From a virus (lineage: Duplodnaviria > Caudoviricetes): DNA of 46,993 nt. Location of the stretch: positions 1 through 46,993 of IMG/VR virus record IMGVR_UViG_3300036798_000299, one strand, 5' to 3'. Below, in pieces: positions 1-46,993 of the stretch (position 1 is the first letter of the stretch; each line of letters starts with the position of its first letter). The position numbers and the translations under genes are program-made. Under the pieces are notes generated by a model, which saw nothing but the letters and a program-made list of their open reading frames with translations, did no database searches and was not told the DNA's origin.

Positions 1-618
1 TTTTTTTTGGCCGTTATACAGCGCCATGAGATTCTGACTACTAGGCAACAACGGCTTGTGCAGCAGGTTCTCAAGGTCCGCTGCGTTCTGAATTCGCGTC
101 ACATCATCAACCCAAGGTTGGAGAATCGCCTTCGACTCTTTATCCCCATGATACAGGTACCACGCCTGCATGATTTGTGCTTGATGTTCGTCCGAAAGGT
201 TCTCGAGCTTCAAGCCCTTCTGACGCATAGTAGCGATTGAGGGAAGGAAGTTGTTCGGATCGATGTAAGCAGCTTTTGCATCTGTTTGCGCGAACTGCTT
301 TCGAATCGAATCCGGTAACGAGTTCTGCCAGAGATGTGTAGATTCATGCGCTATCACCTGAGGTTGAAACTTCTGTTGATTACGTACGGTTATCGTATCT
401 CTCGAACCCTCATCAACCGTCGCGATATCCTCAAGACCACCATACGTCGAGTGAGCCTTACCCTGCACGATCTTCGCACGTGCAACCGCCTGCTGAATAG
501 GCGCAGGCATCATCGTAAAGTCCTTGACAGATACCTGTTGTGGAGCAGGACTTTGCGACGAGCCTCCGAAGAAGCCCTTAACCGAAGTCGTAAGTTGGTC
601 GAAAAGACTCGTTGCCAT
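1..618 (-). CDS. N-terminal part (runs off the window) of a large DNA-ejection/internal virion protein with a zincin (HEXXH) domain
   Basis: Not in the ORF track. ATG at 618 overlaps the upstream TGA (TGATG). Manual translation MATSLFDQLTTSVKGFFGG...QVIAHESTHLWQNSLP...LSDEHQAQIMQ... stays open to position 1. Follows two other ejection-type genes. Confidence 0.75.
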   Translation of the reverse strand, partial: MATSLFDQLTTSVKGFFGGSSQSPAPQQVSVKDFTMMPAPIQQAVARAKIVQGKAHSTYGGLEDIATVDEGSRDTITVRNQQKFQPQVIAHESTHLWQNSLPDSIRKQFAQTDAKAAYIDPNNFLPSIATMRQKGLKLENLSDEHQAQIMQAWYLYHGDKESKAILQPWVDDVTRIQNAADLENLLHKPLLPSSQNLMALYNGQKK

Positions 619-2168
619 CAATCGGTCCTGTTACTGCCCGCGGCTCGTTTAGCGCTCTTATAGAGCTTCGATATACCCGCGCCAACCCCTTGTTGATTCG
701 GCGATCCTTGTGGTGCGTTTGGAGTCGGACCCGTCATCTTTTGTACAGCACCACTCGCTGACTTTGGTGTCATGGTCATACTCATACCGCCCATATGGCC
801 GAGAGTGAGGTAATTCAACCACGAACGAGATTCGGTTACATCAAGTCCACTACGCTCCGCAAGTTGTGCCACATAGGAATCCATAACCTCTTGTGGTACC
901 GAACCCTTTCTAGCTTTCTCCATCGCTACGATTGCTTGGAAGTTGGTGAAGAACTCCTGATTCTCTTCCTTCTTCGCGGCTGCATCCGCCCTAATCGCGT
1001 CAGCTTCGTAGCGTCTCTGTTCATTCAACACACGCGTAGCTTCGACGTTGACCTGACCTCGTTCTGTTTCTGCACGCTCTTGGTTGACTTTCAACTCCTC
1101 CTTCTGTAAGTTTAATTGCTGGAGCATGAGCGGATTAAGACCCGTCGGAAGCGCGTATTGAAGTCCTCCATGAGCTGCAGCATCCATTACGCGTTGTAAA
1201 CTTCCCGGAGGTACTCCAAGTTGAATAAATTGGTTCGCCTGTTCAACCTGTTGCGTAATTTCCGTCATCGTGAACGGTTTCTCCTTCGCCTTAACTTCTG
1301 GAGGAATAGGCATTCCCTTCGCGAGTGCATCGGCAGCCTGCTGCGCAGCACCAGGATCGGTGTAACGTCCTTGCGCGAGTAAACTATTCATTATACCCGT
1401 CGAACGAACCTTAAATTCCGCGTCGCTTTCGTGCCCAGACGCGACGTCGATCATCGATTGTCTGTGTTCAGGATCAGCAGCGTTCCATTCAGCAGCTTGG
1501 ATCGTGAATGGAACCTCGTTCAGCGCCATAAGCTTACCACTCGCTATACGTTGCTGTTCGGGAGTTCCGTTAATAACATCGCTCTTCAGTTGCGTTACCT
1601 GCGCATGTAACTGCGCGACCTTATTAGCATCATCGCCGCGCTTTTGTGCCGCCTCAATCGCCTGCTGCGCCCAGTGTGTCGCGATCGCTTGTTGTGCTTC
1701 CTTCTTCGACATTTGCTGCGGCTGACCCTGTTGTCCTGGTTGCCCTTGCTGCCCTTGTCCGGGCTGTTGCATTCCCGTACCAGGCGGCGGTTGAAGCGTA
1801 TTACCGCCCGCGGTTGGATCACGCCCAGGTTGTTGCGGATGCCCAGCCTTCGTATTCCCCGTCCGCTCGCTGATGAACGAAGCAATCGCTTCCGGGCTCG
1901 TATCGATATGGATACCCGCTTTCTTCGCGAGCTTCGCGATATGCATCGCGTCGACGGGGAAGCCAGCCTCGGCGGCTTTAAGATTCTTGTCCATCTCCGA
2001 CATAGCGCTGTTCTGTCGTGCTTGATGGAGCGCCAAAAGATCCTGTGCGAATTTGAGGCCAGGACCTGCCGCCTCGTTCGGCGACTGTACCCCTTGCGCA
2101 GCGGGGGGCATCTGAGGCTGTGCGGGATTCGAACTAGGCTGTGCACTCAAAGCTGGATCGATTGGCAT
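618..2168 (-). CDS. DNA ejection / internal virion protein (P22 gp20-like position)
   Basis: 516 aa, Q/A/G/P-rich, helical and low complexity; lies between the pilot-like gene and the giant ejection gene. Confidence 0.6.
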   Translation of the reverse strand: MPIDPALSAQPSSNPAQPQMPPAAQGVQSPNEAAGPGLKFAQDLLALHQARQNSAMSEMDKNLKAAEAGFPVDAMHIAKLAKKAGIHIDTSPEAIASFISERTGNTKAGHPQQPGRDPTAGGNTLQPPPGTGMQQPGQGQQGQPGQQGQPQQMSKKEAQQAIATHWAQQAIEAAQKRGDDANKVAQLHAQVTQLKSDVINGTPEQQRIASGKLMALNEVPFTIQAAEWNAADPEHRQSMIDVASGHESDAEFKVRSTGIMNSLLAQGRYTDPGAAQQAADALAKGMPIPPEVKAKEKPFTMTEITQQVEQANQFIQLGVPPGSLQRVMDAAAHGGLQYALPTGLNPLMLQQLNLQKEELKVNQERAETERGQVNVEATRVLNEQRRYEADAIRADAAAKKEENQEFFTNFQAIVAMEKARKGSVPQEVMDSYVAQLAERSGLDVTESRSWLNYLTLGHMGGMSMTMTPKSASGAVQKMTGPTPNAPQGSPNQQGVGAGISKLYKSAKRAAGSNRTD

Positions 2169-2176
2169 ATGTACTC

Positions 2177-2791
2177 CTATCTAAAAATGTCCGCAATACC
2201 CGAAGCAAGGCCCGCGCCGGTATTCAAGTCGCCAAGTCCTGACAGGACGCCTACCGCACCGCCTGCGATACCAAGACCTGCGTTAATCCACGCGCCTGCA
2301 CCCGTCTGTTGCGTTTGCGTCGTCTGCGTTCCTGTCTGTGTCGTCTTCGGCGTATAGTACTGATTCGCACCTTGCGCGAGTAGCGAGAGGATTGGCGTTG
2401 CAGCTCCTGCCTGTTGCGACTCTTCCGCCAAGCCCATCTGCGTCGAGGTCTGGTTAAGGTTCTGCGAGAACTGATTCGCGTAGTTACCAATCTGCGACGC
2501 CGTATCCGTCGAGAAGCGCGTTCCGCTCGCTCCACCTGCAGCTTTGATCGACGCGATCCCTTGTTGGTACTGTGACTGCCCACTCTTCTGTAGCGTGTTG
2601 TAAAGTTGCGAGACATTGCTCTGCAGCGTCTGACCAGACTGAATGCCCTGCAGCGTATTGATAGCTCCGCCCGCAGCTCCGCCACCGAAGATCGAATTGT
2701 AGATCGACTGTACCCCAGGGTTAACAGACGTAGGTGCCGCTACCGAGGTGGTTGATGTCGATGATGTTTTCTGACTTTGTCCTGCGGGCAT
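2177..2791 (-). CDS. Small DNA ejection/pilot protein (P22 gp7-like position)
   Basis: 204 aa, S/T/Q/G-rich with a glycine-rich hydrophobic C-terminus (GLGIAGGAVGVLSGLG); typical position after the GNAT gene. Confidence 0.6.
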   Translation of the reverse strand: MPAGQSQKTSSTSTTSVAAPTSVNPGVQSIYNSIFGGGAAGGAINTLQGIQSGQTLQSNVSQLYNTLQKSGQSQYQQGIASIKAAGGASGTRFSTDTASQIGNYANQFSQNLNQTSTQMGLAEESQQAGAATPILSLLAQGANQYYTPKTTQTGTQTTQTQQTGAGAWINAGLGIAGGAVGVLSGLGDLNTGAGLASGIADIFR

Positions 2792-3356
2792 GGTTATACC
2801 TCACGTTTATCCATTCGCTACGAAGGATACCGTATAGACGCACGTTATAATGTTTCTCGTGGTGAATGATACCATGACGGATCTCACCCTCGAAACGGAA
2901 GTTTAACATCGTCGCGAACTTGGCCGCGTTCTCGTTGTACGATGGAATCGTCGCAGTAACCCTCTCGACTTTAAGCTTCGCGAAGAGGAAGTTAATAATC
3001 TCATATCCACACTGGAGGATCTCGCTGAACTTCATACTCCTGTCCCAAATGGCGTAGTGCAGCGAGGCGTTATCACTCAACTGCAGATTGCGAACGACGA
3101 TGTACCCACGCGAATCAATCGCGAAGTGAAGCGAACCCGGATCGAGTAACCCCTCGAGGAACAACTGTCGATTGCCTCGCGTAAAGTCATCAAACGCATA
3201 GTCCTGCGATGACAAATTGCGCCAGAGTTCGAGTAGGTACTCTTCTGAGGCGACGCTGGGATTGATCGGCGTAAGCCTTACGAGGCCTAAGTCAGAAAGA
3301 TCACGATGTTCGCGCTGGCTACGCTGCACTTCAGATAAGCCATTGTACTTGTCCAT
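2721..3356 (-). CDS. RimJ/RimL-type GNAT acetyltransferase-fold protein in the tail/ejection module
   Basis: Motif KVERVTATIPSYNENAAKFATMLNFRFEGEIR...LYGILRSEW; AGGAG RBS before the ATG at 3356. GNAT-fold genes occupy this slot in podoviruses. Confidence 0.8.
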   Translation of the reverse strand: MDKYNGLSEVQRSQREHRDLSDLGLVRLTPINPSVASEEYLLELWRNLSSQDYAFDDFTRGNRQLFLEGLLDPGSLHFAIDSRGYIVVRNLQLSDNASLHYAIWDRSMKFSEILQCGYEIINFLFAKLKVERVTATIPSYNENAAKFATMLNFRFEGEIRHGIIHHEKHYNVRLYGILRSEWINVRYNHARRTKSENIIDINHLGSGTYVC

Positions 3357-3649
3357 ATCGTAGTACTCCTGTAGAGTATCCCTGCTTGATCGATGGAGAA
3401 CGTTATAAAACCCGTCGGTATACGACTTAGGTTGACAGGTATGCTAAACTCTGTATTCGGTGTTGCGGGTGTAACGCCTGTGAACCACGCACCACTTAGA
3501 TTCTGCGTACTCGTGTTCGTTGGCGAACCAAACTCGAGTTGGCCGTTAATAGCCTTCCCGATATCCTCGTAGGTATTCTTAAGATCCTTCGAGCTAACGG
3601 GTTTCGTATGCGCCGGATAAGGTTGTCTAAGTACCTTCAATGATCTCAC
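3287..3649 (-). CDS. Small virion-associated protein
   Basis: 120-aa ORF coupled to both neighbours in the tail module; beta-rich C-terminus (FSIPVNLSRIPTGFI). Confidence 0.55.
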   Translation of the reverse strand: MRSLKVLRQPYPAHTKPVSSKDLKNTYEDIGKAINGQLEFGSPTNTSTQNLSGAWFTGVTPATPNTEFSIPVNLSRIPTGFITFSIDQAGILYRSTTIWTSTMAYLKCSVASANIVIFLT

Positions 3650-4784
3650 CTCTCGGCTCTACGTAAGGTGCGAACAGCACGATCGATACCGGACCTTCGT
3701 TCGCGAGACACGTAAACGTGATGTTAATGATATCACCAGCAATCGAACCGTCGTATAGAATAGTACGAAGCAACCCATCAGTTGCTGCATCGAACGTACG
3801 CGTCTGCGTTACGGCCGTTTGATTCGTCGGCGAAACCGCCTGATACGTAACCGTAACGGTCGCGGGTCCGAGCCGCTCGTACCGCAAGAGAAGCCTTTGC
3901 AGTTGCTTCTCCATATCGGGCGCTTTGAAGTCGTACTGTCTCGCTATCGTCGCATCCTCTTCGCACTGGAGATTCGATCCATCAGCTTGCAGGAGAGCTA
4001 CAATTCCAGTCGCGTTGAAGAACCCGAGAAGCATTTCAAAGTCCGTACCGCCTATCGGAAATACCGGTGTAATCGGCTGCGTGTTGTACGTCGCTTCGAC
4101 ATTCGTTATGTATACCTGCGAAGGAACCGTAACAACGACGGCATTAACATCATCCTGGTTAGGTCTATTTGCTATAGGAATTAGCTGTAGTTGAAACGTG
4201 AACGAACCGTTAGGTGCGATAGGATTCGCGCCGCTTGTGTTTACGATGGTATAACCACTCGCAATCAGTGGTGTGATCGTTACCGTACGTGAAGAAGTGG
4301 TAGGATTAAATAACGTTATCGTGCCACTCGTGTACGCCGTTCCTGCATTAACATTTCCAAACGCTACGCAGGGAAAAACGATAGCTGATCCACCAAAGCT
4401 AGATGCGATTATAACAAATGGTTCGGTATTCAGTGCTGAGATACCTGTTAACGTTATTAGCGTTGGACCACTAACGCTATTCGAGTTTAACTGCATCGTA
4501 CAAGTTTCAGTTGTACCATCCGATAGCGACGGTGTAAACGTTACACCTATTACAATTCTCTGACTTGGTATAAGAACTGCACCATCAATGGGAATTGGAA
4601 TAGTGAAATCGCCAGGATTACCATTTGTAACCGTCAACGTAATCGCAGGCGTGTTAAAAACAAGATTCGAGTTACCTACGTTGGTTATAAAGAACGTTCT
4701 CGAAATTCCTGTACTTACAGGAAACGGCCCGAAATTGAGCGAATTCCCCTGCGCTAAAGGCGTGATCTGTATCGCCGCTGGCAT
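3627..4784 (-). CDS. Tail protein with two Ig-like (ASH/choice-of-anchor D) domains plus a nozzle-like C-terminal domain
   Basis: Start at 4784 (TAATG coupling). Two repeats of FG..V....T..I.N....(V/L)TF.P (LNFGPFPVSTGISRTFFITNVGNSNL; VAFGNVNAGTAYTSGTITLFNPT). C-terminal YDFKAPDMEKQLQRLLLRYE resembles nozzle C-termini. Confidence 0.6.
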   Translation of the reverse strand: MPAAIQITPLAQGNSLNFGPFPVSTGISRTFFITNVGNSNLVFNTPAITLTVTNGNPGDFTIPIPIDGAVLIPSQRIVIGVTFTPSLSDGTTETCTMQLNSNSVSGPTLITLTGISALNTEPFVIIASSFGGSAIVFPCVAFGNVNAGTAYTSGTITLFNPTTSSRTVTITPLIASGYTIVNTSGANPIAPNGSFTFQLQLIPIANRPNQDDVNAVVVTVPSQVYITNVEATYNTQPITPVFPIGGTDFEMLLGFFNATGIVALLQADGSNLQCEEDATIARQYDFKAPDMEKQLQRLLLRYERLGPATVTVTYQAVSPTNQTAVTQTRTFDAATDGLLRTILYDGSIAGDIINITFTCLANEGPVSIVLFAPYVEPRGEIIEGT

Positions 4785-5890
4785 TAGTTCACCGCCACGC
4801 GTTGCATATACGTGAGCCAACCCTTAGACGACGACATCTTCTGCCACGTTCCCTCGACTAGATCGTGGACCCACATGATGTTAGGTCCAGGAATCGATAT
4901 CCAATAGGCTTCAAGGTCGTACCCACGACCCATAGACGCACTACCAAAACACTGTACGACGTCGTTTGCAACAAGTGCAAGGTCGGCAGCAAGCTGCTTG
5001 CGGATCTTACCACTGGCGAGACGATTAAAGTTGCTTCCATCGAACGAGAGTACCTCCGAACTTTCTGTAATGCAAAGCATCATCGGGCCCCATGTCACGA
5101 GCGAGTACGGATAATAGTTGCCCCATCCTGGCCTCGACCACATAAACGGCTCGAAGGCGAACGCGGCGACGGCGTTTCCCGTCGGGAACATGACCGTCGA
5201 GCCTTCTTGACGTAGGATATACGTATTGCGTCCGATAGTACCGCAACCCGTTAAGGCTCCACCACTTTCGATTAAATCGGTCGCACCCGCCGTATTGTCG
5301 AAAGCATTTATCCACTCGCTGGGGTTTCCCGTATCACTCCAACGTACGCGGAAGGGCCAGTTCATCGAACCTGCGATACCCGGCGACGGTTCCGTCCAAT
5401 TAACGCCGATAAGCGATTCGCTGTTCTCCGTCAGATACAAACATGATCCCGGAACGTCCCCTGCGATATGGACGCTAGCCGATCCATCAATGTAACTAAG
5501 CGGGATCGACCCATTCGCGAAGTACACTTGCTGATTGATCTCACGTAGCGCGAAAGGAAGTCCCGTAACTGATAGCGATGGTATACCACTAGGTAGCGTG
5601 AGAACATGGTAACTAATGACACCTCCTGTGCTCGTAATGTAGTACGCATGCGCGGCCGTAAGTATTATCGTGTGATAATTGTCGAGTACGTCTTGAAACG
5701 TGTATATCGCTCGTATCGGCTGACCATCGGGAGGAGGTGTCACGACATTAAAGCGCGGACGCGTCTGTAATCTTCCCTTGCGGCAAAAGAAGTTCGTACA
5801 GACGTCAAGCGCCTGATCATCCATAGCCGATGGTAAGTCGGTTACGATGCCCTTCCACGGACCTGCGATTGGATACCTTTGTACTGTCAT
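4784..5890 (-). CDS. Tail nozzle / DNA stabilization protein (P22 gp10 / tail tubular B-like beta-propeller)
   Basis: Start at 5890 (TAATG). Motifs NFFCRKGRLQTRP, VYFANG and RVRWSDTGNPSEW are typical of podovirus nozzle proteins. Confidence 0.75.
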   Translation of the reverse strand: MTVQRYPIAGPWKGIVTDLPSAMDDQALDVCTNFFCRKGRLQTRPRFNVVTPPPDGQPIRAIYTFQDVLDNYHTIILTAAHAYYITSTGGVISYHVLTLPSGIPSLSVTGLPFALREINQQVYFANGSIPLSYIDGSASVHIAGDVPGSCLYLTENSESLIGVNWTEPSPGIAGSMNWPFRVRWSDTGNPSEWINAFDNTAGATDLIESGGALTGCGTIGRNTYILRQEGSTVMFPTGNAVAAFAFEPFMWSRPGWGNYYPYSLVTWGPMMLCITESSEVLSFDGSNFNRLASGKIRKQLAADLALVANDVVQCFGSASMGRGYDLEAYWISIPGPNIMWVHDLVEGTWQKMSSSKGWLTYMQRVAVN

Positions 5891-6633
5891 TACCTCGCCG
5901 TATAGTTTGATTTGAATTTCGGTTGCATACCCCAATCCATGTAGGGCTTCTGAGCCTGAAGACGATTCCCAAGCCTATCCGTGATCCCCGCGATCTTCGC
6001 GCCTGTGTTAGGGTCCGTATAGCCGTACAGAAGTTTCGTAACCTCGTTCGCCTTATCGCGTTCGAGTAGTTCGATATGACCTCTCATCGCCGCGTCGTAA
6101 TCGAGCACTTCAAGCCAATCATCGGGAATTTGTAGCTGCGTCGCAAGAAGATCATCGCCGATAATAACGGGCTTCATCCAACAGTCCATATAGAAGACGT
6201 ACGGCCCATTCGCATCCGGAACAGGCCGAAAGATGATCGTATTCGCCCATGGACAGACGATCGCGGGAACGCCTGTAAACGGTTGGTTAGGTGGTACGTA
6301 CTGCGATGCATACCGCCGAATGTAATTGATATCCTTCCAGTCGACGATTATTGGCGCGCCCGTCGCTTGATTCTTTCCCACAAGCGACTTGATCGCACGA
6401 ACTGTGTCGGGATACGAGTATGTATCCGCGTTCGCCGTCGTCGTGATCTGGATCGTTTGTTCCGCCTGCTCGAAGGTATGTGCATATGCAACCGAAATAT
6501 ACGAGTCACGTAACCACCCCGCGATGCGAGTGTAGGGAAAGCCCGAGCCCGGCGCAGGCTGCAACAGATCCTGCCGGTTCCCGAGCTTCATCGCGACATT
6601 TGTAACACGATCTCCCAACGTTGCGAGTGCCAT
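5890..6633 (-). CDS. Head-tail adaptor / tail tubular protein A-like
   Basis: 247 aa with motifs TTTANADTYSYP, GVP..., IFRPVPD and IPDDWLEVL; directly upstream of the nozzle gene. Confidence 0.7.
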   Translation of the reverse strand: MALATLGDRVTNVAMKLGNRQDLLQPAPGSGFPYTRIAGWLRDSYISVAYAHTFEQAEQTIQITTTANADTYSYPDTVRAIKSLVGKNQATGAPIIVDWKDINYIRRYASQYVPPNQPFTGVPAIVCPWANTIIFRPVPDANGPYVFYMDCWMKPVIIGDDLLATQLQIPDDWLEVLDYDAAMRGHIELLERDKANEVTKLLYGYTDPNTGAKIAGITDRLGNRLQAQKPYMDWGMQPKFKSNYTAR

Positions 6634-6878
6634 TAGAACTCCACGATTTCGCCTGGATCTTTGAACATCTCACTAGCTTCGCTCGTGCCTTCGCCAGGCT
6701 GGGATAGTACTATCTGAATTTCCTTGTCGCGCCACATAATCGAAAGATCATCCGTACAAGGCGTTTGCGTACAGACAAGGAGGCCCTGTTGTCGTCTCAA
6801 GGTATTGATCGGTCGAAGAAAGCCACAACGATCGCAATTCCGCCATTGGACACCGAATATCCCTTTCGCTTTAGGCAT
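6633..6878 (-). CDS. Small Cys-rich (CDRCG...VC...C) phage protein
   Basis: 81 aa, WRNCDRCGF...GLLVCTQTPC; translationally coupled to the adaptor gene. Confidence 0.7.
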   Translation of the reverse strand: MPKAKGIFGVQWRNCDRCGFLRPINTLRRQQGLLVCTQTPCTDDLSIMWRDKEIQIVLSQPGEGTSEASEMFKDPGEIVEF

Positions 6879-6885
6879 ACAGCAC

Positions 6886-7629
6886 CTACCAGTAGAGGAC
6901 CTGCATTTGTTTCGCGTACGAATTCATCGTACCGGATGCGTTCGCACCGTTCGTCTGATAGTTGTTGATGAGAACGCCCGGCGTCCAGTTTTGTCTAGAA
7001 GCCGAAGGACCTTTGCAGGAGGGATCGAAAAGCGTGTAAACGTCGTCGATTTCGACACCCTCATAGGTAACGACACCCGTATCATCTCGCGACGTCTTCA
7101 AACGCAAGTGCTTCCACGTGTTCGCAGGCCAGTCCTTGCGATTAACTTTCATCGTCGTATGGGTCCAGTGAGTACCGCCACCTGATACCGTTGTATAGTC
7201 CCAGCAACCATTGACAAAATTCACCTGCAAACAGAGGAAACAATTTCGACCATCCGACATCATCTGGTTCATGTCGAGTTCGAGCTGACCCATCTGTCCC
7301 CAATCGTCGGATTTAACGGTAAGATCATAGACGAAGTTCGTTGGTGTCGGATCTTCCGCGAATGGATTACTCCAACGCATCCCGGCTTTACCCGTCTGGA
7401 CCGCGTTGAACTGTCGACCTTCCGTCGTCGAGATAAACTTGTTGAACGTCGAAGATACCGAGCCAGGCGTACCTGCGTCCTTCTCCGCCTTCCATTTCGG
7501 TGCGTTATCGAGGATACCTGACGTTTTCGCGTTCGGGGGTATGACGAGACCAGAACCAGGTGTGGATACGGGCGTTACCGTATACGTTTTACCGTCATAC
7601 GGCCAGATGATCGTGTTGTTCGTGCTCAT
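6886..7629 (-). CDS. Concanavalin-like/beta-jelly-roll carbohydrate-binding or lyase-like protein
   Basis: AGGAG RBS before the ATG at 7629 (MSTNNT). Motifs NFVYDLTV..LELDMNQ..WDYTT..HW..NTWKHL..RD..G.VTY..V.ID resemble a family I associate with Acidobacteria. Confidence 0.55.
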   Translation of the reverse strand: MSTNNTIIWPYDGKTYTVTPVSTPGSGLVIPPNAKTSGILDNAPKWKAEKDAGTPGSVSSTFNKFISTTEGRQFNAVQTGKAGMRWSNPFAEDPTPTNFVYDLTVKSDDWGQMGQLELDMNQMMSDGRNCFLCLQVNFVNGCWDYTTVSGGGTHWTHTTMKVNRKDWPANTWKHLRLKTSRDDTGVVTYEGVEIDDVYTLFDPSCKGPSASRQNWTPGVLINNYQTNGANASGTMNSYAKQMQVLYW

Positions 7630-7637
7630 GGGGCTCC

Positions 7638-8120
7638 TTATTGTAACCGCGTAATAGTTATGTACTGACTGACGACTGGGGTTCCTGTTGCGCCTGTATA
7701 GTTGGCGAAGTAAGTTACACCGCTTACTCCATCTAAATGTACAATGGTACTTGCTTGAGTAACCAAACCAGCGGTTGTCATATTCGTAGTCGGACTCGCC
7801 GTCGCACCAGAAGTAGCACCGGTACCACCTGGTTTCCAGTTCCAACCGCACTGCATTGTGCCAGCGGTTCCTGCTGTTACGACGAAATCGGTGCAGGCAA
7901 GTTCATACGTTCCTGCTGCCGTCGACGTATATACTGTTGTGGGCGAAACCGGAGCCGTTTGGTTGAGAAACGATCCATTGAAAACTACGCAAGGAAGGCT
8001 CGCGCAACGAACAGGAGCACCGCTTCCAGTTACGGTTTGATTCGCGACTCCGTTAATCGACTGTGGCTGAACCGTGAAGCATAATAGTAGGAGGCTTATT
8101 AACAGAAATGTGTTTTTCAT
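7638..8120 (-). CDS. Secreted C1q/BclA-like beta-sandwich paralogue 3
   Basis: AGGAGG RBS; signal peptide MKNTFLLISLLLLCFTVQP; 160 aa; paralogous to the next two genes. Confidence 0.75.
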   Translation of the reverse strand: MKNTFLLISLLLLCFTVQPQSINGVANQTVTGSGAPVRCASLPCVVFNGSFLNQTAPVSPTTVYTSTAAGTYELACTDFVVTAGTAGTMQCGWNWKPGGTGATSGATASPTTNMTTAGLVTQASTIVHLDGVSGVTYFANYTGATGTPVVSQYITITRLQ

Positions 8121-8130
8121 AAACTTCCTC

Positions 8131-8613
8131 CTATAATAGGCGTTCAACTACAATGTCTAAACCATATATCGGTGTACCTGTAGCACCGGTATAATTGGTA
8201 AAGAGAACAAACGGATTTATCCCATCAGCATACACTATAAGGGAAACTTGAGTAGTGTTACCTTGGGTTGTCATATTCGTTGTAGGACTAGAAAGCGAAC
8301 TCTGCGCGTTTCCAGTAACTCCACTGTGCCAGTTAAATCCACACTGCATCGTCCCAGCTGTACCCGCGGTGGTGATATACATCGAACACATAAGTTTATA
8401 AACACCTGTAGCTGTAGGAGTATAAGTAGTTAAGTTATTAATAGCCGCAGACTGTCCAGTCAATGCATTCTTATATACGATACAAGGAAGGTTCGTACAA
8501 TTTGCGGGTAGTCCACTCCCAGTTACGTTTTGACTCGGAACGTTATTGATCGATTGCGGCTGTACGGTAAAGCATAACAATAGAAGACTCACTACTAGAA
8601 TCACGTTCTTCAC
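8131..8613 (-). CDS. Secreted C1q/BclA-like beta-sandwich paralogue 2
   Basis: AGGAGG RBS, GTG start; signal peptide MKNVILVVSLLLLCFTVQP; shared QSIN.V..Q.VT, C....LPC and TAGTM.CG..W motifs. Confidence 0.75.
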   Translation of the reverse strand: MKNVILVVSLLLLCFTVQPQSINNVPSQNVTGSGLPANCTNLPCIVYKNALTGQSAAINNLTTYTPTATGVYKLMCSMYITTAGTAGTMQCGFNWHSGVTGNAQSSLSSPTTNMTTQGNTTQVSLIVYADGINPFVLFTNYTGATGTPIYGLDIVVERLL

Positions 8614-8622
8614 AGCTTCCTC

Positions 8623-9117
8623 CTATTGTGTACGCGTGATTACAATATCTAGTTCATATACAGGCGAACCTGTAACACCAGTAAGAGTCGTAAAAACCCC
8701 AATTGGATCAACTCCACCTGCGTGTGCTGCGACAGATATTTGAGAAACGGCTGCGACTGCAGTCATATTTGGACTGTTACCAAGCACACTAAATGACAGT
8801 CCCCCAGTTACTGGTTTCCAGGTAGTTCCGCACACCATTGTACCAGCCGTAGCTGCGGTAACAACATACATAGTACAAGCTATCAAGTAAGTACCTGGTC
8901 CTGTAGGAGTATACACACTAACAGTGCCGGTTCCGGTCGTCAAACCTGGCTGTTGACTCGCAAAAACGACGCAAGGGAGCTGTGCACAGGTCGACGGTAC
9001 ACCTGATACGCCTGATACGGTAACGTTCTGGTTCGACACGCCGTTGATCGACTGGGGCTGCATCGTAAACGATAGCAACAGGAGGCATAACAAAGCAACG
9101 ACGTTACGGCGCAACAT
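8623..9117 (-). CDS. Secreted C1q/BclA-like beta-sandwich paralogue 1
   Basis: Signal peptide MLRRNVVALLCLLLLSFTMQP; same conserved motifs as paralogues 2 and 3. Confidence 0.75.
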   Translation of the reverse strand: MLRRNVVALLCLLLLSFTMQPQSINGVSNQNVTVSGVSGVPSTCAQLPCVVFASQQPGLTTGTGTVSVYTPTGPGTYLIACTMYVVTAATAGTMVCGTTWKPVTGGLSFSVLGNSPNMTAVAAVSQISVAAHAGGVDPIGVFTTLTGVTGSPVYELDIVITRTQ

Positions 9118-10159
9118 TGAGCACCCCCGTGTTTTCGGCTACTAACGTAGTGCCGGAGAAGCTATCGAACGCCTGTTGACTACACGTACTTGCCGTCGCT
9201 CCAATCGTCATTCCACCATGAATAGCTGCCGGCCACGTCCATGTCCACGGACCACCTGCGCCAGGCTGACATATCTGGATTATTACGCGTTCTCCTTTGT
9301 AAATCGTAGGAGCAGACGCTGTCGTATTCGCGCTTAGAGTATACGTTTGCAGTACATCAGTTGTGAGATTAACGGTTGCCCCAGGCGAAAAAGTTACAGG
9401 TGAATATGAAACCGCGCCTTTTACGAAAACTGTATGATCACCAATAGAGAAGCCAGGAGCGAATACCGCAGCGTTGGTCCCACCTCCCGTAGTTGCACCG
9501 ATGCCAAGTTGTAATTCTAAAGTATTGGCAGGAGTTAACATAGGACCTCCGCTGCCGCCGTTTTCAGCGAGTCCTGTACCGATCACGTAACCTGTCATTA
9601 CACCATCGAATACCTCCATCGCCGCTCCGAGGGCTGATCCCCCTGTAATGCCTGAAAGCTGCGATAGCGGGTATCTACTATTGATCGAATCCGAGAAAGT
9701 AAGGCAAGGGCCACTGGTACACAAAAATATCTTAGTCGAGTTTAAGTTGAGACCGAAGGTTGGATCGGAATTGATCGTACTACCATCGTGAAAAGTGATT
9801 CCTACATCATCAGTGGTGAATGCGAGACTATGAAGTACAAGATCCGGATTTACGACCACCGTCGTAGCCCCAGACGTGCCACCGACGGTTATCGTACCGT
9901 TCGGGCTCGTGATCGTACCAGTACCACCACCAGGAGGACATCCTGTAGGTACCCACTGGTGACTCGTGGTATTGTAACAGAGGATACCAACAAGCGATGG
10001 CGTATAGGTCGGTGGATACGCAGCTGTGGTAGATGTCGTTGTAACGTTCGTCCAGTTTACACCATCAGACGAATTCATTAAACCTACAAGCGAAGGCGTC
10101 GACTGTGCTTTTACCATCACAGCAAAGGCCAACATGCCGAGTATTACAAGTCTTTTCAT
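9104..10159 (-). CDS. Tail-fibre-like protein with Sec signal peptide
   Basis: Start MKRLVILGMLAFAVMVKA|Q at 10159. G/T-rich shaft; C-terminal TYTLSANTT...GERVIIQICQPGAGGPWTWTWP resembles a common fibre tip domain. Confidence 0.65.
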   Translation of the reverse strand: MKRLVILGMLAFAVMVKAQSTPSLVGLMNSSDGVNWTNVTTTSTTAAYPPTYTPSLVGILCYNTTSHQWVPTGCPPGGGTGTITSPNGTITVGGTSGATTVVVNPDLVLHSLAFTTDDVGITFHDGSTINSDPTFGLNLNSTKIFLCTSGPCLTFSDSINSRYPLSQLSGITGGSALGAAMEVFDGVMTGYVIGTGLAENGGSGGPMLTPANTLELQLGIGATTGGGTNAAVFAPGFSIGDHTVFVKGAVSYSPVTFSPGATVNLTTDVLQTYTLSANTTASAPTIYKGERVIIQICQPGAGGPWTWTWPAAIHGGMTIGATASTCSQQAFDSFSGTTLVAENTGVLNVAP

Positions 10160-10170
10160 TACGCGCCTCG

Positions 10171-11595
10171 TTATAGGTGCACTCCAATGCACGTGATAGT
10201 ACCGATAGAAGCGGCCTGTCCGCTACCCTTACTAACTGTTATCGCGTCGACGCTAGTAGTCGTTTGATTTTGAGTTCCCATAAGAGCGACTGAGTTAGGT
10301 TCCGAAGATGAACCACCTACATAAGGCGGGAGTCCGTTACATGCCACTGTATAGGTCGTGTTCGCGAATGCTGCGTTCCACGTTACCGTCGTAGTGCAGG
10401 TATTACCGGTTCCAACCGTCGTCGAGCAACCTGCCGCGGAACCTGTACGAATGATAGTAGGTCTTACCGCTCCGTCAGTAAGACCACCATTTGCGTCCCA
10501 TATGGCGACGTTACCGTTCGTTCCTGAGGCATTCGTCGTAGCGAATTTCGTATCGGTTCCTGCGACGCTTAACGTCATCGCGAGTGTGCCACCAGTAGTG
10601 ACTGGCGAACCTGCGACGGAAATTAACGTCGTGTTCGACGACGAAAGGCCTACCGACGTAACGCTACCGTTACCACTACACGCACTTCCAGTTACGAGAC
10701 AAACCGCGCCTGTACCGCTAGCCCCGTTCGAGAGGTCAGACGCACCCATAACGTGCCCTTGAACGAAGTAGTTAAACGCTTCGACATTCGAATTAAACGA
10801 TGCTGACGTACCAATAAGCGGACCTGTAAGTGTACCGCCGACGAGAGGCAAGTACGCTCCACCTATCGAGTTGACTTGGTTGACCGTCGCAGCGTCGTTA
10901 CCAGTTCCCCCGCCGGGAAGGACGATCTGTCCCGTGAACGTACAACCTGTGAGCGGACAAAAAGGTCCACCAGGAAGTGTGTTCGTGAAACTCAGCGCTC
11001 CGTTCGTGGCGAGCAAGAACCCGTTCGCGCTTGGTAGGAACGTAATCGTATGCGTGTAGATGTTCGCATAGTACGCCTGCGAGTTGCCAAACGTAAAGAC
11101 ACCGTTTGTCGAGGGAATGACGTTCCCCTGAATGACCGGTGCCGTGATCATCGAGTACTGCGGAATAATCGAAACGATAGGACAGAAAACCGGATTGTTA
11201 ATATTGTACGGTCCTGGTGTCGCGATACATTCCTGCGCGACCTGATTCGTGTTCTGGTTGTTCGGGTTGAACGTAACGTTATACGTCGTATTCGCAGGTG
11301 AGATAAGATCATTTCCCCAAACGACGCAAGGACCGCTATTGAGTACGTTCTGCAGCGTACCGTCGGGCTTAATGTTGCACGTCACTGACTGAGGCGCGAC
11401 AGTCGTTAAACCTGGTATAGTGTAGTGTATCGACGACGACTGTGGTTGGATATCAAATACAACGGTACCACTCGTGGCTGGGTTCCCTCCCGCGTCACTG
11501 ATGGTACCGTTAATTGGTACAGGCGACTGTCCCGAACTAGCCGTCGCTAAAGCCAATACGACGAGTACGAGCGGTATGTACTTTCGAATATTCAT
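10171..11595 (-). CDS. Tail fibre protein with Sec signal peptide
   Basis: MNIRKYIPLVLVVLALATASSG|Q. Fibre motifs YLPLVGGTLTGPL, GSVTSVGLS, VAGSPVTTGGTL; C-terminal TVTWNAAFANTTYTV. Confidence 0.75.
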   Translation of the reverse strand: MNIRKYIPLVLVVLALATASSGQSPVPINGTISDAGGNPATSGTVVFDIQPQSSSIHYTIPGLTTVAPQSVTCNIKPDGTLQNVLNSGPCVVWGNDLISPANTTYNVTFNPNNQNTNQVAQECIATPGPYNINNPVFCPIVSIIPQYSMITAPVIQGNVIPSTNGVFTFGNSQAYYANIYTHTITFLPSANGFLLATNGALSFTNTLPGGPFCPLTGCTFTGQIVLPGGGTGNDAATVNQVNSIGGAYLPLVGGTLTGPLIGTSASFNSNVEAFNYFVQGHVMGASDLSNGASGTGAVCLVTGSACSGNGSVTSVGLSSSNTTLISVAGSPVTTGGTLAMTLSVAGTDTKFATTNASGTNGNVAIWDANGGLTDGAVRPTIIRTGSAAGCSTTVGTGNTCTTTVTWNAAFANTTYTVACNGLPPYVGGSSSEPNSVALMGTQNQTTTSVDAITVSKGSGQAASIGTITCIGVHL

Positions 11596-11604
11596 GCGCG
11601 CGCC

Positions 11605-11883
11605 TCAGTCGAAATAGACAAGTAGAAAGCCGTCGGTATGAACAACCTCCTGGAGACCCTGCACCCAACCAACAGTACCAGACCTTTGATTTTCGCCTGT
11701 CGAGTTACCCGTACAGGACCATAGGAGATCTCCAAGTTGGTTTGCGATCGTTACAACTGAAGCTGTTCCGTTCGCATATTCGACGAATTCGAAATGCTTA
11801 ACCTTTATTTGGGTCTTCAGTAGGACGACGCTCAACGACGAACCGTCGAGCACCATAGGGTTCTGCGCTAGCAAGTTCGCCAT
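11605..11883 (-). CDS. Small virion protein
   Basis: GGAG RBS before the ATG at 11883; 92 aa, beta-rich; lies between head and fibre genes. Confidence 0.6.
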   Translation of the reverse strand: MANLLAQNPMVLDGSSLSVVLLKTQIKVKHFEFVEYANGTASVVTIANQLGDLLWSCTGNSTGENQRSGTVGWVQGLQEVVHTDGFLLVYFD

Positions 11884-11898
11884 TTGTCTTCTCCGTCG

Positions 11899-11937
11899 CG
11901 TCCAGTGGAGCGTCGTATCGCTTCGCTCCACCAGACG
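11899..11937 (-). terminator. Strong stem-loop after the head genes (attenuator or mRNA-stabilising hairpin)
   Basis: Minus strand CGTCTGGTGGAGCG ... CGCTCCACTGGACG, a 14-bp stem with G.U pairs and no U-tract. Confidence 0.5.
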
Positions 11938-11943
11938 TTCAGT

Positions 11944-12627
11944 TTAGGTGAAGTTGAATAGTACGTGCGCACCCAGACCAGCGATCGCAACCGTGCCTGT
12001 GCTCGCCATCGTTATGGCGAGTTCAATTTCAAACACGCCCATATCGTCAGTGAACATTGCCGGAGTTGGGATCGTTACTCCCTGAGAGGCGTACAACCCT
12101 GCGCCATTCGTTGCTAGCGAACCGAGCGCTGTCGCAGCTAGCAAATCCGTTTGGACAGGTGCGACGGCCGCTGCCCCGATAGCAGGAAATACTGTTTTCC
12201 CTACTCTCAGCGTTGCAGCAGTCAACGCGGCTACACCCACATTCATATTGACGAACACGTTCGTAAGTGCGATACCCTTAGGTCCGGCGGAGGGTGGCGT
12301 AGTACCAACTGTGCCGTACCTGTAGGTTTCGCCGATTCGTGTGAAATCGAACGTCGTGCGAACAAAATAACTTTCCACACCTGCAGCCGTTCGATTAAGT
12401 GTCCAGAGACCGTTACTCACTCGCGTGGTTAAAAGGTTTGCGGAGTTCGCAACAAGTGCGTTACCCGGCGTAGCGATAACGAGCCCGTCGAGGTGAGGAA
12501 GCCGCGACATTAAGCGGCCTCCTTTGAAGTTGTTGAACGTCAGCGTTGCAACCTGCGCGGGTGTTATCACACCGGTCGTAAAAGGATCTGACGTTATGAA
12601 ATCCTCAATGTCTTCTGAGTACGCCAT
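11944..12627 (-). CDS. Head decoration / minor capsid protein (second in-frame start at 12510)
   Basis: Directly follows the MCP; T/A/G-rich beta protein; AAGGAG RBS at the first start and AAAGGAGG RBS at the internal start. Confidence 0.55.
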   Translation of the reverse strand: MAYSEDIEDFITSDPFTTGVITPAQVATLTFNNFKGGRLMSRLPHLDGLVIATPGNALVANSANLLTTRVSNGLWTLNRTAAGVESYFVRTTFDFTRIGETYRYGTVGTTPPSAGPKGIALTNVFVNMNVGVAALTAATLRVGKTVFPAIGAAAVAPVQTDLLAATALGSLATNGAGLYASQGVTIPTPAMFTDDMGVFEIELAITMASTGTVAIAGLGAHVLFNFT

Positions 12628-12638
12628 TATGTCTCCTT

Positions 12639-13529
12639 CTACTGACCCGGTGAGCCGCTGAGTCCGTGCCAGTAAGTAACGCCGGCAACGAACCGGAAGA
12701 ACGTCGAGAACGACGAGCCCTTCGTGTTGAAGTCGTCCTGGCTGTCGAACTCAGGCTGTGTACGCCAGAAATACTTCAACGTGTGACTGCTCTTGCGTGA
12801 AGCAACCCAGAAGGCGGTCGGAGACACGAGATAGTGATCGGTTAAAGGGTTCAGACGTCCTTGTACCGAGTTAACCTCGTTCGTACCGCTGTAGGGCTTG
12901 TACGCGCTGTGGAGGATCTCCTGTGCCTTGAACTGGAGATCGACGGGAATGATGGTATCTTCGGGCATCGCTCTCTTGATGAGACCGCGCTCGTTGACCA
13001 TCTTTTCGAAGATCAACAGCTGCTCCTGAATACCGCTGACGCTAAACGCCATGTTCGTAGCGCTTGCGTTCGAGTAACTGCCGCCACCAAGAAGAGGGTG
13101 AGTACCAATCAATATGCCGCCATCGATCGACTTCTGCGTCGTGAAACTATTGACGAGAATGCCGATCGCGCCGGTTTCGATTGTTTGACGGATGGAACCA
13201 GCGAAATCCTGCGAGACCTTCCGCATGATTCCATACTGGTCGTCATCCCACATCTCACGCGTGACCTGGAAACCCATACCGTAAGATACGGGCTGATAAC
13301 GAACGGTACCGCCTTGAATGGCGTTATCGTAAGCGATCGGCGTACCTTCAGGCTTAGGTGGAACTGCTCCAAGTCCTGCGACAAGCTGATCTTCCTCGTA
13401 TGCCTTTGTCGTGGGGTATACGTTGAAGAACTGCTGATACTCCTCAGGATGCATCTCCAGATCTTCGTAGATAACCGAAAATAGACCTGGTGCGAGGAGC
13501 TGACTAAACTGCCCACGTGTCGCGGCCAT
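12639..13529 (-). CDS. Major capsid protein (HK97 fold, Mu gpT-like family)
   Basis: LLAPGL...KAYEED...G.G..P.K.EG..I.YD...YGMGFQVTREMWDDDQYG...HPL; 296 aa. Confidence 0.9.
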   Translation of the reverse strand: MAATRGQFSQLLAPGLFSVIYEDLEMHPEEYQQFFNVYPTTKAYEEDQLVAGLGAVPPKPEGTPIAYDNAIQGGTVRYQPVSYGMGFQVTREMWDDDQYGIMRKVSQDFAGSIRQTIETGAIGILVNSFTTQKSIDGGILIGTHPLLGGGSYSNASATNMAFSVSGIQEQLLIFEKMVNERGLIKRAMPEDTIIPVDLQFKAQEILHSAYKPYSGTNEVNSVQGRLNPLTDHYLVSPTAFWVASRKSSHTLKYFWRTQPEFDSQDDFNTKGSSFSTFFRFVAGVTYWHGLSGSPGQ

Positions 13530-14144
13530 TTATGCCTCCCCTTGCTGTGCAGCCTTGGTAAAGCGGAATTCAACACGCCCGTGCAGCGTGCCGACCGGAT
13601 CGATAAGGCTTACGATCTGAACGCAACCGCCGAGAGCAGTCGTGTTCTTCACCATATCGACGTACCAGAAGAGCGTCGTTGCATCCTGCGTCAGACCCAT
13701 GAGTGAATCAACCATGTTCTGTGCGAGGATAGCGTTCGCGTCTGTAGTATTGTTGCCGAGAAGACCGACAAACGTCGTCTGATCCATCGCGAGATAGAGT
13801 CCGACAGTTCCGTCGTTCGGAGGGGCACCGATCGGCGTTACAACGGCACCTGGTTGGTTGGGAACCTTATACGTAAGGTTCTGCGTCTGTGCTACACCAC
13901 TCGACGCCAAGTTCGACGCCGCTTCCTGTGATATACCCTGGATAAGTGCAGTAGCGGCGTTAGTCATCGCAGGGCATGCAATGATATAGCCTGAAGCTCC
14001 CGCTACATCGATTTGAACCGGCGTCCCTTGCTGGAACGTCTGTCCCGCCTTCTCGGCCATTCGCTGGGTCGGTTGTGTTCCCGCCCCTGTGAGTGTGACT
14101 CGATACGGCGTGATCTGAGTTGCTACACCAACAGTCGCAGCCAC
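13530..14144 (-). CDS. Capsid cement/decoration protein
   Basis: 204 aa directly upstream of the MCP; EKAGQTFQQGTPV motif; GTG start with GAGAGGA RBS. Confidence 0.6.
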   Translation of the reverse strand: MAATVGVATQITPYRVTLTGAGTQPTQRMAEKAGQTFQQGTPVQIDVAGASGYIIACPAMTNAATALIQGISQEAASNLASSGVAQTQNLTYKVPNQPGAVVTPIGAPPNDGTVGLYLAMDQTTFVGLLGNNTTDANAILAQNMVDSLMGLTQDATTLFWYVDMVKNTTALGGCVQIVSLIDPVGTLHGRVEFRFTKAAQQGEA

Positions 14145-14162
14145 GTCGTTTCCTCTCTTTGG

Positions 14163-14630
14163 TTACTTGCTGAACTGGAACGTAGGCACGCCAGCTTTTT
14201 CTGCTTCGATGAGAAAGTTGTCCTTCGCTGCACGCTTCATGGCCTCGTGACGTTCCTCGATATCCATGAGTGCGAATTCGTAAATTTCTTCCGGGCATTG
14301 GGCTAAGACTACGTCGCCTATGACGTATGTACCATCTTGACGAAGACCGCTAGCAATGATCAAGGGTTTAGCCTTATTGGCGAGGACATCAGCGACGTTA
14401 GGCTCGCGCACGATCGTATAACCGATAATGTCGAGTCGAGTCATCTCGCTGCTGTCATCCTTAGGCGCCCAGAAATAATGGATGCCTGGCTTACCCTTGA
14501 CTGCGAACCGCGAACTTGCGGCTGCTTGACGGTACTTTTCGTAGCGTGCTTTTCGCTCTTCCTGTGAAAGAGGTGTTGCTGGTGGTGCGCTTTGAACGTT
14601 CGGCGTAGAGGGCTTAATAGGTTCGGTCAT
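14163..14630 (-). CDS. Conserved head-module protein
   Basis: 155 aa, PGIHYFW...GYTIV...GDVVLAQCPEE pattern; lies between scaffold and capsid genes. Confidence 0.6.
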   Translation of the reverse strand: MTEPIKPSTPNVQSAPPATPLSQEERKARYEKYRQAAASSRFAVKGKPGIHYFWAPKDDSSEMTRLDIIGYTIVREPNVADVLANKAKPLIIASGLRQDGTYVIGDVVLAQCPEEIYEFALMDIEERHEAMKRAAKDNFLIEAEKAGVPTFQFSK

Positions 14631-15334
14631 GACGGCCTCCGGTTATCAAGGGTTAGAGGGAACTTATTATTGCGCATGTTCTCTTCACCCTTGCGGTATG
14701 TTTCGGTGGTAATACCAAGACCGTTGACAACACGCATTTCGTCGGCGGTTAGAATTCGTGGTGGCATGGGCGGCGTAGCTCCTCCTGATGGCGGTTCCGC
14801 GCTCGACCTCGCAGCCGCTTCTGCTGCTTGCTCTTCGGCTTGAATCGTGCCGAGGTTCGCGCCAAGCGCTGCGTTATATGCCGTCTCCCAAAAGTTCGTA
14901 TCGAGAGCTTCGAGACCAACGTTCTGCGTCATACCCGTGATGATCGGATCCAAACGCGCCCAGTATTTCTTCCCTTGCTTCGCACGATCCTTCGCCGTGT
15001 CGATCAAGTTCTGACGTACCGCGCCTGTCATCTGATTCCACTCTGATCGCGACACGCTCTCGCGGTTGATCATTTCACGCGTCGTACCAAGTGGGTCACG
15101 CTCGAAGTCTTCGCCCGTAGGTTGACGTGATTCACGCGCCGGTGGCGGGGGTTCGTTACGACTACCCGCTGAGGCATTCGCTATCGCCGTCTGTGCGTTG
15201 GCGAGGATCGTTCGTTCGCGATCCTGATAATACATCGCGATCTGTTGGGGTGTTCGCCCTTGTAGTTCGGACGGAAGACCTCCGCCATTATTCGGCGGTA
15301 CGCGCTCTGCTGGATCAAATACTGGGTCAGGCAT
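14627..15334 (-). CDS. Capsid scaffolding protein
   Basis: 235 aa, helical with P-rich linkers; C-terminal LTADEMRVVNGLGITTETY is typical of scaffold tips; follows the portal. Confidence 0.7.
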   Translation of the reverse strand: MPDPVFDPAERVPPNNGGGLPSELQGRTPQQIAMYYQDRERTILANAQTAIANASAGSRNEPPPPARESRQPTGEDFERDPLGTTREMINRESVSRSEWNQMTGAVRQNLIDTAKDRAKQGKKYWARLDPIITGMTQNVGLEALDTNFWETAYNAALGANLGTIQAEEQAAEAAARSSAEPPSGGATPPMPPRILTADEMRVVNGLGITTETYRKGEENMRNNKFPLTLDNRRPS

Positions 15335-15542
15335 GTTGTTTCTCCTTAAGTGGTTCGTCCTTCTCTTCGAGACGCTTGTCTACCTCAGTGGGTAGGTTTT
15401 CCAGAATCTTCAACATCGTAAGCTTCCCGTTGATGAAGACCACTTCCTCGTTCGTGCTACTGCGTTGGAGCTCCCTGACGCATACTGCTCGTAAGCGCTC
15501 CAAGTTGTCCAGATAGATCACGTAGTTGGCCGACCGAAACAT
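15327..15542 (-). CDS. Small helical protein between portal and scaffold
   Basis: MFRSANY...INGKLTMLKILENLP; GAGGG before the ATG at 15542; overlaps the portal 3' end. Confidence 0.55.
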   Translation of the reverse strand: MFRSANYVIYLDNLERLRAVCVRELQRSSTNEEVVFINGKLTMLKILENLPTEVDKRLEEKDEPLKEKQHA

Positions 15543-17403
15543 CACCCTCAGGCTCAGGAAGTCCTGATTGGGCGGCGGCGCCAGGCTGAGCTCCAGGCTG
15601 TCCTTGACCCGCTTGAGGTCCTCCAAGCACTTTCCGCAAGTCTGGTAGTAGTTTGTCTCTATCACCGATATCGAAAACGAAAAGAAGTCGGTTAGCGAGG
15701 TCTCGGGCTCCGTCCATAACTTGGAGCATAATTTGAGAAAAGGGGCTGTCAGGCGGGGCTTGCGCAATGGTTTGGGCAGCTTGGACCAACTCGTGATAAT
15801 ACGAAGACATTGTATTAGCCATAAGCAAGAGCCCAGACCGATCAGTCTCGCGATTTGCGCCAGCGTCAGAGGCTGATAGTTCGAAGAAGGTTTTACCTCC
15901 AACGAGTACACTGTCTTTACTGAAGAGTTGTGTAAGGTTTGCGGCGTGTTCTCCCCACTGTTGCCAGTCATTTGGATCTCCGAAGTCCCTGTAGGACGTG
16001 TAAATGTTATTACCTACGGAGTTAAACGGCATGCGCAAGCGCTTGATGTAGATGTCAATACGCCGATTACCTTCTGCGATCATCGCGAGCGTTCCTTGAC
16101 TCGCGTACGAACCTCTCTTCCCGTTAACGCCAGCTCCCATACCCTGTAATGCCTGCGATACGCCCGTATAGCGCTCGGATAGTTGCAGGACGAAATTCTC
16201 CTCCTCGACCATGCTGTTATAGTTCGCACCCACGACGAGAGGCTGGAGATCGTCCATGTTATCGACTTCGAACATCTTACCGGGATACCATTCCGTCGAA
16301 GGGTTCGCGACATCGGCGTAACGCTTCTTCTTCCACGCAGGTACGTTCGCGATCATATTCGCATCACGTCGTCCGTTATGAATCTGCGCCTGCTCCTCTT
16401 GAGAGTCTTCGAGGATTTGTGGTATGCAGTCGCCGTAGAAGGAATCGTTACGTGGGATAAGACGATAGTCGATAAACGACTGTTGGAAAAGATCCGTACC
16501 GGGTTTATAGTACCACCGTAGGATACTCTTCTCGTCGTTGAATTTGGGATTAAAGACGCAGATAAGCGGGAACTTCTTGCCAGGCTCGAGTTGGTAATCG
16601 AAATGTGCTTCGACTGCGTCGTAAGGGCGTCCTACGTCGGGTGTAAGACTAATACCCGTTTCGTTTAGTTGCTGCTGGTTCGTGTTCGATCCTCCGACGG
16701 ATCCTTTACCATTGAGGAGAAGATCACATGCCTTTTCGTCCCATATCTTCGTCGCCTGGCGGTACTTAACTTCGTTCTCTGTTAGGCGAAGGCGTTGAAA
16801 CTTGATTTCGCAGAACTCGATACGTTTCGACGTAATCGGGTACGGAAAGAAGTCCTCAAACGCGACCGTTTCCATCTTTGCGCAAGTTTCATCGACACTC
16901 GACGTCGTGATCTTTCCGTTCTCTCCCCCTCGAACCGTAAAGAGCTTATCGACGTTCCACCATATCTTATCAACGACCGTACCTGTTTTGAACGTCTCGA
17001 GAATCGACGCATCAACAGTCGGGTACATCTGCATACGATTGAATGAGATATATTGCATCCACGCCGCTAGGGAGTTCAGCTGCTCCTGGGGTACATTCGA
17101 TAAAAAGGTAGTAGGGCGCCAGAAAGGACGGGTACCGTACAAAATACCTAACGTTCTCGCAGTCAGGATATCTACGTGCATCCGGATAAGTTGTGGAATA
17201 AAGTTGGAGGCGTTTGGGAATGGCGTCGACCTGATCTTCTGTCCAGGAATCGCATTGTAATTGTCTAGCCATTTTTTGTACTTCGAATCGATCTGTCCGC
17301 TTCTTGCCGCAACTGCGTCTTGGAAAGCCTTGACGAGGTACTGAACAACCTTCGCCTTCTGCTGAAGATGACCACCTTGAACTTCAACGATTGTTATAGG
17401 CAT
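15457..17403 (-). CDS. Portal protein (P22-like)
   Basis: 648 aa after terL; motifs PFPNASN, GTVVDKIWW, FYGDCIPQIL..SQEE...IHN.R.D, ERYTGVS..LQG. Confidence 0.9.
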   Translation of the reverse strand: MPITIVEVQGGHLQQKAKVVQYLVKAFQDAVAARSGQIDSKYKKWLDNYNAIPGQKIRSTPFPNASNFIPQLIRMHVDILTARTLGILYGTRPFWRPTTFLSNVPQEQLNSLAAWMQYISFNRMQMYPTVDASILETFKTGTVVDKIWWNVDKLFTVRGGENGKITTSSVDETCAKMETVAFEDFFPYPITSKRIEFCEIKFQRLRLTENEVKYRQATKIWDEKACDLLLNGKGSVGGSNTNQQQLNETGISLTPDVGRPYDAVEAHFDYQLEPGKKFPLICVFNPKFNDEKSILRWYYKPGTDLFQQSFIDYRLIPRNDSFYGDCIPQILEDSQEEQAQIHNGRRDANMIANVPAWKKKRYADVANPSTEWYPGKMFEVDNMDDLQPLVVGANYNSMVEEENFVLQLSERYTGVSQALQGMGAGVNGKRGSYASQGTLAMIAEGNRRIDIYIKRLRMPFNSVGNNIYTSYRDFGDPNDWQQWGEHAANLTQLFSKDSVLVGGKTFFELSASDAGANRETDRSGLLLMANTMSSYYHELVQAAQTIAQAPPDSPFSQIMLQVMDGARDLANRLLFVFDIGDRDKLLPDLRKVLGGPQAGQGQPGAQPGAAAQSGLPEPEGDVSVGQLRDLSGQLGALTSSMRQGAPTQ

Positions 17404-19070
17404 TAGGCGTACCCCCCATAAGATCGCTCGCTGTTAACGCGAGGTGGGTGAGCTGTGGTGAGTTCAGCCGTCTTTTCGAAGTCATCGCGCATCTCTTCCT
17501 CTGTCGAGGGTCGCCGAGATTCGTGCACAGCGTACGCGAGTGCGTCGGCTCCATCCTTAAGATAATAGTGTGGAAATGAGACGACCTGCGTACGCAACTG
17601 AACGTGCTGTCCGCCCTCGCCGAGATAGAGGCGCCCTTCCTCGACTGTCGTGCTAAGGAATAGACGAATGCGATCGTCCTTATCACGACCACCAGGAGGC
17701 GGTATACCTACGGGAATCAGCTTGCGGTGTTGCTTGCCGCAGATGATACATGTCTTGTAGAGCTGCTTCTCGAGAATGAATTCCTCGATCGTCTTCTGCG
17801 CACCAGCCTTTTCGTACTTGTTCATCGTGCAAACAAATTGATCGTTCGCAGTGTGCCAGTCTTCGATAATCGCTCTATAGCCGCAGTTCTTAAGGATGGG
17901 TTTGAGCACAAACTGACGGCCATCTGCAGCGGTACCAAGGACGATAATGGCGTTCTCGCAAGCAGCGCTCTTGCCACCTGATGATGGATCGAGAAACGTC
18001 GATCGATTGAGCTGCCAGAGGAAAATCTGTGGTGTTCCGTCTGACGGTATGAGGAGATTTCGACGACCATCTGGACCCTCCTTTATCTTGTACGATTTGA
18101 TTAAGTGTTCGGGAAAGTCCGCACCTGCTGGCGTTGACGGCGTGTTCCTATACTGACAAGAGAAAAGGTACGACTTTTGGCGCTGTAGAATGTCGGCGAG
18201 TACGTGGTTCGGGAGTCGTTCGGGGAACGTCGAGTTGCCCTCTTCATCGTAGATATCATACGCGAAGCACTTGACCCCGTGTGGGCGACCTTGATCGTCG
18301 ATGGAGAAGGGTGACTCTTCGAGGATCTCACCGTATAGATCAGCTCGACCGTGCTTCCAGCGGGTTCCCGCGAACACTTCCTCGAACTTCTCGGCTTCCT
18401 CTTGCAGGCCCGTTGCTAGCTTCCACCAGTCTTTCGCACGCTGCATTTCGGGCTCGGACTTCGCAGCCTCTTCGCCGATTGGATCGTCGTAGGAAATGCC
18501 CGTCCCATGCCAGCCGGTCGATTTCCCTCCAATGCCAATCGCCTTAAGAGTATTGTCGTCGTACGAGCCCGTCCTTGGTAAAAGGATCTCGTCGTCACGC
18601 CATACGGTCTTGTTAATGTCAGGTGGGATCAGTTCGGGGAACAACCAACGAAGCATATCGTTCTTCATTAGATGTTCTTTGATATTGACGATGTTACGAC
18701 GTACGCGTCCATCGCTTTCTCCAACCAGCAGCCAACGACGGTTGCGCGGATCGTGTTCTTCCTTCTCATAGTCGAAGAACTCATCGCCACCGCCTGCGTT
18801 ACGCCAGAGGAGGTAGCTTTTCGAAATGATCGACGATTTGAACGTACCACGAGCCCATAAGAACATTCGTCGCTGCATCCAAATCGACGTTTGGATCTCC
18901 TCGCACTTCGGCAGATGGTACGCGAGCGTCATGTCCTTGAAGCCCATGACGACCTTAGCGAAGTAATAGAGGGAGCTTAATGCCCGGCTGCGCAACTCCT
19001 CTCGCAGTTCATCGGCCTTACCTTCAGCTGCCGTCAAGAGGATCGGATGTATGTCGAGATTATTCCCCAT
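17403..19070 (-). CDS. terL: Terminase large subunit
   Basis: Walker A-like ARGTFKSS, Walker B SYDDP, GTRW, FSCQYRNTP, nuclease FLDPS and KDGADALAY. Probable start MGNNLD at 19070. Confidence 0.92.
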   Translation of the reverse strand: MGNNLDIHPILLTAAEGKADELREELRSRALSSLYYFAKVVMGFKDMTLAYHLPKCEEIQTSIWMQRRMFLWARGTFKSSIISKSYLLWRNAGGGDEFFDYEKEEHDPRNRRWLLVGESDGRVRRNIVNIKEHLMKNDMLRWLFPELIPPDINKTVWRDDEILLPRTGSYDDNTLKAIGIGGKSTGWHGTGISYDDPIGEEAAKSEPEMQRAKDWWKLATGLQEEAEKFEEVFAGTRWKHGRADLYGEILEESPFSIDDQGRPHGVKCFAYDIYDEEGNSTFPERLPNHVLADILQRQKSYLFSCQYRNTPSTPAGADFPEHLIKSYKIKEGPDGRRNLLIPSDGTPQIFLWQLNRSTFLDPSSGGKSAACENAIIVLGTAADGRQFVLKPILKNCGYRAIIEDWHTANDQFVCTMNKYEKAGAQKTIEEFILEKQLYKTCIICGKQHRKLIPVGIPPPGGRDKDDRIRLFLSTTVEEGRLYLGEGGQHVQLRTQVVSFPHYYLKDGADALAYAVHESRRPSTEEEMRDDFEKTAELTTAHPPRVNSERSYGGYA

Positions 19071-19668
19071 CGGGTAGGCCCTCGCGTACGCCCTCAACGT
19101 CTTGTGAAACAACGCGCGGCGCATCGATTTCACGTGCCGTCTGGGCTGCAAGGGCTAACTTCGTCGCGTCGATCGTTACGAATCGCGTCATCGTATCGAT
19201 CTGTGCGTGCTTGGATGTCTCTTTGTTGCGATCGAGGATGTCCGACGCGACGCGAGCTTGTACACGTTCGTCGTCGCTTTCGAGCAAGTCCGCGAGGACC
19301 TCAAGAGCACGATCGCCCATTTCGGCGATGCGCTGCGTTTTGTTGAGTTTGGAGAGGCACAGTTCTTCGTCGACGCGACGCCAGATCGGCTCGCTGATCG
19401 AGCGTAGTTCTTTCTGGAAGGCTTCGCCACGTATGTAGTCACGGACGGTTCCAGTCGCAAGGCGCATCTCCTGAGCTATTTCGCGCGTCGTCTTGTTGAT
19501 CAAAAGGAGCCGCAGGATCTCGTCCTTCTTTACCTTCGTCGTGACGAGCCGAACGGGTTGTCCATTTGTCGCACGACGGTATTTCCCTAAACGCGACGAA
19601 TAGGGGATCGTCTTCGCGCCATCGTCCCTGACGCTTATACCTTCGAACGTGGGAGGCTGGGTTGACAT
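19060..19668 (-). CDS. terS: Terminase small subunit
   Basis: HTH TREIAQEMRLATGTVRDYI and helical ALEVLADLL.S..ERV..RVA.DILDR; immediately upstream of terL. Confidence 0.75.
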   Translation of the reverse strand: MSTQPPTFEGISVRDDGAKTIPYSSRLGKYRRATNGQPVRLVTTKVKKDEILRLLLINKTTREIAQEMRLATGTVRDYIRGEAFQKELRSISEPIWRRVDEELCLSKLNKTQRIAEMGDRALEVLADLLESDDERVQARVASDILDRNKETSKHAQIDTMTRFVTIDATKLALAAQTAREIDAPRVVSQDVEGVREGLPDGE

Positions 19669-19676
19669 CCTAATTT

Positions 19677-19705
19677 ATTGTACGCCCCTTTAGGCATTAC
19701 GGCAA
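19677..19705 (-). promoter_or_regulatory. Late promoter, probably giving a near-leaderless terS mRNA
   Basis: Minus strand TTGCCG-N17-TACAAT, then 8 nt to the ATG at 19668; no properly spaced SD. Confidence 0.6.
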
Positions 19706-19899
19706 CATCCTTTTATGCTCTAACTAAGTTCTAGACTTGCTGTCGAGGCGTAACGCAAGGCCGGCCCAACGTAAAACTTGGGTTATTTGGGGAGGGGTGT
19801 TACCCCGTAGGGCAACTGCTCTGCGTTGTGGGGGACCCGGATGTCAATGGTTCCCCCTTAGGTAGTACCACTAGATGTATAACCAATAGGAGACCTATC

Positions 19900-20121
19900 A
19901 TGTCGAAACAGATTACTATTACTCTTAGCGATGAGCAAGTACAACAGATCGTTTCCATCCACAGCACTCGCAAGGATAGAACCATTGACGAGATAATCAC
20001 CCTCGTTATCGAAAGAGGAATATATGCACTGGAGTATCGTACTAAGTATAACAAAGTTAAGTACGCCCGCGCAAAGGATGAAATGGCCGAGTTCCGTGCT
20101 TACAAAGCGTCGCAGAAGTAA
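19900..20121 (+). CDS. Ribbon-helix-helix-like regulator, copy 1
   Basis: MSKQITITLSDEQ...RTIDEIITLVIERG: beta-strand plus two helices; RBS AGGAGACC. Confidence 0.65.
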   Translation: MSKQITITLSDEQVQQIVSIHSTRKDRTIDEIITLVIERGIYALEYRTKYNKVKYARAKDEMAEFRAYKASQK

Positions 20122-20134
20122 GCGATAGCAAAGT

Positions 20135-20160
20135 GGGGAGTATCGAATTAGGTACTCCCC
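20135..20160 (+). terminator. Intergenic stem-loop
   Basis: GGGGAGTATC-gaatta-GGTACTCCCC followed by TTACTT. Confidence 0.55.
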
Positions 20161-20192
20161 TTACTTAACGAAGTAATAACAAAGGAGATATT

Positions 20193-20372
20193 ATGAAAAA
20201 GAATAACAGTTACAAATGGATCGATAACATCGTAAGCAACGGTGGCACGGTTATCATCAAGTGCACCGGTCGACGCCAGTTCAACTACCTGCGGATCTAC
20301 TTCTACCAAGGGAAGGGCTGGCGCGTGCGTACCGACTCGAAGACGTTGCGCATCAAGATAACGCGCGAGTAG
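20193..20372 (+). CDS. Small basic early protein (59 aa)
   Basis: AAAGGAG RBS; MKKNNSYKWIDN...KITRE*; below the ORF-track cutoff. Confidence 0.65.
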   Translation: MKKNNSYKWIDNIVSNGGTVIIKCTGRRQFNYLRIYFYQGKGWRVRTDSKTLRIKITRE

Positions 20373-20384
20373 GCGCGTTCGTTT

Positions 20385-20486
20385 CCTAGAATGATAATAT
20401 CGTTCTAGGTAATACCGTTCGCAAGAGTGGTATTACTTAGAGCGATACGTATCCTCTAGAAAGACCTCCGGGTTCGGAGCCGGAGG
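20385..20486 (+). ncRNA. Candidate structured RNA with four abutting hairpins
   Basis: Stems at 20385-20409, 20409-20436 (GCAA loop), 20437-20459 and 20465-20486; most mismatches read as G.U on the plus strand. Confidence 0.45.
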
Positions 20487-20575
20487 ACTGGACTGAAGTC
20501 GCCCACGTGAGACGCGCCGAGACGGGACGCGACGCCTATAACGGGACACGACGTTATGGACGTTGATTACGACTC

Positions 20576-20604
20576 TTGCTTTTTTCAAAAATCTCATTTA
20601 TAAT
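20576..20604 (+). promoter_or_regulatory. Early sigma70-type promoter
   Basis: TTGCTT-N17-TATAAT; near-identical to the copy at 24826. Confidence 0.85.
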
Positions 20605-20690
20605 AAGGATATGAAGCGTAGATCACTCGCGACGCTTCATCGAGTAGGGGTTGTATCGCCACCACGTAGTAATCACACGAGGAGACCATC

Positions 20691-20975
20691 ATGACTACCA
20701 ATTCCAACAGCAAGACCGTCCAGATCACCCTCACTGATGAGCAGATGAAGGCCATCGGCAAGATCCTGTCAACCCGCGGCGATCGTACGGAGGCGGAAAT
20801 CATCGCCCTCATCGTGGAACGTGGAATCTACGCCTTGGAGTACCGTACGAAGTACAACAAGGTGAAGTACGTGAGGGAGCAGGCGATGAGGGAGGAGTTC
20901 AAGGCCTTCAAGGCGGCGAAGGCGAGTGGTTCGCTCTCGTCCGTAGCGAGCGTCGTCGCTTCACCGAAGAAGTAA
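20691..20975 (+). CDS. Ribbon-helix-helix-like regulator, copy 2
   Basis: KTVQITLTDEQ...ERGIYALEYRTKYNKVKY is shared with copy 1; RBS AGGAGACC. Confidence 0.65.
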   Translation: MTTNSNSKTVQITLTDEQMKAIGKILSTRGDRTEAEIIALIVERGIYALEYRTKYNKVKYVREQAMREEFKAFKAAKASGSLSSVASVVASPKK

Positions 20976-20995
20976 CGTACGACGAGGGCTACAGA

Positions 20996-21021
20996 GGCGG
21001 CACCCCTTAGTGGGTGCTGTC
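20996..21021 (+). promoter_or_regulatory. Intergenic stem-loop, extendable to about 20979-21036 (possible RNA processing site)
   Basis: GGCGGCACCC-cttagt-GGGTGCTGTC with G.U pairs and no U-tract. Confidence 0.4.
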
Positions 21022-21062
21022 TGTGTTGCCATCGTTAAGGGGTAGCACGAATAGGAGACCAA

Positions 21063-21209
21063 ATGGAACAACTAGAACGCATCTGTAACTATCTCTGGGA
21101 CATGGCGATGAAGGAAGATAACGACGAGTCGTGGTATTGCGACGCGTTTAAGTTCCTTTCAGATTTCGAACGTAGAGTCCATAACGAAGCACGGGAGGAG
21201 ACCAAATGA
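21063..21209 (+). CDS. Small acidic early protein (48 aa)
   Basis: AGGAGACCAAATG start; MEQLERICNYLWD... Confidence 0.65.
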   Translation: MEQLERICNYLWDMAMKEDNDESWYCDAFKFLSDFERRVHNEAREETK

Positions 21210-21361
21210 TAGACGGACAGTGGTTTCGTATTACCTACTGTTACAATAACCGCACTCGAGATGTAGACGTATTCGAGTGCTCGAGTCGTGAGCTGCGCGA
21301 TGAGATTATCGCGTACATCCTTCGTTGTGGCGATCGCGTTATCTCCGTCGAGGTGTTCTGA
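21206..21361 (+). CDS. Small early protein (51 aa)
   Basis: AGGAGACCAAATG start with ATGA coupling; MIDGQWFRITY... Confidence 0.65.
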   Translation: MIDGQWFRITYCYNNRTRDVDVFECSSRELRDEIIAYILRCGDRVISVEVF

Positions 21362-21636
21362 TGAAGCAACCCTGGACGGAGAGAATCCTCGAACTGCTCC
21401 CGAATAGTGTCTGGGAGTTAAACGCTCACCCGGTTATTAGGGAGATGAACAGACAACATAGGGCTGATCGTGTCGCGCGAGGTAGCTGGGCGAATCCAGT
21501 CAACTCGATGGTCTACGATACGCTCTATCGCCTGAGGAAACGCGGTGTCGTCGAGAGGGACGAAGAAGGATGGTACTACATCGTCGACGCGAAGAATGAA
21601 CGTAAGCTACGCAAGATGTTAAAGGAGAAACGCTGA
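21361..21636 (+). CDS. Winged-helix-like early protein
   Basis: TGATG coupling; VYDTLYRLRKRGVVERDEEGWYYIV matches a recognition helix plus wing. Confidence 0.55.
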   Translation: MKQPWTERILELLPNSVWELNAHPVIREMNRQHRADRVARGSWANPVNSMVYDTLYRLRKRGVVERDEEGWYYIVDAKNERKLRKMLKEKR

Positions 21637-21857
21637 TGGCGAAACGCAAACCACTAAACGTGAAGTCTCACCTCGAGCATGTTATCACGTCGACGCAGTA
21701 CATGCTCGATAACAACTACAAAGACGGGCCAAATGGATTGTGTATGCCACCCGCTTATGTAGACGACCTGAGGATTATCAACTTCATCGCGAGGGCTATC
21801 CTCAGAAAACACGCGAAGAAAAACACACGCAAGGACATTTACGTGGAGGCGGAATAA
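21636..21857 (+). CDS. Hypothetical early protein
   Basis: AAGGAG RBS, coupled start, 73 aa. Confidence 0.65.
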   Translation: MAKRKPLNVKSHLEHVITSTQYMLDNNYKDGPNGLCMPPAYVDDLRIINFIARAILRKHAKKNTRKDIYVEAE

Positions 21858-21858
21858 C

Positions 21859-22068
21859 GTGGCTAGCTACTATGATGATAACTTCGGACACTGGGATATC
21901 GACGATGAGGACGACGTCGAGTTCTACCGCGAAATACAGGATACTAACGTCGAGAAGCGTTGCGAGGGTTGCCATAGACTCGTTCGTATCCAACCACACT
22001 ACGCGTACTGCAACTCGTGCGCGGACAAACGTGAGAGAGGCGAGGAGATCTATGCTGAAGATGAATAA
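21859..22068 (+). CDS. Acidic Zn-ribbon early protein
   Basis: GGAGG RBS; CEGC...CNSC. Confidence 0.7.
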   Translation: MASYYDDNFGHWDIDDEDDVEFYREIQDTNVEKRCEGCHRLVRIQPHYAYCNSCADKRERGEEIYAEDE

Positions 22069-22318
22069 GGAGTACGCGAACTGGGAAAACGACTGGCGCT
22101 CGACGAAATACTTTCGTTGCGTCTGCACGATCCACAACTGTGAGCTTGAGGAGAACGAAGAGTATCTCTTCAGGCGTCACGTCGATGTTGAAGGAGGTAC
22201 TGTTGTAGCGTTCGACGAGGATGAAATCGATCTCTCTGGGATGGATTGTCCTCGCGTTGGGGCTGGTGATATCGACATGTGCGACGACTTCTGGGAAGCG
22301 AGAGAGGTGATAGAATGA
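22052..22318 (+). CDS. Acidic Cys-containing early protein
   Basis: AGGAG RBS before the ATG at 22052; CVCTIHNC...DCP...MC. Confidence 0.6.
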   Translation: MLKMNKEYANWENDWRSTKYFRCVCTIHNCELEENEEYLFRRHVDVEGGTVVAFDEDEIDLSGMDCPRVGAGDIDMCDDFWEAREVIE

Positions 22319-22461
22319 AACTCCTCGTTGAGATCGTCTACGACGAGCAGAAGGTAACCCCCGAAACTATTCTCGCTCACCTGCGGGCCCTCGTCTTTAA
22401 GTTTGAGGGACTCGTTGATGTTAACGAAGCGAAACCACCAAGAAAGAGGGCTACACGATGA
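22315..22461 (+). CDS. Hypothetical early protein (48 aa)
   Basis: GAGG RBS, ATGA coupling. Confidence 0.55.
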   Translation: MKLLVEIVYDEQKVTPETILAHLRALVFKFEGLVDVNEAKPPRKRATR

Positions 22462-22622
22462 GGGTATGGAAAGGTGTCTACTGTAACGCGGACTTCACGG
22501 CACATGTCAACATGAAGTTACTCGAACTGCTCGTAGAGTTGGCGCGTGAGCACCCGAACTGGGAATTCGACGTCGACGGACCAGATTGGGAACGTTGTGA
22601 TGACGACGAGGAGGACGTTTAA
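22458..22622 (+). CDS. Hypothetical early protein with acidic tail (54 aa)
   Basis: ATGA/TAATG coupling on both sides; ends DWERCDDDEEDV. Confidence 0.55.
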   Translation: MRVWKGVYCNADFTAHVNMKLLELLVELAREHPNWEFDVDGPDWERCDDDEEDV

Positions 22623-22843
22623 TGGAACTTTCATCCATCACCATGTTCAACGCGTCGATGTCTTCGGCGAGACACTCAGCAAGACGTGTACTCGAGAACG
22701 TCGGCGTCTATCTTCTAAAGAGCCTCGACGATCGGGCTAACCATAGTTACGCGAATGATATCGCCGATGCAGTCGGACTCGTCGTTGGGTTGTCGAATGT
22801 ACTCTTCAACGAGGAGTTTCCGAAGGAGGTCAAGCGTGCCTAA
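22622..22843 (+). CDS. Hypothetical early protein
   Basis: GGAGG RBS, 73 aa. Confidence 0.6.
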   Translation: MELSSITMFNASMSSARHSARRVLENVGVYLLKSLDDRANHSYANDIADAVGLVVGLSNVLFNEEFPKEVKRA

Positions 22844-23075
22844 CGAACGGTACGTGAAGGTAAGCATGAAGGATCGATGGGAGATAATCCCATACGATAA
22901 CAAAGGCGATCCGAAGTTCTTACTGTTAGAACCTTCGGACTACACGGGCGAATACGAGGCGATACTAACCATCCGCCAGGTTTTCACCGACGAGGAGATC
23001 GTCAATCTCGTCAACCGGGCCCTGTACGTAATGAAGTACCAGAAAGAAACCCACGCCAACAGGAGACGCAAATGA
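22836..23075 (+). CDS. Hypothetical early protein
   Basis: AAGGAGG RBS before the GTG at 22836. Confidence 0.6.
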   Translation: MPNERYVKVSMKDRWEIIPYDNKGDPKFLLLEPSDYTGEYEAILTIRQVFTDEEIVNLVNRALYVMKYQKETHANRRRK

Positions 23076-23266
23076 AGGAACGTGAATACGTTATGATGCC
23101 CTACGAGTTGTTCAAACGTTTAAGGTTCCTTATCGACGGTATCGCGATCATGGGAACGCGCGAATTGGACATGCGCCTACGATCCGAATTCGTCGAGCTA
23201 GCGAAGGGCCTTGATGTCATCGATCCACGCGATGAACTGGAGGGCGTCGATCGCTCGAAGGACTGA
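23072..23266 (+). CDS. Hypothetical early protein
   Basis: AGGAG RBS, ATGA coupling, 64 aa. Confidence 0.6.
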   Translation: MKEREYVMMPYELFKRLRFLIDGIAIMGTRELDMRLRSEFVELAKGLDVIDPRDELEGVDRSKD

Positions 23267-23278
23267 TCTTGCTCGAGC

Positions 23279-23698
23279 GATAATCCTAAACCGATAATCG
23301 TTTGTCCTTGATGCCCAAATTATTGAGACAGGACATGTTGTATCTCGTTGAAAACAAACGAGTTACACATTTGTCCTAAATTATTGCTGGGCATTGAAAT
23401 AGTAAATAGACCAATACTCGAAGATCCGATATAGTTCGAGCAAAAATACATAGAGAATCCACAGATTTAGACATTGATAGAACATATAGGAATCTCGTAT
23501 AATGATCCGTCCTTGCTCGCGCTCGTTTAACTTTGCTCTACCTTTGTACGACAATGAAACGGACGGCATACTACTTATTTCAATGCCTAACATTCATTTA
23601 GGACAAATGTGTATCTCCTTTAGAATGAACGAGATACCGTAGATCCTAGCTTTGGCATGTCAACATCTGGAAACCAATTGTATCGATTTAGGATTATC
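23279..23698. repeat. Colinear nested inverted repeat in AT-rich non-coding DNA; candidate replication origin
   Basis: Blocks 23279-23296/23681-23698 (17/18), GTATCTCGTT 23340-23349/23628-23637, TACACATTTGTCCTAAAT ~23364-23381/23596-23613 and GGCATTGAAATA 23390-23401/23576-23587 are all symmetric about ~23488. Confidence 0.85.
23474..23503 (+). promoter_or_regulatory. sigma70-like promoter at the centre of the inverted repeat
   Basis: TTGATA-N18-TATAAT. Confidence 0.5.
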
Positions 23699-23736
23699 AG
23701 TATCGGACAATGCTAGAACAAAAACAGGAGACCAAA

Positions 23737-23907
23737 ATGCCAACGTTCGTCTTACATCTAATGCACCTTAACCCTCACGAATGGTTAACCTGGAATGAAT
23801 TAAACTGGTGGCGTCGTATTCTCGTCGTCTTTTTCGAAGTCGACATCATCATCGGTGTTTACTGTATCATACGCGTTCTCGGACGGTGTGTTCGTTACGT
23901 CCTCTAA
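23737..23907 (+). CDS. Small single-pass membrane protein
   Basis: AGGAGACCAAAATG start; hydrophobic segment ILVVFFEVDIIIGVYCII. Confidence 0.6.
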   Translation: MPTFVLHLMHLNPHEWLTWNELNWWRRILVVFFEVDIIIGVYCIIRVLGRCVRYVL

Positions 23908-23926
23908 CGCGTTCCGTATCGCCCTC

Positions 23927-23955
23927 TTGCTTTCGCAAAACTTTTGTCGTATAAT
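23927..23955 (+). promoter_or_regulatory. Early sigma70-type promoter
   Basis: TTGCTT-N17-TATAAT. Confidence 0.85.
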
Positions 23956-23995
23956 GGATATATAAACGTAGTCCAACCCGAACAAGGAGACCATC

Positions 23996-24136
23996 ATGCA
24001 AATCGGCGACTTTGAACGCACGATCGAAGTCATTCCAATCGAAATACCTGAGGAAGAACCTCAGGACACGCCGTACGAACCAGAACCCGTTCCTGTCGAG
24101 CCCGAACCTAAGCCCGAGGAGCCTGCCCATGTCTAG
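23996..24136 (+). CDS. 46-aa acidic Pro/Glu-rich peptide
   Basis: AGGAGACCATCATG start; MQIGDFERTIEVIPIEIPEEEPQDTPYEPEPVPVEPEPKPEEPAHV*. Confidence 0.75.
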   Translation: MQIGDFERTIEVIPIEIPEEEPQDTPYEPEPVPVEPEPKPEEPAHV

Positions 24137-24797
24137 CGATTACGAACAAAGGGTCTCGCTGCGCGGACTCTCCGCGTACAAATCACTCGCGCTATCGTCG
24201 AACACTACGTTCCTCGTTAGCATGCACAATTTTATCTGGGAACCTGGCAAGAGCGTTATCTCCCATTGTGACATGTGTGGTACCACCCCTCTGAAAGAAT
24301 GTGGCTGCGGCATCTACGCTCATCGCACACTCGACGTTCACATAAAAACCGCCTACTCTACGGTTAGCGAGCCGATCGTCGAACTCGCCATCTGGGGTAT
24401 TATCCATCAGTTTACTGAAGGCTACCGCGCTCAGTACGCGAAGATCGTTAAGATCTTCCTTCCTCGACGCGGTGAAGCTATACCTCTCGCCGCGAGGGCC
24501 GAAGCTCTCGAACTCACGTACATGGTTCCGGTCGAGATTATCGATCTACCAGAAGGTCTACACGGTGAGAGTTCTACGTTCATCCCACGCGAGAAACCCT
24601 TGACGATCGCCGACTTCGAGCTGTTCATCTACAGCGACGACGAATCGATCGCATCGTTCTGTCGTCGTGAACTTAAGAAACGGTACGCGCAGAAGATCGC
24701 GAGTGCCAAACGTCGACTCGAGTACGGTCGAAATATTCAGGCGACCGCTACACAGGACCTCGCAAAGTACGAGGCGAAGCGAAAGGAGCTAAAGTAA
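24129..24797 (+). CDS. CxCGIYA-family protein (possible ADP-ribosyltransferase-like fold) with C-terminal coiled coil
   Basis: GAGGAG RBS; AYK...W.PG...C..C...ECGCGIYA...VELAIWG.I...EGYRAQYAKI. Confidence 0.6.
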   Translation: MSSDYEQRVSLRGLSAYKSLALSSNTTFLVSMHNFIWEPGKSVISHCDMCGTTPLKECGCGIYAHRTLDVHIKTAYSTVSEPIVELAIWGIIHQFTEGYRAQYAKIVKIFLPRRGEAIPLAARAEALELTYMVPVEIIDLPEGLHGESSTFIPREKPLTIADFELFIYSDDESIASFCRRELKKRYAQKIASAKRRLEYGRNIQATATQDLAKYEAKRKELK

Positions 24798-24825
24798 TAA
24801 CGTCGAAAGCATAACGCTCCCCCTC

Positions 24826-24854
24826 TTGCTTTTTGCAAAAATCTCATTTATAAT
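24826..24854 (+). promoter_or_regulatory. Early sigma70-type promoter
   Basis: TTGCTT-N17-TATAAT, followed by an AGGAGG RBS. Confidence 0.85.
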
Positions 24855-24871
24855 ATAGTTAGGAGGAACGA

Positions 24872-25075
24872 ATGAACGTCAACAAGGTGTTATATATCGC
24901 CGTCGGGTTGATCCGCGAAGCGATGAAAGCTAACCCAACCGAACTGGGTCTTCGAGATTTCCGCGAGGAATCCGAGCGCGCGATTGAACAGTTCAACGAC
25001 GATGGACTCACCGGCAATGGTACCGAACAGGACGTAGCCGACTGGGAAGCAACGATCGCCTCAATAACCGAGTAA
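24872..25075 (+). CDS. Hypothetical acidic protein
   Basis: AGGAGG RBS, 67 aa. Confidence 0.7.
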   Translation: MNVNKVLYIAVGLIREAMKANPTELGLRDFREESERAIEQFNDDGLTGNGTEQDVADWEATIASITE

Positions 25076-25093
25076 GAACGACGAGGACCAAGG

Positions 25094-25306
25094 ATGAAAG
25101 TCACGCATACCTTCGAACTGTACGATCCGAAGAAACACTCGGTTCGTGCGCGCTGTGCATCGGCACGTGACATCGCCGACTTGTACATTCCAAACGTAAT
25201 CCTAAAGCAGTTACGACTCTCTCCCGGACAAATCATCTACGTTACCTACGATAGCGAGATGCCTATCGAACAGGTAGAAGAGCAGGTCCTCCGTGGCAAA
25301 AACTGA
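25094..25306 (+). CDS. Hypothetical protein (AbrB-like LYIP...L.L.PG pattern)
   Basis: DLYIPNVILKQLRLSPGQIIYV. Confidence 0.5.
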   Translation: MKVTHTFELYDPKKHSVRARCASARDIADLYIPNVILKQLRLSPGQIIYVTYDSEMPIEQVEEQVLRGKN

Positions 25307-25655
25307 AAGCGGAGCACCTCGCGCACCTAAGATCGAGTTCTTGATCAAAATGGTCGAGCGACTCGACGAGATCATCAACGCCGGTGACTCGCTCGCTCGT
25401 GTCTCCGAACAAGCAGGCGATGAAAACTCCTTAGCGATCGACGAACTATTCGAAGAAGCGCTACTCGTCGGATGGCGTGACGCATTCGAGTGGCTTCAAG
25501 TGTTTCTCGAAAACCGTCGCGACTACCACAAAAAGCGTAACACGTCAGCCAAGCTCGAAATCCAACTGATGGAGGAAGCTCTCCAGCGTGCGGGTGTCGA
25601 CACGAAGAAGATACGTAAGGAGGCCGAGCGTGCCGCAGACGACTCGATCACCTAG
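25293..25655 (+). CDS. Hypothetical helical protein
   Basis: 120-aa ORF, coupled to the upstream gene. Confidence 0.65.
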   Translation: MAKTESGAPRAPKIEFLIKMVERLDEIINAGDSLARVSEQAGDENSLAIDELFEEALLVGWRDAFEWLQVFLENRRDYHKKRNTSAKLEIQLMEEALQRAGVDTKKIRKEAERAADDSIT

Positions 25656-25663
25656 GAGACCAA

Positions 25664-25846
25664 ATGACGTCAGAGCGGGCGAGACTCCTTCAGTTCCTTG
25701 AAGGTGTGCGAACGTACCTTATGGTCGGAAGGCTCGCCTACAGCGACGAGCTTTCCGACGCAAACGACAGAACGCTCGATAACGTCGAGCAGATCCTCGA
25801 ATCCCTCGAAACGGAGCTTGAAAATGAAACAGTCCGACGCGAATAA
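25664..25846 (+). CDS. Hypothetical protein
   Basis: AGGAGACCAAATG start, 60 aa. Confidence 0.65.
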   Translation: MTSERARLLQFLEGVRTYLMVGRLAYSDELSDANDRTLDNVEQILESLETELENETVRRE

Positions 25847-26066
25847 TGAAACGACGCAGCTGCAACATCTCGCCGACCGCCTAATGAAATGCGTCCTCCG
25901 CTACAAGTCGACGCGTGAAGACCGCTTTCTCGCCGACATGCGCGATATCTCGAACATGATTCGTGCACTTGGTTATCACCCGTACTTTTACCCTTCCTCC
26001 GACATTCTCGTCGTATCGAAGAACGCAATACTTACGCCATCACCAGACGAGCAATTCGATGCCTAG
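25824..26066 (+). CDS. Hypothetical protein
   Basis: GGAG RBS before the ATG at 25824, 80 aa. Confidence 0.55.
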   Translation: MKQSDANNETTQLQHLADRLMKCVLRYKSTREDRFLADMRDISNMIRALGYHPYFYPSSDILVVSKNAILTPSPDEQFDA

Positions 26067-26445
26067 CCTTATCGTTATAGGTTCGAACGCTCCCGAACGT
26101 CTCGCGGTCTACATCGTAAAAGGAGACGAAAGTGAAGTCATCTCGAAGGCCACGTCGCTTCATCAGTGGTTCACCGTCGTTTCTCTTACGGCGGCTTCTA
26201 CTCAAACGCCCAATCCATGGGGAGGAACGTTACTTAAGGAGGTGGCATTTACTCACCCGACGGACGCATTTACATGCGCGATCCGTTACGCATCGTACTT
26301 TTACCGTGACCTACCCGAACATCAACGGGATGATGCCATGGCGTTATGTGTCTCTATCCTTGATGAAGCTGCACGACCGAAAATAGCCGTCGAGAGGACG
26401 ACAGACCTTCCACCCGTCGAAAACTTACCCTTAGGAGACCAATGA
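26059..26445 (+). CDS. Hypothetical protein
   Basis: Coupled ATG at 26059, 128 aa. Confidence 0.55.
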   Translation: MPSLIVIGSNAPERLAVYIVKGDESEVISKATSLHQWFTVVSLTAASTQTPNPWGGTLLKEVAFTHPTDAFTCAIRYASYFYRDLPEHQRDDAMALCVSILDEAARPKIAVERTTDLPPVENLPLGDQ

Positions 26446-26639
26446 GCCGTTGGACTCACACAATTTGCGACGTTTGCTGGCATTTGCGAGAGCCGAACCG
26501 AATACCTATCAAACTAAAACCCGAATATACCAGCCCCGCTACGTGCTGTTTCTGCGGAGTTGTAACCACCGACGCAATCAACGTAAGAGAAGACCCACGA
26601 GACACGCCACATTGCTTTAACGGCGAGACCCATAGATGA
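26442..26639 (+). CDS. Small Zn-finger protein
   Basis: AGGAGACCAATG start; ICDVCW...TCCFCG. Confidence 0.7.
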   Translation: MSRWTHTICDVCWHLREPNRIPIKLKPEYTSPATCCFCGVVTTDAINVREDPRDTPHCFNGETHR

Positions 26640-26669
26640 TCGAGACGTTTTAACGTCCAAAAAAACTTT

Positions 26670-26709
26670 GCCCCTTTATGTTGACTTTTTTCGCTCGACG
26701 ATTTATAAT
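26670..26709 (+). promoter_or_regulatory. Middle promoter with upstream GCCCCTTTA box
   Basis: GCCCCTTTA-N2-TTGACT-N17-TATAAT. Confidence 0.8.
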
Positions 26710-26763
26710 GAAGACAATCAAGCAAACACGCCGCAACTGCGGCTAACCGAAAGGAAACACCAA

Positions 26764-27078
26764 ATGGCAGACGAAACGAACACAGTTGACCTCGCCGCAG
26801 TCGAAGCAGAAGTAGCAGGTCTCTCTCCCGAACAAGTCAAAGAGAAACTGCTCGCAATCCGCGTACGGCAGAAGGTTCAACAGAAAAAGCAGGCGGAAAA
26901 GGGTGGGCAGAAGGCCTACAACCAGAAGCAGCAGGCCCTCCGCAACGCCTATAAGCAGCAGGCGATCAAGCTCGGCATCTACGACGACATCGTCAAGGAA
27001 GCCGACAAGCAGGCGGAAGAGAAGTACGCTGCGATGGTAGCAGCCGAACAGCCTGAAGAGGAGAACGGCGCTGCATAA
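26764..27078 (+). CDS. Helical K/Q/E-rich protein, possibly nucleic-acid-binding and highly expressed
   Basis: AAAGGA RBS; 104 aa; first gene after the middle promoter. Confidence 0.7.
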   Translation: MADETNTVDLAAVEAEVAGLSPEQVKEKLLAIRVRQKVQQKKQAEKGGQKAYNQKQQALRNAYKQQAIKLGIYDDIVKEADKQAEEKYAAMVAAEQPEEENGAA

Positions 27079-27112
27079 CGAGATGCGCTCGTAGCTTCCA
27101 ACTACGGCGCCC

Positions 27113-27158
27113 GAAGAGGTGGGCAGGTATGGTTGGTCTCCTCCCTGCTCACCTTTTC
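27113..27158 (+). ncRNA. Hairpin RNA with an anti-RBS loop (candidate antisense sRNA); may also act as terminator
   Basis: 15-bp stem GAAGAGGTGGGCAGG/CCTGCTCACCTTTTC (2 G.U); loop TATGGTTGGTCTCCTC is the reverse complement of GAGGAGACCAACCATA. Confidence 0.65.
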
Positions 27159-27194
27159 CTGATGTTCGATAGGACCTCGCTCGAGCGTTGTTAG

Positions 27195-27275
27195 AGAAGG
27201 CCGCATGAACGCCAACCGTGCTGTGTTTGACGGACTGCGTTCCTCCGTGCCAACGGAGTGGCAGTGCGGCCTTCT
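27195..27275 (+). ncRNA. Candidate multibranch structured RNA
   Basis: Closing stem AGAAGGCCGCA/TGCGGCCTTCT encloses GAACGC/GCGTTC and CTCCGT-gcca-ACGGAG. Confidence 0.45.
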
Positions 27276-27303
27276 GTACCAACCAACGAACGAGGAGAAC
27301 CAA

Positions 27304-27699
27304 ATGCATGAGCGCAAACTTAAAGCTAGTACACGCGAAGCCATCGCCCACCTCCACGGCAGGCTCGAAATCCAAATCGAATACTACGCGGCGGGAATTG
27401 GCATCACCGCGGCCGAGCTTTCCAACGAGTTGGGATCGTTACTTCTCCTCAGTTCGACCGGGAGCGTATCGGATCGCATGCGGGTTTTGCGAGAAAAGAC
27501 CCCCAGATTACTACAAGGGGGCGCAGAGATGGAAGTGGGTAGCCGGACACGAAAGGGCCGCCCACGGAAAAAATTGGGCCGACCAGTAGGCAGCAAGGGC
27601 AAGAAAATGTCAGGCATCAAAGCCTACTGGGCTGCCATGACAGAGGACCAACGCAAGGCAGAAATGAGACGTCGAGGTATCGTAAGAAAGGCATCGTAA
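27304..27699 (+). CDS. Basic DNA-binding protein with AT-hook-like GRP motifs
   Basis: GAGGAG RBS; RKGRPRKKLGRPVGSK...KAYWAAMTEDQRKAEMRRR. Confidence 0.6.
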   Translation: MHERKLKASTREAIAHLHGRLEIQIEYYAAGIGITAAELSNELGSLLLLSSTGSVSDRMRVLREKTPRLLQGGAEMEVGSRTRKGRPRKKLGRPVGSKGKKMSGIKAYWAAMTEDQRKAEMRRRGIVRKAS

Positions 27700-27703
27700 C
27701 GCG

Positions 27704-28072
27704 ATGGCACGAAAGACCGTCAAAAAGAAGAAGCCTTCCGTTAAGCGCGTCAAGCGAGCGGCGACTAACATCGTCGCTCCTGACGTCGAGTTCGACTTGA
27801 TGCTTCAGTCGATCACTGAACTTTACCCGAACGACCCGACGACCCCTGGTCTTGCGATTTCGTGGCTCCCTCAGTCGCGCACGTTCTACGCGTCAGTTCA
27901 TCGCTTTCACGCAAAGCATGGCGATTCGCCTTACGTTATGTTCAAAGCGTACGGGCCAACCGCTTTTCACTGTATGCGCGAGTTGCTCGAAAAGTGGTCG
28001 CGTCATATCAACCCGCCTATGAATGCAACGCAGTCCTTAAGGAGTCTCCGTGGCGCCACCAAGACGCATTAA
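27704..28072 (+). CDS. Hypothetical protein with basic N-terminus
   Basis: 122-aa ORF in operon context. Confidence 0.65.
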   Translation: MARKTVKKKKPSVKRVKRAATNIVAPDVEFDLMLQSITELYPNDPTTPGLAISWLPQSRTFYASVHRFHAKHGDSPYVMFKAYGPTAFHCMRELLEKWSRHINPPMNATQSLRSLRGATKTH

Positions 28073-28247
28073 GATCACTCAAATCCAAGTTGGTCAGTGG
28101 ACGATGGAGGACGACATTTCCGGCGTCGCTCGCGACGGCTTCAGCGTCATCGGCCTCGGCGACGATGGCGTCGTGTACCAGTACAAGAAGGGCTCGATTC
28201 AAGCGTGGGTACCCTTCAATCACCGCTTCTTAACGGAGGTTGAATAA
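28050..28247 (+). CDS. Hypothetical protein
   Basis: AAGGAG RBS, GTG start; IGLGDDGVVYQY...W.P pattern. Confidence 0.65.
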   Translation: MAPPRRIKITQIQVGQWTMEDDISGVARDGFSVIGLGDDGVVYQYKKGSIQAWVPFNHRFLTEVE

Positions 28248-28291
28248 CCAGCTAAAGGGATAACGAAAAGTGTAAAAAGGAGAGTCACTGA

Positions 28292-29020
28292 ATGAACCGT
28301 AGAACGTTGTTAACCCAAAGCGGTATAACCCTTGCAGGTGGATTATTACTTCCACATCTACTAAAAGCGCAGTTTCCAGTAACAACTGGTTATCCTGCGT
28401 TAAATACTACAATCGTTAACTCAGCGCAGTCTAACGTGCTTGCTCTCTATCGTGCATCCGAAGCACACACTGCAAGCGCGGCTACTATACAAGCGGCTGC
28501 TACATCTTTCAGTACCTTGTTCTCACACTTCGCCGCAACTGGTTACAATCCAGTGTATCAACGAAACATAATCAGCGGTATACAAAGCCGCCTTGCTTCA
28601 GGAATTAACGATGGTCCACGAATAGCAGCACGTTTGGCATCTGTGGGAATCTTCTTAACTGCGGCGCAGATAGCAAACAACTACAACGTCGCAGAATATC
28701 GCCCAACCATGAACCAACTTATCGCTGTATTAAATGCTGACACCATTACTTATATTTGGTCGAAATTTAATCTTGACCTACATGAAGCTGTATTACGTGC
28801 TGAATCAACAAATAACCACACAATCAGTGGCGATTCTATGCCACGTACAAGCTTGCGTACTATTACTATAGAGCCTCCTCACCTACAACTTGAGCCTGGA
28901 TGTGGTCTTGATGGCTTAGTTGTAAGTGTTCTTGCTATTTTTTCTCCTCCACCAATTGATATTATGATGGGAGCATTGGGATTAACATACGGAGTTTTGG
29001 ACTACTTCAAACTTTGTTAG
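28292..29020 (+). CDS. Tat-signal precursor with hydrophobic Cys-flanked C-terminal peptide (bacteriocin-like)
   Basis: MNRRTLL...LKA|Q twin-arginine signal; C-terminus GCGLDGLVVSVLAIFSPPPIDIMMGALGLTYGVLDYFKLC; AT-richer codon usage. Confidence 0.6.
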   Translation: MNRRTLLTQSGITLAGGLLLPHLLKAQFPVTTGYPALNTTIVNSAQSNVLALYRASEAHTASAATIQAAATSFSTLFSHFAATGYNPVYQRNIISGIQSRLASGINDGPRIAARLASVGIFLTAAQIANNYNVAEYRPTMNQLIAVLNADTITYIWSKFNLDLHEAVLRAESTNNHTISGDSMPRTSLRTITIEPPHLQLEPGCGLDGLVVSVLAIFSPPPIDIMMGALGLTYGVLDYFKLC

Positions 29021-29028
29021 GAGGAGTT

Positions 29029-29211
29029 ATGATTCATAATCATCGAGCAGCAGATGTAGCATTTATCTTCGCAGATATCGTAATAATCATATCTGCCGTG
29101 CGATATTTTCTGTATCGTCGCCGCAACACAACCGATCCGTATCGAGTGAAGTTAGAAATTGGAGCTGGTATGTTGTTGCTCATTTCTGCAATTTTGTTCA
29201 TAACACAGTAA
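29029..29211 (+). CDS. Small two-TM membrane protein (immunity-like)
   Basis: AGGAGG RBS; two hydrophobic segments separated by RRRN. Confidence 0.65.
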   Translation: MIHNHRAADVAFIFADIVIIISAVRYFLYRRRNTTDPYRVKLEIGAGMLLLISAILFITQ

Positions 29212-29245
29212 ATAAACTTAGAGGGGTAACGAACTAACGTCCATT

Positions 29246-29285
29246 GCCCCTTTAGTTTGATATGCGCTACCACATGCTGTATAAT
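29246..29285 (+). promoter_or_regulatory. Middle promoter (replication/modification operon) with GCCCCTTTA box
   Basis: GCCCCTTTA-N2-TTGATA-N17-TATAAT. Confidence 0.8.
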
Positions 29286-29301
29286 AAGGAGAATAGTGTT
29301 C

Positions 29302-29469
29302 ATGAAAGAGCATATTCAGGACCGGCTCGACCAACTTCGCTTGTACTACAGTCTCGAACGCGACAGCATCCAACTCGCTATCCAATCTGCGTTAATCGTC
29401 GAGTATCAAGCATTCCTCGACTTTCTATCCAAACCAGAACCTCCCACGCAGCATATTCGTCCCCTATGA
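29302..29469 (+). CDS. Hypothetical protein (55 aa)
   Basis: AAGGAG upstream; ATGA coupling to the nuclease gene. Confidence 0.5.
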   Translation: MKEHIQDRLDQLRLYYSLERDSIQLAIQSALIVEYQAFLDFLSKPEPPTQHIRPL

Positions 29470-30581
29470 TCATCAACTGGTCACGAATCAGTCAATTCCA
29501 GGAATGTCGGCGTAAAGCCTACAACTGGGATGCACTTCGTCTCTCGTCGTGGCGTGAGGCCGACGCGCTCTTAACAGGCGGAGGCTTTCACGTCGGAGCA
29601 GCAGTCCTCTTCGCGACGAAGGACGTACAAAAAGCCGTCGCGGCTGCAGAAAAAGACATGCGCGATAGGTACGCAACGCAAGTCATCCTAGCCGAAGAAA
29701 AACCAATCATCGAACATGGCATTGAATGGACGAAGCGAGCAGTTGCTAAGTTCGCTGAACATTACGAGGGTCAGGACGTTCAAGTTCTTTGGCCTGAAGT
29801 TGCGTTCTGCCTTGCCATGCCTAATACATGGCACCATTGCCATTTCGCGCATAAGCTATTGTATCCGCCCCCGGCCCCGCCGCGTGAAGAAACCCCAGCT
29901 TTAACCCAGATCGAGATCGGCCGCCCAATACCACACTGTTTCGACTGGGTCGTTACGCCTGATGGACAAGCAAGCCATCTTGGGTGCCCGTGGTTCAATC
30001 GAAACGAATACAAAATATGCCCGAGTTGCGGTGTCGATGTGCCTGCCTGCATTATGCCGCACTTCTTCAAAGGCAAAACCGATGCCGTCGTCGAATGGAT
30101 GACGAAAGTGTGGCTGTTCGAGCACAAGACCAACGCGCAAGCGCCGGAAATCTTCTATAAAAGGTACCTGTTAGATGCACAAGCGACCGGCTATATGTAC
30201 GGTATTTGGAAGACGCTCGGAGTTAAGCCCGAAGGGTTCATTCTCAACGTTATACAGAAGCCTTACAAAAACGCAAAGGATCAGCTTGCGGTCGGGTTCG
30301 GACGTGAGCCTTACTTCCGCTCAAATGAAGATCTTGAAAGGTTCGCTCTGGAACTTGTTGAACAAGCAAACGACTATGAACGTGCATTTTCGGCAGCGGA
30401 CGGGGGTAATATTCACGCCGTCTACATGAACACGAAAAGCTGTACGAACTACAATCGGCAGTGCTACTATATGGACTACTGTCAGAGGATGTTCGTCGCT
30501 AACGAAGGCGAGTTCCACGAACGCGAGGAAGACTACGTCGAAGCGGAGTACAAAAAGGTACTACAACTGGAGACCGCATGA
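29466..30581 (+). CDS. Cas4-like PD-(D/E)XK exonuclease
   Basis: SRISQFQECRRK, G..FH, KGKTD...FEHKT, Q...Y and a C-terminal C..YNRQC.Y..YC Fe-S motif. Confidence 0.85.
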   Translation: MIINWSRISQFQECRRKAYNWDALRLSSWREADALLTGGGFHVGAAVLFATKDVQKAVAAAEKDMRDRYATQVILAEEKPIIEHGIEWTKRAVAKFAEHYEGQDVQVLWPEVAFCLAMPNTWHHCHFAHKLLYPPPAPPREETPALTQIEIGRPIPHCFDWVVTPDGQASHLGCPWFNRNEYKICPSCGVDVPACIMPHFFKGKTDAVVEWMTKVWLFEHKTNAQAPEIFYKRYLLDAQATGYMYGIWKTLGVKPEGFILNVIQKPYKNAKDQLAVGFGREPYFRSNEDLERFALELVEQANDYERAFSAADGGNIHAVYMNTKSCTNYNRQCYYMDYCQRMFVANEGEFHEREEDYVEAEYKKVLQLETA

Positions 30582-31249
30582 ATAAACCTATAGCAGTTGC
30601 GATCTATTCGGGAGGCATGGACAGCTGTACGCTTGTCTATGATCTCGCACGGACGTACGAAGTCCACACGCTTTCGTTCGATTACGGTCAGCGGCATCGA
30701 AAGGAGCTCGACTATGCGCGGGCTGTTGCGAGGGATCTTGGGATTTTTCACAAGACTATCTCGCTCTTACAACTGCGCGATCTACTCGGAAGATCGTCGC
30801 TTACTGACGTTACGATTGACGTACCCGAAGGTCATTATACGGATGAGACGATGAAAGCGACGATCGTCCCTAACCGAAACGCGATAATGCTCTCGATCGC
30901 GTACGGCTTCGCGGTTTCAATCGGCGCGAAACTCGTCGCGATAGCTGCACACGCTGGCGATCACCCGATCTATCCCGACTGCCGACAGGGCTTCATCGAA
31001 ATGCTTAGCGTGACGCTTTCGACCGGCAACGACAGCGACATTTACATCCACGCGCCTTACACCAACAGAACGAAGGCGGATATCGCGCGTCTCGGGAACG
31101 AACTAGGCGTACCTTGGAACCACACTTGGTCGTGTTATAAAGGTTTGTCGCTCCACTGCGGGCGTTGTGGTACCTGTGTCGAACGCCGCGAGGCTTTCGC
31201 GCTCGCCGGAATCAACGATCCAACCGAATATGGAGGAATCCTCTCATGA
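30578..31249 (+). CDS. queC: 7-cyano-7-deazaguanine synthase
   Basis: SGGMDS, FDYGQRH, VPNRNAIMLS, YPDCR, WSCYKG...HCGRCGTCVER. Confidence 0.95.
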   Translation: MNKPIAVAIYSGGMDSCTLVYDLARTYEVHTLSFDYGQRHRKELDYARAVARDLGIFHKTISLLQLRDLLGRSSLTDVTIDVPEGHYTDETMKATIVPNRNAIMLSIAYGFAVSIGAKLVAIAAHAGDHPIYPDCRQGFIEMLSVTLSTGNDSDIYIHAPYTNRTKADIARLGNELGVPWNHTWSCYKGLSLHCGRCGTCVERREAFALAGINDPTEYGGILS

Positions 31250-31398
31250 ACGCCACGTTTATCCTGTATATTCTCGCCGCGATATGTTTCTTCGTCGCCG
31301 CGATCAACGTCACCTGGCCACGTGTGAACCTCATCGCTTTAGGTCTTTTGTTCTGGGTTCTCGCGTACATCATCGGTGGGCCTCATGTCGTCAGGTAA
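31246..31398 (+). CDS. Small two-TM membrane protein (50 aa)
   Basis: GGAGG RBS; MNATFILYILAAICFFVAAINV..PRVNLIALGLLFWVLAYII. Confidence 0.7.
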   Translation: MNATFILYILAAICFFVAAINVTWPRVNLIALGLLFWVLAYIIGGPHVVR

Positions 31399-32143
31399 GT
31401 ACAAGACCGTCGCCTTCGACTCGTGTAGTGAAATGGCGCGACTGTACTTTTCAAAGGCGATGGGCAAGTCGACTCTCGACACCGAAAAGATCCGCGCGAT
31501 GAACGACTATCCCGCAGCAACCGAACGTATGAACATGCTCATTAGGAGGCTTAAGAATCTCCGTGACCAAGGAACTGAGATCGTCTTTACCGCACATGAG
31601 GATATTCAGAAAGTCTACGCTCGTGGAGGTGCAATGGCAAGCAAAGGGCAGCAGCCCGCTGAGCCTGTTGCCGTCAAAGGCTGGCCTGATATGCCAGGCA
31701 ATCGTACACCTGACGAGATGTGTCGCGCCGCAGACAATGTTTTTCACATCCGGATGGTTAACAAAATCCCAATGGCTATCGCTAACCGTGAAGTTCTCGG
31801 TGCCGGAGGTGACTACTGGGAAACAAAGGACCGTTTTAACGCACGATCTATCGGAGCGCCTCCAGGAATTCTTCCCTTCGATTACACCCGAATCAAGGCA
31901 TTGGTGGAACCAACAGGGTTGTGGAATCCTGCTTATATATGGATCTTCTACGGACCTTTCGGAGTTGGCAAAACAAGAGCTCTCCTCACCTTCCCGCGAC
32001 CTCTCTATCTTTTCGACCTCGACCGAGGAACTAAATCGATACCCGAGATCAACGGCGACAAAGACTTCGTCATAGATTCGTACGATGTCGAGGATGCTCA
32101 CGAATGCGAGCGCTTCATCGGCACCGTCGCGAAGTTGTACTAA
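31385..32143 (+). CDS. Sak4/AAA_24-like recombination ATPase, circularly permuted
   Basis: Walker B segment YKTVAFDS at the N-terminus, IVFTAHE, TKDR; Walker A FYGPFGVGKT plus PLYLFDLDRG at the C-terminus. Confidence 0.8.
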   Translation: MSSGKYKTVAFDSCSEMARLYFSKAMGKSTLDTEKIRAMNDYPAATERMNMLIRRLKNLRDQGTEIVFTAHEDIQKVYARGGAMASKGQQPAEPVAVKGWPDMPGNRTPDEMCRAADNVFHIRMVNKIPMAIANREVLGAGGDYWETKDRFNARSIGAPPGILPFDYTRIKALVEPTGLWNPAYIWIFYGPFGVGKTRALLTFPRPLYLFDLDRGTKSIPEINGDKDFVIDSYDVEDAHECERFIGTVAKLY

Positions 32144-32167
32144 CCCACGAACAAAGGAGAAACACTA

Positions 32168-32371
32168 GTGCGCAATGTACGTGTAACATTCACCGCTACC
32201 GACAAGGAAGATTCCGGCGAAGAGATGGATAACGCCGAACTCGTCGCATCTTGGTCAACGTTCCTCGACGAAGCCTTCAGCGATTTCCAGATCGAGGATA
32301 TCGTCGTCGAGAAAGCCGAGGAACTTTCACGCGTCGCAGATGAGAGCGACGACGAACAGGAAACTACCTAA
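32168..32371 (+). CDS. Highly acidic small protein
   Basis: AAAGGAG RBS; about 21 of 67 residues are D/E. Confidence 0.7.
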   Translation: MRNVRVTFTATDKEDSGEEMDNAELVASWSTFLDEAFSDFQIEDIVVEKAEELSRVADESDDEQETT

Positions 32372-32574
32372 TGATCGTCCGTTTCGAATTCTCCATCGAC
32401 GATACTATGTGGCCAAAACTTTCGATGAGCGGTACGCGAATCACCACCGTCGGTGATCGCATCGTTTTCAACGAGAAGCAACAATACGATCTCGCATACG
32501 GAGCGTTCGAAAACGCGATTCACAACCAGCTCCGTCCTGCCGTCGAGGAAATCAATCGACGGCACACCCGTTAA
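32371..32574 (+). CDS. Hypothetical protein
   Basis: TAATG coupling, 67 aa. Confidence 0.65.
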   Translation: MIVRFEFSIDDTMWPKLSMSGTRITTVGDRIVFNEKQQYDLAYGAFENAIHNQLRPAVEEINRRHTR

Positions 32575-32615
32575 CGCACCTCAGCCCAGCGAATCGAGCG
32601 AATCGAGCTAATCAA

Positions 32616-33002
32616 ATGACAGTACATACAGATAATATGGATACAGTTCAGGCACCAGGTGAACTAGTCCCGGAAGGCACGTACCACGTACGCGTCAGTA
32701 GTGTAACTGAAGAAATATCGGCGCAAGGCAAGCCGATGGTCGTCGTCGACTTCAAGATCCAAGACGAGGGCCCTTCGTACGGACGTAACGTACGTGTTTG
32801 GGCGTCGTTAGAACCTACGGCGCTTTTCACGCTAAAAGGCATCTACAAGGCTGCGGGCTACACGCCCGGTCCTGAGGGCCATGATCCCGAAAAAGTTCTC
32901 GACGCGGAGATGTATCTCTCCGTCGTTCACGGCATGTACAAAGGAGCGCCAGCAATGAACGTTCCTCCGTACAGCTTCAAACCCCTTACAGGGAGTCGAT
33001 AA
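32616..33002 (+). CDS. DUF669-like single-stranded DNA-binding protein
   Basis: LVPEGTYHVRV...S..GKPM...F.I...G...GR; next to the Sak4-like and Cas4-like genes. Confidence 0.75.
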   Translation: MTVHTDNMDTVQAPGELVPEGTYHVRVSSVTEEISAQGKPMVVVDFKIQDEGPSYGRNVRVWASLEPTALFTLKGIYKAAGYTPGPEGHDPEKVLDAEMYLSVVHGMYKGAPAMNVPPYSFKPLTGSR

Positions 33003-33003
33003 C

Positions 33004-33099
33004 ATGTGGGCGCCCATATTCATCGTAATCTGGGCGCTCCTCGTTATTTCGATTGAAACGCGTCGGATTAACAAGGAGCGCGATCGTGTTCGTAAGTAA
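33004..33099 (+). CDS. 31-aa membrane peptide
   Basis: GGGAG RBS; MWAPIFIVIWALLVISIETRRINKERDRVRK*. Confidence 0.45.
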   Translation: MWAPIFIVIWALLVISIETRRINKERDRVRK

Positions 33100-33637
33100 A
33101 CGTTTTACCTTCGAGGCGTCGCACCAAATCGCGAATCATCCGGGAAAGTGCCGGCGCCTTCATGGTCACTCTTGGGTTCTTACCGTCACGTGCCAAGGTA
33201 AACTCGACGCGGAAACGAAGATGGTCAAGGACTTCTACGATATAAAGCTCGCCGTTCAACCGATCGTCGATCGACTCGATCATCAGCATCTTGGTTACGG
33301 TCCTATTTTTTCCGACCCTTGGAACGCAATTATGCCTTCGTCAGTCAAAGGAATACCAGAAGGCTTCCTCCCAACATCCGAAAACATGCTCGTCTGGATC
33401 GCGAGCGAAATTCCTCGAGAGCTACCTTGGTGCAAGCTAGAACTCAACGAAACTTGCACCTCATCCGCCGTACTAGAGCGCTGGGAACATACGCGCTACT
33501 TCGTGAAGGAAGGAGGCAACCATGGCAGGCAAGAAGAAGGAGATGAAGAAGGACGACAAGAAGGAAAAGAAGTTCCCGCCCAAGGCAAAGAAGAAGTAAC
33601 GTCGCCATATATCACCGACGACGATATTCCCTTCTAG
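33086..33637 (+). CDS. queD: 6-carboxy-5,6,7,8-tetrahydropterin synthase with acidic DDDIPF tail
   Basis: FEASH...CRRLHGHSW, DF, LDH..L, PTSEN, ET; GTG start after AAGGAG. Confidence 0.92.
   Translation: MFVSKRFTFEASHQIANHPGKCRRLHGHSWVLTVTCQGKLDAETKMVKDFYDIKLAVQPIVDRLDHQHLGYGPIFSDPWNAIMPSSVKGIPEGFLPTSENMLVWIASEIPRELPWCKLELNETCTSSAVLERWEHTRYFVKEGGNHGRQEEGDEEGRQEGKEVPAQGKEEVTSPYITDDDIPF
33522..33599 (+). CDS. 25-aa Lys-rich peptide overprinted on the queD 3' end
   Basis: AAGGAGG-caacc-ATG; MAGKKKEMKKDDKKEKKFPPKAKKK*. Confidence 0.5.
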   Translation: MAGKKKEMKKDDKKEKKFPPKAKKK

Positions 33638-33640
33638 CGT

Positions 33641-33675
33641 GTAGGAGGTATGTGCACCCTGTTCATACCTCCTAC
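33641..33675 (+). terminator. Perfect 12-bp hairpin after queD
   Basis: GTAGGAGGTATG...CATACCTCCTAC; no U-tract. Confidence 0.4.
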
Positions 33676-33688
33676 GTACGAGGCAATT

Positions 33689-33871
33689 ATGGAAACGCTA
33701 CGTTACGACGTGCTACACGGTGAACGCGATCCGCGTTACGACGTCGTCTGCCCACTTTGTTGCAGCGCGATAGGTTATCCCTGCACGGTAAAGAAGCTCG
33801 ACGGTCGTGAGATGGTTCCGTGGATTCACGATGAAAGGATACGCGATGGTGTTAATCCAGCAGAACCTTAA
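33689..33871 (+). CDS. Zn-finger protein
   Basis: VCPLC....G.PC...H..R. Confidence 0.65.
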   Translation: METLRYDVLHGERDPRYDVVCPLCCSAIGYPCTVKKLDGREMVPWIHDERIRDGVNPAEP

Positions 33872-34016
33872 CGACGATCGTTTCGTCAAAATGCAAGCGC
33901 GTTATGATGGGCACTGTACGGAGTGCGAGACGGATATCCTCCAAGGCGACGATATCGTTTGGGACACGAAGGAACGTAAAGCCTACTGCGACGCGTGCGG
34001 TGAGGAGTACTTATGA
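33846..34016 (+). CDS. Zn-ribbon protein
   Basis: ARYDGHCTECETDI..GD.I.W...AYCDAC. Confidence 0.65.
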   Translation: MVLIQQNLNDDRFVKMQARYDGHCTECETDILQGDDIVWDTKERKAYCDACGEEYL

Positions 34017-34711
34017 ACCACAATCTTATCCCACTCGCTGAACACTTCCACTCGATTCAAGGCGAAGGCACATTCGTCGGCACGACGATGCATTTCATCC
34101 GCGTTGCTGGTTGTTGCGTCGGAGCCAAGGCGACACACGATTTCGTCACCGCCAATCGCGGAACGATCCCGATCCTATCGAACGGACGACGCGGGTCAAA
34201 ATGCCAGACGTACGACGGTCGCTACTTTACGTGCGATACCGACTTTGCGCTAGCGGAAGAGCTATCGCCCGAATATCTTCTCCGCGAAACCTACGAAGAA
34301 CACATCTGCCTTACTGGCGGGGAGCCGCTCGCATATGCGAACCGCCCTTGGATGAAGGAACTTCACGAAATCGCGGAGTCGCGCGGCATCACGATCCACA
34401 TCGAGACGTCCGGAGCGGTCTACGTTTCGAACAAGTTCTTCGAGAACGATTGGATCGCCGTTGCCCCAAAGCGTAACGTTACTCCCGGTATGATCAAACG
34501 CGCGAACGAAATCAAACTACTCATCGATGAGTCGTTTAAGATCGAGAACGTCCCCGGAATGATCTTGAACAAGAAGAACATTTTCCTCTCGCCGATCAAC
34601 GACGAACATGACGTCAACCTCAAGAACGTCTCGTACGCGCTTTCGATCCTCGCGACTCACCCTTCATGGCGTCTTTCCGCCCAATGGCATAAGTTCTTGG
34701 GGGTTCGGTGA
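34013..34711 (+). CDS. queE: 7-carboxy-7-deazaguanine synthase (radical SAM)
   Basis: FHSIQGEG, FIR.AGC, CDTD, LTGGEP, IETSG, WRLSAQWHK. Confidence 0.92.
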   Translation: MNHNLIPLAEHFHSIQGEGTFVGTTMHFIRVAGCCVGAKATHDFVTANRGTIPILSNGRRGSKCQTYDGRYFTCDTDFALAEELSPEYLLRETYEEHICLTGGEPLAYANRPWMKELHEIAESRGITIHIETSGAVYVSNKFFENDWIAVAPKRNVTPGMIKRANEIKLLIDESFKIENVPGMILNKKNIFLSPINDEHDVNLKNVSYALSILATHPSWRLSAQWHKFLGVR

Positions 34712-34812
34712 AAATCGATCACCCTTACATATTCATACTCGCGATCGTTAACCTCGTAACGATCGTGTGGATCGTGTTCTCCGAATCGAAGAAAAGTTGG
34801 AGGAAGCGATAA
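34708..34812 (+). CDS. 34-aa membrane peptide
   Basis: GTGA/TAATG coupling; MKIDHPYIFILAIVNLVTIVWIVFSESKKSWRKR*. Confidence 0.45.
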   Translation: MKIDHPYIFILAIVNLVTIVWIVFSESKKSWRKR

Positions 34813-35180
34813 TGTTAATCGATTTCAAACGTCCCCCGTATACCATCCTCGAACGCGTCGTATCGTACAGCGGTAAGTACCTCGGCTTTTTTGGTTCACA
34901 CTACGAGAAAGGAAGCCTCTGTTATGTCGTCGGTGCGGTAAACCGTCAAGACGGCGAAATAACAGCACGCCACTACAATGAGAAAACAGGAAACGTCAAC
35001 ATCGAACACGCCAAAGCCGCGGCGCAAAAAGCCTGGCAAGAGTTTTTCGCAGGACTCGTTCGTAAGCCTAGTGACCAAGATGCAGAAGCAGATGCCTCTC
35101 GCCAAATCGAACACTGGTTCGACACTTACGAGCGACGAATCAACGAAGGCCTTCGTAAGCGGAGCCGTGAGATCCAATGA
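34812..35180 (+). CDS. Hypothetical protein
   Basis: GGAGG RBS before the ATG at 34812. Confidence 0.6.
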   Translation: MLIDFKRPPYTILERVVSYSGKYLGFFGSHYEKGSLCYVVGAVNRQDGEITARHYNEKTGNVNIEHAKAAAQKAWQEFFAGLVRKPSDQDAEADASRQIEHWFDTYERRINEGLRKRSREIQ

Positions 35181-35505
35181 CGACGCAGGTTTTCGTTTCG
35201 ACCTCATCTGCCCAACGGGACTAAAGCGTCTCGCAGCACGTTACGATCTGGGTTCACGTACGTACGGCGACGACAACTGGCCGAAAGGAATGCCAATTTC
35301 GAGCATCCTCAATCACATCGAAATGCATCTCAACCACTATAAACTAAACGGCGATACCGCAGCAGACGACGACCTTGCAGCAATCGCATGGGGTGTCTTC
35401 GCACTCATGCACTTCGAATCCGTCTGCGACTGTCATGAATGTCGCGCTATATTCGCCTATACCGACAAGCAATACCTGGAGGCTCAACGACGTGAACCAC
35501 AGTAA
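35092..35505 (+). CDS. dATP/dGTP diphosphohydrolase (DUF5664-like)
   Basis: F.SGAVR....RFDLI...L.RLA..Y..G...YGD.NW.KG.P......H..D.LAA.AW; start uncertain. Confidence 0.8.
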   Translation: MPLAKSNTGSTLTSDESTKAFVSGAVRSNDDAGFRFDLICPTGLKRLAARYDLGSRTYGDDNWPKGMPISSILNHIEMHLNHYKLNGDTAADDDLAAIAWGVFALMHFESVCDCHECRAIFAYTDKQYLEAQRREPQ

Positions 35506-36031
35506 AATCGAAGCGGGTGTGCGTCTTATCCTCGCCGGACTCGACTGCGACACAAAGGATCGTAACTATGCGGAAACTCCCGAACGGGTTGCTCGCTGTT
35601 ATGAAGAGATGTTTTCCCCTAAAGAAACGGAGTATGCTACCTTCGTGGAAAGCTACAGCGACTTTATCCTACTCCGCGGACACGAAGTGTTCTCTATCTG
35701 CCCCCATCATTTGTTACCAGTTCGTATGGACGTCTCTGTGGCCTACATTCCAAACGGAACCGTACTGGGACTCTCTAAGCTGGCTCGTGTGCTTCATGAC
35801 TGCAACACCGGACCGTTACTGCAAGAGGCGTTCACTAGGAATGTTGTCGAGCGTCTACAGTCGATCACTCCGACCGCTAAAGGGATCGCATGTGTGGTAC
35901 TTGCAAGGCACGATTGCATGCAGATACGGGGCATTCGAACTCATGGTGACATCACAACGTACAATCTCGCAGGCGAGTTCTTGAACGTTCCTCATATCCA
36001 ATCGCGCTTTTTCGAGCTTGCGAGACGCTAA
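35492..36031 (+). CDS. folE: GTP cyclohydrolase I
   Basis: ETPERVAR, FSICPHHLLP, GLSKLAR, LQE, H.CM..RG; GGAGG RBS before the GTG. Confidence 0.93.
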   Translation: MNHSKIEAGVRLILAGLDCDTKDRNYAETPERVARCYEEMFSPKETEYATFVESYSDFILLRGHEVFSICPHHLLPVRMDVSVAYIPNGTVLGLSKLARVLHDCNTGPLLQEAFTRNVVERLQSITPTAKGIACVVLARHDCMQIRGIRTHGDITTYNLAGEFLNVPHIQSRFFELARR

Positions 36032-36032
36032 C

Positions 36033-38519
36033 ATGAAACCGGAGACATGCAATGGATGCCCCTTATACAACGCCCCCGGACCCATATGGGGAACTGGAAC
36101 CCCTAACGCAAAACTCGCCATTCTGGGTCAATCTCCTGGACCAACAGAAATCGCTGAAGGAAGACCTTTTGCCGGACCATCCGGAAGAATACTTGATCGC
36201 GCTCTTGGAGATGGAGGTATTAGCCGTACGCAAAACTTTGTTACAAATACGGTTAAGTGCTTTGTCGTCCCGGGACAACCGGTACCTCCGGGAGCAGTTG
36301 CTAAGTGTAAACCACTCCTTGACAGAGAGTTGCGAAATCTTAAGTCGGTATCTACCATCCTAACGTTAGGCGCCGAGGCATTCAATGAAATCGCGAATCC
36401 GAAAAAGTTCCACATGCTCCACGATAGACGAGTCAGCCGAAAAGACGCGAACTACTGGCTACGTGGCTGTCCTACACGGATCAATCGTGATGAGCGCACC
36501 TACGTGGTCATACCAACCATCCATCCGGCTTTCGTCATGCGTACGGGTTTTACGATCGCTCCTGTCATGGAAGCTGACATCGCCAAGGCTGGCCGATTTG
36601 CTGACGGACGTGCTGTATGGCGGACCCCAAGTTTTGATTCATCTCCCACTACTGCGACGATCAACGGATATATCGACGCCCTTCTTAACAGGGGAGAGGG
36701 TGGACTTGATATTGAAACTCCGGAATCAATCGTGGAGGATGAGGACGAACTCGTCGAAGGAAAATATCTTCCTGTCGGGGTTATTGGGCTCTCAGCTGAA
36801 CGTGATCATGCACTCCAGATATTTCCTGATCAGTTTCCTCTCCTACGGAGACTGTTTGACGTTTCACATCGAGGATCCGACGGTAGGTATGTCACACTTT
36901 GGGCCTACAATGCAGGATTTGACTTTCACCATCTCCGGCAGCACTTTTCTCTCGACGCTATACGACCAGCTGATGCGATGATGGCGTTCCATCTTTTAAG
37001 GCCTGAGATGGCGCGGAAAGACCTCGCCACATGCATGTCGTTCTATACGGACCTCCCGTTTCACAAAAACCTACAGGACACTTCGCCCGATGAATACAAC
37101 GCCGCCGATACCTACGGAGTCCTCGAGGCTGGTCAAAACATGGTCGAAGCTATGCGCGAGCTTGACAGGCGCGGACCCTCACGCTTTCGTTGGTTCCGTC
37201 AAAGTCTCGAAGACTTGTTCTGGCGTCACGTTATGCCTATCATCCCAGAAATTGGATCGTGGAATGTCGTCGGCGCCCCGTACGATCAAGACAAAAGCGA
37301 CACGATAGAGATCGAACTGCGAATGAAGCTCGACGCATACGAAACGTGGTGGGCGAAGAACATTCCAATGTTCTCGTGGTCGTCACCTAAACAGCTCATC
37401 GAAATGTTTCAAACACGCGGCATCAAAGTGCCGAAGGTAAAACGTCAAAATGGAACGTACACACCCAGCGTTGATGACAACTTCCTTGAAAAACTTGAGC
37501 TCAACGGAAATCAAACTGCTCGACTTATACGTACTATGCGAGAGCTTCGAAAAGCGGGCGACTTCGTTAATCTCGCAGATAAAGATGGACGCGTCCGTTG
37601 CCGCGCAAAACCACACGGTCAGGTCGGCGGAAGAATCCAAACGGTTAACCGAAATATGCAACAGATTCCAGAAATTCTCGCGGGATCGTCTCCTCGGGAT
37701 TGTATTCCAGCTGAGCGTCCTTGCGATATCGTTATTAGCGCAGACTTCTCGCAGATCGAATTCTGGGCGTACGCGTGGTACTCGAACTGCAAACGTGCAC
37801 TAGAGATCAAGGAAAGTGGAGACTACCTATATGCCGCCTTCTACGAAGAAATATGGAACGAGCCTTTCTTCCTTCGAGGTAAGCCCAGGTATAAAGAGTT
37901 CCGTGATGAAGATCACACTCCCCCATGGAAACTACTCATTGCGAAGTCGTGGCCGTTGGGGTTTACTTACGGACGAGGTGTCCCCAATCCTGCTGACCAA
38001 GGGCTACCGATTGATCGCGTTAAAGCACGATCCATTTACGATGCTTTTCACCGAGACTATTGGGAATTTCGCCGACTTCACAGCGAACTCAAACTCTCCG
38101 CGTCTAAGTTTGGCTACCTTCAAACGGTCTTTGGAAGACTACGCCGTTTCCCGAATCCCGAAGGCCAACACAACGAGATATGCGCTTTTCCTGGACAAAC
38201 AACAGCAGTCGATGTACTCGTACGAAATGTACTGCTCGCTCTTCCCCAACGTCTTACTGCAACCTTTGGCGAGCGGTCGAGAATCTATTTTACCGTCCAT
38301 GACTCGGCAATAATGAATGTCAACTGTGACTTTGGTGACGGTACGCTATCGCGAAGCAAGGCGCTAGATGCGTACGACCTAGTCAAGTCGGCCTTTGAAG
38401 CTCCCATCCCTGAGATGGACGGCTTCGTATTCCCCGCAGAGGTGAAGATTGGCCCGTCATGGGGGCAAGGTGCACGAAAGGAAAAATTCCTTGCAAAGTT
38501 CACCGCAGCAACAGTTTGA
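36033..38519 (+). CDS. polA: Family A DNA polymerase with N-terminal family-4 uracil-DNA-glycosylase-like domain and 3'-5' exonuclease
   Basis: CNGCPL..GQSPG..E...GRPFAGPSG..TN.VKC..HPA; DIET; ADFSQIE; AK...G..YG; VHDS. Confidence 0.92.
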   Translation: MKPETCNGCPLYNAPGPIWGTGTPNAKLAILGQSPGPTEIAEGRPFAGPSGRILDRALGDGGISRTQNFVTNTVKCFVVPGQPVPPGAVAKCKPLLDRELRNLKSVSTILTLGAEAFNEIANPKKFHMLHDRRVSRKDANYWLRGCPTRINRDERTYVVIPTIHPAFVMRTGFTIAPVMEADIAKAGRFADGRAVWRTPSFDSSPTTATINGYIDALLNRGEGGLDIETPESIVEDEDELVEGKYLPVGVIGLSAERDHALQIFPDQFPLLRRLFDVSHRGSDGRYVTLWAYNAGFDFHHLRQHFSLDAIRPADAMMAFHLLRPEMARKDLATCMSFYTDLPFHKNLQDTSPDEYNAADTYGVLEAGQNMVEAMRELDRRGPSRFRWFRQSLEDLFWRHVMPIIPEIGSWNVVGAPYDQDKSDTIEIELRMKLDAYETWWAKNIPMFSWSSPKQLIEMFQTRGIKVPKVKRQNGTYTPSVDDNFLEKLELNGNQTARLIRTMRELRKAGDFVNLADKDGRVRCRAKPHGQVGGRIQTVNRNMQQIPEILAGSSPRDCIPAERPCDIVISADFSQIEFWAYAWYSNCKRALEIKESGDYLYAAFYEEIWNEPFFLRGKPRYKEFRDEDHTPPWKLLIAKSWPLGFTYGRGVPNPADQGLPIDRVKARSIYDAFHRDYWEFRRLHSELKLSASKFGYLQTVFGRLRRFPNPEGQHNEICAFPGQTTAVDVLVRNVLLALPQRLTATFGERSRIYFTVHDSAIMNVNCDFGDGTLSRSKALDAYDLVKSAFEAPIPEMDGFVFPAEVKIGPSWGQGARKEKFLAKFTAATV

Positions 38520-39969
38520 AACCTTCAAGCTACTGTTGCGCGACAAACGAGGCCTCGACGTTAAGAGTCGGATCTTTGGTGCCGTCGTAACGTGGCTTAA
38601 GATGCCACTTGACATGCCCGCGGAGTATCGCGAGGAGATAAAAACACTCGTATGCGTCGCGTTCAATATCAACGAAGACGAACTTCGACAAGCGATCCTC
38701 GCCGCAGCGGATCCGATACCGATCGAAGCGCCTACATCAGAAATCGCAAGAATCGTTGAGCGTCTTACAACACCCACGATCGACTTAACCGCGATCGCTC
38801 GACGACAAGAGGAAGAACTATGGAAGCTTTTACCAAAAGAGGGATTCCTACATGACTATGCAAATTATACTCGGAACAGTGAGGCTCCTCTCGGTTACCA
38901 TGTTTTTTGCGCTATTGCTGGTATTGCTGCGACGGTCAATCGAAGGGTCTTCTTCGATATGGGCAACTTTAAGCTGTTCCTTCCTTTTGGCGTTCTTATT
39001 CTTGGACCATCTGGAATCAAAAAAACTTCTGCGGCAGATATTATCATCGGTATCATCAACGAAATGCAACTCACCCCAGTCTACGCCGAAAAACTAACGC
39101 CCGAGGCGTTGATCGACGCGATGAAAGGAGGTAATGCTACGGGTCTCGTGTACGCACCTGAAATGACCGTCTTGATCTCGAGGCAGCGTTATATGGAGTC
39201 GATCATCCCGCTTCTCACGCGCTTTATGGACTCTCCCGACCTATGGAAGAGCGGAACGATTATGCGCGGAAAGGCTGTTCTGACCGACGTAGCTATCACG
39301 TGTATCATGTGTTCGACGATGGATTGGTTCGTGAAGAACACGCCTGAATCCATCTTCGGCGGAGGGTTCATCGCGCGTAACGTCATGATCCTGCAGGAAG
39401 CTTCCGCACGAATGAAAGCACTACCGGAACCTTCCGACGGACGCCTACGTGAGAAACTAAAGATCGAACTCGCGACAATGCACGAAAGTCAGGGCGAGAT
39501 GATCCTATCCAATGCAACGCGTGAGACACATATCGACTGGTACGAGGAAGACAAAAAGACCCGCCTCGTCGAGCATGAAATTCTCGAGACGTACTACCAG
39601 CGAAAACCACAACACCTATTACGTATCGCAATGTGCCTTCATCTCTCGTCGTGTAAAGACATGATCGTCTGTCTCTCGTGCTGGGAACGCGCCTTTAAGC
39701 TCCTAACATGGACGGAAAAATTTTTACCCGCTCTCGCTGGTAAAATGTTCAAGACAGCATGGGGTGAAGACCAAGAGATTATCATCCGCAAGATCCGCGG
39801 TGCTGGAGGTAAAATCGACCATAGTGATCTTATACGTAAGATGCAGTACAAAATGGCGGCTGCGGGAACGCGTAACATTCTTAGTAGCCTAAAAGAGGCA
39901 GGCGTGATCCGCGAAACGCGCAGTGCTATCGAACATTCTTACACCTTAGCGGAGGGATACAATGATTAA
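38470..39969 (+). CDS. DUF3987-type AAA+ replicative helicase
   Basis: LGPSGIKKTSA, LTPEALI, PEM, GGGFIAR, C-terminal winged helix; start uncertain. Confidence 0.75.
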   Translation: MHERKNSLQSSPQQQFETFKLLLRDKRGLDVKSRIFGAVVTWLKMPLDMPAEYREEIKTLVCVAFNINEDELRQAILAAADPIPIEAPTSEIARIVERLTTPTIDLTAIARRQEEELWKLLPKEGFLHDYANYTRNSEAPLGYHVFCAIAGIAATVNRRVFFDMGNFKLFLPFGVLILGPSGIKKTSAADIIIGIINEMQLTPVYAEKLTPEALIDAMKGGNATGLVYAPEMTVLISRQRYMESIIPLLTRFMDSPDLWKSGTIMRGKAVLTDVAITCIMCSTMDWFVKNTPESIFGGGFIARNVMILQEASARMKALPEPSDGRLREKLKIELATMHESQGEMILSNATRETHIDWYEEDKKTRLVEHEILETYYQRKPQHLLRIAMCLHLSSCKDMIVCLSCWERAFKLLTWTEKFLPALAGKMFKTAWGEDQEIIIRKIRGAGGKIDHSDLIRKMQYKMAAAGTRNILSSLKEAGVIRETRSAIEHSYTLAEGYND

Positions 39970-40408
39970 AAACGAGAAAGATATTGCATGGGATCTTATC
40001 GCGAAGTCGCGTTATTTCGAGAACGAACGTGAAATGCTTACCGCACTTTACGAAAACGCCTCGATCCCTGAAGTAGCTGCGGTCCTGAACACGTCGACGG
40101 GCACGGTTCTCAAGCGGATGGAGAAGCACGGTATCCCTCGTCGACGTAGGGGTGGTATCGTGAACAAGACGTCCGTACGTTACAAGATGTTTCACGTCGA
40201 TCAAAGGATTATCCTGATCCTCGGACTAAGCGAATGTTCCGTAGCGATCGGCGTCTCGACCGCGTCGCTATACAAGTACAAACAATGGAAGATCGGACGC
40301 CTAAGCGAAATGTCGGGTAACATAATACAAGAGGAGGAAGACGAAAGCGATGCAATTTTGCATAATCAGTCCGGCGACGGGGTTGCAGCAATGGGCGACC
40401 AAAAGTAA
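39962..40408 (+). CDS. HTH DNA-binding protein (two HTH-like segments)
   Basis: SIPEVAAVLNTSTGTVLKRMEKHGIPRR; ECSVAIGVSTASLYKY. Confidence 0.7.
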   Translation: MIKNEKDIAWDLIAKSRYFENEREMLTALYENASIPEVAAVLNTSTGTVLKRMEKHGIPRRRRGGIVNKTSVRYKMFHVDQRIILILGLSECSVAIGVSTASLYKYKQWKIGRLSEMSGNIIQEEEDESDAILHNQSGDGVAAMGDQK

Positions 40409-41093
40409 AGCGCACTTAGTTTTGTCGCACGTAACGAACGCACTTTACCAACAGTTCTACCGAGGGAGGCGTGAAGATGGCGATCTTATCATACTCGATA
40501 ACGGAGCATATGAAGGACGTCTCGACAGTAACCAACTTCTTGAGCGAATTGGACTCTACCATCCTCAAGTTGTTGTCTTGCCGGATCTTTTCGGCGGACC
40601 CGGACGCGATTCACTCGATATCAGTGTACGTTTCCATACAAAGTGGCGATCAATCATAAGTAATACGGAGTGGATGTATGTACCGCAGGGTGAAACGGTT
40701 AAGGATTTCGAATACGTGCTCTGCAAGGGCATCGAGGAAATACAGCCTTCGTGGGTTGCGTTACCGCGCATTCTTGGAACAAAACTTGCGCCTAATATTG
40801 GTACCCGAACCAAATGGTGTGCCTATATACATACGCGGTACCCGTCCGTTAATGTACACGCGCTCGGAATGCTTGCGGGGAACGCTGAGGAACTGCCTTT
40901 GCTTGCCAGCGCGAACTGTGCGTCGGTGGATTCCTCAGCTCCAGTTTGGCGGGGATGGAATGGTTTCCGTCTCCACGATCCCGCCTGGGAAGCTGAAGGT
41001 ACTGATGTTGATTTTGACTCCCCACCTCAAACGAATAGACGCAACCTTCAAGCGATTAGAGACAATCTTGCAGTGTGTGGAGTGAACGTATGA
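40350..41093 (+). CDS. TGT-fold deazaguanine transglycosylase (DpdA-like)
   Basis: ILDNGAYE, VLPD, VPQG, HALG and SVDSSAP match the TGT core; clustered with folE/queCDE. Confidence 0.75.
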   Translation: MQFCIISPATGLQQWATKSKAHLVLSHVTNALYQQFYRGRREDGDLIILDNGAYEGRLDSNQLLERIGLYHPQVVVLPDLFGGPGRDSLDISVRFHTKWRSIISNTEWMYVPQGETVKDFEYVLCKGIEEIQPSWVALPRILGTKLAPNIGTRTKWCAYIHTRYPSVNVHALGMLAGNAEELPLLASANCASVDSSAPVWRGWNGFRLHDPAWEAEGTDVDFDSPPQTNRRNLQAIRDNLAVCGVNV

Positions 41094-41371
41094 TCGAGTA
41101 TAAAGTCGGAACGGTAATACAACGCGAAGGTCGTTCGTGGCTAATCCATCGCATCGTCGATAGTAAGTCCTTCTTCGAAGACACCCACTCGAAGGAATGT
41201 TACGTTATCGACGAACTCTATCTCGAACTCCGCTGTGCGGACGAAATATCGTTCCTCGCACTTCGTGAGCACAAAGAGGTCGTAGCCAAAGATCCTGCAG
41301 TTATCGAGGCGAAGCTACGCGGCCCCGATACACTCGAATGGCGTAAAGCCGGAAAGGTGAAAGACCTATGA
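41090..41371 (+). CDS. Hypothetical protein
   Basis: GGAG RBS, ATGA coupling. Confidence 0.6.
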   Translation: MIEYKVGTVIQREGRSWLIHRIVDSKSFFEDTHSKECYVIDELYLELRCADEISFLALREHKEVVAKDPAVIEAKLRGPDTLEWRKAGKVKDL

Positions 41372-41694
41372 GCATCTCACGTCCCCTCGGTGCGCGTGTT
41401 ATCGTCGATGATATCGTTACGACGCTGTCCGTCGAAGAGCGTGCGCGTAGGATTCAAGCGCCAGGCTGTCCGCCGATGGAGGCAATCGTTTCCGACAACG
41501 AACGACCTAAGGCAACGCAGGGACGTGTCCTCGCCGTCGGAAGCGACCCATTCGTACAGGAGCAGATCGATGTCGGAGATATCGTGTCTTTTAGTTATCT
41601 GGATGGTACTTTTGTGTATATTGACGGCATGCGTTATCGTTCACTTGAGTTCCAGCAAATTGTCATGGTTACGAAGGAGGAAAGAACAGTATGA
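41368..41694 (+). CDS. groES: GroES-like co-chaperonin
   Basis: RPLGARVIV...QGRVLAVG......VGDIV.F....G....IDG..Y......IV. Confidence 0.85.
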   Translation: MSISRPLGARVIVDDIVTTLSVEERARRIQAPGCPPMEAIVSDNERPKATQGRVLAVGSDPFVQEQIDVGDIVSFSYLDGTFVYIDGMRYRSLEFQQIVMVTKEERTV

Positions 41695-41978
41695 AAAAGA
41701 CGTTATCGCTCACGCTGGGACTCACGTTTATCTTAACCGTATTGCCGGCTCAAACGCCACCCCAGTTAACGAAGGAGGAGACGTTGACCCTCGAGAACAT
41801 CCAACTGCGCCAGGCGCTAATAAACGAACAGATCAGCGACCTTCAAGCGAGGACGAAGGAGGCTAAGGCAACGATCGAGAAGGCTCATCCGGGCTATACG
41901 CTCGCGCAGACACAACAGGGGTTCCAACTCGTGAAGACGCCGGAACCTACGAAGGAGACGCCGAAGGCGGCCCATTAG
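41691..41978 (+). CDS. Secreted coiled-coil protein
   Basis: AAGGAGG RBS; signal peptide MKKTLSLTLGLTFILTVLPA|Q followed by heptad repeats. Confidence 0.7.
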   Translation: MKKTLSLTLGLTFILTVLPAQTPPQLTKEETLTLENIQLRQALINEQISDLQARTKEAKATIEKAHPGYTLAQTQQGFQLVKTPEPTKETPKAAH

Positions 41979-43272
41979 AGTCCGCGTTGGTATTTCGCCA
42001 TATCTGCACTAGTCGATTGAACCGCGCTATGTCGTTATCGAGAACGCACGCGAGGTCGGTTCGATACATTTTCTTAGGGATCTTTGCTGCTTCCGCGAGC
42101 GCCATAGGTCCCTCAAATGCTTTTTCGGAGTCAAAACCATGGCCGGTGATAGTGACTACAGAACCGTAGCCAGGCGTCGTTACGAGTTGATTGCGCTCGT
42201 TAAACATCACATCGTAGAAAAAGAGGTGATTGCGATCTTTGCGTTCGAAGCCACGAATTGGAACATTCCCCTCGTGATGAAATTGGTCAGAGGGATATGG
42301 GGGTACGTCAACACGCAAGGCCGACCCGTAGCCGCCTTTCAAAACGAACTCCTTTGGCTTGTCCCTACGCGCCAACGGAACGATGAGATCATCCCCGATA
42401 TCGCCTTCGAAGAGCTCCAGAAATGCGGGGAGTGCATCGTATCCGAAACGTGGAGTGAACTCGAGCGCCCACACGCCTTCCTCATTGACGATCGAATTGA
42501 GGTCTATTGGCCCTATGTAACTAAATTCACGGAGCACTGGTTCCATGCGCTTGATCCCTTCTTCGATAATGTGGTTAGTGCCCGTCTGCCAAGCCCAGAC
42601 GAGATTGCCGGAACAACCGCCAGAGGGCCCGAGGTTTCCATTCATAAGCTGCTTACGTTCAACGGTATGGTTGAACGGAACCATGAAGGTCTCACCATTA
42701 AACCAACCCTCAGTAGAAATAGCAACTCCCTCTTTGAACTCCTGAAGCTCGTACTCCGGAGCGTGGGTTGCAACACTTTCGAAGTAATGGAGCATTTCGA
42801 TCATATCCGTATCGTCCGTCGAGACGTATGACCCAACGGCGTGATCGTTGGCGAGTTTGCCCGAAGGTTTGAACGCAAGACGTTTCCCCTCTTTTTTCGC
42901 ATACACGCGTCCATCCTCCCAGTCGTGAAATGTTTCCGTCGCCGGTACCTTTATCCCGACCTGATTCATATACTCAAAGGCGACGTCTCGTTCCAGTTCT
43001 AGTGCATCCGCGAATACTGATCCCATAAATACACTGTAGCCACTAGCACGTAGACGATCACCAGTACGGCCACCACCACTGCTGTCAAAAACCACGATGG
43101 TGTCCTTGGTGAGGGCAGTTTCCCACCTCCGCGGTTTCTCCAGAATGCCGTCATAATTCTGCTTAGTTCGCTTGTCCCTCATCCACGCTGCTACTTGATG
43201 TCCGTTGTCCTTCAGTCGCAGCGCTAGGCCCAGGCCGTCCCCCGTGCTGCTTAGGAACAGAAACTTGCTCAT
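41947..43272 (-). CDS. PurD (GAR synthetase)-like ATP-grasp ligase
   Basis: LELER, GIKVP, FKPSG, LQEFKEG..IS, E.K....GNLGP.GG.SG, LEFTPRFGYD; AAGGAGG RBS. Confidence 0.85.
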   Translation of the reverse strand: MSKFLFLSSTGDGLGLALRLKDNGHQVAAWMRDKRTKQNYDGILEKPRRWETALTKDTIVVFDSSGGGRTGDRLRASGYSVFMGSVFADALELERDVAFEYMNQVGIKVPATETFHDWEDGRVYAKKEGKRLAFKPSGKLANDHAVGSYVSTDDTDMIEMLHYFESVATHAPEYELQEFKEGVAISTEGWFNGETFMVPFNHTVERKQLMNGNLGPSGGCSGNLVWAWQTGTNHIIEEGIKRMEPVLREFSYIGPIDLNSIVNEEGVWALEFTPRFGYDALPAFLELFEGDIGDDLIVPLARRDKPKEFVLKGGYGSALRVDVPPYPSDQFHHEGNVPIRGFERKDRNHLFFYDVMFNERNQLVTTPGYGSVVTITGHGFDSEKAFEGPMALAEAAKIPKKMYRTDLACVLDNDIARFNRLVQIWRNTNADSNGPPSASPS

Positions 43273-43618
43273 GTGCTTTCGGGCCTCCTTGCCCTAGCGT
43301 CCAGTTGACGCCCTTTTTGCCGAGCCACCTCGCGCGTCTTGCCCACGAGTCGTGCTCTTCCTTCGTCCCTTCTAACGTACTATAATGTGAAAGTGAAAGC
43401 ATCGCGAGTCGCGCGAGAATGCGATCCGGCAATGCGCTATTCAAAAGCGTGAGCGTTTCGTGTCCAAATCCTCCGTCTTCGAACGCTCCACACGAACGTT
43501 GAACGAGACGAATCCCGAAAGGGCCCATACTATCGTACATATCGAGGACTTTCGCGCGAACACGCTCGTCGAAGATCTTCCGCGATTGCATTGCAACAAG
43601 AGTTCTAACTTTCGCCAC
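43163..43618 (-). CDS. Hypothetical protein upstream of the ATP-grasp gene
   Basis: AAAGGA RBS before the GTG at 43618; fills the gap between neighbouring genes. Confidence 0.55.
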   Translation of the reverse strand: MAKVRTLVAMQSRKIFDERVRAKVLDMYDSMGPFGIRLVQRSCGAFEDGGFGHETLTLLNSALPDRILARLAMLSLSHYSTLEGTKEEHDSWARRARWLGKKGVNWTLGQGGPKAHEQVSVPKQHGGRPGPSAATEGQRTSSSSVDEGQAN

Positions 43619-43619
43619 G

Positions 43620-43811
43620 TTAGCGTCCTTTCGTCGTTGAGCTCTTCGGGCTTTCGCGTTGCGAGACGACACCCGGAATTGGTCTGTCCTGCTCGCGCTT
43701 CAAAGTGCTGACGGTACCTGGGATGTTCTTAAACTCGTCAACATCCTTCGGTTGGTTAACGCAGTCACCTACAGCCTGCGCGCGGTCACCTAACGGCGGT
43801 TTCATGCCCAT
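43620..43811 (-). CDS. 63-aa hydrophilic peptide
   Basis: AGGAG RBS before the ATG at 43811; MGMKPPLGDRAQAVGDCVNQPKDVDEFKNIPG... Confidence 0.6.
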   Translation of the reverse strand: MGMKPPLGDRAQAVGDCVNQPKDVDEFKNIPGTVSTLKREQDRPIPGVVSQRESPKSSTTKGR

Positions 43812-43881
43812 GGGTCTTCTCCTGGCGGCCACCAATATGCGTAATCGGTGTCCAAGGTTATCGAGTTATAGATAAGGTGCC

Positions 43882-46800
43882 TCATTGCTGGCGACCTTGC
43901 TGCTTAAAGCCTGTTTCGTACTTCATCCAATCCTCAGGTGAAAGATCCTGCAGATGTTCATTTTTCGGTTTCATCCCAAGTACGCGGATTGCCTCAGGCG
44001 TCAACTGACCATTCACAATCGGCGATCCGCCCTTCTCAATCGCCTTTAGAATCGCTTCCATCTCGATCGAACCGGGAATGAAATTCAACGGATACTCGAG
44101 GATGTCCTTCCGCGCCTGTCGCCCTTCGTCACTCTCCTCAGGAGCTTTCATGATGTCCTGTGCGAGCTTCAAATGAGGCGAACCGCCATATCCCGCCGGC
44201 GAGAAGAAGAACCATTTGCCTACGTCCGCGTCACCGAATCCTCCAACGTTGCCGAGCGTCTTCGACGCCGCGTAATTCGAAGCAGTCCACAAAGCCATAG
44301 CTCGACGCGTCTTCGCCGGATATTCCGCGTACTTCGATATACCTTTCCGCAGGAACTCCATGTAATTAAGCGGCCACATCCCATACTGACCGAAAATGCG
44401 ACCGAGACCTGTCCTTAACGCTAATGGTTGAGATCCACGACGATACGGCCAGAGGGTGGCATCGACGGTCTCGAGCGCGATATTCTTCGCGATATCCTCG
44501 TCGGATACCGTTTTTCCAGGTCCAAGTTTACGAACCATTTCGAATTCGCGACGCGTAGTCTCGATCTTACTTTCGAGCTTCTTAACGAGATCCTGATTTG
44601 GTCTCGCAGATCGAGTTTCGTTATACAACTGGTCGTTCAATTTGTACAGGGTCTTCTCAACTTCCTCGATGTTACCCTTCGTTAAGACGTCACGCATAAT
44701 CCGTGTTTGAAGAGGTTTCGGAAAGAACCACATCGACGTATCTTCAAAGAGCGTACGCACGTCTATCTGTCCTGCTCGATAGGCTTTAACAGCCTTAAGC
44801 GCCGAACCATACTCCCCATGATAGGCGACGTTACGTCCGAAGTTATGACCCCAACGAGAAGGCGCGAGCAGACGATTCGAAAGCTCCATCGCCTTGTCGA
44901 GGGTTCCTCCACTATGTGGCGGCAACTCGTGGTAGATGTCACCGTATAGTTCCATAACATTATGGCTATCGAGTAACGCACCAGCGGCTCTTGCTTCGGC
45001 GAATCCTTCGGAGGTTAGCCCCTTGCGGAGACCTTCGAGCATCTTCGCGGGTCCTAAAATCGGTAGCGTATTTGTGATGACCTGAATCATATCACGAAGA
45101 GGAATGATAGGTCTCGCGCCGATTCCTGCGGTGTACGACAGCGCGACCATACGATTGAAGAGCGTTCCCGGATAGTTAAACTCCTCCTTAAGTTGGAATC
45201 CTTTCGGGAGATACTTGTTCATCTCCTTAAAGCCGTTCGCGAGATTCTTTTGAAAGTCGCTAATGCCCTTCGTGATTACCTGCTGCGAGACGTCAGGAAT
45301 ACCCTTGACGTAGTTGATATAGTTCTGAATCGGGAACCGAAGTGTGCCAAGAACCGATACTCCGTTACGATCCTCAAGCCGCAGTAACTTCGAAAGCTCC
45401 GCAAGTGGCTTTTCAACGAACTTCTTATTGTAGCCTTCACGAAGGAGATAGTTGATAAAACGCCCCGCATGGCCGTCACGAGGATTGAGTTCTCCGTTCA
45501 CGATCGCTTTGTGGAAGAACGACATTTGCGCTTCGTCCTTGATCCCCTTGCCAAATACCTCAGCAGGATCAAAGTTGAAACCTCGTAGCCGACCAAGATC
45601 ATTACGAAGATAGTCAAAAACCTGAATACCTGTTGAATCACGGAAGTCCGTTAACCACTTGTTAGCCAAACGTGTATCTTTTAGGAAGTCGGCATCGACG
45701 GCACCAAAACGCTGTTGTGATACCATTCTATCCCAGTACTTCGGATCAGCAGCGAGAAACTCGAACATCGTCTTTAGACGGTTCGCATCGCCACGCAAGA
45801 ACTTTGCACCGTCTTGATAGTTCTTCGTAAGCCAGTTCGCCCCTGTTCGTACACCATCATCGACGTCTTTGAACTTATCATAAAGCCCTAACTTTCGTCC
45901 GACTGCTTCGAACTTGGAATCAATCGACGCGAACCAATCTCCGGTTGGTCTTATAAGCGACGATGCAGCTGCGAGTCCTCTAAAGCGATCTTCATGAGGC
46001 GTAAGTTCCGCCATCGGAACGTCTTTCTTCGAAAACGGTAACGTATGTACCGCTGCCATTGGCGACTTTAAGCCCGATCGTTGAAAGAAGATCGAATCGT
46101 CGGGAACGTACTCCGCCGCTCCTTGCGCCTGCTCAATGTGATCCGCGACAGAAGACTTCGGACCGATGCTTACGGACTCTCGAGGATTCGTCATCACAAA
46201 CGCATCGCTTTCGGGATCGTAGTAGAGTTCGTGACCAGCTCTCGCTGCACCTTCCTGCCAGCGTTCGAGCCTCGCGCGACCGGTCCGGCGAAGCAAGTCG
46301 TACATACGCTCTTCGGTCGCACGCATCTCTTGTGTCGAAACCTTACGACCCATAGCTTCGAGGATACTAATCGTCGAAGCATCGACCATATCGATTACGT
46401 GCTTTACGCTTGTATCAACCGCGCCGAGACTATCGAGCATTACTTTATCACCGTGACGAAGCGCGGACGCAGCGTAGACGTAAGCTTCCTCGAGACGTAA
46501 GTTATGTGCCGTCGTAGCGTACGAACCTACTTCGTCTCTAAGCCACTTCGCGATCTGCAGTGCTGCAGGATGCGTACCGAAGATATCTGGTAGTTGCTCT
46601 CTAAACGGTGTAAGCTGTACGTGTAACCCCTCATGATAAATGAGTCCACGGCTCGCGCCTTTCGAGTAAACTTCGACGGGTAGTTTCGCTTCGCCATAAC
46701 CTCCCATGCGCATATAACCCATCTGGCGCATGATATCTTGCCACGTATTGTCTCTCGAAACAAATGCTTGAGCTTTACCTATTAGTTGTTGCATCTGGTC

Positions 46801-46993
46801 CGGACCGACGCGCATCGTAACCCGATCACGACGAGTCGTTACGACGACAGGTTCCTGCGCTCCGAATCGATTTAGACCTTTTCCAACCGTGATCGTCCTA
46901 CGCTCGCCTGGAGGTATCTGCTTTTCGAACAAGTCGCGCATACCAGGCTGCTTCGTTACGCTAAAGCCGGGAATACCTTCACCTTTCTCGGCG
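43882..46993 (-). CDS. C-terminal >1030 aa of a giant ejection/polyvalent protein with a zincin (HEXXH) domain
   Basis: Frame stays open to the window end (AEKGEGIPGFSVTKQPGMRD...); IYHEGLH...LEEAYV; C-terminal helical region TLWPY......P......GRIFGQYGMWP typical of large ejection proteins. Confidence 0.8.
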   Translation of the reverse strand, partial: AEKGEGIPGFSVTKQPGMRDLFEKQIPPGERRTITVGKGLNRFGAQEPVVVTTRRDRVTMRVGPDQMQQLIGKAQAFVSRDNTWQDIMRQMGYMRMGGYGEAKLPVEVYSKGASRGLIYHEGLHVQLTPFREQLPDIFGTHPAALQIAKWLRDEVGSYATTAHNLRLEEAYVYAASALRHGDKVMLDSLGAVDTSVKHVIDMVDASTISILEAMGRKVSTQEMRATEERMYDLLRRTGRARLERWQEGAARAGHELYYDPESDAFVMTNPRESVSIGPKSSVADHIEQAQGAAEYVPDDSIFFQRSGLKSPMAAVHTLPFSKKDVPMAELTPHEDRFRGLAAASSLIRPTGDWFASIDSKFEAVGRKLGLYDKFKDVDDGVRTGANWLTKNYQDGAKFLRGDANRLKTMFEFLAADPKYWDRMVSQQRFGAVDADFLKDTRLANKWLTDFRDSTGIQVFDYLRNDLGRLRGFNFDPAEVFGKGIKDEAQMSFFHKAIVNGELNPRDGHAGRFINYLLREGYNKKFVEKPLAELSKLLRLEDRNGVSVLGTLRFPIQNYINYVKGIPDVSQQVITKGISDFQKNLANGFKEMNKYLPKGFQLKEEFNYPGTLFNRMVALSYTAGIGARPIIPLRDMIQVITNTLPILGPAKMLEGLRKGLTSEGFAEARAAGALLDSHNVMELYGDIYHELPPHSGGTLDKAMELSNRLLAPSRWGHNFGRNVAYHGEYGSALKAVKAYRAGQIDVRTLFEDTSMWFFPKPLQTRIMRDVLTKGNIEEVEKTLYKLNDQLYNETRSARPNQDLVKKLESKIETTRREFEMVRKLGPGKTVSDEDIAKNIALETVDATLWPYRRGSQPLALRTGLGRIFGQYGMWPLNYMEFLRKGISKYAEYPAKTRRAMALWTASNYAASKTLGNVGGFGDADVGKWFFFSPAGYGGSPHLKLAQDIMKAPEESDEGRQARKDILEYPLNFIPGSIEMEAILKAIEKGGSPIVNGQLTPEAIRVLGMKPKNEHLQDLSPEDWMKYETGFKQQGRQQ

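What the first reader, a model, noticed from the sequence alone, without database searches (positions are those of the whole stretch)
7638..11595. Five consecutive fibre-type genes all carry Sec signal peptides and paired cysteines: possible periplasmic fibre maturation
Seen: every ORF from 11595 to 7638 starts with a basic-hydrophobic signal peptide cleaved before Gln. The two long ones have classic tail-fibre motifs (YLPLVGGTLTG, GSVTSVGLS, GSPVTTGGTL) and occupy the fibre slot. Mature regions are Cys-rich in pairs (12 Cys in the 474-aa protein), and one copy of the fibre repeat is rewritten with cysteines (FCPLTGCTFTG versus YLPLVGGTLTG). Known: tailed-phage virion proteins normally fold in the cytoplasm without signal peptides. 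Inference: these fibres are exported, disulfide-bonded in the periplasm and attached to particles only during or after envelope breach, or else act as secreted receptor-blocking decoys. Either would be an unusual assembly pathway.
Basis: partly seen in the sequence, partly recalled or inferred. Interest (0 to 1): 0.82.

Follow-up and report, generated by a model that had tools for sequence, protein, structure and literature searches.

The report
Phage tail fibres carrying export signals
An uncultured short-tailed soil phage puts bacterial secretion signals and paired cysteines on all five of its fibre-type genes, so these host-recognition parts are predicted to fold in the periplasm and would join the cytoplasm-built particle only at lysis, a route I found described in no paper on tailed phages.

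Summary
Five tightly packed minus-strand genes (11595..7638), lying between the head genes and the SU10-type adaptor of a 98%-complete IMG/VR phage, each start with a basic and then strongly hydrophobic N-terminus. None of the 23 other minus-strand ORFs compared does. Their mature parts hold 12, 6, 4, 4 and 4 cysteines.

Comparison gives the strongest evidence. The N-terminal domain of the 474-aa protein has 150 listed representatives. All 110 that carry a leader keep one cysteine pair, and 96 of the 110 have Gln just after the leader. Of the 22 that start directly at the domain, 21 lack that pair. The leaderless forms are not one clade (AU p 0.0086).

The domain models confidently as a transthyretin-like sandwich. 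It most resembles the first ~100 residues of fibres solved on phage particles. Its gene keeps one slot across relatives, and this genome has no leaderless copy. Fibre-slot genes with leaders also occur in a P22-like-portal phage and a contractile-tailed phage.

Export and periplasmic disulfide folding are well supported. Attachment to the particle at lysis is inferred. A secreted, non-virion role remains the main rival. The host is probably Acidobacteriota. SignalP and complex prediction could not be run.

The parts
10171..11595 (-). ORF1, 474 aa. Leader is residues 1-22 (MNIRKYIPLVLVVLALATASSG|Q). Then a transthyretin-like N-domain with 4 Cys, a fibre shaft with the FCPLTGCTFTG and YLPLVGGTLTG repeats, and a Cys-rich C-terminal domain. 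12 Cys in all.
11530..11595 (-). ORF1 predicted Sec signal peptide (residues 1-22), with GAGG upstream of the ATG at 11595.
   Evidence: The leader is conserved in P0002-P0009 and in 14 of 16 viral loci.
11161..11529 (-). ORF1 N-terminal beta-sandwich domain (mature residues 1 to about 123) with Cys pairs C73-C90 and C123-C138. Likely the particle-docking domain.
   Evidence: AF2 pLDDT 91-98 over residues 1-120. VIA-align Z 9.6 to the cyanophage A-1(L) tail fibre, residues 1-103. Cys and leader covary.
9104..10159 (-). ORF2, 351 aa. Leader MKRLVILGMLAFAVMVKA|Q, 6 Cys, fibre-like middle part, and a conserved C-terminal domain of about 95 aa (ICQP..GGPWTWTWP..HGGMTIG..TCS).
9107..9397 (-). ORF2 C-terminal module. 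It is shared with leader-bearing SGNH-esterase, beta-helix-like and fibre proteins of other phages and of Acidobacteriota MAG contigs.
8623..9117 (-). ORF3, 164 aa. Small paralogue 1, with a leader and 4 conserved Cys. Its start overlaps the end of ORF2 by 14 nt.
8131..8613 (-). ORF4, 160 aa. Small paralogue 2, with a leader and 4 conserved Cys. AGGAGG sits before the GTG at 8613. The Atlas model resembles CBM_4_9-type jelly rolls.
7638..8120 (-). ORF5, 160 aa from ATG 8120. Small paralogue 3, with a leader and 4 conserved Cys. AGGAGG sits before the start.
11605..11883 (-). Small conserved gene (92 aa from ATG 11883). In relatives it lies directly upstream of the leader-bearing fibre gene. 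No leader; role unknown.
6886..7629 (-). 247-aa protein without a leader (start MSTNNT), directly after ORF5. It matched no family and was found only in the close relative L002.
6633..6878 (-). 81-aa four-Cys protein that precedes the adaptor in relatives.
5890..6633 (-). SU10-type adaptor. Cytoplasmic particle part and the likely dock for ORF1.
   Evidence: PF24175, E 3.2e-8; synteny
4784..5890 (-). Nozzle-like virion structural protein.
   Evidence: phrog_3287, E 2e-10; synteny
12639..13529 (-). Major capsid protein. It marks the upstream edge of the slot.
   Evidence: PF25209, E 2.9e-14

Best explanation
The five genes encode two fibre proteins and three small jelly-roll-like proteins that each begin with a Sec-type leader. 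They are predicted to be exported, cut by signal peptidase I (before Gln in at least the two long ones) and disulfide-bonded in the periplasm. They likely join the cytoplasm-built particle only when lysis merges the two compartments.

Shown: the leaders, the even cysteine counts, the tight packing inside the late structural operon, and the evolutionary coupling of leader and cysteine pair.

Inferred:
1. After cleavage the new N-terminus (QSPV...) heads a transthyretin-like domain. This domain would be the plug that docks the fibre on the adaptor/nozzle region.
2. Heads and tails are built without these parts in the cytoplasm.
3. Once holin lesions open the inner membrane, and before or as the outer membrane fails, particles meet a concentrated periplasmic pool of oxidised fibres and bind them. 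Tailspike-less P22 heads are known to bind added tailspike in vitro (recalled).
4. The three small proteins would act as carbohydrate-binding tips or accessory adhesins of that appendage set.

The likely gain is disulfide-stabilised, perhaps pyroglutamate-capped, fibres for a harsh soil habitat. The host is probably an Acidobacteriota (Terriglobia) diderm.
For: Leaders. H10 is 2.84-3.55 in the five and at most 2.19 in 23 other ORFs. SD-like motifs precede the leader-including starts, and no SD-preceded start follows the leaders. The leaders are conserved in the relative L002, in P0002-P0009 and in 14 of 16 viral loci.

Coupling of leader and cysteines. 150 representatives of the ORF1 N-domain were listed, out of 546 with E<=1e-3. 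I classed 110 as leader-bearing, 22 as leaderless and 18 as unclear. All 110 leader-bearing ones have the C73-C90 pair; 35 also have C123-C138; 96 have Gln at +1. Of the 22 leaderless ones, 20 have none of the four Cys, 1 has only C138, and 1 (P0183) has the first pair. The leaderless state needs 7-8 changes on the trees, and at least 3 are forced by well-supported branches. The AU test rejects a single leaderless clade (delta lnL 135, p 0.0086). C123 and C138 are lost together in L010 and L018.

Even cysteine counts and a four-fold Cys enrichment.

Virion role.
- The slot between g11605 and the 81-aa gene plus adaptor is conserved and holds leader-bearing fibre genes of 487-1243 aa in L009, L011, L012, L013, L016 and L018.
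- The leaderless relative L021 has two N-domain genes there, one an 824-aa pectate-lyase-like spike.
- The leaderless L023 gene lies two genes after a weak SU10_adaptor match.
- Leaderless forms start M-(A/P)-T-K-T-T-V-T, exactly where leader-bearing forms start after cleavage, Q-T-K-T-T-V-T.
- The N-domain model has pLDDT above 90 over residues 1-120. Its best structural matches are residues 1 to about 100 of particle-bound fibres: A-1(L) tail fibre Z 9.6, Bxb1 tail tip Z 7.5, Ur-lambda tail tip Z 7.2, XM1 neck Z 7.0, P22 tailspike head-binding domain Z 5.6-5.7.
- 12 BFVD hits have E<=1e-3, and most of the named ones are minor tail or tail fibre proteins.
- The genome has one N-domain copy and no leaderless duplicate.

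Generality. Genes in the fibre slot carry leaders in a phage with a P22-like portal (L046) and in a contractile-tailed phage (L047). In L047 there are four in a row after the baseplate genes; three were called by my rule and one I read by eye.
Against: No tool here shows the proteins in virions or shows cleavage, and SignalP was not available.

The cleavage site of ORF3-5 fits the -3/-1 rule poorly. The whole-ORF1 model failed (pLDDT 34), so trimer formation and disulfide geometry were not examined. The transthyretin-like fold is common: carboxypeptidase D scores Z 7.2, and Foldseek found no PDB match at E<=1e-3.

The same N-domain sits around residue 1250 of two leader-bearing enzymes of 1497 and 1781 aa (P0132, P0125). 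It is therefore not only an N-terminal plug.

One leaderless representative keeps the Cys pair (P0183). 18 of the 150 representatives could not be classed.

A published bacterial system exports phage-like fibres with a conserved N-domain to the cell surface and not to a virion (Bdellovibrio MAT fibres; PMC10769870, passages read).

Post-lysis assembly has to compete with dilution. No spanin was recognised in the window.
Confidence: 0.55

Rival explanations
1. The proteins are exported but never join the virion. They would act in the periplasm or on the surface of the infected cell. Possible roles are receptor-destroying or receptor-masking proteins, aids to release from the host's polysaccharide, or cell-surface adhesive fibres like the MAT fibres of Bdellovibrio.
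For: Export is well supported. Relatives of ORF1 and ORF2 carry SGNH-esterase and pectate-lyase-like or beta-helix-like parts, which could work as free enzymes. MAT fibres have the same layout: leader, a conserved beta-rich N-domain of about 130 aa, a fibre and variable tips, and they sit on a cell surface (PMC10769870, passages read). The N-domain also occurs inside large leader-bearing enzymes. Nothing here shows the proteins in particles.
Against: The genome has no leaderless copy that could serve the virion, and I recognised no other fibre or spike. Leaderless homologues sit in the same structural slot next to adaptor and nozzle genes. The leaderless start coincides with the predicted mature N-terminus. 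The N-domain's best structural matches are the particle-proximal ends of solved fibres. The genes are packed within 8-14 nt of each other inside the late operon, and promoter-like or terminator-like sites are no more frequent than in shuffles.
Confidence: 0.27
2. The hydrophobic N-termini are not working export signals. The proteins would fold and assemble in the cytoplasm like textbook fibres, and the cysteines would oxidise only after release, or bind metal.
For: Export was not tested. The cleavage site of ORF3-5 is atypical. Some phage and thermophile proteins form disulfides without export (recalled).
Against: All 110 leader-bearing representatives have the Cys pair, against 1 of 22 leaderless ones, over several independent transitions. 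That is hard to explain if the leader had nothing to do with the folding compartment. 96 of 110 have Gln right after an A/G-ending c-region, the pattern also frequent in signal peptides of an Acidobacteriota MAG (9 of 36 against a 4% Gln background). That points to real signal-peptidase sites.
Confidence: 0.08
3. Each gene makes two products. The full form would be exported. A second form, started inside the gene after the leader, would stay in the cytoplasm and build the virion.
For: ORF3 and its orthologues have an ATG at codon 19 (MQPQS...), just after the hydrophobic core.
Against: ORF1 has only a TTG inside the leader, without an SD-like motif. ORF2's later ATG and GTG codons lack one too. 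ORF4 and ORF5 have Val codons that are not start codons at that place. The cysteine pairs would still need an oxidising compartment.
Confidence: 0.04
4. The block is a moron-like insertion of host-derived surface-protein genes, comparable to lambda lom and bor, and has nothing to do with virion structure.
For: Exported proteins encoded among tail genes are known from lambda (lom, recalled). ORF4's nearest Atlas cluster is labelled bacterial, most commonly Acidobacteriota.
Against: The slot and the N-domain are conserved across relatives that share only 31-75% identity in their core virion proteins. The N-domain was found in 1 of 401 sampled Acidobacteriota genomes. There is no room for separate promoters or terminators, and no excess of such sites. 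The GC content of the block is unremarkable.
Confidence: 0.05

Closest known systems
Podophage fibres and tailspikes with an N-terminal particle-binding domain (SU10 gp12 long tail fibre on the adaptor; P22 gp9 head-binding domain; cyanophage A-1(L) tail fibre)
   Same: The gene lies in the structural module beside an SU10-type adaptor and nozzle. There is a conserved N-terminal domain followed by a variable shaft and enzymatic or binding ends. The N-domain fold matches residues 1-103 of the A-1(L) fibre (Z 9.6) and, more weakly, the P22 head-binding domain (Z 5.6-5.7). SU10's fibre docks on the adaptor by its N-terminus (PMC9509320, passages read).
   Different: All of those are leaderless cytoplasmic proteins. 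Here every member of the set has a Sec-type leader and paired cysteines. The fibre genes lie before the adaptor, whereas SU10's lie after it (gp11 adaptor, gp12/13 fibre). There is no sequence match to any solved structure.
Leaderless members of the same N-domain family (P0010, P0011 = L021 spike, L023, 22 representatives)
   Same: The domain is homologous (E 1e-25 to 1e-67). It stands at the very N-terminus, in the same slot, with pectate-lyase-like bodies.
   Different: They start M-A/P-T-K-T-T-V right at the domain, and 21 of 22 lack the C73-C90 pair. They are the cytoplasmic version of the same part.
Bdellovibrio bacteriovorus MAT (mosaic adhesive trimeric) fibres (PMC10769870; passages read)
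   Same: A signal peptide, then a conserved beta-rich N-terminal domain of about 130 aa, then a phage-like trimeric fibre with swappable tips. They are exported and exposed outside the cytoplasm.
   Different: They are encoded by a bacterium and anchored on its own surface. Here the genes sit in a lytic phage's virion operon. Homology between the two N-domains was not tested, because I held no MAT sequence.
Bacteroidota Q-rule substrates (PMC5837995 abstract and a term search; PMC10653852 search listing) and the five Q-rule signal-peptide genes of unknown function in P. gingivalis prophages (PMC10367356, passages read)
   Same: Gln comes immediately after the leader in ORF1, in ORF2 and in 96 of 110 relatives. 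In that sense the phage genes are adapted to the host's export machinery.
   Different: The host signal here points to Acidobacteriota and not to Bacteroidota, and the genes use SD-like motifs. The P. gingivalis genes were not described as fibres. Pyroglutamate formation is untested.
Known exported phage proteins: lambda Lom and Bor, T5 Llp, o-spanins, Sec or SAR endolysins, and the filamentous-phage coat proteins g3p and g8p (recalled)
   Same: They are phage-encoded proteins with Sec signals. Filamentous phages really do assemble virion proteins from the membrane or periplasm side.
   Different: Those of tailed phages are not virion parts. Filamentous phages are extruded and are not tailed. 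None of them is a tail fibre.

Membership tests
Sec / signal peptidase I substrates | Basic n-region followed by an uncharged hydrophobic h-region of about 8-15 residues at the extreme N-terminus | tested here: met
   All five: K/R within the first 5 residues, H10 2.84-3.55 against at most 2.19 in 23 other ORFs. This is my own heuristic, not SignalP.
Sec / signal peptidase I substrates | c-region with small residues at -3 and -1 before the cleavage site | tested here: inconclusive
   Met for ORF1 (S-S-G|Q) and ORF2 (V-K-A|Q). In ORF3-5, cleavage before either Gln would put P or V/M at -1; C/S-F-T|V/M is the only site that fits the rule.
Sec / signal peptidase I substrates | Actual translocation and cleavage | not testable with these tools
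   Needs reporter fusions or N-terminal proteomics. The indirect support is the coupling of leader and cysteine pair.
Phage tail fibre / tailspike (receptor-binding protein) | Gene in the virion structural module next to tail (adaptor or nozzle) genes, at a conserved position | tested here: met
   Between the MCP and the adaptor, in the window and in L002, L009, L011, L012, L016 and L018. The locus L013 ends inside the fibre gene.
Phage tail fibre / tailspike (receptor-binding protein) | Conserved N-terminal particle-binding domain with a variable distal part | tested here: inconclusive
   The N-domain is conserved while the C-terminal parts vary (fibre, pectate-lyase-like). The fold resembles the N-termini of solved fibres (Z 9.6 to 5.6), but the fold is common and binding was not tested.
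Phage tail fibre / tailspike (receptor-binding protein) | Homotrimeric fibre or beta-helix body | not tested
There are no Pfam or PHROG hits for ORF1-5.
Phage tail fibre / tailspike (receptor-binding protein) | Presence in the virion | not testable with these tools
   Needs virion proteomics or cryo-EM.
Bacteroidota Q-rule substrates | Gln at +1 after the signal peptide | tested here: met
   ORF1, ORF2, and 96 of 110 leader-bearing representatives.
Bacteroidota Q-rule substrates | Host belongs to Bacteroidota | tested here: not met
   The only genome-contig relatives are 5 Acidobacteriota MAG contigs. ORF4's nearest Atlas cluster is most commonly Acidobacteriota. SD-like motifs are in use. The host assignment remains indirect.
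Bacteroidota Q-rule substrates | Glutaminyl cyclase in the host to form pyroglutamate | tested here: inconclusive
   PF05096 is present in 2 of 5 Acidobacteriota MAGs, but it also occurs in 3 of 14 control genomes.
Bdellovibrio MAT fibres | Leader, conserved beta-rich N-domain of about 130 aa, trimeric fibre and variable tip | tested here: inconclusive
   The layout is alike. Sequence or fold homology to MAT N-domains was not tested.
Bdellovibrio MAT fibres | Encoded by the bacterium and displayed on its own surface | tested here: not met
   The genes lie in a 98%-complete virus record, in the late operon.
Moron-type exported phage proteins (Lom/Bor-like) | Autonomous transcription unit at a variable position, not part of the conserved structural set | tested here: not met
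   The gaps are 8-11 nt, or a 14-nt overlap. Promoter-like sites number 10 against 7.5+-2.7 in shuffles, and terminator-like sites 6 against 6.7+-2.2. The slot is conserved.

The most novel reading that the evidence does not exclude
Some tailed phages build their virion in two compartments. Head and tail are made in the cytoplasm. The whole host-recognition set is made by Sec export, signal-peptidase cleavage and disulfide formation in the periplasm. The two are joined only when lysis merges the compartments. This is not a quirk of one phage. It is a recurrent solution tied to the host lineage, gained or lost several times, each time together with the cysteines. It occurs in at least three phage lineages: one with an SU10-like portal, one with a P22-like portal, and one with a contractile tail.
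Probability: 0.5. Interest if true: 0.9.

Novelty: new variant of a known kind. Interest (0 to 1): 0.8.

Why it matters
Textbook tailed-phage morphogenesis happens entirely in the cytoplasm, and the lack of a signal peptide is even used as an argument that a gene belongs to a phage (PMC6199706, passage read). If fibres mature in the periplasm, several things follow.
- The last assembly step becomes tied to the lysis programme.
- Host range becomes dependent on the host's Sec, signal-peptidase and disulfide machinery.
- Fibres can carry disulfides and a blocked N-terminus, which would suit harsh soils.
- Annotation pipelines that discard signal-peptide proteins as non-structural would miss the receptor-binding proteins of whole phage groups.

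The coupling of leader and cysteines also gives a clean natural experiment on how a protein domain adapts when its folding compartment changes. The family makes the question testable, because homologous leader-bearing and leaderless fibres exist side by side.

Tried and rejected
- Family and sequence searches. PHROGs and Pfam gave no hit for any of the five. tblastn of ORF1 against 50,697 phage records gave no match. Profiles of the N-domain, ORF2 and the small paralogues matched no solved structure at E<=0.001.
- Whole-ORF1 AlphaFold2 with 11 sequences gave pLDDT 34 and was unusable. Disulfide geometry and the trimer were therefore not examined.
- Foldseek against the PDB gave no match at E<=1e-3.
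- Complex prediction (adaptor + nozzle + N-domain) gave no result.
- Homology between the small paralogues and ORF1 or ORF2: none beyond the leader (hhalign probability 0.8% and 7.5%).
- Lipoprotein reading of the Cys in the ORF3-5 leaders: rejected. The Cys changes position between paralogues (residue 11 against 14) and no lipobox precedes it.
- Periplasmic N-glycosylation: N-x-S/T sequons are not convincingly enriched (ORF1 8 against 9.5 expected; ORF2, ORF4 and ORF5 p 0.02-0.05 uncorrected).
- Bacteroidota host, my first guess from the Gln at +1: dropped.
- Prophage relatives in Acidobacteriota: the N-domain was found in 1 of 401 sampled genomes, and weakly. Host assignment therefore rests on ORF2's C-domain and ORF4's Atlas neighbours only.
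- Spanin or holin search in the window: two small two-TM ORFs (29014-29211 and 31165-31398) and no clear lipoprotein. Left open.
- Literature. Searches (terms listed there) found no paper describing signal peptides on tailed-phage fibres. I read passages of PMC5723332, PMC6199706 and the 2026 bioRxiv preprint on huge phages. Subscription journals are not covered.

Full report
WHAT THE WINDOW IS. The window is a complete-looking virus record from IMG/VR (46,993 bp, CheckV 98%). Its minus strand carries a late operon. In order it holds small and large terminase, an SU10-type portal, scaffold-like genes, the major capsid protein (12639-13529), two small unknown genes, the five genes of the finding, a 247-aa and an 81-aa gene, an SU10-type adaptor (5890-6633), a nozzle-like structural protein and further tail or ejection-type genes. 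The plus strand carries replication genes, including a PolA-UDG fusion and a QueC/QueD/FolE set. No integrase family was seen among the proteins scanned.

THE OBSERVATION. A simple hydrophobicity measure separates them cleanly from the rest. The best 10-residue window in the first 50 residues scores 2.84-3.55 for the five and at most 2.19 for the other 23 minus-strand ORFs.

A cruder scan of 67 non-overlapping ORFs called six as signal-peptide-like. Four were among the five; the fifth, ORF5, had been dropped by my gene picker. The other two I judge false. Shine-Dalgarno-like motifs lie before the leader-including starts of ORF1, ORF2, ORF4 and ORF5. ORF3 overlaps the end of ORF2. No such motif precedes a start just after a leader. 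This sets the true starts of ORF2 (ATG 10159) and ORF5 (ATG 8120).

The mature parts hold 12, 6, 4, 4 and 4 cysteines. That is 2.48% Cys against 0.64% in 22 other minus-strand proteins. The repeat rewritten with cysteines is there. In the 89%-identical relative the second repeat has also become C-x4-C, with both cysteines appearing together.

Two corrections are needed. Cleavage before Gln is a good -3/-1 fit only for ORF1 and ORF2. The three short proteins are paralogues of each other (46-51% identity, four invariant Cys) and are not fibres by sequence.

ARE THE LEADERS MEANINGFUL? The decisive evidence is comparative. ORF1's relatives P0002-P0009 keep a leader, but P0010 and P0011 begin 'MATKTT/MATQTT' exactly where the others begin after the leader. 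These two also lack all four cysteines of the N-terminal domain.

I built a profile of that domain without the leader (A2) and ran it over 1.84 billion representatives. It found 546 proteins at E<=1e-3, of which 150 were listed. I classed them by what precedes profile position 1:
- 110 have a hydrophobic leader. All 110 have the C73-C90 pair, 35 also have C123-C138, and 96 have Gln at +1.
- 22 start with Met plus 0-3 residues. Of these, 20 have none of the four Cys, one has only C138, and one (P0183) has the first pair.
- 18 are fragments, internal copies or unclear.

The raw association is 110/0 against 1/21 (Fisher p 2e-23). Related sequences are not independent, so I also looked at trees.

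On trees built without the cysteine columns, the leaderless state needs 7 changes (FastTree) or 8 (IQ-TREE). At least 3 are forced by well-supported branches, and the Cys-pair label needs 6-7. An AU test rejects a single leaderless clade (delta lnL 135, p 0.0086). The tool's independent-pairs test had too few supported pairs (2-3) to reach significance. Where the cysteine state differed in those pairs, it always went the same way as the leader.

In 16 IMG/VR loci the picture is the same. Fourteen have a leader, 13 of them with Gln at +1. In L010 and L018 the second Cys pair is lost as a pair. L021 and L023 have neither leader nor cysteines. A leader that comes and goes together with a disulfide-type cysteine pair is what one expects if it decides the folding compartment.

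WHAT THE PROTEINS ARE. The gene order terS-terL-portal-...-MCP-g11944-g11605-[fibre gene(s)]-81-aa gene-adaptor-nozzle is conserved across relatives that share only 31-75% identity in their core virion proteins. The bracketed slot always holds one or more large, variable proteins headed by this N-domain or a like leader. In the leaderless relative L021 the slot holds two N-domain genes, one an 824-aa pectate-lyase-like spike. In L023 a leaderless N-domain gene lies two genes after a weak SU10_adaptor match, which is the SU10 order of adaptor then fibre (PMC9509320, passages read).

A deeper alignment gave a confident model of the mature N-domain (pLDDT 91-98 over residues 1-120). It is a transthyretin-like beta-sandwich. 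Foldseek found no PDB match at E<=1e-3. A second look with VIA-align ranked first the N-terminal 103 residues of the cyanophage A-1(L) tail fibre (Z 9.6, rmsd 2.4 A over 92 residues). Next came the first ~90-100 residues of chains in the Bxb1 tail tip, the Ur-lambda tail tip and the XM1 neck (Z 7.0-7.5), and then the P22 tailspike head-binding domain (Z 5.6-5.7). Cellular transthyretin-like domains score in the same range, for example carboxypeptidase D at Z 7.2. Among predicted viral structures 12 hits had E<=1e-3, and most of the named ones are minor tail or tail fibre proteins.

ORF2 ends in a ~95-aa two-Cys module. Leader-bearing proteins with SGNH-esterase, beta-helix-like or fibre bodies share it.

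The small paralogues form a narrow family (13 proteins). Their distant relatives P0023 and P0024 have no leader. The Atlas's own model of ORF4 (pTM 0.70) resembles CBM_4_9-type jelly rolls at TM 0.53-0.57, which is a lead only.

The genome has one N-domain copy and three small paralogues, and no leaderless duplicate.

GENERALITY AND HOST. ORF2's C-module led to two unrelated phage types. L046 has a P22-like portal and a 1124-aa leader-bearing SGNH protein. L047 has an E217-type baseplate hub and DUF2612, followed by four consecutive leader-bearing proteins of 346-975 aa and then a cell-wall hydrolase. Three of those four were called by my rule and one I read by eye.

The only matches in 185,579 species' genome contigs were five Acidobacteriota MAG contigs: four Ca. 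Acidiferrales and one Terracidiphilus. ORF4's nearest Atlas cluster is most commonly Acidobacteriota. The N-domain itself was found in only 1 of 401 sampled Acidobacteriota genomes, as expected for a lytic phage family. The host call is therefore probable but not firm.

The Gln at +1 recalls the Bacteroidota Q-rule (PMC5837995). In 300 kb of one Acidiferrales MAG, however, 9 of 36 heuristically called signal peptides also had Gln at +1, against a 4% Gln background. Two of the five MAGs encode a Glu_cyclase_2 protein. The phage leaders therefore look like the likely host's own.

MECHANISM. Shown: the leaders, the cysteines and their coupling; the slot; the leaderless homologues; and the fold. 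Inferred: Sec export, cleavage, periplasmic oxidation, and docking of the new N-terminus and domain on the adaptor/nozzle once holin lesions connect cytoplasm and periplasm.

The predicted mature N-terminus (Q-T-K-T-T-V) coincides with the start of the leaderless forms (M-A/P-T-K-T-T-V). This suggests that a free N-terminus at that exact position matters, as it does for SU10's fibres. Late, separate addition of fibres or tailspikes to finished particles is known from T4 and P22 (recalled), so the step is physically plausible. Its timing against dilution at the burst is the weak point.

The main rival is that the proteins are exported but never join the virion. They could be free enzymes, receptor maskers, or surface fibres like the Bdellovibrio MAT fibres, which have the same leader, conserved N-domain and fibre layout (PMC10769870, passages read). 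The lack of any leaderless fibre in this genome speaks against this reading but does not exclude it.

PRIOR KNOWLEDGE. Five full-text searches and the passages I read gave no description of signal peptides on tailed-phage fibres. One paper uses their absence as a mark of phage origin (PMC6199706). This scan's own earlier notes list the same pattern in at least eight other genomes. I saw them after my reading was formed. They are unchecked AI notes and I do not count them as evidence.

LIMITS. SignalP was not available. The whole-fibre model failed. Start codons of the database proteins could not be checked at DNA level. The host is not cultured. Supplements of the papers were not consulted.

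Noticed in passing
window 30578-31249, 33053-33637, 35375-36031, 36018-38519 (+): QueC, QueD/PTPS and GTP cyclohydrolase I genes lie next to a DNA polymerase A that has an N-terminal uracil-DNA-glycosylase-family domain. This suggests the phage DNA is modified with 7-deazaguanine.
   Followed up: no
L026-L040 (300 kb of Acidiferrales MAG G001): Gln follows the predicted cleavage site in 9 of 36 heuristically called signal peptides, against a 4% Gln background. A Glu_cyclase_2 gene is present in 2 of 5 Acidobacteriota MAGs. This may be a Q-rule-like habit outside Bacteroidota.
   Followed up: partly
L047:5119-13460: A contractile-tailed phage (E217-type baseplate hub, DUF2612) has four consecutive proteins of 346-975 aa with leaders ending A|Q or G|Q, directly after the baseplate genes and before a cell-wall hydrolase.
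   Followed up: partly
L046:4926-8297: A phage with a P22-like portal encodes a 1124-aa leader-bearing SGNH esterase that ends in ORF2's C-terminal module. The gene lies between the portal and capsid genes.
   Followed up: partly
proteins P0125 (1781 aa) and P0132 (1497 aa): The same N-domain occurs around residue 1250 of two very large leader-bearing proteins. P0132 looks by eye like a glycosidase with repeated domains. So the domain is not confined to fibre N-termini.
   Followed up: no
window 6633-6878 (-): An 81-aa protein with four Cys is conserved directly upstream of the adaptor in L009, L011, L012 and L018 (30-52% identity). Function unknown.
   Followed up: no
L009:8629-8985, L016:5449-5835, L018:12777-13154: In relatives the fibre slot also holds small membrane-type genes: a lipoprotein-like 119-aa protein (..LAGC), a C-terminally anchored 129-aa protein, and an N-terminally anchored 126-aa protein. 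They may be spanin-like or holin-like lysis genes placed beside the exported fibres.
   Followed up: no
window 41368-41694 (+): A Cpn10 (GroES)-like co-chaperonin gene (PF00166, E 2.9e-6).
   Followed up: no
window 8623-9117 (-), codon 19: ORF3 and its orthologues have an in-frame ATG right after the hydrophobic core (..FT-M-QPQS). ORF4 and ORF5 have Val there, with no start codon.
   Followed up: partly
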